From Takakia lepidozioides (Eukaryota > Plantae > Bryophyta), in NCBI GenBank assembly GCA_030704615.1, contig CM060733.1:67828001-67892000 (forward strand): a stretch of 64,000 nt of DNA. The letters run 5' to 3'. The notes under the pieces were generated by a model. It did no database searches. It was not told the DNA's origin and was given only the letters and a program-made list of their open reading frames with translations. Made by a program: the position numbers and the translations under genes. This document shows positions 1-64,000 of the stretch, piece by piece. How positions within the stretch are numbered: position 1 is the stretch's first letter; the number at the start of each line of letters is the position of its first letter.

Positions 1-1029
1 CTGACACAACAAAAGTTTTTGGAATGTTTTTCACACCTCATATTCGCGAGTAGGTCTCAAGTTCACAGCCCATATCAATTGGTGTTAATATTCTCTATAG
101 ATCACGCCTTCCCATTAATTGGTTCTAAAAGTCATCTAAAAGGAGATTTTAGCACAAGGCTGTAAATTCATCTAACATTTCCTGGGAAGAATGTGGTCCA
201 TCAGCTTGATCTCATGACGGATATATTGTTTCCAACTAAGACGGCTGGAGAACAAGTGAAAAAATATTATGTGTAATGTTTAACCATCCGGACTGTTCAT
301 AATTGTCTTTCCAAGGTTTTTAGACTCCAATTTCTTAGAAGCTTCACTTAACATCATGATTTCAAGTGAAGAATAACAAATCCTAATAAAAGAAAAGGGG
401 GGTCTTTATTTTATTTTTGTCACACACAATCAGCCAAACATTCACCAAAGATTAATGGGACTAGTTGGGGAGAAGGGGGTCTGATGGAAAAACAAATTGA
501 GCAAATGGCTCATACCTTATTGCATTTATTTCAAGCAATCCAAGCATTCTTGCATTTACACTTAACGCACCACTTGGATAACTTTCCACGGGCTTCAAAT
601 AATTGGTTCTAACCCAATAGCCTTATATTAGGGTATGTATATCTATAAAAGTACTACACAAGGATGATGCAGCATACACAAGAGTCCATAATGGACCGTA
701 GTATATCATGGGAAAAAGATTTGGGTGCATTTGTTTGATAATATGAGTATGAGAGTTTCAACCTTGCTCTCATCTGTTTTGGAAGAATAAACCCAAGCAT
801 GCATCCTGGCATAAGCCGGTGGATAAGGGACCGGAGGGGATAACCTTTTCCAGATTATATCACTTCACTGCACTCAACCACTTTTAAAAGTTAAAATGGG
901 AAGATCTCTCATATGAGGGACGGTCACACACTTTGTTGTCATCACTTACAAAATATAAACGTGTAAAAATGTATTTCTGCACAGCACAAAAACAATGCAC
1001 AAAAGATAAAGGGCAAAATATTTAAAACA

Positions 1030-2368
1030 TAATCCTTTTTTGTTACCTTATTTAAATCTGAATAATCCACGCAAACCCTTAAACCCCCTGTTTTCTTCGG
1101 GACAACTACTACTGACGAGACCCATTCTGAATTATCTACTTCAAAAATCAAACCATTATCTCTTAATTTCATCACCTCTTAATTTCATCACCTCTTTTTG
1201 TAAGGCTTCTAAGCGCACAGGATTAACCCTCCTTTGGCGTTGCCGAATAGGCTTGGCTCCTGGCATTTACCCCCGACCCTACATCAACCAAGGCCCCAGA
1301 TACTTCCAGTTCATTCACAATACAATTTACCTTAGGGCAATCTCTCTATTTATAATGGCTGAATCCAACGCTCTTATGACCCTTACTGGTTTACGTTTTC
1401 TTACTAGACCCAATTTTAATTCTTTTTGAATAGCTCGACAAATAGTTATCAACTGGGATAACGTGACATTGGCCTTGTTTTCTGCCAAGATTTCTAATAC
1501 ACTATAAGGTTTTGCGTATTTTTTTATCGAAATTTCTTCTTCTTTCCTTTTGAACTCCTGATTCTGGTCAGCAAAAGTGACAGTCTTTGGTCGATTGACT
1601 TTAGGAAGGTGTTCTTCTACAATATTCTTTTCCTTGACCAGTTTATTTTTCTGATCTTGTTCATTAGGAGACTGCTTGGGTATACCAAAGTCATTAATTT
1701 CTTCATTAGTTTCATCTTCATCCTTAGGGACAGGCTCAGGATGTTTAACAGGGTTTTTGACTTTAGACCGAGTGCTTACTTCCCACACTTCCCGTGTGTT
1801 ATTTCTTACTTTAGACCTAATCCCGTCCTTCGGTACAGATGAAGATTTTTCGACCATAATTAAATTCACACCTGAAGAAGAAGCACCCTTGTCCCGCGTT
1901 AAAACATTCTTTCTTACGATTTGAACAGGAATATGCGGGTTAGGATGTGACCCTTCTTGGTTTCTATGATTTATAGGACCAGGTTGAGCTCTATTTCTTG
2001 TCGCTTCACCCTTTTGTTTACGAAAGCATTCTTACTCATAATTGTGAGGTCTATGGCAATAGCCGCATATGACATAGGCTTTACAATTTTGCGCAGTATG
2101 ATTTCTCCCATTGCATGTGGTACAAATGAGCTGATTTCTCTCATTTGATTACACAAGCCTACCTCCCATTAAATTTTGCGTTTTAAGCATAAAAACCATA
2201 TTCTGATTTACAGATTTTAAATTCTCGGCAACGGTATTCATCCAGTCCCTTAAGCCCTCCCAATGTGTTTCCTCGTGCTTTGGAGCTAGAGTAATTGCTT
2301 GACTAAGAGAATCAAAAGGTCTAGACGGTGGCAGAACATTTAAGGGAGTTGGGTTCAAATATGCTTGT
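1030..2368 (-). mobile_element. Ty3/Gypsy gag-pol remnant (pre-protease region and RT N-terminus; internally deleted)
   Basis: ORF 942-1175 contains SEWVSSVVVVPKKTGGLRVCVDYSDLNKVTKKD (Gypsy RT motifs 1-2). ORF 1327-1869 has YSVLEILAENKANVTLSQL, typical of the region before the protease. Contains frameshifts and deletions. Confidence 0.8.
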
Positions 2369-2932
2369 TGTCGCGCACCTCACTTCGGTAAACTCCCCCC
2401 CCCTCAAGTCATAGTTACTCGCTTGATGCGCGCGCCTAACTCCCAACCTGGCCACCGGGCCAACTTGGAGCTCCGGCTGCTCACCGGGGCATAACGGTCC
2501 CCCTTTGATCTCCCAAAGAACCCTCCAATGATTTGGAACTAGAGGAATTCCCTTTGGTAGTTGGCAGTCCGGAACAGTTCCCCACTCTTTGGTCGCTTTC
2601 CGACTCGCTCGATTACTCACTAGTTTTTGGTCACCAACGGGCTTGCACAGTTCTCGGGGTTACTACTCCCTATATATACTTCTGTAGCTGTCCGCGGGGG
2701 TTTCACAAACAACCATGCCATTTTATGGCGAACCACCATGAACACCCTCGACTCCCGGTGATGAGTCGCGGTGAGTCTTGGCCCACCCACCACGGCCCCT
2801 ATAGACCGTGATGAGTCCCAAGACTCCCCACGACTCCCACCGCCCCAGGGTGAGTCCTATGCCACCCCCACTAAGTCCCGCTAAGCTACCACCACCCCTT
2901 GTGGAGCCACCCCCACATGCGTAGCACCTACA
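2369..2932 (-). repeat. LTR (TGTAGG...CGCGACA on minus strand)
   Basis: TG...CA termini and an internal TATATA (about 2671). The 2369-2460 end matches 33780-33869, and the 2780-2915 part matches 63005-63145 in the opposite orientation. It interrupts the ORF at 2933. Confidence 0.65.
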
Positions 2933-3415
2933 GAGACGTCCGTGTCGGATTTGAACGACCGTGTGGAGGACATGGGGACCTCAATGCACTCATCTTCCTC
3001 GTCGGAAATGTCGAATACCTCCACACGAGAAGCTATGGAGGGTCTTGACGGTCTAGGTCGGGAATGATTATCGTTGCACACCTCTCTGTTGGCAGTGGCC
3101 GCCTGTCAGTTTTCCCGATTCCTTTGTGGATGGTGTCGGAACCGACTGATTCGGAAAGGGATTCCCACAGCTCGGTACAAGATGGTGTCTGATAGGGGTA
3201 CGTGCCACTCAATTCCGTAACCTCCATCATTACCTAGCACGACAATGGTCTCATCAACCCTTCCTTTCTTCTTCCAAATAAATTGTGCCAGGTTTGAGCT
3301 TGAATTTGGAACAAAGGTAAGTTTCAGTCACTCTGCAAAGTCCTCCCTCGTTTGGGATCCTGGCTCTCCCAAGTTGCGGAGGACAACAGACTACAGCGTA
3401 CGAATTGGGAGCCAT
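2933..3415 (-). pseudogene. Frameshifted ORF divergent from the palindrome array; possibly the N-terminus of the element's transposase
   Basis: MAPNSYAVVCC...LCSKFKLKPGTIYLEEERKG, then a frameshift, then DETIVVLGNDGGYG...YRAVG...VEVFDISDEED. Truncated by the LTR at 2932. The acidic VFDISDEED patch resembles IVELSDSFDDD in the N-terminus of the 16931-19140 transposase. Confidence 0.35.
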
Positions 3416-3809
3416 CGAACACCGCACGAAGTTGGCAAGTGCGAGGTTGATTATAGCGACAGACAAAGGCTCACAAGCACCACGTAATTGGAACTACCGG
3501 AGGCCATCCACGATTGGAGGTCGCACATTGAAGTTGGAAAGGATGTTTCAAGATACATTCATGAGGTTGGGAGGTGTGATTCCATATCCTGTATGTATAA
3601 CAATGATGGCCAATTCGGCGACGAAATAACATCTCCTAACAGTTTTTCCTGAGGGTGGATCCAGCAGTATTCTCGGTGCAGACATGAACGTTTGCATTGA
3701 TAAGTGCCAGGACTATTAGTTAAAACAGTTAGACAACCAAGTTGTGCTCATAAAGACAGGCCGCAATTGTGTTGTTTCAAAACAATGCATCCCATTGCAC
3801 ATGACGGAA

Positions 3810-5130
3810 CGGGAATGCGGTGCCGCATTCCAGTTCGACATCGTCCTCTCGCTAATTGTGATCGGAAATGCGGCACCGCATTTCCGTCAATGGGGAAACC
3901 AAACTAGTGCTGGAACGGAAATGCGGTACCGCATATCAGTCCACTTTACAAGCAGACACATGGTGGAACGGAAATGCGGTATCGCATTTTGGTCGACTGG
4001 GACTAGGAAGACACGGTAGAAAAGAATAGCGACACCGCATTTCCATCGACTGGGACACCTTGGATAGGCAGGAACGGAAATGCAGTGCCGCATTTCCATC
4101 CGGGCTCTTTTAATGGAATCCAGAGGACGGGAATGCGGTGCCGCATTTCCGTCCGAGCTGAACCTTTGTATTTTCCAAAACGGGTATGCGGCGACTCATT
4201 TCCGTCCAACATGCAAGGCCTGTAACAGTGCAACGGAAATGCGGCACTGCATTTCCGTTCGGGGGAAACCAATATTCTTTCCGGAACGGAAATTCGGCAC
4301 CGCATTTCCGTCCAACATGTAAGGTATGTAACAGTGGAACGGAAATGCGGTGCCGCATTTCCGTTGTGATTGTAAATCATGAGACAGTGTAACTGAAATG
4401 CGGCACCGCATTTCCATCGGAGTCGTACGTTCCGAATTTTCAGAACGGAAATGCGGCGCCGCATTTCCGTCCTACATGTACGGCATGCAACAGTGGAACG
4501 GAAATGCGGTACCGCATTTCCGTTATCCATGGAATCAATCAAACAGTAAAACGGAAATGCGGCACCGCATTTCCATCCAACATGTAAGGTATGTAACAGT
4601 GGAACGGAAATGCGGTGCCAGATTTCCGTTATCCATAGAATCAATCAAACAGCGCAACTGAAATGCGGCACCGCATTTCCGTGCGAGTCGTACCATCCGA
4701 ATTTTCAGAACGGAAATGCGGCGCCGCATTTCCGTCCTACATGTACGGCATGCAACAGTGGAACGGAAATGCGGTACCGCATTTCCATGGAATCAATCAA
4801 ACAGTGCAACGGAAATGCGGCACCGCATTTCCGTCCGGGGAAACCTTTCTACCTTCCAGAACGGAAATGCAGCACTGCATTTCCGTCCGGGAAAACCTTT
4901 CTACTTTCCAGAACGGAAATGCGGCACCATATTTCCGTCCGGGGGAAACCAATATTCTTTTCGGAACGGAAATGCGGCACCGCATTTCCGTCCGAGTCGT
5001 ACCTTCCGAATTCCCATAACGGAAATGCGGCGCCGCATTTCCGTTTTCACTCTAACTCATTAGACGCTGGGACGGAAATGCCATGATATATGAACACGTG
5101 GCCCAACGGAAATGCAGCACCGCATTTTAA
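3810..5130. repeat. Regularly interspaced 24-bp palindrome array (CGGAAATGCGGYRCCGCATTTCCG), about 26 units, 53-bp period
   Basis: Units start at 3810, 3863, 3916, 3969, 4022, 4075, 4128, 4181, 4234, 4287, 4340, 4393, 4446, 4499, 4552, 4605, 4658, 4711, 4764, 4810, 4862, 4914, 4967, 5020, 5073 (half unit) and 5107. Spacers are variable and mostly 29 bp. Confidence 0.97.
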
Positions 5131-5419
5131 TGTCTACACTCATGCTGGCTGAAGTGGCAGGAGGCGACGCGGCTTGACCGTTGGATAATGATGTTTGTTT
5201 GGCAGACGGCAGGCGTACCTTTGACGATTCGAATTTCGTAATGACGCATAGTCCACGAGGAGATACTTCCATCCCAACCTTTCGAACCCAAGCGGTGTAT
5301 CACCGCCGTTTCATCTTCTTTTTCGTGTCTGCTCAGTCGCCCATCTCGCGCCCTTTTCATGTGCACTCTTCGCCCCTTTTCCGTGTGTCTGTTCTTCTTA
5401 TGCTCCAACCAGAGAGGGA

Positions 5420-8318
5420 TGAAGTTCCTGCACCAGAGAAGAGACGTCGTCGCAAGCTCCGCAAATTGTACTTCGGTCGTTGGCCAATACCGAAGGGGAG
5501 GAAGCAGATGCGTCTTCAGGAGGAGATGGTTCATCGTGCAGCAGCAGGCAACGCAGGCAACCCAGCCCCTAGTGAGAGCACCGTGCTATCGGGATGCGCG
5601 GAGCTAATCGAGCACCAAAACCCTCCCTCCTTTTCGTTGTGCAATTGTTAGACTGTATGATCGGACACTTGAATGCAGAAGATGTTTGCATGTCTAACTC
5701 GAAAGGTGGAGGTGGTGGAGGGATCGCAGGAATCCGAAGAGCCGCAGGAAGAATCTGTGGAGCTAGCTGCAGCACGCACACCCATCCGATCCACGAGCAC
5801 GGGTCTTCCTGCCGGGCCTAGCCCTTTGCGTTTCAAGAACGCTGCTTGGAAAGACAAGTCTTTGCAGTTCAAAGCACCAGAGAAATACTCGCGTTTGAAG
5901 CTCATGGAGAATCGCCAGCAGGGGTCGGCTCCTTCTCCAACAAAAACAAAGAAGAAGCAGCCCGTCCTTGAACTAGTTTCTGAACCGGACCAGGCCGTTC
6001 CCCCCCCCCCCCCAAGAGAATGAAGCAGAAGGGTGCAATGCACATTCAAATGCAGCAGGCACCTTCACCTGCAAAAATCAAGAAGCAGAAGGCAATCAGG
6101 GGGAGGGCGGAGCAGTCTCCCGCAAAACCGATTCCACGAGCTAAAGCCCAGTTCCTGCTTGATTTCTAGACATGTGATGTTGGGGGCATCTCTACTGCAG
6201 CAAACGCAACGGGATCGACCGATTTCGTCGAACTGTCAGCGAAGGAGGGTGTTGCTGCTCATCGTTCGCAGCAGGACTTCACCACCGTTGTGGAAGAACT
6301 TCAGAATACTGCAGGCCCGGAGGAGGCCTCTGCAATGCGACAATTGCCCGCACAGATTCCCCAGACCACAGCTGCAGTTGGGGATGCTCTAGCTGCTCAG
6401 CCCATACTGCCACCTGTAGAAATGTCTCCAGAGGAATTCCAAAGTGCAGCGGATACAATGTTGGAGGAGACACACAGTAGTATTGGTAGAGTTCTGGGCA
6501 GCAGGGTATTCCAGCGGACTCTTCGAATTCCACTCTATCACATGGTCTCCCTTCCCATCATCAGGCAGGCTCTTCTAGGAGATGTGGATAAGCTCAAGTT
6601 TGCATTTCGAGAAGGGTATCGTCTAGGTTGGCCAGCCTTCTACGTTTCCATTGAAAATGAGGACGACAAAACTCGTGGACCCACTGCGGATGAATTGTCA
6701 GCATGGGATACCCATTGGCACACTCGCAACGACGAATTCAAGACAATGTTGAAGGGTGATCCAGACTTCGGCCATATGTCCGGCAAAATGTTTTTTGTGT
6801 GGGACGGGAATCACTGACTTCTTGCCTGGTGGGAGTACATCAAGCAGAACCATGCCAAGCATATTGGCTAGCATTACATGGTGGAGTGTGTCATCCTCAA
6901 AGTGAAGGCGGCAGACTCAAGAATGCCATGGCGGACCTCAACTCGTAAGATTCTCATACCCTCCCATGTGCGGTGCCGCATTTCGGTTTCCAATCAGTTT
7001 TGTTTCCGTGCTTGAATTGGAGAGTGTGCCTTGCAGGGTCACTGAAAATGCGTACGTGCATACTTACATGGCACATATGCTGTACAGGGTGAGGAAAACT
7101 GGTCTCACTAACCCGCACATGTTCGCCGAAATGCTGGAGCCGGAGCTCATTCAAAAAGCCATCGCAAAAACAGACCGGACATGGTATCGCCTCACTATAG
7201 ATGGTATGGTGGAGGTGATATACGAAGTAAGTCGTCCTCCCATTTTCCTCTGCTCATCCTTCCCCAATTTCCAGTCACCTTTCCACATGGATCAAATGTA
7301 ATGCTTCTGCATGTTTTTCTTGGCAGCCAAACATAAAGTTGGATTTGGCCCATGCCAAACGCTTCTTCATGGAAAGTGAGGGGCAGTTAAAAACGTTGCA
7401 GTCATTGACTGAGCACTTGAAGGAAGCCGTGGTCAAGTCCAGAACCAAATACAAGTCAAAGCTTGTGAAGCTGGTGGCCATTGCAGATCCGGCATTTGGA
7501 AAGAACTTCATCCCCGAGATTGCAAAACACTATTCTCGAGCCATGCAGCCGATAGTGCAGTTGGAGAAACTGCATCACCTGTCAACGGCATGTGTGGAGG
7601 CGAAAGAGAAGGTGAGGTTTCGAAGCACTGAAGTTCCTTCCTAGCAATAGCCACTCTACTTCTTGCTTCTGACATTGGATCGGAAATGGCAGACACAGTG
7701 GCTATCGATCTGGAATGCATCGGAGAGTATAAGGACCATGTGGTCTTTTCCACTTGAAGTTTCCGACCCTGCAGTGGATGTGTGGCTCAACCGCATGACT
7801 TGGTGGTTCCAGGTAATTCAAGGTATTTCCCCCAATTTGCTTTGCTGGCATGAATTCCGTGAACTGCTAAGTGATAATGCATGTTGGAAACGCAGGTAAT
7901 GACGAATGCGAAGGAGCAAGTCATAATGCATACAAATTCGTTCGGCTTGTACGTGAAATGGGATGGAACACAGACATTGGAAGACTATGTGACACGTTTC
8001 AGATGTGCGTACAAGGACAACTTATTCGCCAGGGAGCTGCAAAGAGCAAGAAGGAGCGTGGAGTGTACACATCAGGAGGGGGCGAGAAAAGCTGCAATGC
8101 AAATTGAGTACAGGTAAAGCCCAGCTCCCGTTGTATGCAAAAGCTGGGTTATGAGGTTTGCCTGGGAAATGCGCCACCGCATTCGCATTTTATGTTTTCG
8201 GTTGCACTATGCGAATACATTGGTCATAACTTGCGCTCACGTATGCTGACTGTCTTGTAGGTATATGAAATACGTGCTTCTTAAGACAGGGGCCCTAGCT
8301 GAGTTTGTTTCCGTACCA
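5420..8318 (+). pseudogene. Multi-exon ParB/Srx-like domain gene, copy C (3' part lost at LTR insertion)
   Basis: ORF 6290-6817: LRIPLYHMVSLPIIR...FYVS...MFFVWDGNH*LLAW (CGA>TGA). Downstream exons (about 7039-7227, 7327-7611, 7896-8113) are GT-AG bounded. The 7039-7227 exon is homologous to 22628-22825 of copy A. Confidence 0.7.
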
Positions 8319-9066
8319 TGGCGTCCCATGGCCAAGAACCAAACCCCACACTTGACTCTACTCTCCACTAGCTAGTTCGGCCGACTTCCTCCAAGTCCCG
8401 GCCAAGGGTGGAGCCTCTCAAGCTCCTCCCAGTGCACTCTTCTTGGCCTACTTCAAGGCCAAGGAACGATCCTCCCCGAGGATCGAATTGCCTTACTGCA
8501 ACAACATTGCTTGCGACCGCTCATGATGCCGCTTTTGGCATCACCTTGAGCAAGGGTTCATCTTGAAGATAACCTTGGACTAACCATGCGCCTCAATCAC
8601 TACAATTGGGTCCGTCTTGGAATGTTGGCCTGAGGTACGGGAACACGCTGAAGCCGCACTACGACTTCGTCCCGAGGCTACACGATTATAGTACGTGAAC
8701 GGAAGCACGTAGCTTCCGCGTTAGCCCGCACTACAAGGCAACCCCCTTGGTAGCACAGTTATAGTACGTGCATGCGCCAGGTGCGCACTAGCACGTAAAC
8801 TCCCAAGGAAGGCGCAAGTTTCCTTGCCCCTTGGATGGGAGTCACCCGATTCCGGCACTACGCAAACACACGATTAATCCAATTTACCTCTCCCACTTTT
8901 GTAAGCTAGCATGCATTCTACACACTAGCCAACCAAACCATGCATCACCATTCCAAACAAAATAGGACGCACAACATTTGGAAACCATTTCATTTATAAC
9001 AAAATTTGTACAATACAAGTTTTTGCAATCGGATTCCTGAGTTAGCTAAGCCGGGCTAAGCATGCA
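8319..9066 (-). repeat. 3' LTR of chromovirus
   Basis: On the minus strand the PPT GTGGGGGAGGAAA (9067-9079) is immediately followed by TGCATG. A CA end at about 8319 coincides with truncation of gene C. Confidence 0.65.
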
Positions 9067-11924
9067 TTTCCTCCCCCACGATCCAAGGTTGATGTCCCCA
9101 TCAACGTTTCTTCCGCTTTTGAGATTGCCCTTCGAAAGCTGCAACCGCCTCGGATGCGTTTCCCATTTCTAAGGCACGCACCCAAGATGCCTCCACATGA
9201 TGATAGCCCTTCCATTTCATGAGATACTCCATTTCTCGATGCTTGAACCTCCTCGACTTAAGCACTGCCTCCACCTCGTACTCATGTTCATTTTCATGAT
9301 CCAACAGCACAGGTGGCGGACGCAACACTTGATGCCGATTCGGACGCGCTTCATCTTTGAAGTAAGGCTTCAAAAGGGAGACGTGGAATACCGGATGCAC
9401 CTTGTTGTTTGCCGGAAGCTCCAATTCATACACATCCTCATTCAACACTTTTCGGATGCGAAAGGGTCCCGCATACGGAGGTACGAACTTCGGACTCACT
9501 TCCGGAGGTAGTCGGAAATTCTTGATGTTCAACCAGACCTCCGTGCTTGCCTCAAACTTAACTTCCCTCCGCTTCCGATTTGCCTGCCGTTCATACCATT
9601 TCCTAGCTTTGACAATGTTGTACTTTGCGAGCTTCAACAAACGTTCGCGTTCTTCCAGCACCGCTGCTGCTGCCGGTTTTCTCAACGTCTTGGGCGGCCC
9701 AACTTGTCGGCACCAGAGGTGTTTTTCCATAGACCAATACGAAAGGGGAAACTCCCGTTGCGGAGTGTTTTGTGTTATTATAACAGAACTCTGCCGCATC
9801 CAAGTGCTCCACCCAGTCCGATTGGTCTGCCGACACGTAATTCCGCAAGATCTGCTTCACCACGGAATTCACCCTTTCTATTTGGCCGTCCGTCGTAGGT
9901 CGGAAGGCGGTGCTCATCTTGAGCCTCGTCCCCATCTTCTTCCAAAGTGCCCTCCAAAATTTACTCGTAAACTTTGGATCGCGGTCCGAGACAATATCCT
10001 TCGGGAGTCCATGATGCTTGAAGACGTGGGCGAAGTAAAGTCGCCCCATCTCCTGCGCCATTGCCGTCTCCTTGGTGGGGATGAAATGGCCCATTTTACT
10101 GAACCTATCCACCACCACCATGATTGCATCAAAACCTTTTGACAGCGGCATAGCAGTCATGAAATCCATCAAGACACTTTCTCAAGACCCCTCTGGAATC
10201 GGCAAGGGTTGTAACAGCCCGGCTTGCTTTTTGTACTCGCTCTGGTTTTGTTGGCATGTGGTGCATGTCTTGACATACTCCTCTGCCTCCTCCCTCAGTT
10301 TGGGCCAGAATTACTCTTTCTTCAAGAGTGCCGCCGTGCGCTTAGCTCCGCCGTGGCATTCTCTCAAGAGGCTATCTCTGATCCCTCCCTTTGGCACATA
10401 GAGACGCTTTTGCTTATACCGGAGCAGTCCATTTTGCAAGTGGAACTGCGATTTAACCCCCATCCTCAAGTCCTGCATCACGGACTTCGCCAGCTCATCA
10501 TTCCGGCAAGCCTTCCGGATCTTCCTTTGGAGCGCCGTCTCGCCCCTGTACACCAATATAAGCTGCTGCTTTCTACTTAAAGCATCGGCCACCACGTTGT
10601 CCCGTCCCGGTTTGTACTGGATATCCACGTCGAACACCGCCAAAGTATCTTGCCACCTAAGTTGTTTTGGGGACAACTTGGGCTGCGTGGCAAAATACTT
10701 CACTGTGACATTGTCTGTGAACACCTTCACTGGGTTGGAACCAACATAGTGGCGCCAAAGCTCAAGACAGTGCACCACCGCCTTCATCTCTTTCTCGTGC
10801 GTCGGCCACCGTCGTTCCACTTCATTCAGTTTCTTACTTTCGTAAGCCACTGGACGTCCATCTTGCATCAGTACACCCCCAATCGTGAAGTTCGACACAT
10901 CTATATGAATCTCGAACGGACGATCGAACTCCGGGATTTTCAAGACTGGAGCTTCCGCCATCCGCTGCTTCAATTCCGCAAAAGCTTGGCCACAAAAGGT
11001 GTTCCATACCCAGACTTTGGATTTACACAGAAGGTCTGACAGCGGCCCCGCGATCTTGGCGAAATTTCTCACATACTTCCGGTAATAGGAGGCGAGTCCT
11101 AAGAAGGATCGCACTCCTGGGACCGAAGTCGGAGGCTCCCAGTCCAAGATTGCTCTCACCTTCCTGTTAACCATTTTGATCCCATCCTGTGTAATCACAT
11201 GCCCCATGAACTCCACTTTTGTGACCCCGAATTTGCACTTTGAAGCTTTGGCATACAGCTTCACTTCTCGCAATGGAACACCCTTTTAAGGTGATCCAGG
11301 TGCTCTTCCTTTGTTTTTGAGTACACCAGTATGTCGTCGATGTATACGATCACAAAGTCATCCAACCACTCCTGGAAAATGCTGTTCATTAATGTGCTAA
11401 AGGTCGCGGGTGCGTTGGTGAGCCCAAAAGGCATCACCAATAACTCATACGAACCATATCTTGTCCTGCACGCGGTCTTCTCCTCATCTCCTTCTGCCAC
11501 TCGGATCTGATGATACCCGGAGCGCAAATCGATCCGGCTGAAATACTTCGCTCCTGCCAACCGATCGAAGAGGTCGTCAATCCTTGGCAAAGGGTACCGG
11601 TTCTTGATAGTCACCTTATTCAGGGCCATGTAATTGACACACATCCGCAACGTCCCATCCTTCTTGTCTGCGAATAGCACCGGGGCTCCGTAAGGTGACT
11701 TACTCGGCCGGATGTACCCCTTTCACATTAGATCCTTGAGCTGAGTATTTAGCTCGACCAACTCTCTGTGGCTCAACCGGTAGGGCGCCTTGGCAGATGG
11801 TTCTGATCCCGGTATCACCTCAATCTGGTGGTCAACTCCCCTTTGCGGTGGCAAGCCGCTTGATAAATCCTCCGGCATCACATCCTGGTATTTCTCCAAG
11901 ATCCCCTTGATCCAATCTGGGCTC
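9067..11924 (-). mobile_element. Ty3/Gypsy chromovirus pol: RT, RNase H, integrase, chromodomain (frameshifted, 5'-truncated)
   Basis: RT: DLRSGYHQ...MPFGLTNAP...YIDD. RNase H: AYESKKL...DALSR. Integrase: MDFMTAMP...VVVDRFSK...SDRD...TDGQIER. Chromodomain: YEVEAVLKSR...YLMKWKGY...SWV. Confidence 0.95.
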
Positions 11925-12436
11925 TGTTAGAGGGCTGCTTGGGACTTAGACGCTTTTACGGGTTCTATGGGGTACCCGTAATTTTTGCGCAGACTGAGAT
12001 CAACAGGAGCCTTAGGGGTGGCAACAGCTGGCTTTAGGGGGGTTACACAGCCCGACACAGCTTTACACAGCCCGTCACAGCCCGACACAGCCCAACATAG
12101 CCAGTCACAGTCCGACACAGCCCGCCACAGCTTCGCACATCCCGTCACAGCCAGTCACAACCGCCACAGTTTCGCACCGCCCGTCACAGCCCAACACAGC
12201 CAGTCACAGCCTGACACAGCCGACACAGCCTTACACAACCAGTCACAGCTCAGCACAGCTTGACACAGCCTGTCACAGTACATGGGGAACAATTATCATT
12301 GATAGGGAACGACTGTGAGGGAACGACATCTGCAGAAGGAACGTGTTACTTCAGGGATGACGGTTAATTAGTTAGGTGGTTAGAACAGCTTGCGGGCAGA
12401 TAAGGAGAGCGGCAACGGAAAGAAGGACACTTCACA
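11925..12436. repeat. Probable solo LTR (TGTTAG...TTCACA) with internal CACAGCC-type tandem repeats (12045-12280)
   Basis: TG/CA termini fall exactly at the breakpoints of two different Gypsy elements. Contains a degenerate 10-20 bp repeat cacagccc(g/a). No TSD seen. Confidence 0.5.
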
Positions 12437-15400
12437 GGGAGCGAGCGTGAGCGGGCAATGGGTTTTACCACTGGTACCACGGCGGTGCCGTCTCTTTTTG
12501 AGGCATCACATCGTCAGGTGTTGGGGCAAGCAATGGATCTCAATTGCTTGACCTGGATTATCAGCTTGGCTATGGCTGAGCAACGCAGAGTGCGGAGTAC
12601 ACTTCCCTCGATGGTCTCTCTGCCTACCGAGATGGTACAGGCAGTGAGTGGGGGCGAGCATGAGAGGACCACGGGGTGCAGGCATCCATGGCACACGTGG
12701 GAGGTGCTCGAGGTTTAGAGGGAGTTGGCAGCCAAGGCGGCGGTGATGGATGAGGTTGGGGATTTTTCTTAGGTTGAGGAAGTCCTCAAGGATGAGATGA
12801 TGGGGCAGGATGAGGCCATGTCATTGACTGAGCAGGCAGGGACAACTGCTCAAGAGGTTGCAACATAACAACCACTAGACGTGTCCTCTACCTCTAAGCC
12901 CACTGGACTTAAGGTTGCAGTTACGGATGACAATTGGGAGCCTGACATTTGACCCATTGTCACCGGAGGAGAGAGACGACGTATACGGCGGTTCCTGAGG
13001 GCTTACAAGAATTGCTTTGCCTTTAGTTTGAAGGACTTGGGATCACTGAAGGGTCAAGAGATTCGTATTGAGTTGGCCACTGACACGCCAATCTTTTGGA
13101 GACCCTATAGATACAGTGACATGGAGAGGTCTTTGATTCAAATGAGGACTCAAGATCTCTGGGAGGCTGGTTTGGTGGAGCTCTCTGGTGGAGAGTATGC
13201 TTCAGCCACAGTGATGCCAGCCAAGAAGGATGTCTATGGCAATTGGACGGAGAGACGTATGTGCGGTGATTACCGGCCTGTAAATCGTCAGACCAAATCT
13301 GATAAGTATGCCATGCCAACACTAGAGGAGATCTTTGATGCCATCGGGCATGCTAAGGGCACTTTGGATTTATGATCCGGATATCACCAGTTGCCGATCA
13401 AGGAGGCGGACAAGCAGAAGACGACATTCTGGGGGATCAATGAGCACGGCAAGGATTGCCTATATCAGTGGCGGTTCTTACCATTTGGGCTTAAGAATGC
13501 TCCTGCAGAGTTTCAGAGAGTCATGGATAGGATTCTAGCAGGGGTGGACTTTGCTCGGTGCTACATAGATGACATCATCATCTTTAGTGCTACGGTGGAG
13601 GAGCATAAGAATACCTTCAGGTGGTATTGGAGCGCTTGAGAGCGCACAGATTGAAGTTGCATCCGGGGAAGTGCAAGTTTTTCCACAACCAGATTGAGTA
13701 TCTGGGTCACATGATATATCCTAGGGATTAAACAGACTAAGGTAGAGGCCATTGCACAAATTCCACGCCCCATGAATGTGAGCCGAGTTTGAGCTTTCAT
13801 GGGGTTGACAAACTATTATAGACGGTTTGTCAAGGGATTTAGTGCCATTGCAAAGGCTCTAACCAAGCTGACCAAGTGGACCAGGAGTGGCAGTGGGAAG
13901 ATGAGTAGGAACGAGCTTTTCAAGAGCTCAAGGCGAGGTTGACCTCGGCGCCTATCCTGAGATGACCTATCAGGGGGCGTCCCTTTCAGCTGCATACGGA
14001 TTGGAGCATGCTGGGGCTTGGAGCGGTGCTCACACAGGTGGATGATGAGGGAAGAGAGTTCGTAGTGGCTTATGCTAGCCGCTCAAACAACGTTGCAGAG
14101 GCTAAGTATAACTCATATGAGGAAGAGCGCTTAGCTGCGGTGTGGGCCGTGGCACACTTCAGGTGCTATCTATACGGCAATCTCTTCACCCTTGTCACGG
14201 ATCATCAGCCACTCAAGTGGTTGATGGAGTGAGACAAGCTTACGAGGAAGCTTGCACGGTGGGCACTCATACTCCAGGAGTATGACTTTCAGGTTGTGCA
14301 TCGACCGGGTTTGGTCAATCGGGATGCGGATGGATTGAGTCGCAATCCATGCACGAGCCAGCAGGATGACACTGGAGCTCGGTGGCATGGTGAGACGGAC
14401 GAGGAGATGGTGTCGGGATGGCACGCATCTGTATTTTTGTGTATCTTGGCATCGGGAGGTCAGGTTGGACCTACAACAGGGATGACTATAGACGGATTGT
14501 CTGAGGACCCTGAGGCTAGTGATGAGCCAGGTGGTGCCAGAGATATACATGAGGATTCGGCTGTGTTGGACTACCTCCGCACGGGAGACACGGCAGCCAC
14601 TGTGACTGTCAGGGAGAGGGATCGGATCCTGCAACGAGCCAAGAGGTTCAAGTGGGAGGGGATACACATGCTCCGAGTTACACATGCTCCGAGTATGGGA
14701 GGATGGTCGGGTGAGGATTGTGCCCCACACAGCGTGCACGGTTAGTGCGGCATGCCCATGAGGAGTTGGGGCATTTTGGAGTGCGACGTACTCACAGTTT
14801 ACTGCAGGGGCAGTATTGGTGGCGTGGTATGCATACAGAGGTGCAATAGTTTGTGGCTAGGTGCATGGTGTGTGACAGGGTGCGTGCTTCATTCAACGCC
14901 CCTACACCACAGTTGGATCCTTTACCAATCATGGGATTGGGCTACAGGTGGAGTCTTGACTTCGCAGGACCGTTGCCACTGACTATGCGCCACCACAGAT
15001 ATGTGTTGGTGATGGTGGAGCACTTCTCCAAGTGGATTGAGTTGGTTCCATTGCCAAACAAGGCTAGTGAGGGGGCTCCGTATGCATTCTTGGATCGTGT
15101 GCTTAGCCGATTCGGTGCTCCAGCTGAGGTACTCACGGACCAAGGGAGAGAGTTCTTGGGGGAGTTTCAGGCTTTGTGTGATAAAGCTTTGATAGACCAC
15201 CGCACCACTTCTCGGGATCATCCTGAGGCCGATGGCTTGGCAGAGAAAGTTGTTCAGACGGTAAAGAGGGGTTTGCGCAAGTATGGCTTGTAGAAGGGAC
15301 ACCTAGGAGATTGGGATCTTCAGGTTCCTTGGTTAGCCATGGCCTACAGGTTCAGCAAACAAGCATCACTTACCTCCTTCTCACCATATTTCCTTCTCTT

Positions 15401-16258
15401 TGGCCGAGAGCCGGATTTGCGTGCAGCCATTCATAGGGACAGTGCTCAAATCCTTAACCTTGACGATCCGGACGTGTGGGTACGTGCATGTGATCAGCGT
15501 GCAGAGTTGTTCAAGAAAGTCATGCCCATGGCTTTTGAGAACCTTGCCATTGCACAGCACCGTGATACGTTGAGGTATGCCATTATACGTGGTGGAGGAT
15601 ATCGTCCTAGGGTTCGGCTGTTTAGCCCGGGTGATTATGTTTATTTGCAGCAGACTGCTCCTACGACCCTGGATGTCACTGCAGGGCGTGTTATTCTGAG
15701 GGTTCGAGAGGTGTTGCCCTCAAGAGTCCTGATCTTAGAGGGTTGGGATGGCATGACTTGGAAAGACCATGTGCGTAATTGTGCGCCATGTCACCTTCCC
15801 AATGTCGATGGCAGAGTTGACCTAAACTTGGCAGTGGTACCTGCAGGTTGGAGGTGCATGCTCTATGGGTCTGCCAAAGGGGCAGCCACCATGCTGGTGT
15901 ATGATCGATGCTCAAGAGGTTGGCATATGGGATGTTTGACACCACCTCTTGAGAGGGTTCCTGATGGAGATTGGTTATGTCCACACTACTTGGGATAGTG
16001 GCAGTGGACATGACTAGAGGCAGCTAACAATACATGGGAGGCCAAGCTCATAGGAGTCGATACACGAGATCCCAGGCTCAAGTTCACAAATTGCAAGACG
16101 GTAACTAACGATGGGGCAATTCTTGCACCCGACCTCTTGATCTATCGAGTTTGAGTGTAGTAGGGACAGTGGTGGAGGACTTAGTGAGGCTATGGTCACT
16201 ATCACATCTTGTGGCTACCTGGACTTAGAGGGACCTAAGCACCAGCTAGGGGGGCCAT
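12437..16258 (+). mobile_element. Degenerate Ty3/Gypsy with C5-DNA-methyltransferase C-terminal remnant, RT, RNase H, integrase and PHD finger
   Basis: 12443-12570: ERERAMGFTTGTT...RQVLGQAMD (DNMT motif IX/X-like). RT: RRMCGDYR...LPFGLKNAP...YIDD. RNase H: AYASRS...TDHQPLKWL. Integrase: WSLDFAGP...TDQG...DGLAE. PHD: C..C(mutated)...RGWHMGCLTPPL..VPDGDWLCP. PPT at about 16248-16254. Confidence 0.9.
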
Positions 16259-16930
16259 TGTGTGGACTAGTAACTGCCATAGTGGGCAGCATAGTGGCAG
16301 CCTAGTGACTGACTAGTTGTGGCCTAGTGGTTGGACTAGTGGCTGGCCTAGTGGTATACTAGTGTGTGGCATACACATGTGTTGTGTGGTTTTGGACAGC
16401 GATGTAGTTGTGTAGCGATATGTATGCGCACGACAACTGTCAAGTTATTTTACCACTACTGTGAAACTAGCTAGGAAATAGCTAGCTTTACATATTGACA
16501 TTTGGGATTGGCCCAAGTGTCAATCCAGGGGTCAAGGCAGATTTAGGCCCTGGAGTGGTTATCTCCACGGCAAGCGCGGGGAGGCTCATCTTTCTCGAGT
16601 TGAGCCTCACCGCGCCTAGCTATGGCGCCGTAGTGTGGATTCCCCATGGCGTGGGGTGCACTTGGCTTGACTTGTATTTGAGTGATGAGGTTATATATGC
16701 ATGAGTTTATGCTTCAGCTTTGTGAGCTCGCATGAGCTTGTGCTTGTATTCTTCTTCTTTATCATTGTGTGGAGTAGTGACTGCCATAGTGGGCAGCATA
16801 GTGGCAGCCTAGTGACTGACTAGTTGTAGCCTAGTGGTTGGACTAGTGGTATACTAGTGTGTGGCATGCACATGTGTTGTGTGGTTTTGGACAGCGATGT
16901 AGTTGTGTAGTGATATGTATGCGCACGACA
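16259..16930 (+). repeat. 3' LTR with A-B-A structure (direct repeats 16259-16435 and 16766-16930)
   Basis: Both repeats start TGTGTGG and end GCGCACGACA. The spacer contains TTATATAT. Part B resembles 42260-42415. Confidence 0.75.
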
Positions 16931-19140
16931 TCTAGAAACAAGTGGCATTCCTTGGGCGTACATGCTCACTGCCCGTGCTATCTTGCTTGGATCCCCAGAT
17001 CTGCTTGCAGCACGCAACATCAACTCCAGTTTGTCCGGACCCTTGCCACCAACCCCACCTCGCAAGAAATCATGGTATCTGGTTTGTTGTTGCAAGGCAC
17101 GTATCATATCATCTGTTGTTGCCACATACAAATCCCGACCTCGTTTCCCAGACTGTTGCAACCATGCGTTGTGCACAGTCTTTGCCAAATTGCAAGATGG
17201 CATGTCCGCCATTTCCTCAATGGACATGTTCTGCAAAGTGGATAACCACACTTCAGAACAGTGCACAGGGAACAACATAAAGAAAGCAAGGAGAGCAAAA
17301 TTTGAAAAGTAAATGTATGAATAAAGTAAGCAATAGAAGCCTCGCATCATTGTCATGGCTGCTTCCCACTGTCTGTACCGGAAGTGCCAAAATGCCAGCC
17401 AATCTTCCAATGCTCTCATACTCTCAAGGGATGCAGCTCCAAAAGAGAACCGCCAGGCACGAATTGTCTGGAACAAAGTGTCCGCCTCCTTCAATGTTCG
17501 AGCATCTTTGTACTCTTTGCACAATTTACGGTGTTGTGTCTGCATCTCTGGTTTGATGTCCGACTTTGTATGTTTCTCCAGAGATTGTGTCCAATGGAAT
17601 AGACATGTACGCTTTCTTCCCGGCATTGGCACTTTTAGGTCGCCTGATCCGAAGACAATTCGAACAACATTGAAATTTGTCTGAGCACTATCTGCCATGA
17701 AACCAGCAAAATTTGGAGATGGCAGCCCATAATACGTATCAGGGAATTCCACATGAGCTTCTGGGATTCCGTATCCTCAGATTGCATGTCACAAACTACA
17801 ATTGTCATAACTCGTTGGTACACTGGATCGTAGACATGACAAGCCATTGTCGTCCAATCTTTCACTCGTTTCACATGATCAAACATAAGAAAACAATTCT
17901 GCAGGTCCCCAGTCTTCTGCATCCGCTTCACGAGGCTAACCCCACTGCCCTCCCCAGCAGTCGACATTTTGAAAAGGATTACTTTGATGGCACCTTGATC
18001 TGGAAAAACATTGTCCTGGATGTAGTCGTACTTGCTCAGTCGTTTCAATTCCAAAATGTTGTTTATGTAGCCTCTGATCCAAGAGCCCATTCTCAATGCA
18101 TTGATCTGATGCTGAATGTTAGGTGAACTCAAAGTGGAGAAATGATCCATGACAATGTCCAATGCCGGACCGTCAAGTTTAGTTCCCGTAGAATTCCCTT
18201 CACTCAAAATATGGCTTTCCAAGAAGGACTTGCTTGCGCCAAGAGCAATTGCAGATGTTGTTGCGGATGGGTTTATCTCGTACTCCTGTTTAATCAACCT
18301 CGATACTGGCTCAGCACTCAGGATGGTTATGGAAACCAAAATGCACACAAGCTCTTGTCATTGTTTTCAAACGGTGGACAACATAGTACATTTTTGCTCC
18401 ACACAGCGCCAGGCAAGATGGTACAAGTTTGCAGAATTCGCAAACGAAAGTGGTTGCCGGTGGAGGAGCAGTCCCAGGCTTAAAATGGATTTTCCGCGAG
18501 ACCCTCCCACTCGCTTTGATTATGAACCCCAAACTGAAGAAAGTGTCTGCAATTCAAACTGTCCATTGCAAACTGTTCTCCTGAAAACAAGCTTGTCATC
18601 ATTTTGAATATTGGATGTTTTTGTTCTGCACCATGGGTGCCCGTCGTGTTTATTGTCCATTCCGAGCATCATGCATGTTATACCTCCAACTCGCGGAGGT
18701 AGCTTGAATAGGATATCCCCATCAAAAGTCTCTGGCAGGAACTTCAGAGGCACCTACTTCAAAGATTCCCAATCAATTCCTCGCAACTCACTTTTGAAAC
18801 CTGCCATTCCTCCCATCGCCCGTAGTTTTGGAATGGCACTACAAATCTCTTCTTCATCCGCTTCCACAACTACAGTAGGAAGGACTGGAGTTGGAATTTC
18901 ACTTATGTCATCATCGAACGAATCCGAAAGCTCAACGATTGGAGTGGAGGACGTCTATTCTTTTTTCACCACCACCTCCCTTTTGTCTTCAACGACTGAA
19001 GCAGCAGTCTCGGGCGTCACATATGATCCAAGGGACTTTGGATTTGACATGAGGTTGTGGTGTTTGTGGGATGGATTCATGAAGATTGCCATTTCATTCT
19101 GGATTCTTTGTTCATTTTTCTTTCTGCCGGAACATCTGCA
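16931..19140 (-). pseudogene. Mutator-like (MULE) DDE transposase with WRKY/GCM-like Zn domain; 3' end cut by LTR
   Basis: Zn-binding region HPWC...C...CEFC...C...C...HFGFHNHP. D1 in FLMFDHVK, D2 in FMADSAQ, MULE-type CLFHW motif. The catalytic E position reads CNLAKTVHN (apparent E>K). Contains stops and frameshifts. Confidence 0.75.
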
Positions 19141-19203
19141 ATAAAGTAGGGGAATTCAATCTTTTACGAAGAGGATGAGAAATGAACATTAAAAATGTGT
19201 AGT

Positions 19204-22200
19204 TCAGTCTGACTCAGAGTCAGTACAATGTATCCCCACGTCCTTTGCATCCAAGTCCAAGTATTTTAGAACTCCAGATCTACGATGGCTACACCTGCGG
19301 TCGGGCAATAAAAAGTCAGGGGAGAGAGCCTCGGCCATTTGAAGTGCCATTGCTTCGGCATACACCGGAAGCACAAAAGTGGAAAGGGGGGTGTCGAAAA
19401 CAGTCTCGCCACAAATGGGGGTGTCTCCTGAAGATCCACCGCTGCCTTTCCTGCAAGTCACAGCAAGAAATATGTTATTACTGCAAATTTGATGTCTGCG
19501 ATTGAAAAGGGCACCCAAAGTGGAATGACAATTCCATTGCAGACTTACTCACATGAAAAATCATTGCGGACCTGCTTATCCTCGTGATCCTCATCATTTC
19601 GGATTTGAATCGTTTCAGTTTGTGTGCTTGATGTAGAGCCAGACAAAAGGGGGAGGAGCACAGTCTTGTATAGGTCAGAGTCACCCACCATGCCAAAAAG
19701 GGATCTTCCGCCTGCCTTGCACGCATGGTAAGTTCCTCCTGCAACAGACAAGAGGACATGAACAGCTTGTAGGGGGGGGGGATTAACGAAGATGGAAATG
19801 GTGAAAGAAAACCAAATCTGAAGGGAAAAAACGAACCTGTGGATACTGAGAGGTCGACCACCCGTGCAGAATGGTGGCTGCATGACTCCAGCAGTGTCTG
19901 CATGAACGCTGGGGTTTTCTCCTTTGCACCTCTCCAGGGAGTGCCATCTGGTTTTTTGAGAGTCTGACTGGGCTGCATGAAGTTGTACAAAATGTCATCA
20001 ACATGCGGCTCATACGGGGGATTGATGAAACACCCCTTGGTCAGAAATCTCGAAGCTGCGGACAGAGGATGGTGTTCTTGAGGTCGGAATCCTTTGCAGG
20101 CAGATCGCCTCGAACATCCTCATTTGCGAAAGACAGGAGGTTAGGGTGCGAAATATAAACAACAGTGGAATTTTGTAGATTGGCACTTCAAAACATAGGC
20201 ATGCAACAAACTGATCAGTCAAGTCTTTTTGATGATCGGTGCCGATCATCACAGATTATTGTAGAGTTACGCTGTAGAATACATTGAAATAAAGCAACAA
20301 AGCACACCTAAGAGGGAGGCGTCATACCAGCTGACCAGGACAACCCCCTTTCACAAGATAGAGGATGTTCACACAATTCCATGTGCGCAGAATTTCAAAA
20401 CCAGAGGACTTCAAGTACGATGCCAATGCCCGACGACTATCCTTGTCACATGACTGAAAGAGTAGAAGTGTCCCTGCATCAGAAAGGAAATAGTTGCAGA
20501 ACCCGAACACCCAACTCCAGTAGTTGTCATCGAATTTGTTCCAGCTTGGCGTCTTGCCCTTCGGAAGAACTTCTGGCACAGCCTGGCCGTCCGAGATGTC
20601 AAGAATAACCATGTCTGCAGCAAACGTTTTCTGCACACCGCACACGAAGGAGGGACCAGTGCTCACCTGCGACAGACATGTTTAATTTGAGAACGAAGAG
20701 AAGAATGATTGCAAAGAAATAAATACCAATACTGCCAATGTCACCTACGAATGCAAAGGAAAGAAAGTTAAATTCCCACCAGATTGAGGAATGAGATCAT
20801 GTTATCCCAAGTAGGCGAAGGCACCCCAGTGTATCCTTTCTTCCAACTCTCCATCATCGCCAGCCATCCCTCATTGACAATCTTAATCTCCCCTGCAGAA
20901 TCAGCATGGGAAGGGTGTGGCCTGGCATCGAACACGCACTGAAGTATACCTTCTGGCGGTGAAGTCCTTCTCACTCTCCTGCTCTTTCTCCTTCTCCTTC
21001 TCTTTCTCCTTCGACTTGTCTTTGTCCTTTGTCTTTGCTGGTGACTTGGCTGTGCCATCTGGAGCCTTGTCCTTGGGTTTGCGCCCACCCTTCTTGCCCT
21101 TCTGGGCTATTTCCTGAGCGTCAGGCTCCTTGGCAGCCAGTGCTGCTATGTTTCTTTGGTACTCCTCATCGTTCAGAGGTGCCAACATCTCAACATGATT
21201 GTTCAAATATTTCATCTGCTGCTCCTGAAAAGTGTTGTGCTCAGGAATGCAGTCCAGGTACCAACCACAGTCCCTGAAGTGTGCAGGACTCCAGTCCTTC
21301 AATATCCCTGCAGTATACATGGTTGGATCGTTTCCCGGGTCCGACCACATGTCAAGATAATCTGGGACACCACTGAGGTTATTTCCATCCATCACCACAT
21401 ATTTTGTGTACTTGGAACCACGAGACAAACTGGAAATCAATCTCTTTATGCAGAAGCCCATTGTCTCAAAGTGAATGTCGGCACCGACATTCAGAAATTC
21501 GTGAGAGAAACACTGCATATAACTATTGGGCACCCTAGAAAACGTACAAGAAATCTCTTGGTATAGAAGCTCACAATAGCTTTGGATGCGATGGTCATCA
21601 ACGACATTCACAAAATTCCATTCAAGAACACTGCCAACACACCCTAAGTTCCCTAATCCATGTGAATGAAATCTCTGTCCATAAGAGCTCACAGTCATGG
21701 AAGTGAATGTCGGCACCGACATTCACTTCCTATCAGTGAAGAGCCCTTCTAACAACGCCTAAGGATTTCTCACAAGATGCAACATAGTTTCTAGTTGGAA
21801 ATGCACCTATACACAACTCGCATCATGGCCCACTCCCCCCCAACCTGATTGTCAAAGTCGTTGGACCGCAAAATGTTACCATCCTTCGAAAACTCCCGGA
21901 AAAAATAGTATCGCCAAGTGAGACCTCTCCACTTCCTGATGTATGCTTCCAATGTCATTTGAGGCGGGGAAACAATAGAAATATTCAAGTGTTTCAAATT
22001 CTGCTCGAGGACAAGGATGATGCGCTTCTCCAGCTGCAAAGGGTGCATTTGTCAGTTTTGCAAATAAGGTATTCATTACATTCATGGAGTCAACAAAGAT
22101 GAAACTTCAATGAATATACACCTGACTCCAAAATGTAGCTTTGTGAAGCCAGTTGTCAAACACAATGTCACTGATTCCCTCCACCTTTGTTCCAGGCTGT

Positions 22201-24929
22201 ATAGTGCTCTTAGGGAACTGATTCAAGTCCTTCATTGTCTGATTTGAGTTCCAAATCTCCAGCCATCTAATTTTGGTTTGGGGTCAACCATGGAGATGGC
22301 CAGCCGGTCTCCTGCTGCATCTCCGGGTGCACGTGCTTGTCATAGTGAGATTTGATCTGCAGAAGGAACTCCTCTCCAAGGCCAGGATCTACGATTCTAA
22401 GCTGCTAGAGAAGGCGGACATCAGTTTGGTTCTCTGAATTTCATACTCCTTCTTTAATGCTGCCTCCACACCCTTTGATGTCCTAAGTTCCTCTGTTGTA
22501 GTGCGGTAGTATTCGGATTTCCCCTTCTCAGCTGCCTCTGCTAGTTCTTGCTGCATTGATCAAAGTAGGGATGAGTAAAAACGAATCAAACATGTCTTTA
22601 AAAAGACAAGTGAGTACAAGCTCGGCCTTACTGCATACATGTACTCCAGAAACGCCTCTCGAGTCAAAGAATACCAAGTGCCTGCAACTCTTCCTGTTTC
22701 GCACTTCTTGATTATATCGGGGTGGAGTACTGTGTGAAAATCATCCAGCTTCATCAGACCAATCCTCTGAATTCGGAACAGTGTGTGGACCAAGCTTGTT
22801 GTCACATGCAATTTCTCTGTCGATCTGCAAAAAGAGTGGAATCAATGCATTGGTAAACATCGTTTTTTGGTGGGATCAACAAGACATTGAAGAGGCAATG
22901 GAGTCTCTAGGATGACATACTTGTTCACGTCGTGCATAGCTGTAAGAAGCCTAGCGATGTCGTTTCCAGGATCCAGAACCATGGCCTCTACAGCGACATG
23001 CTTGTCTTTTTTGAATGATGTTTCTGAATGTATCCCATCCATGCCAGCAATCGGTGGTTGTCGTCCTAGACGTAGAACATGTGGTTGCAGAATTGCTGGG
23101 TGTTTCTTCCCATCATGAGGCCCAGCTCGAACTCCTCATTAACATCTTTCCAGCACTCATCCCAGGTATCGGTGATCTCAGGAGACACTAATGTGCTTTT
23201 CCCATTTGTATCCGTCAGTGACACATAAAAAACTTGTGCACCAAGTCTGTATCTATGCACGAAATCAGTTTCCAATTTTGTAATGTCATGGGAAAGTGGA
23301 GGACGCACAATAGGCATAGATATCATCCGACATAGTGGGATGTCAAGACGCCCTCGAGAGACGAGCATGTCCCTAATAACCTCCTGAGAGTTTACCTTCT
23401 GGAATGACATGAGTTCTTTCAACTTGTCAAGGTAGTGCACTTCAAGTTCATTTGTTTCATCGCTATTCTCCGAGCTCTTGGCAGACTCGTCCCCATCTCC
23501 ATAACCTTTTGCCTCTGTTCCTATCTGTTTGGACTTCACAGTTTTCTGCACGATGCCATGCCAATCAGACACTGAGTTATGTGCAAATAGTGAATGTCGA
23601 TACCGACCATCAGTCTGTCTTGTCTCAAATCACAGTGAATGGCAGCACCGACATTCACAACCATCTACACTAACAAAGCTGATACAGACGAATGCAAACC
23701 AAGACACTATGACTACATAGTGATGGTCGGTACCGACAATCACTATGTTTCTGGGCAAGCAGATACAGAAAGGTTATGAGCATTAGCGAACGACGTTAAC
23801 GACAATAAAAAAACATTACATTTGAAAGACCTACAAGATCGATTTGGTGCAAAGAAATATATCTCATAGTGATTGGCGGCACCGACACTCACTTTAGTTT
23901 GTAACAGAAAGTGAGTGCACAGAAGTCTATGTTTTCAAAGGAATGCGATTGACGTCAATCAGAGAGACTCCATTGTGATGATCGTTAAAGACAATCACTA
24001 TTTCTTGTCTATTTGGAATGTACTTTGCAATCGTTTTTAGACATGAAACTACAGTATGGTCTCAAGAAAAGTGATTGGCGGTACCGCCATTCCTCTTCCC
24101 TAGTCTGTTCAACCTGAAACAGAGAAAATGCAATGCAAGACAATATGACTGAATATGCCGACCATCACTCTCTCTCCACGCATACAGGTACAGGAAGCTC
24201 ACAAGGAGAATCGAATGGCGTTAATGACACTCACACTACACTAGAATGGAAAACATTGCGTTTGGTGTAAGTCAATACTGGATCATAGTTACTGTCGGCA
24301 CCGACACTCACTTTATGTTGTATCATAATGAGAGTTTTGAAATGACAGAGAATGACGTTGCCGACAATCACAGGTTCCTGCTACAGAAAGAAAGAGAAAG
24401 AGTGCTGGAAAGGCAATCAGAGTGACTCTATGATCTGAAGAACAGTGAATGGCGGTACCGCCAGTCACAAACAACTGGTATGAAAAACCATAAATAGAGG
24501 AATACAAAGCAAATCAACATGAATTCATAGTGATGGTCGGTACCGACCATCACTTTCTAGGACATTTCACTCACTCACTTCGTAGATCTGTAAACAGGAA
24601 ATGGAAGGGTGGAGAACACTTACTGGCGCATTCTTCGGTTTTGAGTTTGGATCCCCTTCTGCAACTTTCCTCTTCCCCTTCACATCTGTCGGAATTCCTA
24701 TCTGCTCTAGGGTTTGTAGACCTTCTCCCGGTTCTGCGTTCCCCGGACTTCCACCTCCTTCAGTTTCCTTGCGAATCATCTCTGCTTCCACAGTCTGGTT
24801 TCCAACGCTCACTGTTCCCGCTGGCTGTGTGACAGCTGTAGCCTCATTCTCGGTCTGCTCTTTTGTTGCAGTCTCCGCGTTCACCTGCTGTCGTGGCCTT
24901 GTGTTCTCCATCAAACGACGCCTCGTCAT
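19204..24929 (-). pseudogene. Multi-exon ParB-like + beta-class N4/N6 DNA methyltransferase-like fusion gene, copy A
   Basis: ParB-like exon 22922-23572 (GRLDIPLCRMISMPIVRPPL...MFYV*DDNHRLLAW). MTase-like exons 20325-20666 (ADMVILDISDG...FLSDAG), 19838-20123 (WRGAKEKTP...VVDLSVST) and 19550-19739 (GGTYHACKAGGRSLFGMVGD). Last exon 19204-19451 is joined via a TGTGA|GTAAGT donor. Confidence 0.7.
23590..24553. repeat. Cluster of about 12 dispersed 24-bp palindromes (GTGAWKGTCGGYACCGACMWTCAC) in the putative first intron of gene A; further copies at 20229, 21471, 21703
   Basis: Starts at about 23590, 23635, 23720, 23869, 23975, 24071, 24145, 24211, 24288, 24348, 24445 and 24530. The last is a perfect palindrome, gtgatggtcggtaccgaccatcac. 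Confidence 0.9.
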
Positions 24930-25705
24930 TTGCTCTCTTGCTCTGAGTCTCTTTCTAAGGGAAGTAAAATAAAGTGACTTCCTTCTCTTTCGTATCGTAG
25001 AAGGAACCCTCTCTAGCTTGACTACCTCTCTCCCTCTAAGTGCGGGAACAAGAAAGACAAAGTGACTCTCGATTTCTTGTAGAGTTGCGTGCGTTGGGGA
25101 TTGTCTCTAGAACCATCGGATTCCCTCTCGCGTGACCGTTACACAAATGTCATTCCCTTATTAGTGCACCTGCCAGCCATTAGTGGACAGCTGTTTGTCT
25201 GCAATGTAGTTATCGATGTCTGACGTGTGTCGCCCAAAATGAACGGCGTGCCGTTTATTTGAAGAGTTTCAATAATTGAATATAACAACGACAAATATTA
25301 TAAATGAATATAAAATTGAAAATAAAAAAATAGTTGGTCTGACTGCTCAAACTCAGACAATGCCTATGCCATCAGAACCATGGCACCATGGAATAAAAAA
25401 TATGGGGCCATCTGGCGCACAATCTCAGACAAATATATGTAAGTGAACGAGTGTTTGATGACAAATTTCTGGATATCATACACATTCATCCTTGTAAGCC
25501 CACCCCACGTTCGTTTCAAAGTTTGGACTTTCCAGGTGCGCATGATCAATGGTAAGCCAACTTGATTCTTTTTGAAACTTTGAAGCACATTTGAAGCTTT
25601 GTGAAAACACGGAAAAATGTATGTGTTTGAAGCTCTGTATAGTGTTCGGCACCTCACATTGTTTCTGGCCTCTCTCTTATGTCAATTTGAATGAATATCC
25701 CTACA

Positions 25706-28170
25706 GGAGAAGATGCAAAGGGTGGAGGATGAGAACCCTTCAGAGCAGGAAAATGAGATCATTGTTGATGTGGACAATGAGTTCTATGAAAGCAAAGCCG
25801 CGGAGATGCTGGGGGGTCAGAAGGTAAATTCTCAGCTTGTGGTGCAAAGTATGCTTGCCCTGGGTGGGAGGTTGAAGATTCCCCTGTGTAGGTTGGTTTC
25901 CATGCCCGTCGTTCGTCCACCCCTCATCAAGGACATCCAGAAGCTGGAGGCCGAGTTTGTTCATGGGTATTTGGATGGATCCGCAGTCTTTTACGTTTCT
26001 ACTAGGGATTCCAGAGGCAAAGAGCTCCTTGTGGATGAGTCAATCGTGGACACTTGGGATCCCATTTGGAGACATGTGAACGAATCCTTCGAACTTCTTC
26101 TCTCTAGGAAACCTTCGACCCAAGCATTCTCAGGGAAGATGTTTCACGTATGGGATGGCAACCACCGGTTGCTTGCATGGATGGCTGTCATTGGGAGGCT
26201 GCACTCACAGGAGGAAGAGTGACATTACTGTGTTCGAACGATGGTGCTGGATTGTGATGGGAACATGATCAGGATACCCCGGGTAAAGGTAGAGATGCAA
26301 AGGCAAAGGATGTGGCTGTTGGTGTAGGGAAAGGAAGGGGTAGGGGGAAAGAGCGCAAGGGCAAGTGGGTGGGCAAGGAAGTGTTACAGAAACTGGCCCT
26401 ACGGCGGATGTCTAGCAGACCAAAGAGACTCCACCGCATGGTAGGGGATCCGGGAGAAAGAACAAGGGGGTGGTTGATCCTAAGGACCCGTATCATGCAG
26501 TGGAGCATCCCACGAGTGTCATTCACCCTACCAGGTTGGAGATGGCCAACGTCGGGTTCCTTGCCATGATGGAGTCCAAGAAATCTGATTACAAGGGCGA
26601 TCAATCACCAGTGTGGGAGAGGATTGTGGAGTTCCTCAGCACGGTGCGTGTTGTCTTTTGCTTCTTGTGTGTTGTGGGCATGGCTCGTTTCAATCCTCTT
26701 GAGCATTCCATTGCATGCTTGTTTGCAGGCTAAAATGACCAAATCCTGGATGAACGGGAAGGAGAAGCCATATGCAGCCGAACTCATCATCTTGGACATC
26801 CTTGATGGGTTGCCAGTCCCGGATGTCCCTCCAGCGGGTGCTTGTCCAGGTTGGAATGCTTTTGATGAGTGCTACTGGCGGTGGGTTTACTCTTTTTGCA
26901 ATTTCTTTCTGTCCGATGCAGGTGTTTTGGTGCTCATCCAGTCCATCGACCTTCGTTGTCGCCGTGCACTTGCCAGCTATTTGAAAGCTTCCGGTATGAG
27001 GGTCGTGAAGACCTAGAATTGTGTGAACAACATGTACCTGACGAAGGGGGATCGTCGGGAGAGATGGTAAATCTGCCTTTTTATTCCTCTTCTTGGTGGT
27101 TCTCGGATGGAGTTGCATAAGTCGCTCAAATGAATATGTAGGGGCCTGATTTTCAACCTTCTTAGTTCCTTGTGGATGTCCTATTCGCAGACTCGTTTGT
27201 TTGAAGCTGTTTGTCTCGTCCGAGTGCATCCACCTACGACTCCAGCCGTCATTAGGGAGTTCGCCATCACTCATGGGGGCAAGTTCATAGACGAGAGGAC
27301 AGATCCTCCCACGGATGACATGCACCACAACTACGTGGACATCAACGTGTGCTTGCGAAGGGGGAATGGGGTTCCTTGGAGAGGGGCCAGGGAGAGGAGC
27401 CCGACTTTCATTCAAACGATTGTGGAGTGCTGCACCTACACCGATGCCAGATTTCTAGATTTGTCAATGGGCACAGGTTCGTCTCTTCAACATTCACATT
27501 TGATTGGGTTTGTTTGAGCTTGCACTTTCAGCACTTCCCACCGTTCCAAATGAGTCTTCAATGTCTGTTTCCTTCCTTCTATTCCATTGCAGGTGCTTCG
27601 TACCACGTTTGCAAGGCCAGTGCGCGACATCTCTTCGGGATTAAAGGGGATGCCGAAATTTACAAGAACCTCTTGATGGGTTTGGGTGGACACACTTCTC
27701 AAGTCCTTCCGAAGCCCCTTCCCGGTGATATTGATACAGGGGAGACGTCCGACAAGGAGCTGGACTCCGACTTTGCCTGTGAGTAAGTTCAACCTGTGGA
27801 TGCTTGCATTGTTGTTTCAATACCCATAATCACTGTTCTTAAGGCAAAGTGTACATGAGAGACATCCTCTTCATTGGACTTGTGCATTGCATCATTGTAT
27901 TCAAAATGGGTTTTTGTCGACTTGTGCAGGAGTCCGTGTGCTTCCACTGACCCTCCAGGGCTATCACACCTTTTTGGACTTCTTTCAAGTCATCCTCAGT
28001 CTTACATGCTACCCATCTATGCGGAGGCACTCGCAACAAGCATGTCCGTTCATGGCACTCGCAGTCCAACCATCGACGGCCGTGGTAGCAGACGTGGTGT
28101 TGGGGCCGGAATCTTTGTGGATGACATAGTACAAGAGGTCGATTCTGATTCTGATGACTGTGACACTTGA
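25706..28170 (+). pseudogene. ParB-like + beta-class methyltransferase-like gene, copy B (internal deletion near 26270)
   Basis: 25713-26222: GRLKIPLCRLVSMPVVRPPL...MFHVWDGNHRLLAW. 26730-27066: AELIILDILDG...FLSDAG. 27191-27476: WRGARERSP...FLDLSMGTG. 27592-27782: ASYHVCKASARHLFGIKGD. Last exon 27930-28170: LPIYAEALA. Intron positions match copy A. Confidence 0.75.
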
Positions 28171-28709
28171 TATCGAGTTTTCTTTTACTTTTATTCGGGG
28201 CCAGTTTTGAAATGGGATGGTTGTGTGTGCTTGTTGTCTTGTTTGCAATGTGTGCGTGGGATGCAAATTCCTGGGAACAAACTATCGTTGGAGATGGGGG
28301 TTGCATGGACTGCCCGGATTGTTCCTTCAATCTCTTTAGTGTTTTACGGAGCTCACAGGCTTGTGTGCATTGCAAAAACAAACAAACGTCTTTGGTTTGG
28401 GCAAACATTCTCGCATCATTTGCTCATTGGTCTCCAAACCATTCCTGCCAGAAGAATGCTTGGTAAATCCATCACGTTAAAGTCCACGTGATCAAAGATC
28501 GTTCAGGCATTCTTCTGGTGAGCATCCATGATGCTCCCGCACATACCATACATGTTCGCAAGGGTGGTGAGTAAGAAAACATTTCGCAGGGATCCACTTT
28601 GGATGATGTGAGTGTGCACCTGCTCACGACGTAGCCACATTCCCATGCAAGGGCTTGGTATGTTAATTACGTCTAAATGGATGCAATGGATAGAAATGAT
28701 AGATACAAT

Positions 28710-28855
28710 GGATGTAACACATCCAGTCTGCATTCCCTGGAAAGGGCTGATCAACCCGCGGTAATAGGTGACACCCGCGGAAATAGGCCTTGTATGCATG
28801 CTGATGTGGCGTGAGCCTGTGCTGGGCTCACATGCTCAGGCCTCCGGGCTCACGG
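28710..28855 (+). mobile_element. Terminus of the ParB-MTase/MULE transposon family
   Basis: ggatgt..agtctgca..ctggaaaggg..ccgcgg(t/a)aatagg..gctgaYgtggcgtga..ggctcacg is homologous to 54205-54433 and, inverted and partial, to 63161-63318. It abuts a truncated Gypsy RT. Confidence 0.65.
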
Positions 28856-28859
28856 AATA

Positions 28860-31800
28860 GCACCCCCCCTCAACAACCTGACCAGGCGGGATTCATACCC
28901 AATGCCTTTGATTCAGGATGTGCTAGACCAGTTAGGATCTGCCTGTTGGTTCTCTGCTTTAGACCTCCAGAGTGGTTTTTGGCAGATAAAGGTTAATGAT
29001 GAGGATGTGAAGACCAATTCCCTCTTCCTAAGAATCCTACTGCAGTTAGGGTTTTTGTGGGGATGTCAAACTATTACAGGATATATGTGAAAGGCTTTTC
29101 CATGATTGCTGTCCCGTTGTTTGAACTGACGAAAAAGGAAGTTAAGTTCAAATGGTCAGTTCAGTCTCAAAATGCATTTGAAACACTGAAGGTGAAGTTG
29201 TTGAGTGCTCCAATTCTAGGTCATCCAGACTTCAATAAACCATTCATACTAGATGTCGATTGGTCTGGAAAAGGGGTTGGTGCAGAAGGAAAACCGAAAA
29301 GAAGTGGTCATTGCATATGCCAGCAAGGGACTGTCCGATGCACAGAAGAAGTACCATCCCATGGAAGGTGAGTGCTATGCACTAGTATGGGGGGTATTAC
29401 ATTTTCGGCGTATTTGTATGGTACACCCTTTTTGGTTAGAACAGATCACAAGCCCTTGGAGTGGTTAGCCTCAGCGAGCGATGCCTATGGTAGACGAGGG
29501 AGATGGATAATGCTACTACAGGACTTTGAGTTTAAAATAGTGCACAGGCCTGGATCACGTCACTCCAACGTTGATGCACTTAGCAGGTACCCGGTGGGTG
29601 AGGCACAAGAAACTGAGTACCTGGAGATAAACTCCACTGATTATTGTGAGACCAAAAGAGAGGGAAGAACGAGAGGTGGAGCGTTTCTTCTCAGAATTTA
29701 TGTAGCAAACAGCATAGCAAGGGCAGAGTTACACCAACATGTAGGTGGGAAGGAAGTAGTTGTGGCAAGCACCATGAGGGAGGTGATGTTCGAATCTGAT
29801 GAGGACAGTTTGCCTTGCAAAAGAGAAGATTACTTTATATGTGTGTGGGCATTCTGGTTTTTCAGAAAGGAGCTGAAGGAGGTTCACTTTTCAGTTGAGA
29901 CAGGCCTGGATCCCTATTGGTGGTTGCTATCATCACATCACCAGGGTACAGACTTGCTATCTGACTTCTCTTTTGACTTTGTGAGCAACAATGCAACTAA
30001 CCAGGGTAGAACTATGAGCAGAAAAGGGAGGGTCTAGGTCAGATTTTGCCATGCCAGCAATGGAACACAAGAGGGTAAGCTTTTGCAGCTAGTTGTCTTA
30101 ACACCAGGGAGATAGAGGGTATGACAGCAGGTCTTGGCGTACATAGCATTGAACCCATGCAGGTGAGAGGGCAAAAATGTTCAGAAAAAGAGTCATGGCC
30201 AAGAGAGAGTGAGGCTGAAAGTAGCTACGCCAATGGACAGGACATGTTGTGGGAGACACCTACCATATGTGTAGTTCAGACCAGGAGCAGCATAGGCAGC
30301 AAAAATGGAGTCAACATTACCCAAACAGCAGGTCTAGATGTACTCATGCATGGGAATGGTCAAGAGGATCCAGAAAAAGAGTCACGGACGAGAGGGCGTG
30401 AGGCTGAGAGTAGCTACAGTGGACAAGACATGTTGTGGGAGATGCCCACTATCTGTGTAATTCAGACTAGGCCTTGGCAGCAAAAATAGACCTGCAAAAA
30501 TCCCAACAGCATACAAGTATCTAGATGAATTGTACTCCGCTTCCGAAGGGCGTTCTAAGGACAATGGAGTCTTCACTTCCCCAACGGCAGAGAGACCAAG
30601 CAGCAGCAAGGGAGGGGACTCACTAGAGGAGGGACAGCCCCTCTGGATGGATCAATCTCTTGACAAGAGGCAGGATGATGATCAATACTCGATGGTACAG
30701 CGGGAAGGGTATAGCCAAGGTGATGAAGCACCAAGGCAGATGGAAAAAGGGAAGAAGGTTGACACCACAGGTGAGCACAACATGGAATATGAAGAAACAA
30801 CCTCTGCTGCATCAAGCTCTGAGAGTGAAGGGGGGACACAAATGCAACAGCAGCTGTGGACAACTCCAACCAAGGCTGAGCAGCTGGCCTTGATACTTAG
30901 GGCAGATTGTATGGAGGACGTGGAGGCTGAAGAATTCTCACCAGTTCCGTTTGCACATAGGCGGGAGGAGAAGGAAGCAGATGTCTTGGATGACATTCAG
31001 TCCATGCATTGTTTGACTTTTGGAGAACCCAATGACTACCTCATGAAGGAAGAGAGACGGCGTGTGCTGAAAAGAACCCGGAAGTATACATATGAGAAAG
31101 GAGATGTGTTCTACCAAGGAAGGCTGGTCCCACCAGCCAAGGACAGGGAGGCTTTGGTAATAGAGGTTCATGAACAAATGGGGCACTTTGGGGTGCATAG
31201 AACACAGACTGAAATCTGTCGCCGCTTCTTCTGGCACAACCGAACGCAGCAAGTCCGATCAGTGTTGAGGAGTTGTGAAGGATGTCAACATACCAGCCAG
31301 CAAGGTGTTATGAGGTCAGGTTCCTCCACCCTACACAGCATACCAGTCGTGGATTTATTCTATAGGGTAGCTCTGGATACAGCAAGGCCATTGCCACTCA
31401 CAACAAGGGGTAACAAGTATCTTCTCATTGCCATAGACCACTTCTCTAAGTGGGTTGAAGCAAGGCCAGTGCCGGACCACTCAGCTGACCTGACAGCAAG
31501 GTTCTTGGAAGAGGAGGTATTAAGTCGCTATGGCTTTCCCCAATGTGTGTTGACAGACAGTGGATCAGAATGGGCAGGTGAATTTGAACAGGTATGCCAA
31601 ATGTTTGCTATCAAACATGAGCATAGTGCCCCGTACTGGCCCCAGTGCAACGGTATGGTTGAACGAGTTATCAAATCCATCAAACAAAGCGTGACCACTC
31701 AGGCAGTAGGAAATGAGATTGAGTGGGATGTCAGTGTATACCGTGCTCTAATGGGATATAGGTTTGGGGTGCAAGCTACCACCAAGTTCTCTCCCTTTCA

Positions 31801-32250
31801 GGTGTTGACAGGAAGGATGCCAAGGCTAGGGCTGGACAACAGGCTGAGCTCATTAAAAGAGGATGTTTATCAAGATGACTCAGTGGAGGCAATGACCAGC
31901 ATGATGAACGAGAAAACACAGCTGATTGCAGAGCTGGAGTCAGACCTACGGCGCAACGTCAAGAAGGGACAACAAAAGCAATCACGGGACTATGCGAGAA
32001 AGCACCATGGAAAGAAGGATTACAAAGAGTTGCCAGCTAACAGCATGGTCATGATGCTCAGACCAGGCAAGTGAAGCTCGATGATCCATGGGAGGGACCC
32101 TACGATTTTTTGGGATACAAGAGCCAAGGAGAATGCAGCAGAGAGGGAAGCTGAAAGGAAATGCATGGGAATGGAAAAGTATGGGTGCGCAGCCGCAGGG
32201 AATTGAAGACATACCAGAGCAGGAATGAAGAAGGATCTGAGCAGATGGCC
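28860..32250 (+). mobile_element. Degenerate Ty3/Gypsy pol (RT fragment, RNase H, long linker, integrase)
   Basis: RT: MPLIQDVLDQLG...LDLQSGFWQI. RNase H: AYASKGL...TDHKPLEWL...DALSR. Integrase in ORF 30530-32074: HEQMGH...CEGC...IDHFSKW...TDSG...CNGMVER. Confidence 0.9.
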
Positions 32251-33779
32251 CACGAGGATGTGGACACTTAAAAATGGAGTCACGCTACATCTATAGCAAA
32301 TTTTTGAGGTAAAAATATCAATCAGGCAGTATCAAATAAGGATTATACTTGATGAAATGAGAGGGAGCCCAGGATAAACATCTGATAGGTATTGGAACGG
32401 GGGAGGACTTCTGATCTGGCCTTTCATCTGGATGACCTGGGAAGAGATGAATGTGAAGCGAGTGCGTGGCATGAGCAGATATGTGACCGCCTGACAGTGA
32501 GGGGCCGTATTCGTCATCCTCTTGAGAGATCGTGGAGCGGCGGATATTTGTGCTGGATACTATATCGGGGAGAGCAGCAGGGAGTTAAGTTGCATGACGG
32601 CTCAGAGCAGCTCTTGAATTCATGGAGACAAGGCATGATGGGGGCGGTTGCTGAGAATGGTGAAACCTGTTGCTATGGTGAAATCAAGGGGATGGGGATG
32701 ATTGGCTGGCATATGCAGGAAACGAGTGTTACCATCCTGAATGGAGTATTTGCACAGCAAGAGGGCGGCAAAAGTAGCATCTCTCATAATATATAGGAGT
32801 AAGAAAGGAAGTTGCAGAGGCAGTGGGCAGCTCGCAGATCGAGGGGCCGAGTTAATAGCCTCAGCTGAGATAGACTCAGAGAATTAGATAGAGATCTGTT
32901 GGCTGGTATTTGGGCAGAAGATGTGCCTGGTCACCAGGGAAGGAATTGATCATGAAATAGATAAAGGTGGCAGCAATGGTATCTGCAGGGGTAGGGCGGC
33001 GCCGCTGAGGAGAAATATCTGAAGGAAAGGGGTGAAGAGAAAAGTATATGATGGAGAGGAGCAGAGATACTTAGCAGCTTTTTGACATGTAGAAACGAGA
33101 GTGAAAGAATGCTACTGTGTAGAGAAAAAAGCTGGAGTAGGAGAAAATGGTTGATTTTGCCTTAGCACCTGTCTTAGGACCTTCCGTTTGAGGAAGCATG
33201 ATATAAATCGAAGTGGGGAGCTTGCAACCAGCAAAGAGTACGAGTGTGAGGATTAAGTATAAGAATCTGCTTTGAGTAGTTGTCAGCAATGAGAGAGTAT
33301 CTTTGAATTGTTGCGAGTGAGAACAAGTAGATTTTCATGACAAATCACCCAAGGGGCATGCGAAGATCATCTCTTGGAAACGCTGAAAAGGGCACTGCAC
33401 TGTTTTACAATTTGCAGTCAGAAAAAGAGGTTGGCAGGGGTGGGATCACATGAAACAGAGTCACCTGCTAGCTCGAGGATATGACTTAAAGGGTTCACTG
33501 TGGATGTCTGAACCAGTGAAGAGCTACCTCCAATACTAGTAAATGTGTATCCTACATGTGCAACGCTGTACTAACGTGGGATGGATTTGTGCACAGATAC
33601 CTGCAGGCATGTGCAATGTCCTCTTCTTGAACTGAGTTTCTTTTATTGCAAGCAACGACCATACATGGTTTTCTTTCTTCCACTGCAGCTTTGTATGGTT
33701 AGCCAGTCCTAGATCTCTGACATGATTGAATGATACAAGCCCACTTAGCAAGGGCTCCTTTTTTCACGCTACACATGAC

Positions 33780-33869
33780 CTAGCACGCCCGGTTTGGAAG
33801 TTAGGCACACGAATCAAAGCGAGTAACTATGATTTGAAGGGGGAGTTTATCAAAGTGAGGTGCACGACA
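33780..33869 (+). repeat. LTR 3'-end fragment related to 2369-2460
   Basis: gcgagtaactatga(t/c)ttga.gggggagttta.c.aagtgaggtgc.cgaca is shared with the reverse complement of 2369-2440. Confidence 0.6.
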
Positions 33870-36220
33870 TACTTGGTCATACCTTAATGGTAGGTATGAA
33901 CTACATAAAAAGTTTGAAAAGAAGAAAAAAACATTTGAACGGCAAACCATCCTTCAGGCCTCTAATGGTCGTGCCTTTGACAAGCTAAGTAAGAGGAATG
34001 CAGCTAGGTTAGCGTAGTTGTGGCTAACTTGGTCGACAACTATTTTAAGTTCAAAATAAAATACTCCGTGTCTTCACTAGTTCACACCATAGAGGGGATA
34101 GAGGTGGACAATACTAAATGGTCCTAGACAAACATTTACACATAGCAATTAAAGCAAATGTTAACTTGTAGGAGAATGTTGACAACTTTCAATGAAGCTG
34201 TGACATTGATGAAACATGTTGTCTCACCCCAGCATGAGGTTTGTTTCCTATGCGGGTATCCGAGAAGGCTTTTCACGGAGTTCCTTGTACATCTCAACTA
34301 ATCACATTAATGTAGATGATTATTGTATACCAACATGGATGCATTGTACCCAATTCTAATTCTACTCTAGTATTCTAGATATTTATTGAGTAACATATAA
34401 TTTTCTTATGGTACCTGATCTGGACATGTTTTTGCTTTTTAGGAGGTAGTAAGTTGGAGCGGAGAGGCCTAGCTCAGGGCGGCGGGGCCCAGCTGTCTCT
34501 CGCCTTCGTTGGCCTTCTAGAAGGCTGGTTCACTCCAGGTGTGCACATTCCCACGATGGGCGCCTAGATGTGGCTGGACACACCTCTTCATCCCATCGCA
34601 GTCCTGGTGCGCTCTATCGCACCCTTTTTACATCCCTATTGGTCGCTCCAATCGTCTCTCCTGTTTATACCTTCAAAAGTTCCCCCAACTGATGTTGGGT
34701 ACTTATTTGTATACCAACATGGACGCAACATGAGGTCGATGGAGGTATGGAGATTCTGTTCCATACCTCTTGCAATTCCCCATGCAGGCAGGGCAGAGAG
34801 GTGGGGGAGGGTCCAGAGGACAGGGGATAGGAAACCAACCGGCTCTCTCCCAAATTAAAAATGTTTGTCTCTCAGGCACTCTTCATCTGCTTAATTAGTG
34901 AGATCAGAATTGGTCGTAGAAAGTAGATTTGTCTTTATTTGAAGGCTTTGTTGCAGCGACATCCTTCGGTCAAATATCCTCTAGCAACAATGTACGCACC
35001 TCTAACAAGTGTTTCTGCCGCTGGATGAGACAGGGTTGAAGGTTTATGAAATGCTAAGATCGTGTACGAACTACGAACCTGGATCTCAATTTCACCGGAT
35101 TCCAGAGGAGGATTGTTGCTCCAACCAAATCCTTATAAACCTATCACTACCATCATCTCTGCTTATAGATACAACCACCAAAGGGTCAGTAATTGGGCTT
35201 GTTTATTTCTACTGGGGGAAGAGGGAAAAATGTGTAGAAGAGTGGGAACCGGAGTAAAAAGAGAATTTTGAAACAAACAAACTACAGCTCATGCATCTCA
35301 TATTCACATACAGCTTAAGTTGCCACTACTTAACGTAGTACTGTGTGGGGTCAAATGAGTTAGCTCCAGTGTATGGGGTACTGAAATACCTCGGTTTCAC
35401 AAATAGATACCCTCCATTGCCTTACAAAGAATGGAGGCAAGTAGATTGTGCAAGCGGTATTCTACTTCCAGCTCGGCGATAACATTTTGTTGCACCAAAA
35501 CTCTGTCATCCTACCTTATTCATTCCACAACTACAATTTGACGGGAAGTCAAATTCCTCTAATGCCCATACTTGAATTATAAGTGGACTTCAGTTGCAGT
35601 TCCAACTATCTGAAGCTTTCTGTCAGGAATCCGTGTGGCTAATTAGGGAACATTGGGAACAAGAATTCCCGGCAGTGGCAGCTGGATGAAACTATGATGG
35701 ATGGTCCTACATCTCGACCGATGGATGAGGAAAGGACAGAGCCTGCCTATTCCCAATCAACGACCCCAAAAAGCGACTCAATTCAGTGTATCATCCCAAA
35801 GGACACGTATAGCCACAAGCTACGTCACAGCTCAGGTGGCGAAACCGGCGTTGCGAATCGAGACGGACGGTGATGCGCAAACTCCGTCCGGCTGCTTATA
35901 GCCAAATAGCGCCCGTGCCGCCAGGCCCGTCGTCCCCTCAGATCGTCTTCCACGTGCCTAGAATCTGCCATCGTGTACCGACGCACGCCCGCGAGCGATC
36001 GCGGGTTCGACTCCACACCATACACTAACATCACAGTACAGCCTAAGGGCTGTGAAGGTCTCGCTGTTCTTTGGTGAAGCTCCGCTGCATCCCCAACTCT
36101 CCATCGCTCTCGAGATCCTTCCTTCAGTGAGGAGGGTGCGCACACGTAAAGCACCGGTCGAAAATTCGCTTTGTATTTTGAGGGCGCTTATTCCCCTGAA
36201 TGGGCCCTGTACAGCGTGGC

Positions 36221-36320
36221 GGGGTGCTTAACACAAATATAACGCGCCCTAGGGTGCTTACACAAATGTAACGTGCCCTAGGGTGCTTACACAAACGTAA
36301 CCGCCCTAGGGTGCTTACAA
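36221..36320. repeat. About 29-bp minisatellite (gggtgcttacacaaaYgtaacgYgcccta), about 3.5 copies
   Basis: Direct tandem copies are visible about 550 bp upstream of the GGH ATG. Confidence 0.85.
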
Positions 36321-36866
36321 AAGGACACGTGTCGAATTTTTCTAGCGGTGCTTCGCGCAGGGTAAGGCCCCTGCCCGCGGGGATTCCACGATTTTCGGGC
36401 TGTCAGCCTCGGGCTAACGCCCTCGGCAGCCAACCCTCAAATCGTGGAATGCCCTTGGGCAGTACCCTACACATTTACTCGTGTAGCCAATTCGGAGGTT
36501 AAGATTGATGCTGCTGGCCGAGTCAAGGTTGTGGCTGGTGGGGGTGTGTGTAGGGAGATATCTGAATGGCATATACTATAGGTATGCGCGGTCAATGGCT
36601 GTGGGCCCACAATCGATTGGGCGATCTCAGCTCACACAACCGAGGCGCCGCATCCACCTCTCTACAAAATGGAGGAAGGTAGGGAGTCGTTGACAGCGGT
36701 AGCAGCCTTCACGGGTTACTTGTCACGTCGCTCCCTGTGTGGGTTGGGGTTGCCTTCCCTAACATCGGTGAGAATTATCATAAAGGGAGAGGAGGAAGAA
36801 AAGAAGAAGACGAAGACGAAGAAGAGGATATTTAGTTCGTTTTCCACAGTGGGACAGGTTGCCGCA

Positions 36867-38735
36867 ATGGCCGTGCCTCCTTGGCTAGCGGCGCTGGTGG
36901 TGATGTGCGCTGTTATGTATGCGATTGGGCACGTTCAGGCCTTAAAGTATGAGCGCCCACTGAATGTGAGCACCAACCGACCGGTAATTGGCGTGCTCAC
37001 TCTTCCTGTAACAATACTGAGCCAGCGTAAGTACGGCCAGCAGAGCTTTGCCACCTCGTATGTGAGATGGCTGGAGGCCGGTGGTGCCCGCATTGCTCCC
37101 ATTTTCTTTGACTCTACCACTGCAGAACTGGATTACATTTTGAATAGCGTTAATGGAGTTTTTTGGACTGGGGGTTTGGTTGACTTCAATCCTACTGACA
37201 AAGATCCGGAGGGCTTCCTGTACAGGTATAACTATGATTTTGTCTGTCTGTTTTGTATGATTCTGTGATGCGTCATTCTGGGCCTCCTGCCTTTCTATGT
37301 CCATGGCTCCAGAAACGTGCTTTTGCACAGGTAGGAGCAGTGCTTTGATAATCGAACTCTAATTGTCTTAAATGCTGAATAGTCTTTGGTACGGAGGATG
37401 GGGAAGCTAAATTCTGTCCAGCAAATTGGTCAGACCTAACATAGGCGCTTACCGCGGCTGGTGCGCGAGCCCTCCCTCCAGGGCCTTCCCCGTCATATAC
37501 ATTAATGGTTATTTCAAATGAAAAGGTTATGTAGAGCTAGATGTACGTGACGAGTTGATACGTTATTGGTTGGACCAGGCAGCTTCAGAATTTCTCGGTT
37601 AGATGTTGAACTCATACTGAATAGTCCAAGTCCTTACGATCAACTTCTGTTCCAGATGGATTGACCTTGAGCAATAAGTTGCTGGTTGGAACCAATCTTT
37701 CTCAATCTTGGTCCCTCATAATGCTTCCATATGACCCTGATTGTGTACGCTGTGGACTCTTTTGCCATACTGATACCTGAGGCTTTGGGCTGGAGTGAAT
37801 CTTGCAGGCAGACAACTGATCATATTTTGGAACATGTGTTAAAGGAGAATAGAAAAGGAAATTTCTATCCTATGTGGGGAACCTGCCTGGGCTTTGAGCG
37901 TCTGGTGCAACTACTTGCCCATGATGTAAATGCAAGTATTATCGAGCCCGTTGATGCCGAGAACTATGCCATCAATTTGCGGCTCACTGAGTCCGCGTGG
38001 GCAAGTCGACTGTTTGGTAGCATGAGCCATGATCTTTTCAAGGAGGTATGTCTCGTCTGTCCAGGTGCCATCAAATCTTCCACTCCATACTGGTTGATAT
38101 GGAAGGTCCAATTGGGGCTTGTAATATTGACAGATTCCTGGGCGTACATGGTAGAGATGAGGAAAGGGATTAGAGATGCTCAGGAAAGGAATGTTCTAGT
38201 GTGGACCCATGTACGCTTTTATTAACACTTTTACTATGTACTGTAGGTGGCATCTACGGTTGGGAAACTAGCATACAATAACCATGGGCTTGGCATTCAA
38301 CCCCAAGCATTTGACAGTAACCAAGATCTCGCAGCGCAGCTCGACATTTTGTCGGTCGATTATGATCGCCATGGAAAATCCTTTGTGTCAACAGTGGAAG
38401 GGAGAACTATGCCTCTGTATGGGAGCCAATGGCATCCTGAGAAGGCTCCATGGGAGTGGAGCACACAACTGCAAATGGATCACAATGAGAAAGCTGTTCA
38501 ATTCTCCAATTATCTAGGCCGTTTTTTTGTGAATGAGTGCAAATACAACCGGAACGGATTCGAGAATGAGACTGCCGAAGCCCAGGCATTAGTCCACAAC
38601 TGGCTTTCAAGGCCCACTGGTGTTTTGACTGACATTGTTAGTGCTTACTCTGGGATCTACTTTTTTGATACCAAGAAGCCTTGGGAAACTCTGCGCACAT
38701 GCAGTTGTCACCTCTTGAGGATTGCTCGTCATTGA
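36867..38735 (+). CDS. GGH: Gamma-glutamyl hydrolase (peptidase C26); exons 36867-37225, 37808-38045, 38247-38735; about 361 aa with signal peptide
   Basis: Motifs RPVIGVLT, SYVRWLEAGGAR, VNGVFWTGG, catalytic WGTCLGFE and QWHPEK. GT-AG introns are in compatible phases. Hydrophobic N-terminus. Confidence 0.93.
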
Positions 38736-39620
38736 GCAAGTCTATACTGATGGACTGATCCCTTTGTATTTTGGGGGACCTTACATGGCGCAATGTGTAC
38801 GTGTAAGATCCCTAGAGCGGGGGATGTCCATTCCATCATACTGTAGGGACTCAAAGAGTACTTCCATGTAGACAAGTTGCCCGTGTCCACCCACATTTTA
38901 AGGACTGTTATGTAGATTAATAGCCGTTCCAGGAGATCTAGGGTTTGCTGCAAAAACTTGATGAGGTATGGCAAAAATTTGGAATATGACAGGGACTGAC
39001 CTTGGGTAGGTACAGTGCGATACTCTGGCAGACGAGGCTGCTGACATTCTTTGTTAAATCTTGGCTTCTGGATCCCAACACAAACCCATCAGTCCTCCTC
39101 CTGTCCTCCTGCATTTCCTCTTCACAAAACCTTTCTATGCATTTGGTTGAACAACTGAAGTGGATGTGTGGTAAACGTGTTTATATGATGCAATCATTCC
39201 AGCCCACATAGGTTCAAATCCCAGCACACAAAAGGAGATTTTTTGAACTTACAAAGATGATTATATACCTGTAGGGTTTCTCACAGTTGAAGTTGATGGA
39301 AGAGGTACTGTAAATTTGATTTGGCAAGGCCCTTCTGCACCTTTCTCGCAAGTAACATGAGAGCATCATTGTGTTGTGTAGCGCAGGTCACTGTTTCTTC
39401 GATTGTATACAGTCTACCACCTACACCATCTGCCTCTTGTTTGACACGATCTTTCTCTAAAGTACCCTCAGTATCTAGAAAACTTCAACAATGCTCCTTT
39501 GCGAATCTATTAGCTGCGAGATGGTTGTTCCGATCTTCCATTTGGCTACAAGCTCTAGTGCATGCCACGAGAGTATCTTCCTTCACTTGCCCTTAAGCGC
39601 CCCGTGCCTTTCTTTGACTT

Positions 39621-40436
39621 TTTTCAACCCCTAAAGGACGAGCTAACTTTTGGGAGTTTTCCCAAAAAGTCGGCCATACCCTCCATTGCTGAGCTGTAAC
39701 TTCCTACCCCCCTCACATCCAGCTGGATGGACCGTTCCATTTCATCCCTACCTACTACATGAAGGTCCTCAGAAAATTGTAGCACTTTTGACCGCTCTTT
39801 TGTAGATTATAACAAAAGAAAATTGGCCAAGTTGAAACCATGAACCAAAAAAGAGAGGAAAAATTGCTTTGACCATGCAAGTTTGGTGATTTTAAATTTT
39901 TTCTTGAAGAAATGGCCTCCAGAATCCGGATAAGGGGCAACCAACCTGTCATCTCCCAGAATCTCAGACCAAAATGCCAAAAATATGGGGGGGTTGCTTT
40001 GTATGTGAAATCTTGGGGGATAAATTATCTTGTTTTGGCTTCTTTCCCAAGTACACCAATGAGGTGACATTTTTTTTCCAATTCCTCTGGTAAGTAAGTG
40101 CACAGTAACATTTCGTGGTGCCTTGTCCAAATTTTTTGGCATTATGATAAATTTTAGGCCCTAGATGTTATCTTGAACATTGCCCATTTGACTGCCACGT
40201 AGGCAGGTCAATGGTGCTCAAACACTGGATTTCATGAAATCCTCACTTTGCAAAATTCTAGGGAGCAGAGCTTTTATGATTTTTTGGCGCTGTAAATTCC
40301 CACGTGTGCTCCAATCTGACATCTACAATTCATCTTCAAGGTGCACTTCCATCCACTATCATCCATGGGAATTAGAGCGTGGTAAGTAATCTGACGCGAC
40401 CCGATTCGGGTCGCGTCGTCCTTTAGGGGTTGAAAA
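39621..40436. mobile_element. 816-bp segment bounded by 20-bp perfect inverted repeats with subterminal hairpins (putative non-autonomous DNA element)
   Basis: ttttcaacccctaaaggacg (39621) pairs with cgtcctttaggggttgaaaa (40417-40436). Perfect hairpin gacgcgacccga-t-tcgggtcgcgtc at 40393-40417; imperfect hairpin at 39642-39674. Confidence 0.5.
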
Positions 40437-42685
40437 CCGGAACCGCCAACATTTTCAGAAAAAAGTGAATTCTAAAAAACTGACCGGAAGTTATGTGCGC
40501 AACTACCCCCTGCATCTCCTGTAAAATTTTGAGGGCATTTGGCCCAAATCTGGCGAAACACCACCGTTGAAGGTGGGGCCCATTTTGGGAAAAATAGATA
40601 AATCCAGCCGGTTTTTTATTTTTTTCAGTGACGGGTTCAAATCCGAATTCCATGAAACTGCTGTCTAGTAATGCCTACAAGATGCAACATGTGACAAACT
40701 AAGAATGAGCTCACTCGAATGAGATTGGAACATGTGGCATGCGGTCAACGCGGCTCCCTGCACAAGATCCTCACTCACGAGCTCAGGAAATGCGGGAGAC
40801 ACAGGAGAGAGAAAAACAAAGAACAACCTTCAAGGGAGGTAATGCGTGAGCCCCCCTGAACTCCATCCGCTTTTTTGGAACCCTACTTTTTTTTTGTTGG
40901 AAGATCTGCATGCTGACCCTATGCTGCCATGTGGCTGGCATGAGCATACTCAAAAGGCAGATCTGCCAAAGATATGTAAGAAAAACCAAAATGAAAAGCC
41001 CAAAACGGGCCTGGTGGGTGCTTAAGCGTTAGCCATCGTAATCTTCTCCTCAGCCTCTTCCAGAATCCGCTTTGCAAAGGCAACATATTCTTGAAGCTAC
41101 TTTGGGACAACACCTGCTCAAATATTTTATTAGAAACTTGGTTCTTTTGACAACATGCATTTTCCTTATACCTTAGCTACCTCCAATGTTAAAGTCGGAA
41201 AGCGTATGTAATAGCTACGAGTTGTAAGGTTCAATTCTTGATGGACAATCAAATCACCCTGTAACTTCATCTTAGTCAAATTTTGATATAATCAAATTTG
41301 GCGACACCAAAAATGACCGGCAAAAGTGTTTCGCCAATAGAACATTGGAAGAAACTAAACTTAGCAACTTGCTTGCAATGATGATAGGGACAAGTACTGT
41401 AAATCCATTAAAGTATAAATCCATAGCCTGCAAGCAAAAAATGTCCAAAACGTTTTCAGTAATTTATCACATAAAATACAATTGACAACATGCCCTTCAG
41501 ATGTCACTAGAAAGATCTGTGTCTTTTCCGCTTCGACTGGGGTCCAACTGGGTATCCGAAACCACTTCGGGAATAACTTCTAAGTACACTTTACTACTGC
41601 AGAGTCGCAACGGACAATAAAGTGCCACGTTGGCACAACAGATCGCGGATACAAGTTGTGTGAATGACTTCAAAGTCGTAGTACGCTATTTAATTCAATT
41701 ACTGAAAGAAACATAAAACAAGCGGCTCATCCCGTAATAGCTCCTCATAGTTGATGAAATATATTGTTAATATCAAATAATATAATTAGATAATTTAGAA
41801 GCAATATATATAAATATATAATTGGTTCAACATGCTTTTGTTTAAACCAAATAAGTAATATTGGTGAGGCACATTTGTCCAAACGTGATTAATTGAGAGC
41901 CATAAATTGTAGGACTTATAATTTTGAATTGTAGTTGCATATGAAAAAAATTCATGAATATTTATAATTGTTTTGTTGATACAACTTGATTTTTTTTGTA
42001 TTTTGTATTTTTGAAAATCATTAAGGGGGGAGGCAATGGAACTGAAATTAAAAAGAGGTGGTTTACAAAAAGGAAAATAATCCTTAGGAATCAGTAATTA
42101 ATTGTAGTGGATAAGATGAAAGCCACCTAGAATTTCTTACAAATAGCTTGTCAAGGTAGAATTATCTATTTTTAATTCATATTAGTATTTTGTGTGTTCA
42201 TTTGGTCTCATATCCCAAGTGAACCTCACTTAGGACGTGATGATGGGTTTTTCCCTTGTGAGGATGAGGAGACTCATCTTCTTGTAGTTGAGCCTCCACG
42301 AATCTCTCTCACCTCCATAGCTCTAAGTATTGACAAAGAGTGTGTAGAGGGCTTTGTAGGGTGGATTCTTTTAGCAAATGTGCCCTTGGCTTGACTTAGT
42401 TTGTGTGATTGAGTGGATTTTTATTGGTGGAGACTTGATAGGAGCTGAGAGCGCGCATATGAGGAGAGCAGCGCCGCTCACCCACCAGCCTAGTTACGTA
42501 CCGAGGGTACCTGAACGGAAGGAGAAACAGCCCAAGAAGCACAAGAAGAAATCATGTATTTTCTCACTCTTTCTATGACTCATTTGGAGTCATAAAAGAC
42601 AAGTATGACTCAATGACTACAGTAATTACGAACCAGTTTCAACAGACATCTGAGTCATTAACGACATGAACTGTCCCGAGTCATA

Positions 42686-43828
42686 TGTTGTGCACCTAAG
42701 CATCGTACCACAACATACATCGCTATCTACCATACATTCTAAGCACACAATCCTAGAAAATTATGCCACAATCGCCCCCCTAGCTGGTGATTAGGTCCCT
42801 CTAACACCGAATAGCTGACAAGTATCCATCTCAATAAGATCATCGCTTGGTCTTTAATCGCATATCTCCCAATTTTCTAAAGTATATGGATCAAGAGGCC
42901 GGGTGCAACGAGAGCCCCATCGTTAGTCGCCTGCTTGCAATCCATGATCTTCAATTGAGTATCCATGGTGTTGAGCTCCCACCAACTAGACCTTGGATCA
43001 CTTGTCAATTACACCATTGTCATGCCCACTACCTATGGCCAAGGCATCGTGGACACAACCATTCTCCACTAGGAACCTCCTCAAGTGGCGGTGTCAAGCA
43101 TCCCATGTGCCACCCCCTTGAGCATTTGTCACACACCAACATGGTTGCGACACCACCAGCATGCCCACATAGCATGCAACGCAATTCTGCAGGTACCATT
43201 GTAAGGTTGAGATCTATCCTCTCATCCACATGGGGAAGGTGACATGGTGCACAATTGCGCACATGGTCCTTCTATATCATGCCATCTCGACCCTCCAGAA
43301 TCAACACTCCTGAAGGCAACACCTCCCTGACCCACCTTGGTCAACTTGGTAAGAGCCTTTGCAATGCTGCTAAATCGTTTGACAAACCGTCGATAGTAGT
43401 TTGTCAACCCCATGAAAGCACGAACTCTGCTAACATCTATGGGGCGTGGAATGCGTGCAATGGCCTCCACCTTCGTCTTTTGAACACCCAATCTTCCAGG
43501 GTATATCATGTGGCCCAGATACTCAATCTGGCTATGAAAGAACTTCCCAGGGTGCAATTTCAACCCGTGCGCTCTCATGCGCTCAAATACCACATGAAGG
43601 TGTTTCTCATGCTCCTCAACCGTAGCACTAAAGACGATGATGTCATCAATGTAACACCGGGCAAAGTCTAGTCCCGCGAGAATCCTATCCATAACCCTTT
43701 GAAACTCTACAGGAGCATTCTTCAACCCAAATGGTAGGAACCGCCATTGGTACAAGCAATCCTTCCCATGTTGGTCAATCCCCCAGAATGTCGTCTTTTG
43801 CTTGTCAGCCTCTTTGATTGGCAACTGG
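42686..43828 (-). mobile_element. Second, internally deleted copy of the PHD-Gypsy family
   Basis: RT nearly identical to 13391-13860 (PIKEADKQKTTFWG...YIDD), fused by deletion to an intact PHD (CMLC...CDKC...WHMGC...WLCPRC). Same PPT context as 16224-16260. Cut by CACTA at 43829. Confidence 0.9.
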
Positions 43829-45185
43829 CACTAGAAGAAAAACGTGGAATAATCACTGGCCCTTTAACCACTACTGTCTTTTTCCACTCTATAAACCACT
43901 AGTAACCACTTGCCAGTGGTTAATCCCAATGAAATGCCACGGTAGCATCACAGACAGTGGTTGGAAGTGGTTTCAACCACTCAGTAGTCCACGTGTAATA
44001 ATTTATAATTTATAATTTATTTGATAATATATTTTAATTAATAAATATAATATTCCACGTGGACGAGTGCAGTGGTACATTGTGAGTGGTTATAGACACC
44101 TCAGTGAAGGGAAGTGGTTGAAACCACTTGCTTCTCCACGTGTAATAATTCAAATTTTATTTGTGATTTATGATTTGGAAATATATTTTAATTCATAAAT
44201 ATAATATTCCACTATATGAAAAACTTTAATTGGTTTGTGCAGCTGTGACAAACTTTGAAAAATAGACAAGTGGCCAGACCATTGTGGGATGATGCTATTG
44301 AACAAATGGTTCCAACAATAAACTTTATTCTGAATTTGAAACATATTCGTCACCCTCTGAATCACTTTGCTCAACTGGAATAGCGGTTGGTTGCACAAAT
44401 GCCGCTTGATTGGTAGCCAACATAGCCATGTCTTCTTTATTTAGAGCCATGGGACCATCTAATGACCTAGGTATTGGCTGATATGTTAAGGTAGACGTCG
44501 ATTGGCACGCCACTCATCACCACATGCCTCTCTGTCTGCTGTGAACTGTGCCTTCTCTGTTGCATACTTTTTGTCACAAAATGGCAACAAAAATAACACA
44601 TGTTAGCAATGAAGTATTGCATTACTTAGCAAAAGATACCTAGCATGAATGATACTTTGAAAACCACTGGAGGAGTGAGCAGAATGACTTGTAAATGAAC
44701 GTGCTCTTCCAACAAATCACTCACTCAGACATTCCATTACTACAGCATTGGCTATAATCAAGATGAACCACTCACATTTGTGACTTTGTGGGTGGTTTGA
44801 TTACATTGGTGACAGTCAGAATTGAAATTGAACTTGATATGAATAAGGTGCAATGAAAAGAAGTACTCACTGCACCCAAGGAGCCATGATATTGGTATTG
44901 TTCAGCACATACAAAATTTGTGCTGCATCTCTCCCAGCTCCAGTCATGTCCCGCTTTCTGCCGACACCTTTGAAGACCTCGTCCTCAACCCCTTCCTCCG
45001 CATTTGCATCCCAAGTCCGCCGTTGAGTTGCATCAAATGATTGCATATACTCAGTCATGAACCCCATGGCCTCATCCAGAACATACCATGCAGCCATACT
45101 CCCTTCTGGCTTTGCATAATTCCTAACGTATCCCTTAAGATCTTTCATGTAACGCTCCATGGGATACATTCACCGTGAAGACACC
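43829..45185 (-). mobile_element. CACTA/EnSpm transposon end with Tnp2 C-terminal fragments
   Basis: Terminus CACTAGAAGAAAA at 43829 with ACCACT/AGTGGT subterminal repeats. ORF 44867-45169 reads MYPMERYMKDLKGYVRNYAKPEGSMA (DUF4218-type). Confidence 0.85.
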
Positions 45186-46379
45186 GGATGAACAGTTTTG
45201 TTTATCTCCATGGAATACATCTATGTGCTCACTTGTAACCACTAAAATGAATTTTAAAAAAACAATCAAAGTGCAAAAGATTAAAAAAAAACACATCGGC
45301 TGGTAAGTGCAGAGTGTGTCGCCCTGGTGGTTCAGGGTTCAAACCCGCTGCATTACCCCATATGTGGGATTGTTTGTGACGACGATATGTCTGGGCGTTG
45401 ATCCTCATGTAGGTCTCATGGCCCATAAATGAAAGGGGGTTAATTTTTCCCCCTCCTCAAGGGCCTGAGGTTTCCTTTAAAATTTATTAAAAAAACAAAA
45501 AACAAAAAGTTGCTTATAGGGTTTGTAAAAATGTTAAAAAACTTAAAAAGTTGCCCATCACGTATGTACAATATATACATACTTTTGGGGGGAGATTTCA
45601 AATGTGTGCATGTAGCGTACTGGTAAGGGCTCTTCCTGCGTGTCGCAGGGTCGCGGGTTCAAATTCCTCGCGTTGTTTTATTTTCCTCTCATGCACCACT
45701 AAGCCCCACTAAGCCCCACTAAGCCCTATCGTTGCTGTGCACACTAAGTCCTCGTGCATGTTGGTCTTAGCAGGTCGCGTTTCAATCTCTGCTCGCTCAG
45801 CTGCACCGTGGTGGTTCTCATGGACAATCCGACATTACCTGACTACAGACACAAGCAGCACACACAAGAGGTCCATTTGGGTTCATGGTCTGTCAAATCC
45901 TCCATGGGTCATGACACAAAGGTCGACGACAATGTGGTTAGGGCACCTTCTTCTTCGACCTATTTCGGCCTGTTTTGCCCTCTCATCAGACTCAGCCCTG
46001 AATTTGTAGCACGGAGCAGAGCTCGCATGAGTTTTTTTACAGATCCTTCATGATGGTGGGACAATCGCAATCGCAAGGTGTGGTTTTTTCTTAATGTAGG
46101 ATGTGAAGAAGTTTGTCCATCCTGCAAATGTGGGCTTTTAGCTCCTGTTAGTACCATGATTTGGTATTCTTCTTGATGTTTACAAGGTTCTTGGGAGAGT
46201 GAGCTTGGTCTTAGCAGGTCGTGTTTCAATCTCTGCTTGCTTAGCTGCACCATGGTGGTTCTCATGGACCAATGCGAAGTTTTTTTTTTCCCTCAAGCAC
46301 TAAGCCCTACTAAGCCCTATCGCTGATGCGCACTCAAGTCCTCGCTGATGTTTACAAGGTTCTTGGGAGAGTCAGCTTG

Positions 46380-49300
46380 GTCCAGGGTATGCACGGCAGG
46401 GACGTGGGATGGAGGCTTTGGAGACCTATGAGCAAATGATGGGGGAAGCACATCGTGTTTGTGTGCATTTGCAATGCTTGTGCAAGCCTGGCAGCCCTGG
46501 AGAAGGGCAAGAGGTGCATGGGGATATCATCAAAGCTGGAATTGTGCCAAATGTCAATCTGAACACTGCCCTGGCAGCTTTGGAAAAGGGGAAAGAGGTC
46601 CATGGCGTCATCTTCAGAGCTGGAATTGTATCAGATGCAATTCTGAACAATACCCTGGCGAACATGTTTGCAAAATGTGGATGCATCTAGGATGCAAAGG
46701 GACACTATGGCTGAACGAGATGTGGTGTCGTGGAGTGCGATGCTTGCAGGGTATGCACGGCAGGGACGTGGGATGGAGGCTTTGGAGAGCTACTCGGTGC
46801 GATTATCTTACTATGACTCCCAGAAGAGGCGGGAGAACATGCGGGCTCTTGAGTGAGAGGATGGGGGAAGCACATCATGTTTGTGTGCATTTGCAATTCT
46901 TGTGCAAGCCTGGCAGCCCTGGAGAAGGGCAAGAGGTGCATGGGGATATCATCAAAGCTGGAATTGTGCCAAATGTCAATCTGAACACTGCCCTAGCAGC
47001 TTTGGAAAAGGGGAAAGAGGTGCATGGCGACATCTTCACAGCTGGAATTGTACCAGATGACATTCTGAACAATACCATGGTGGATATGTTTTCAAAATGT
47101 GGGTGCATCCAGGATGCAAAGGGAGTGTTCGACACTATGGCTGAACGAGATGTGGTGTCGTGGAGTGCGATGCTTGCAGGGAATGCACAACAGGGATGAG
47201 GAATGGAGGCTTTGGAGAGCTATGAGCAAATGATGGGGGAAGCACATCATGTTTGTGTGCATTTGCAATGCTTGTGCAAGCCTGGCAGCCGGCCTGGAGA
47301 AGGGCAAAGAGGTGCATGGGGATATCATCAAAGCTGGAATTGTACCAAATGTCAATCTGAACACTGCCCTGGCAGCTCTGGAAAAGGGGAAAGAGGTCCA
47401 TGGCAACATCTTCAGAGCTGGAATTGTACCAAATGTCAGTCTGAACCATACCCTGGTGGACATGTATGCGAAATGTGGGTGCATCGAGCCTGGACGAGGG
47501 CATGTTTGTGTGCATTTGCAATTCTTGTGCAAGCCTGGCAGCCCTAGAGAAGGGCAAGAGGTGCATGGGGATATCATCAAAGCTGGAATTGTACCAAATG
47601 TCAATCTGAACACTGCCCTAGCAGTTTTGGAAAAGGGGAAAGAGGTCCATGGCGACATCTTCAGAGTTGGAATTGTACCAGATGTCATTCTGAACAATAC
47701 CTTGGTGAACATGTTTGCAAAATGTGGGTGCATCTAGGATGCAAAGGGAGTGTTCGACACTATGGCTGAACGAGATGTGGTGTCGTGGAGTGCGATGCTT
47801 GCAGGGTATGCACGACAGAGATGTGGGATGGAGGCTTTGGAGAGCTATGACCAAATGATGGGGGAAGCACATCATGTTTGTGTGCATTTGCAATGCTTGT
47901 GCAAGCCTGGCAGCCGGCCTGGAGAAGGGCAAGAGGTGCATGGGGATATCATCAAAGCTGGAATTGTGCCAAATGTCGATCTGAACACTGCCCTGGCAGC
48001 TTAGGGGAAAGAGGTCCATGGCGACATCTTCAGAGTTGGAATTGTACCAGATGACATTCTGAACAAAACCCTGGTGAACATGTTTGCAAAATGTGGGTGC
48101 ATCTAGGATGCAAAGGGAGTGTTCGACACTATGGCTGAACGAGATGTGGTGTCGTGGAGTGCGATGCTTGCATGGTATGCACGGCAGGGACGTGGGATGG
48201 AGGCTTTGGAGAGCTATGAGCAAATGATGGGGGAAGGGGGGGCACCTTCTTCAATAGCACAACGGCTACGAGTGGGTAGATGGTCAACTGGAAACAGCAA
48301 TGGCAGCAGCGCAATTGATAGAACAAGGCCCACTGCTAATGAAGGTACCTTCTTCAACATATTTCACCCTGAATTCCCTTGCTATCAGAGTCGTCCCTAA
48401 GTATCCAAAAACAGGTAACAGATATGAGAAGAAGCTGTGGGATGAATACTTTTCTGACCCCAGCAACTGGTGGGACAACCGAGGCAAAAAGGTGAATGCC
48501 TGTCAGATTACAGAGTGTAGTAGATGCAATTGACCATAGGAACTAGTGTGATAAGTTGAGTTGGGTGCAATTGCACTCTCCCTTTCCTCTCTGCTTCTGT
48601 TTGCTATTCAAAGGTAGGATTCTCGCCCTTAGTTTAAATTTCAGTCTGGTGCCGAGAGTGGGTAGACCCTTGAGGTCATCCGTGATGTCCTCCCCCATGT
48701 CACCGACTGGAAATAAGTCCAGGGAAGTTTTCTGCCTAACTTCATTTTCATCAGACAATTTTCTGGAAACGGACATGGCTTTGGACACTACAGCCTCTAA
48801 GTCAGTAGGGTTGGGGCATTTGTTGGAACAATTCTAAAAGGAGAATGTTTGTCAGATTACCAGATGTCATTCTGAACACTGCCCCTGCCCTGGTGGACAT
48901 GTATGCCAAATGTGGGTGCATCGAGGATGCCAAGGGAGTGTTCAACACTATGGCTGAACGAGATGTGGTGTCGTGGAGTGCGATGCTTGCGGGGTATGCA
49001 CAGCAAGGGCGCGGGATGGAGGCTCCGACCTATGAGCAAATGATGGGGGAAGGGGTGAAGCCCGCCGACATAAGGTTTGTGTGTGATTGCAGTGTGTCTG
49101 GCAGCCCTGGAAAAGGGCAAAGAGATCCCTGGTGACATGATCAAATCTGCAATTGTTCCAGATGTCATCCTGAACACTGCTCTGGTGGCCATGTATGCCA
49201 AATATGGTAGCATTGAGGATGCCAAGGGAGTGTTCAACACTATGGCTGAATGAGATTTGGTGTTGTGGAATGTGATGCTTGCAGGGTGTGCAGAGCAGGG

Positions 49301-49450
49301 GCGATGTATGGGGGCTTTGGAGACCTGAAAGCAAATGATGGGGGAAGGGGTGAAGTTCGACCACATCATGTTTGTGTGCGTTTGCAGTGCGTGTGCAAGC
49401 CTGGCAGCCCTGGAAAAGGGCATCGGAGGTGCATGGTTGCATCACCAAAG
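46380..49450 (+). pseudogene. Degenerate tandem PLS-class PPR repeats
   Basis: Repeated VHGDIIKAGIVPNVNLNTAL([45 protein letters not shown]) units, about 6-7 partial copies with shared frameshifts and stops. Confidence 0.9.
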
Positions 49451-49806
49451 CTGGAAATGTACCAAATGGATCAATAGCTACAAGAAACCTGCATGGGTAG
49501 ATGGTCAACTAGAAGCCGCAACAGCAGCGGCACAATGATAAACTCAGGCACTGGTAATGAAGGCACCTTCTTCAACACATTTCACCCTGTTTTTCCCTCT
49601 TATCAGAATCGGCCCTAAATTTTCATGTTGAATTCTGCAAGTTAGCTGGTTTAGTGAGCCTTTGATAGTTTGGAGCGACTTTGACATGGTACTGCCAATG
49701 TGACAATAGGGAAGTATCCAGAAACAGGTAATAGCTGAGACGAGGAGAAGCTGTGGAATGAATACTTTTCTGACCCCAGTCAATGGTGGGACAACCGAGG
49801 CAAAAA
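48270..49806 (+). pseudogene. Two copies of OSB/PDF-like motif fragments attached to the PPR units
   Basis: WVDGQLE at about 48272 and (P)AWVDGQLE at about 49490. KLW(D/N)EYFSDPS(N/Q)WWDNRGK at 48431-48490 and 49748-49805. Confidence 0.65.
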
Positions 49807-51519
49807 CTTCATGAACTTAAGGCATGAGTGGCTGATTGTTTCATTTCGACCTGATATGCTTTGAGCCTGGTTCCGGAGATTTATCTCCAGACCTACAATC
49901 TGCTTTTGTGATGAGTTTACAATCTGCATATATGGTGGTAAATGTTATATATCAACCCAAGGTTCTTTCCTAAATGTGAATGACCTAGAAACCTTGTTAG
50001 AAAGATGAATGGCTTACGAATTGGACTATGTATGGCTTGACCCATGGATTAAATTTCAAAGGGTTAGAACATGTGTTAGGGTTTTAATACTGAATGGATG
50101 TGGGACATTGCTAGGGCGCAAGAGCATGACATTCCATGCATTCACGCCATTGGATGCCAAACTTTTTTTGGCACGTTGGACCAAGGTTTGTATGCATTCA
50201 TGAACTGCCGACCTTGCTCGTTGCCCGGTTGACCTTATTTTCCATAATTGCTAACTTTGTGGGGGTGGAGGGGCTTGTATTAGGCTGTAACTGGATGCAT
50301 TGATGGCAATGATGTTGGGAATGTCAGCAACCGCCCCTCCTCCAACTACTATCCCAATATGTACTGTTATTGAACCTTGCGATTCCGATGGGCTTGGGAG
50401 GCAAGACTGCTACGGAGAAGGTGGTTTGTGTACCTTCACCCCAACTTATTTTTGTGGTTGTCATCCATTCGGTGTTAGTTGACTTTGAAGTTTACTGCTC
50501 TGGTATGTTTTGCTTGGGTGTAGGGAGAACCTCTTGAGGTTGGGGAAAAGCCAAAGTCATCTGCCATTGAGGACCTTGTGGTGACCCAAGTAAAATTGGG
50601 GTGCAAGGGAATTCCTGATAAATTGCACGTAAGAAGGGAGGTGGAGCTGGCGGGACAACAATATTGGCTGCTGGTGAGGACGTCTGCTCCACCGAGAGTG
50701 CTGGTAAGGGTGACAGTAGGGGGTTAGTAGTGGGTTGGCAGATCAGCATGTGAAGCCAACTTCCCCACAGAAAGAGGTATGCCCTCAAAGACTTTATCTT
50801 GGTTCCTGTCCTTGGGCTTTCTGTTTTTGACTCTGAAAACATTTCATGAATGATCTATTTATTGGTGTGTGCCATGAATTCTATGCATCAGGTATGGTAA
50901 GACGTACTCATGTACTATACCTTGTTGTTTTGTTGGCATGTAGAAGGGGACTAAAGCAGAGGACCCTGCCCCAGCCATCGTGAAGGGAGCTGAGAAGAAG
51001 TACATGCGAAAAGGAGAGCATGTAACCAGAGCCACTGCTGCCAAAGGCACAAAGTCCTTGACTGATGCAAATGGTAACATAACACCAAGTTCTAGTGGGA
51101 GTAAGAGTCAGGTGGGCCTTCAGGAGGCACCTCTCCATGCAGCAATTTCCGTACTAGAGGTGAGCATGCATGCACTTGTTGGCTATCAGTTATGTACAAT
51201 GTGGCCATTTACATGTTGGGTACTTCAAACTATTAGTAGATGCATTGCTAAATGTAACTGCTAAGGGGTGTTGGGCGTGATGTTTGCAGGCTGAGAAAGC
51301 CACTCTTGATATTGCCACCGACAGTGCACCAACTACGGCGACTTCAAAGGTAACCCCCAAATATCAACCCCCTGCCACAATGGCAGATATTCTTATGCTA
51401 CCAAAAGTACTCTACACTTTGAGTGATTGCTTATACTGGACGGTCCTCATTATGTAGTTTTCAATGTACATGTAAGTCTTCATGGGATTGATTAATGTGG
51501 GTTTTATGGTGGGTGCTGT

Positions 51520-52420
51520 GTGCAGTTTAAGTTGAAGGACAAAATCAGCCTGTATGATCCTCATTTACCACGACACAGGGCTGCTAGTGGAATTGTCACT
51601 GGTGTGCCTGGCAAAGACACATATCACTGCCGTGTTATACCTGAAGGATTGTGGCGGGTTGAGGTGAATGATATCTATATTGCCAATTGTGTCTTGCCTC
51701 ACCTTAACGAGGAAGAGGTCCTACCGCAAATAATGTTGGAGGATGTCGTCGGTCTGAATTGTCTTTGGCCAGAGAAGAACATGAAGAGGGCTTAGATTTT
51801 GTTCGCCCGGGCATAGACATTGCTGGCAGTGAGAAGAAGGCAGGAAAGCAGTTCAATGTTCATAGCATGCATGCGGAGATGCCGTGTAGAAGTTAGGCTC
51901 AGACTTTTATCATGGCTGGATTTTGTTGACAGTGTTCCAACACTTAACTCTCTGGGATTCTATTCTATTTTGTGGAGCTTGAATCCCCAATTGTACTTCT
52001 TTCACTACACTAGTGGTATGTGTTCCTCTAGTCATGTTCATAATCACTTGCATATTACTGTAATAGTGGTATAATTTAAAACTGTGGGAGTAGCCAAATG
52101 CACACAATTGCCTACATTACCACTCGTATAGTGATAAATATTACTGTACTAGTGGTATGAATTCCTCCAGTGGTATTCCTAATCACTTACACACCACTCT
52201 GTTAGTAATCACTCCAATCCATAGTTCCCACTCAGAGAGACACCATGAATGACTCAAATAGTTTACACACCACTCTGTGGGTAATCATTCCAATGACTTG
52301 CTGAGAGACGTCATCCACTCACATAACCACTCTGTGAGTGATATTGTATATTCTTAGTTTTCATAGAATGACTCTATGAGTCATTTTGTGATCACTCAAT
52401 AAGTGGTTTCGGAAGTCATT
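51520..52420 (+). mobile_element. CACTA accessory-ORF (Tnp1/TnpA-like) exon plus ACCACT-rich subterminal repeats
   Basis: AASGIVTG...YHCRVIPEGLWRVEV...LWP motif, followed by many accact/agtggt motifs. Another CACTACAAAA terminus lies at 52540. Confidence 0.55.
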
Positions 52421-53234
52421 GAATTTTTCACTCCATCCATTTCGTAGCACTGACACACGACACGTGTCCATGCTGAGAGTGTCGCCACGTGTCGACATAA
52501 TCTCCAATATCATCCACGGACCACCGGCTTACACGTCTCCACTACAAAACGGAAGTGGCTACTTTACCACTATGGATCCGGTGGTATTAATTTTTCAAAT
52601 ACCCAGGGTAGATTGATACTTGATACGTGGCTGGTATAGGGGTATAAACTAGGGGTATAAACGTATAAACGAGTGAAAAATAAACGAGTTTATGATTGTG
52701 AATTTATTTACCCGCCAGAGCCGGGTAAATTGCAATTAGCTATCATTATCCATCGAGTCAGGGTAAATTTAACATATTTTTATTTCTTTTACCAATATTG
52801 TTGGTTGTGAAGGTCATGATTCCTCGCTAACATTTTGACTCAACTCTACAAAGAGTCCCTGTATAGAGGTATCTTGGTAAATATTGAACTGGCTATAGTA
52901 TTATGGATGACCGGTTAGAGTCGATCATCCAAGTGTTTTTGTCAAAACATCATAAATACGCAGGATTCAAAATATATATATATGCCAAAAATTCATTATG
53001 ATCCAACCTTGTATACATACGCTTTGAATTAGATATTAATGGCGTTCTTTTTTTCTTTAAGAAAAAAAAGATAACAGGGATAGTGGCCCTGGGAATTTTA
53101 TTGGAATTATTTGAGGTGAAAAAAGTAAACCCTCAAATACACCATGAGGCACACACACCGTAGTCTGTGAAGGGGGGAACGAATCTACTCTGTAAGAGTA
53201 TGACTCGAGCTACCAAGGCCCGCAAACGATGCAA

Positions 53235-54433
53235 CGGCGTGAGCCTTGCGCGTGGGTGTACGCTCACGCAAGAGTGACGTGGCGTGAGCGTGCACTAACG
53301 CTGACGTGGCGTGAGCGTGCTGTCAGCAGGTTGACATGGCGACAAATGCTAACGTGGCGTTGCGTCGTCATCTGCCATATCACCATAAACATGCGGCGCC
53401 TATATCCGATGATGGTCCTATGATCGTGGGATTAATCCAGGCAATCGTTGGCTGAATACAATGAAGACTACCATCAAACACCCGAAATGGGAAATAAGCT
53501 ACAACTGTGGCATCCATTCCACGACATTGTGCAATTAGAATTGTAAGTTTCACTATTACAATTACAATGACAACCAAATAACCTCACAACGTGAGTGCCG
53601 TACAGGCTGCCACGGGAAGACCGTGGGAAACCATCTTGCCATCCAAAGGTGCCATGATGCATGAGTTCTAAGAACTTGCCACACAGAGCACACGCCAAAT
53701 GCCAAAATAGAACAGAAGTGATGATCATCGACGATCATCACGACCTCTACCAAAATGCCAAACCAGAGCAATTTTTTTTTTTGGAACAATAAGGAAAAAA
53801 AATGATGATCGGCACCGATCGTCACTTCTCTCTGTTTTTTTTTTCTTGTATTTTTCCCAAAAAGAAATTCATAAAAGTATTTTGACTTGTTGCGACTGTT
53901 CATTTGTCCCAAGTACGAACGGAATGACTAATTACAAAACACATATGAACTCACGGGTGACATGGCCCCACAAGATATTGAAAGACAGGAAATCCAACAA
54001 AGTTCGAAATTGCTTTCAGGGAAAAAACTACATCAATACATCGCAGTGTTCGCACTCATTCCCCTTACATTCTTCCATTCTACATTCATCCATCCTGCAT
54101 TCATGAATCCTTCGCATTGTTTGCACTCATCCATGTTATATTCCTCCATACTACATTCATCCATCCTGCATTCATCCATCCTACATTCATCCAATCGATC
54201 GGTTGGATGTTAAAGATATAGTCTGCAATGACTGGAAAGGGTAAATCATTCCGCGGAAATAGGCACCTACCTTCTGTCCGCGGTTATAGGTCCGTGCCTT
54301 TGGAAATGACGCGGCGTCAACCACGCTGGCGAGGACTGCTGACGTGCCGTGACACACGTGAACCAACGTGGCGACAACTGCTGACGTGGCGTGAACCTGA
54401 CTGCGCTGCGCTCACGCGGCCAGGCTCACGCGG
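53235..54433. mobile_element. 1.2-kb non-autonomous derivative of the ParB-MTase/MULE family
   Basis: Inverted ends cggcgtgagcct / aggctcacgcgg with repeated (c)tgacgtggcg. Right end is homologous to 28710-28855. Carries A-type palindromes at 53718 and 53802 and an internal 15-bp tandem (ctRcattcatccatc) at 54065-54193. Confidence 0.7.
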
Positions 54434-55100
54434 AGGCATTCCCCATTGTTTGATGTGTTTCCAATTGATGTCTTTGTCCAGTGAGGCAGTGGACGGGGCC
54501 ACGGATATACCTCCAGCTACTCGGGGGTAAGTTGTTCCAAATGCAGTGGTCTGGGGAGGAGCTGTAGCATAAGATGCCTTCCCTTATGTCGATGTAAAGA
54601 CAACATGGAGCTGACTTGCCTGTCGTGGAGCTCTTTCGATATCTGCACAAAGTTTTTTCCAAGCTTTTCTAGCTTCAATTTGGAGGTCCTGATAAATGAA
54701 GGTGAGGAGAGAAGAGGTCACACATGTTTTTGCAGAGTAAGTTCTATTACATTGTGCTTTCCATATGTGCCATAGGGTAGAACTTCTGAGAGTGTCAAAG
54801 ACCGGATAAGTGAGAGCATTTTTTTTAAAAGTTTGGTCATGATTAAATAATATATTTATAGGAGAGAGGTTGATATGGTCCCAAGCCCGATAGAAGGACG
54901 TACCAGTGGCCATGGCAAGGAGGGTGCATGGCAATGGAGCAAACAATGTTCCAAGGTTTTTATAACAGTTGCTGAGCAGCATCTGCAGAGGAGGGCCTCG
55001 TTGAACCCCAACCATTCTCCTACTTTCAATACTCTGTTTGCTATCTGCCACAGGAAGGCTGGAGAGCTCCTATTCTGTCCGTTAACAATGCATTTCCATT
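54434..55100 (-). mobile_element. L1/Tx1-type LINE 3' fragment (zf-RVT region)
   Basis: Across frames: C...TLEHCLLHC...W zinc knuckle and TLWHIWKAQCNRTY motif. Confidence 0.65.
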
Positions 55101-56099
55101 AGTGACGAAGGTCAATGAAGGTCAACATGACCATTTGAAGCTGCCCAACAAACCTACCCAAGAAAAAACACATTTTACAGTGTGAAACCTATGTTGAACG
55201 AAGGTGGCTGCTTCTCTCCTGATATAAGGACCTATTACGTTTATGGAATGTAATCTTGCATTCAAGGAATTCAAGCCTCGCTGGTGTCACACACTTTGGT
55301 TTTGGTTGGGTGTGGCTTGTCTGTAAGTGCATTATTGTGATCTTACATGACATTCAGTTACTTGTTTCTCAGTTATGCTTGTATGCTCCTAGCCCTTCAC
55401 ACTTAGATGGAGAAATAGGTCTAGCCTCAACCCCAAAGAATCTGCTTTCACGAAATATCCAATGTTTAGAAACTGTATCTAAAATGACAGGAAAGGTTGA
55501 AATAAGAGTATATTATTAATATCCTTGTTCTTCTTTGTGATATCAATGCAGTGAAGAAGGATGCAAAGCTGGCGATCCTTAAGACCACCAATGCACTCAG
55601 TCCAATCCTATGGGGCTACATTGTACGCCTTCAGTCTCTCCTTTCTGTTTTGAGGAGTGCACGCACTCCTCTGGCCCACTCACCAGTGAGAAAGGACTCT
55701 TGGTCCCTCTCTTTTCTGCTATCCCGGTGGGTGGGAGCTACCCCTGGTGGTTGCAATCCCACAAAAAGGCTCCGGGAGGGTTAGTTTCCCGCAGGGTCAA
55801 TGGCCATAAGGCTATGGCAAGCCAACGTTCGGAGGGAACATGTGCAATACTATTTCTACTGACTCCGAATAGCAAAACAGATGCTAGTATGGCCCTCCTA
55901 TGGCATTGCATGTCACACAATCCCCTGCACACTGCCACTGATCATCTCATTGCGGATGTGAATGAGACTTCACATCCCCAGGAGATCGCCCAGCACGGGT
56001 ACGATGCAGCAAACAGGGTAGCAGCAAAACGCAGACGCCATAACGCTCTCCCCGCGAGCTCAGAAGCACTGCTCGTGCTTTTGACGGCGGGAGAGACAT

Positions 56100-56760
56100 C
56101 CTAGGGCACTTGCCCGATTTTTCATCCGTGCAGGATGAACAATCAACACCACATCCTTTAAAACCCGACAGATTTCATCCGTAGCTAGGTTAGACGGTAG
56201 GTTTTAGGGTAGGGGTTAGGGTTTCACACCTTAATTAACCATAACTAGGGGTAATTAATATCAGTCCAGGGCCATCAAAAGCTGTACACTTCATCCGGTT
56301 CAAATGAAAAAAATCATTGAGTTCATCCGTTGGAAAAAGTCCATCAGTAGGATGAAAAAACAGGAAATAACAGCCAAAGCATCGGTTTTACATCCTTACA
56401 GGTAATTTATCATCCCAAAAATGCCTCATCCGGTACGGATGAGAAAGCAATAAAAGCGGAATGAAAAAATTAATATCCTGGCATTTTTCATCCGATATGG
56501 ATGGAAAAATAGGATGCCAGTGGCAACCCCCACAGAGGTAATTCCTCATTCTCTGGTGACTCATCCGGTATGGATGAAAGTCAATAAAAGAGGAATGAAA
56601 AATCCGAGACTCAACTTAGAGATAATTCAGTGTCCACCCTGGTAGTTCATCCGGTATGGATGAAAAATTGTTATAGGGCGGGTGAAAAAACTGCCAGAGT
56701 CCATCCGGTATGGATGAAAAAACAAGAAATGAACACTGATAAAACCGGCCAATTCCAAGG
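56100..56760. mobile_element. MITE-like element with about 7 internal TCATCCGGTAYGGATGA palindromes
   Basis: Imperfect TIRs cctagggcacttgcccgatttt / aaaaccggccaattccaagg. Palindromes at about 56121, 56291, 56426, 56488, 56561, 56647 and 56700. Confidence 0.55.
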
Positions 56761-56982
56761 AGGGAGGGAGACAGAGGGAGAGAGGGGGCACCCACCAACC
56801 AGCCCCTGGTATGGCAGTCCCTTATGGAGTGAGTGTGGTATGCACTCACCCACACTCACCCCGTAAGGGAGTGCATACCAAACCCCTTCATAAGGTTTCT
56901 CCCTCTGCAAAAAATAGTTCCCAACCTCGGGACAAAATTGCCAAAGGGGTTGGAAAAGCCTACTTCCTCCCTCAAACACATT

Positions 56983-59043
56983 TCAGGCACTTGAACAAAA
57001 GAGGACAGTACCTCTTAGCTTGGTAATTAGCTCGTGTAGCGGGAAGTGGAGACCAGGAAAAGAGCCATGTTCCAGGAACTTCATCAGGATTCGAACCAGC
57101 TTCTTGGTCTTGAAGCCATTCCTCCCAAGGTTTTGGATAAGAACACAACATTCACTCCAGGCAAAGTCAGTGTTGCTGGAAATATACAGAATAGGGAAAG
57201 CTTGGGAGACCACCACATTGTAAGACTGATTTACAGGTCGGTTAGAAAGGAACTGGATATATTGTGTGTAAGAAAATGGCAGCATCCTTCTCTTATCATA
57301 TTTCCGGAACTGAAACAAGCCAGTATCAGGATTCAATACACTGATCTGCACATTCATAAAGCAAGCTTCCAGGCCAGTGTAAGGTGTATCATCCTTGGTT
57401 CTTAATAACTCCGGTTTAATTTCCACTACATTGAGTGGGTAAACCCACCATGGGTTTTGGCTATTTCTGTCCGTAGAAGGATCAAGAAATAGCTTAGCAT
57501 CACCAACATTCAACCAACAGATCTGATTATGTCACCAGAATGCGTCTGTGACAGCACAAACAGGTTTAGTGCGTTTGGTGATGAGTCTACTAAAACAGAG
57601 TTCCATCTACCTGGCTCTGTTCCCAAACAGCACGTACATACCATGGATCTAAACATCATCAGACATGACAGATTAAAAACAGTGTTCAGCCTAGGTATGA
57701 ATCACATTCCTCTCAAACGCACCTTGTTGAAGGATGTGGTTGAACAAGTCCACTCTGTTTTTTTCAAGACATGTAACATTCTACAAGTAGATACTTGTGA
57801 GGATTGGGTGTCATCTTGCAGCTTGTGGTTGAAAAACACATGCTGGGATAGACTGAAACAAAAAGCCAGCAGACGCAATGGCCGTTTCAATCACCGTGAA
57901 ATAAATCCTTTTATAGTGCAAGAAGCACGGGATGAACCTGCATGGCTTCTTTCTCACCTTTACATGTCCGGACTTGACAAGGCTAACAACAATGAGTGTT
58001 TTATGTGTGTGAAGCACATAAGAACTCAAGCGTACCACCGACTGATGGGTAAAGATTTCAAACCTTGTTCTGAAAATGAGGTATGGCTTTCACCCGATTC
58101 TGTCTTGTTAAGCATTTCTGAAGAATTACAGAACTTGCTACCTGAAATACCAGCAGTGGCATGTAACCTCTCCTACATGATGGGAATTTACAAGCTACAC
58201 AAAAAGAAGTACCGCTGGACTACCAACGCCCATAATTGTATTTTCAGCGAACTTGCCAGTCTATTGACACGTGCCACCATGGACTTATTGCCTTGGGGTA
58301 AAGGAATGGGTCAAAGCACGGCTTGATACTTATGAGAATTTTTTCAAAGTGTCCACTTCCATGTATTGGATAATAGACATCATCTCTGATTTTACTCTGA
58401 ATCTACGTGCAAAGATTCATGATGTGTTTGTCGCTGACATCACTCAATGTTACGAAAACATACATTTGACAGGTGAAGATAATTTGGGTGCCGCCATCGA
58501 ATACGTGGTTCAGATTGCCTTCCAGCAATAACACATTGTCCACCCTCGATCCAATCACTTACTATGGATTCCAGCCAGGAATGACACCTTCGGGAAGTGT
58601 AGATGGGGACCTTCCTCTCCTACAACTGGTACGCTCTCCGAAGCTAGATTGCTTGGGCTCCACAAGTGGTTGATGACTCATTGCTTTGTTTGTTTTGGGG
58701 GATTGAGTTTGGCAACAAGTTTCTGGTGTACCCATGGGTTTTTCATGTTCTCCTTTATGGTGTAACATTTACTTCTTGTCCTATGAACTAAGATTCATCC
58801 TCCGATTGGCGGCTCTAGGACGGTTCCAGCTTATGGCTAAATTCAAGTCAGCCTTCCGGTACATTGATGACATCTGTTGGTTGAATGTTGGTGATGCTAA
58901 GCTATTTCTTGATCCTTCTACGGACAGAAATAGCCAAAACCCATGGTGGGTTTACCCACTCAATGTAGTGGAAATTAAACCGGAGTTATTAAGAACCAAG
59001 GATGATACCCCTTACACTGGCCTGGAAGCTTGCTTTATGAATG
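56983..59043 (+). mobile_element. Penelope-like retroelement (Naiad/Chlamys-like RT) with an inverted 3' segment
   Basis: Plus strand 57529-59043: ECVC...H, DKANN, DITQCYENI, QVSGVPMGFSCSP, FRYIDD. Minus strand 56983-57522 encodes the RT C-terminus (YDKRRMLPF). 57351-57522 is the reverse complement of 58872-59043. Confidence 0.85.
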
Positions 59044-59189
59044 GCTCACCGCTCATGCGGCTCATGGCTCATGGCTCATGGTTTCTGCTCATGAAATAGT
59101 AAACCTCTTTTCTGGTCTTGGTGGTGTGAGAGGTCCAGATGACTCTCCTATATCTATTCCCTTCTGCCAAAGATACGGATAATTAGCTT

Positions 59190-59195
<6 letters not shown>

Positions 59196-59224
<29 letters not shown>
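59196..59224. repeat. (GA)n microsatellite; another at 61813-61833
   Basis: Direct reading of the sequence. Confidence 0.95.
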
Positions 59225-59227
<3 letters not shown>

Positions 59228-59479
59228 CTCCGGCCGCAGCCAGCGTAACTAAGAGCCACTTCGCTTTCCGGCTACTGCCCCCTTTCGGAGGTGGGCCCTG
59301 TAACGATGTCAGGTGTCCATGGGACACCGAGTAACCGGGGGTATGAGGTACCTTGGGTGCCTAGGGTACCTCTGGGTACCTAGGGGTACCTTGGGGTACT
59401 AAAGATGGGGTGGTTTCGAGTTTTTGTTTGTTAGTTATGATAGCTGTAAGGGAGCGGAGTGCAGTGAGGTGGAGGTCCT

Positions 59480-60344
59480 TAAAGCATGTATGAATGGAAG
59501 TGGTGGGGAGCTTAAAGTTATCTTGTAGTGTTGAAATGCTGTAATTGTGGATGCCACCTCTGGTGCCGGCGGAGATGACAGAGAGTGGGCCGGTAGCCCA
59601 TCCCTACCGGCGAATTTCTAGGATAAGCGGGGCGTACTTCTGACGTTTTTCAAGGATGGAGGTGTGTGGGAAGCGGTCATGGCAGTACGTAAATTCAATG
59701 AAGTGTATGGTGAATGATGGGGAGGGAATAGAGGGCGGGGGAGCATTTATGGGGAGTCCTTGGACTAACAGAATATCCGGGCAGAGTCTAGCAGGACATG
59801 TGCATGTAACGTGGGGATGACAGACACAAGGTAGTAGCCAGGTTGATACTGTATGATCTGGGGGTCTGCCTTGGTATGTGCCCGCATTGATGAGTGAAAA
59901 CCATCTGGTTTCCTTATGCCGTTGTAGTAGTTTGTGGATGTGCCATACGGCTTGGTTATGTCTGGCAATACGAAGGCCATGTATAACTGGGTGGGAACAT
60001 TTGCTAAGGATATGATGCCAAGTGTCACGTACCGCATGTATGTGGTAGCAGAGGGAACAGTGAGGGGATGGAAACTTGGTTGGCCAAAAGGTGTGCTTAC
60101 GTTGGTGCCCCATATATTGGGCATATCTAAATTTGAGCGTTTGTCGGATTTGTGCATCAGATGCGGCTTTAGTGTTCCAAAAGTGATTGGACAATTTGTG
60201 ATGAAGTGTTGCGGAGTTTTCCATTTTTTGATATATTGTTTGGTGTGACTGAGAGATGCGGTGGCTTGTTTGTTGGCTAGCTTTTAAATACTCCTCTCTC
60301 TTTGCTGCGTACCTGTGAATTCTTGCTCCCCTTTCATCACTCAT
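59480..60344 (-). mobile_element. Non-LTR retrotransposon 3' fragment with CCHC finger and restriction-like (PD-D/ExK) endonuclease
   Basis: CSLC...DTWHHILSKC...IARHNQAV...CPDIL...FIEFTYCHD...EKRQKYAPL. Confidence 0.8.
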
Positions 60345-62445
60345 GACCCATGTCTTTCATGTCTAGCATGAGGCATTACCCAAAACTCCCTCCTGTAGTA
60401 CCTCTCATATATGCCTGGATTTCTTTCAAGCTTCAGTGCATTCCTGGCTAAACTAGAAGTCTGGGTTACCATGTAACCATATGGAAGACAAGTCTGAAAG
60501 GCCGTTCTTGGCGTTGTAAGTAAAAATAGAGGGGCCTAATACCCATGTCACTTCACCCGTTAGATCACCACCTACCTTTATAGCTGCAGCAGAAGAGAAA
60601 GTCAAAAGATAGGGGTATACAAGACAACTACTTGCAAGACATCTACTGTGTTTTGTTCAAGAGAAACATCATCCTCGGTTGGATTCATTGGCCTTCAACT
60701 GACACTTTCCCAGTCCACTTCTCCATGGGGTGATTGCAGCCTACAGTGTCCATTTTTTGCTGTCACAACACTGTTTTTTCCAGACATAGAATAGTGGTAA
60801 ATTATCATACTCCTACATGACAATGCCATCAATAAAAAGGGACTAACATATAGAGGCTCATCTACATACTTTCACACTTTTAAATATCATTATCAAAAAT
60901 CAAAATCTAGATGCTATGGACTTTTAAAAAGTCCATAAAGAATTGTCACAGTCCATAAAAAAAAGACGTTATGGAGTTTTATAATATAGGAGTTAGAACA
61001 AAGTCAAGAAAAAGGACTCTCTCAAACTTGCTTTGGAGAATGAGGAATATGGAATGAAAACTATCATTCAAAAATATGAAGTTAAAAAAAAAAATGTACT
61101 ATTTTGAGCCTAAAAAATAGCTATTTTCATAAAGTCCTTTATGACTAAATTCTCTTGAAATAACAATTTTTTTTTTCATTAGAGGCTTTCATTAACCATA
61201 AATGCACAGTTGAGTATGATCAAATTTCAAAAAAACATTTGTGAATTGATATTATCGTAATTTAAAAATCTTGGTTTTAACAGTCAATAATAGACGGTCA
61301 AGATTGTAAGTTGAAGCAAATCCGATGGTTGAGGATTTGCCACATCCTCCTTTATGTACTCACGATCTGCCATTTTTGGTCCATTCTAGCTTGCAACCAC
61401 CCCATGCTCTACCTTCATTGTTCACAGTTCTTGCCACCAAGCTGCCCTTAGTCAGAGTTGCATGTAGATATGTGCCCCCCTGGAATCCAAAGATTTCTGG
61501 TCCAACTACTTTCCAGATATCACTTGCTATATCCTCTTTCTATCAAGTCGCTTGTCCACGATCTTCTATCTTGTGATGCAGTGAATAGATGCTAGACTCC
61601 ATCATTTTGTCCAAGCCTATGTTGACTCTAAGATAAGACTACTGATTGCTTGTTGTCATGACTACTTCTGCAGGAAAAGAACTCACTCAACTCAAACACT
61701 ACACTCTTCAAACATCACACCATTCACTTGATCAACCTTTGATAAAAACATAGCTTGCTGACACTTTTACTTGCATAACTCGAGCTTCCTTCTTGCCCAA
61801 GTGCATACCAAATAGAGAGAGAGAGAGAGAGAGTATGTCTTGCGTCTTTGCTTATATAGGTAAAGCAAGCTCCTTAAGATGGAGGTCGAGGTCGAGGTGG
61901 TACTGCTGGCGGAGGAGATGAAAGTGGAGGTGGTTGAGGATATAATGTCGGAGACTTTCATGTGAACGTGGCTGCATGGCTAACTATGGTATGAAATATA
62001 AGAGACAAAGATTTCTAGAATTCCAATGGCCGCCGGGTATTATCCCCCTCTGCGCCATATGACCATCTTTGACTCATAGTCCAAAAATACATACTAACGT
62101 ACGTGGACCCAGCCCCATCACTTCATTACTGACTGGTAATTTATCACTTAATAAATAGCCTGCTGTATTTTGTCTTCACTGCTACTCCCTCTTATCCATG
62201 CCAACTGTTTGATGAACTTCCTTCTTTTCTTTCCACCTGGTAATGAGAAATCGTCATTTCATCCCCATGTTCACTCCCCAACATCCTTCCATCCTCTCAT
62301 CCACCTGCAATGAAAAATCATTATTTCATCCCCATGTTCACTCCCCGACATCCTTCCATCCCGTCGTCCGAAAAACGTTATTTCATTCTGCCTGAATGAA
62401 AAATCGCGTTTTCATCTCCTATTCGTGATCAAGTACCCCAAAACC

Positions 62446-62828
62446 CTAGAATCTTTGTCTTGTTTTGCATGCCTTCCGTGTTTCCCTCATCACCTCCATT
62501 CGACCTACAGGTGTAAGTCCTCCATTTTTAAGCTGTCTGGCCCTCCGGACAACGCTCACTCCACTTGCAATAACTTCAAATCTCGTCGTGATCTGCTCCA
62601 TTGCTTCCCTCCACTGTCCTGTAACACACAAACTCGATCTGCCTCACTCCTCATTTCTTCCTGGTGTTTGTCTACATAAGCCTGAAACTTGTATGGTCCC
62701 TCCCAAGACGATTCTAAATTCCGCTTCTTCCCTAGTCGGATCATCATCACGAGCTCGCCAGGCTGCAATTCTGTAAGTCCCTTCCTTCATCTGTGTCGTT
62801 GCTTGTATGCTTTCTGTTGTGCTCCCTA
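62446..62828 (-). mobile_element. Gypsy integrase C-terminal fragment (family related to 28860-32250)
   Basis: QPGELVMMIRLGKKRNLESSWEGPYKF compared with PANSMVMMLRPGK...WEGPY at 32030-32105. Confidence 0.7.
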
Positions 62829-63160
62829 TGTCGCGGCCCTTTGCCTTGAGGGCAGGGGGGGGTCGGGACACATGAGGGGCTGCCCCTGTGGTGGGGGCAG
62901 CGGCAGCGATAGGTAAGGGGGGCTGAAGCACCCTTGAGTGCCCAAGGCACTCAGGGAAGCAGAGGCGCTCACTAGGTGGAGCCCCGCACACCGGGTTGCG
63001 GTGGGGGTGGCTCCACAAGGGTGGTGGTAGCTTAGTGGGACTTAGTGGGGGTGGCATAGGACCACATGGGGGCGGAGAATCTCGTGGTGGGAGCGTGGGG
63101 AGTCTGGGCTAGAAACCTCATCACGGTCCATAGGGGCCGTGGTGAGCGGCAGCGTAGCTA
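62829..63160 (+). repeat. LTR fragment related to 2369-2932
   Basis: Starts TGTCGCG. ggctccacaaggg..gtagcttag.gggacttagtgggggtggcatagga matches the reverse complement of 2855-2910. Confidence 0.6.
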
Positions 63161-64000
63161 CGGCGTGAGCCCAGCCCCGTGAGCCTGGGAGCTGAGCTCA
63201 CGTTCAAGCTTTGAAGCGTGAGCTGAGCTCACGCTTCAGGGAAGCGTGAGCGGCACGAATCTGCTGGAGAAGCAGGTCCTATAGGCGAGGATTGCAGGAA
63301 GAGGGCCTATTACCGTGGACAAAACAAAGGAGGCCACCATGCACCATGTCTGCAATGCGTGCCAAAAAAGAGGAATATGTAATATGGCAGATTTGAGCTC
63401 AGAATGATTGACACAGTTTATTTCAATTCACAGAGAGACGCTTACAATGAATCGCAAGTGCATTTGCCCTGGTTCCGTGAACGAAATGTATATGTTTGTC
63501 ATAAAATGAAAAGTCTTCACACGGCAACCTGGAAACCAGCATGGGAAGCGGGCATGGCTCGTATGTGTTCAAAGAGAAGTTGGCGGAGCTCTACGCGAGG
63601 TGTCCCGCTGCAGAAGGGTGATGACTTCTCCGTAGCCTAGTGTGGCTTGGTGAATGAATTGGTCTCTCTTACCGTCGCAACACATAATTACAAGGTATAT
63701 GTAATATTGATGCTTGCAGGGGACCCACTTCCCTCTCATGCCGAGAGCGCCCTCACGCATCGTTACAAAATCCGGACAAGTGCACGATGGGAAATTCCCG
63801 ATGGTAACTTGATATTCTTTGGCATGAAGAACTGAGCCAATTGACAGCACTGTGTAAATCCGTCCATACCCCGGGAAGGGACTTCGGTGATACGAGTCAC
63901 CCGAGCCTGCAAAATTCTAGCCGATTCCATCTTGCATTCGTGATCTGCACCCGAAGCAACACGGCGCACTGTTTTTCCATCTCTTTTTGTTGGGTGGGAG
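63161..64000 (-). mobile_element. 3' end of a MULE-type element: SWIM zinc-finger exon and family terminus
   Basis: ORF 63569-63850: YQVTIGNFPSCTCPDF...WVPCKHQYY (CxC...CxH SWIM). Terminus cggcgtgagccc at 63161 and cctattaccgtgg at 63306 match the family motifs. Confidence 0.75.

Follow-up and report, generated by a model that had tools for sequence, protein, structure and literature searches.

The 64-kb window (the whole stretch of DNA analysed here) contains an array of 24 regularly spaced palindromic units, which is best explained, at a probability of about 0.6, as a helically phased loading site for the putative binding of dimers of a Mutator-type transposon's own ParB-like protein. A scan of the window for the 26-bp core placed the unit starts at 3809 + 53n (n = 0 to 18, up to 4763), with 18 successive intervals of exactly 53 bp followed by intervals of 46, 52, 52, 53 and 53 bp. 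A half unit lies a further 53 bp on, at 5072, and a lone unit is found at 5106, 34 bp from this half site. At 10.6 bp per turn, the period of the array corresponds to 5.0 turns. The 53-bp period and the list of units had been reported in a first-pass annotation of the same DNA and were recovered here as 24 full units, the half unit and the lone unit. That annotation had divided the period into a 24-bp palindrome and a 29-bp spacer; the sum was right, but the unit is better drawn as a 26-bp dyad with a spacer of 27 bp as standard, which measures 20 bp once and 26 bp twice.

The site follows the 26-bp consensus ACGGAAATGCGG-YR-CCGCATTTCCGT, in which the dyad centre is a pyrimidine-purine step in all 24 units (CA 11, TG 5, TA 4 and CG 4). 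The arms keep 541 of 576 positions over the 24 units, and 16 of the 35 mismatches are C>T or G>A. In contrast, the modal identity per spacer column in the unit alignment was mostly 30-70%, which agrees with the earlier description of a conserved palindrome and variable spacers. The recurring spacer types described at the same time were likewise confirmed: types are shared by units 8, 10, 13, 15 and 18, by units 14, 16 and 19, by units 12, 17 and 23, by units 9 and 22, and by units 20 and 21, and TRF identified a higher-order repeat in which a 265-bp block of five units is duplicated. With one representative per type (13 of the 24 spacers), the mean identity between spacers was 34%, compared to 25% for shuffled sequences (p < 0.001). 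The spacers are therefore old homologues or have flank preferences in common, and they are not captured foreign DNA. Descent of all spacers from one ancestral unit, at the same rate of divergence as the palindrome and with no constraint on length, had been named as the finding that would speak against a functional array; the spacers probably do derive from ancestral units, yet they have diverged far beyond the arms while retaining their length.

Two lone copies of the palindrome, at 6962 and 8163, were absent from the earlier list, and each falls within an intron, bounded by GT and AG, of the gene to the right of the array (gene A). Beyond these two and the array, a window-wide scan that tolerated up to 9 mismatches in the 26 bp revealed no further copy, and the exact palindrome pattern matched neither viral contigs nor metagenome contigs. 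The features are listed in Table 1.

Table 1. Features of the array, its flanking genes and the paralogous genes, with positions in the window
Feature	Position	Strand	Basis
Palindrome array, 24 units	3809..5071	.	26-bp palindrome with YR centre and 27-bp spacer
Half site and lone degenerate site, right end of array	5072..5131	.	Core scan
Lone copy of the array palindrome, gene A intron	6962..6987	.	6/26 mismatches
Lone copy of the array palindrome, gene A intron	8163..8188	.	6/26 mismatches
Mutator/IS256-type transposase gene (predicted), 5' fragment	2917..3418	-	Match to a profile built from 46 homologues of the second transposase in the window
Gene A, intron-containing pseudogene with predicted ParB/sulfiredoxin-fold domain	5400..8300	+	Fold model, profile, introns
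Ty3/chromovirus-type LTR retrotransposon inside gene A, foreign to the element	8301..12300 (right end approximate)	-	Pfam Chromo, SH3_Tf2-1, RT_RNaseH
Mutator/IS256-type transposase gene (predicted), broken, downstream of gene B on the same strand	17345..19074	-	Homologue model
Gene B, paralogous ParB-like pseudogene with methyltransferase-like C-terminal part	19400..24900	-	Homology to gene A
Gene C, third ParB-like pseudogene with methyltransferase-like C-terminal part	25726..27830	+	Divergent from gene B

The transposase fragment on the left is frameshifted, is ended at approximately 2914 by another repeat and has a direction of transcription leading away from the array, which starts approximately 390 bp upstream of the transposase start. 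The fragment scored 11.9 bits against the transposase profile, compared to a maximum of 4.3 in 1976 scored shuffles, its frames having been picked after a first match of E 4e-4 among six frames, and the match was to the N-terminus of the family. This profile is the only means by which the left gene was identified, and a word-based homologue search with one of its frames found no protein. The open frame at 17345..19074 has 80 long homologues, 46 of which were used for the profile. The model of a homologue 61% identical to this frame matched the IS256/Mutator transposase ISCth4 at E 8.9e-4 and a GCM domain at E 5.1e-3, and Pfam assigned no family to any of the 46 homologues. On the strength of this model, the element is predicted to encode a DDE transposase with a Mutator/IS256 fold. 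With the transposase fragment on the left and the ParB-fold gene on the right, the array lies between two divergent genes. The transposase and ParB genes are also divergent in three related loci described below (L044, L061 and L066), and the layout of the gene B region is co-directional. Mutator elements have terminal inverted repeats and an 8-11-bp target duplication; both ends of the array-bearing element have been lost to insertions of other repeats.

The start of gene A is approximate, and its C-terminus lies outside the window, the gene being cut at approximately 8300 by the LTR retrotransposon (comparison with public contigs placed the junction at 8300/8301). The ParB/sulfiredoxin domain spans approximately 6485-6919 and includes a G-N-H-R-x-x-A motif; two premature stops were found in the conserved exon. 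An AlphaFold model from 94 rows reached a pLDDT of 91.6. Every one of the 11 VIA matches of this model at Z >= 2 read as a ParB/Srx-fold protein, with Srx at Z 6.8, KorB at 6.4, serine kinase at 6.3 and PadC at 5.8, all below Z 8, and Foldseek likewise ranked Srx and ParB first, with none at E <= 0.001. Sulfiredoxin thus scores as high as ParB on the model. The G-N-H-R-x-x-A motif is 81-98% conserved over the 94 rows, and we take it to resemble the ParB CTP-binding GxxRxxA motif. Gene A is accordingly described here as encoding a predicted ParB/sulfiredoxin-fold domain.

A profile built from gene A and the paralogous genes B and C retrieved 880 representatives at E <= 0.001, and the named eukaryotic members among 10 of those representatives were Riccia and Adiantum. 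A word-based homologue search with gene A returned 1 protein only, Pfam gave no real family for the 24 window frames or for 14 ParB-like homologues, NCBIfam gave sub-threshold matches only, and a sequence search of the PDB found no relative. In the Atlas, a Riccia homologue matched ParB_N clusters. The middle region of a Riccia homologue showed no identifiable helix-turn-helix or other DNA-binding domain (no named family; Atlas best 0.81), which is the main gap in the proposal that the ParB-like protein binds the array. The 24 window frames scanned by Pfam included no ParA-like frame, the element being truncated. As a separate observation, the Atlas clusters nearest to residues 170-330 of P0149 included fungal DUF3723 as the top match, together with unnamed cnidarian and molluscan clusters, a hint that ParB-like mobile genes may be more widely distributed among eukaryotes. 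DUF3723 is Starship cargo, and a literature search found no paper naming it together with ParB.

A full-length Riccia homologue (1207 aa) has a C-terminal similarity to N6_N4_Mtase at E 5e-5, below the Pfam cut-off, and the link of the gene B and gene C tails to this family is weak and indirect (iE 0.35). The norm for the methyltransferase catalytic motif is DPPY. The five sequences inspected have D-L-P-T, D-F-P-I, D-V-P-F, D-I-S-D and D-I-L-D at this position, and the motif therefore looks degenerate in all five. Equation of the methyltransferase with Marchantia DN4MT1 was considered and found no support, ParB not being mentioned in the relevant passages of that preprint.

Gene B is accompanied by a palindrome family of its own, TGAATGTCGG-YR-CCGACATTCA, with 14 copies between 20230 and 24531, all with a YR centre. 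These copies lie in non-coding stretches including introns, and their spacing is mostly irregular, with an 85-bp spacing occurring twice. The stretch 16900-27830 can be viewed as a second element region, comprising the divergent ParB-like genes B and C and the transposase co-directional with gene B. Two more dyads were seen at 53718-53824, one of them near-identical to the B-region site at 20230; no ParB-like or transposase similarity was found nearby, and they are perhaps the remnant of another copy.

The window also holds introns, PPR repeats and Ty3 retrotransposon domains, features that point to a land-plant host. In a Ty3-type retrotransposon at 12950-16000, the integrase is followed by a PHD finger, and a second, partial copy is inverted at 42770-43830. 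Decayed PPR-repeat fragments at 46380-49800 are tandemly duplicated in blocks that are 83-96% identical, which is unusual for a PPR gene and may indicate that they are borne by a mobile element. Inverted repeats of 193 bp (57351-57543 and 58851-59043, 95% identical) surround 1.3 kb of DNA containing an open frame of 277 aa, for which Pfam gave no match. An intact-looking, intron-containing host gene at 36580-38735, whose single exons have no Pfam match at 0.001, is presumably a gamma-glutamyl hydrolase gene from the way it reads.

The region 2914-8300 belongs to a high-copy family, with 36,921 matching pieces in one public run, possibly that of the source sample itself. Pieces of the region, non-coding parts included, also occur in a run presumed to be RNA, which was not counted as a sign of expression. 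Other copies run on past both of these ends, where the window copy is interrupted by other repeats, and the array is therefore internal to the element and not subterminal. At 10 joints within the arrays of other copies, taken from 12 of 85 rows, the period was 53 bp six times (one of them merely a spacer switch), 52 bp, 64 bp and, twice, 33 bp. The spacer letters at these joints were mostly absent from the window copy, and spacer length was thus held despite different letters.

Related elements were assessed in the best 80 of 223 metagenome loci with a ParB-like exon, which formed 42 clusters. A palindrome family of at least 3 copies was found in 12 of the 42 cluster representatives, compared to none of 126 shuffles; the remaining 30 clusters, many of them shorter than 3 kb, gave no such family. 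Of five control stretches taken from the window, four had no more than 2 copies, and the fifth, which lies in the duplicated PPR DNA, had 5. Each palindrome family has its own arms, often placed around CGG-NN-CCG: a dyad with this core occurred in 10 of 42 representatives but in only 2 of 840 shuffles, and 14 of the 42 clusters share the core. The outer arms track the clades of the ParB-like proteins, and the dyads of some clades are built without the CGG-NN-CCG core. Arms that follow protein clades show inheritance and not binding. In five loci of at least 11 kb, the ParB exon is no more than 2.2 kb away from 25 of the 27 sites. Two loci displayed further arrangements. L009 carries 85-bp (8.0-turn) arrays of 9 and 14 units on either side of the ParB exon (1-789 and 3011-4193), and the dyad symmetry of this site is lost on one arm, suggesting that half sites are tolerated. 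In L066, another palindrome recurs every 31 bp (approximately three turns), five times in all, at 113-237, beside a transposase fragment and away from the ParB exon.

The periods that recur within families are 32, 51, 63, 74, 75 and 127 bp in the loci and 53 and 85 bp in the window. Together they peak at 10.6 bp, with V = 0.90 (p = 5e-5 for an a priori range of 10.2-10.8 bp and 1e-3 for a free scan of 6-20 bp). Leaving out the window periods gave V = 0.87 (p = 0.002 a priori and 0.04 in the free scan), and p was 0.001 when the related L018/L033/L050 clade was represented by a single value. The 47 other tandem arrays in the same sequences, in contrast, gave V = 0.005. The effect was weaker when all distinct gaps up to 300 bp were included (V = 0.41, p = 0.003 a priori and 0.047 free), and restricting the gaps to 140 bp raised the free-scan p to 0.16, the all-gap V ranging from 0.41 to 0.47. 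When 53 arrays were split by whether the TRF consensus unit holds a dyad, V was 0.55 with and 0.15 without a dyad, a weak contrast (p = 0.05); for periods of at least 40 bp, the values were 0.72 and 0.40 (p = 0.10). Four of the control arrays in this split do hold degenerate dyads, noticed after the test, with periods of 85 bp (8.0 turns), 105-106 bp (9.9-10.0), 129 bp (12.2) and 124 bp (11.7, off phase). Not every element needs phasing, as site spacing is irregular in gene B, L061, L073 and L076. The regular arrays do show a genuine tendency towards phased spacing, which does not extend to each individual site.

These data support the first-pass proposal of a phased protein-binding platform between two divergent element genes, as regards the flanking transposase fragment and ParB-fold gene, the spacer length held in other copies, and the other palindromes at other near-whole-turn periods in related elements. 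The protein then suggested as the binder was that of gene C; the adjacent gene A product is the likelier candidate, being the nearest ParB-fold product, with its gene surrounded and entered by sites. In the mechanism that we favour, each dyad with its 2-bp centre would bind one protein dimer on double-stranded DNA, and the whole-turn spacing would place all dimers on one face, where contacts between them could give rise to a cooperative filament spanning the two promoters. Once bound, the protein may shield the element from host silencing or set its transcription, and the N4/N6-methyltransferase-like C-terminal domain found in full-length relatives would probably assist in this. The array itself may have originated by tandem duplication of a site with its flank, with selection holding the dyad and the unit length while the spacer letters drifted. 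The window copy is a fossil, and since both of its genes are broken, its array could be bound only in trans. A more far-reaching version appears doubtful, namely that land-plant Mutator elements contain a working eukaryotic parS/ParB system, in which a nucleotide-gated clamp would load onto family-specific, same-face palindromes, spread over the element and carry a bacterial-type N4/N6 methyltransferase that marks self and blocks silencing, with site and protein diversifying by family.

It is unlikely, although several features suit the idea, that the transposase binds the sites through its GCM-type DNA-binding domain, for the sake of its own promoter or a transpososome, and that the ParB-like gene is a bystander. 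The array lies approximately 390 bp ahead of the transposase start, a GCM-like domain was matched by the model of the transposase, and, according to a 2026 preprint, the AtMu1 transposase activates cognate copies sequence-specifically. The sites, however, cluster around and inside the ParB-like gene, including the introns of genes A and B, in L061 the ParB exon is 0.27-1.4 kb away from them and the transposase over 1.5 kb, and the internal position of the array also argues against this possibility; the clustering near the ParB gene is biased, because the loci were collected through the ParB exon. Less likely still is a neutral minisatellite, in which slippage or unequal crossing-over expanded a palindrome-containing unit, self-templated repair or conversion preserved the arms, and the period is accidental. 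Such an origin would account for homologous spacers that recur in blocks, and the share of C>T or G>A among the arm mismatches, the decay of the window copy and the weak phasing contrast between arrays with and without dyads are all compatible with it. It would leave unexplained the lone intronic copies, the presence, in many clades, of family-specific dyads close to the same gene, the fixed length of spacers with different letters, and the six near-whole-turn periods outside the window (p = 0.002).

Binding of a host transcription or chromatin factor, or nucleosome positioning, with the array acting as a phased enhancer for the element, is improbable. The CGG-NN-CCG core shared by 14 of 42 clusters could be read by one factor, and whole-turn phasing suits any same-face binder; yet the outer arms are family-specific and track the ParB-like clades (which does not prove co-evolution, as kin share labels), and the core is missing from the dyads of some clades. 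We consider least probable of all a transcript of serial hairpins cut into small or guide RNAs in a CRISPR-like manner, as the first-pass annotation had offered as an alternative. The array does fold strongly (z = -8), as expected of any palindrome array, but the dyad centre has 2 nt only and the best fold pairs neighbouring units instead of giving one hairpin per repeat. No Rfam family was matched at gathering score, and 19 matches to miRNA models were sub-threshold. A guide function is further disfavoured by the recurrence and homology of the spacers, which have no protospacer-like match: no full-length match with up to 5 mismatches was found in 518 kb (window and loci), and there was no phage match and just two 36-bp plasmid matches covering 3%. 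The intronic lone copies and whole-turn periods point instead to double-stranded DNA.

Specific candidate sites are now available for over ten families, along with named homologues from a liverwort and from ferns and a geometric rule, by which unit length falls near n x 10.6 bp and which insertions of 5 bp can break; the question is therefore directly testable. If loading by the ParB-like protein holds true, it would constitute a second land-plant transposon self-targeting system besides VANC, assembled from components of bacterial partition and methylase systems, and would offer orthogonal protein-site pairs to targeted epigenome editing. To our knowledge, VANC is unrelated to the ParB-fold accessory protein.

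Among known systems, the array resembles a CRISPR array in its constant repeat-spacer geometry with dyad symmetry. This assignment was rejected: the spacers fall into approximately 5 recurring homologous types with the database matches given above, the flanks are a transposase fragment and an intron-bearing ParB-fold gene in a eukaryotic host, and no cas family was found among the 24 flanking and window frames scanned. The arrangement is closer to a partition locus, in that a ParB/Srx-fold gene adjoins tandem inverted repeats at a whole-turn period. The passages on F-plasmid sopC (PMC3177203) describe 12 units of 43 bp, equal to four turns, and argue for same-face SopB dimers. Both arrays consist of tandem units with one inverted repeat each, a fixed purine/pyrimidine order at the dyad centre and degenerate terminal units, and the sopC binder is a ParB-family dimer. 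As described there, however, the sopC sites measure 16 bp, have a purine-pyrimidine centre and are separated by conserved spacers, and the locus serves ParA-dependent plasmid segregation, whereas the present array has 26-bp sites with a pyrimidine-purine centre and divergent spacers, in a eukaryotic transposon with no ParA among 24 frames. In the passages on Arabidopsis VANDAL elements (PMC5735166), VANC, a Mutator-like accessory protein, binds family-specific motifs whose density matters, and the motifs have multiplied into tandem repeats within introns and between genes, much as seen here; they are 9 bp long and non-palindromic, and the words "palindrome" and "helical" are absent from the text of that paper.

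Closer still are transposons with ParB-like accessory genes. The ParB-HTH methylases of chlorophytes and chytrids (Iyer 2016, PMC4738411) are not gene A's family in the passages concerned. In the brown alga Ectocarpus, Sola1-1_Ec32 is described in part of PMC12477816 as encoding a ParB-like and N4mC/N6mA methyltransferase protein of approximately 1100 aa on the strand opposite the transposase. By that description, it has the same domain order as the 1207-aa Riccia homologue; it is a Sola-1 and not a Mutator element, and the passages mention no site array. For the red alga Bostrychia, passages of a preprint (bioRxiv 10.1101/2025.02.11.637652) describe the Plavaka gene PAG3, with an N-terminal ParB-like domain and tandem inverted-repeat arrays alongside, propose self-binding and self-modification, and report homologous cassettes in Chondrus Mutator elements. 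The likeness, again by description, is that of a DNA transposon harbouring a ParB-like accessory gene next to arrays of inverted repeats, which is also what was found here. ParB accessory genes beside inverted-repeat arrays are thus already on record from red-algal transposons, and given the Bostrychia, Ectocarpus, sopC and VANC precedents the kind of system is known as a hypothesis. In the open-access papers searched, no report of a land-plant Mutator setting or of cross-family phasing was found, and the PAG3 passages state no period or phasing. According to the same passages, PAG3 combines an EnSpm/Plavaka transposase with a fusion of ParB and 2OG oxygenase and a methylase on a separate gene, whereas the present element is of land-plant Mutator type, has intronic sites in addition to the array, and belongs with full-length relatives in which the ParB-like domain is fused to an N4/N6-methyltransferase-like domain.
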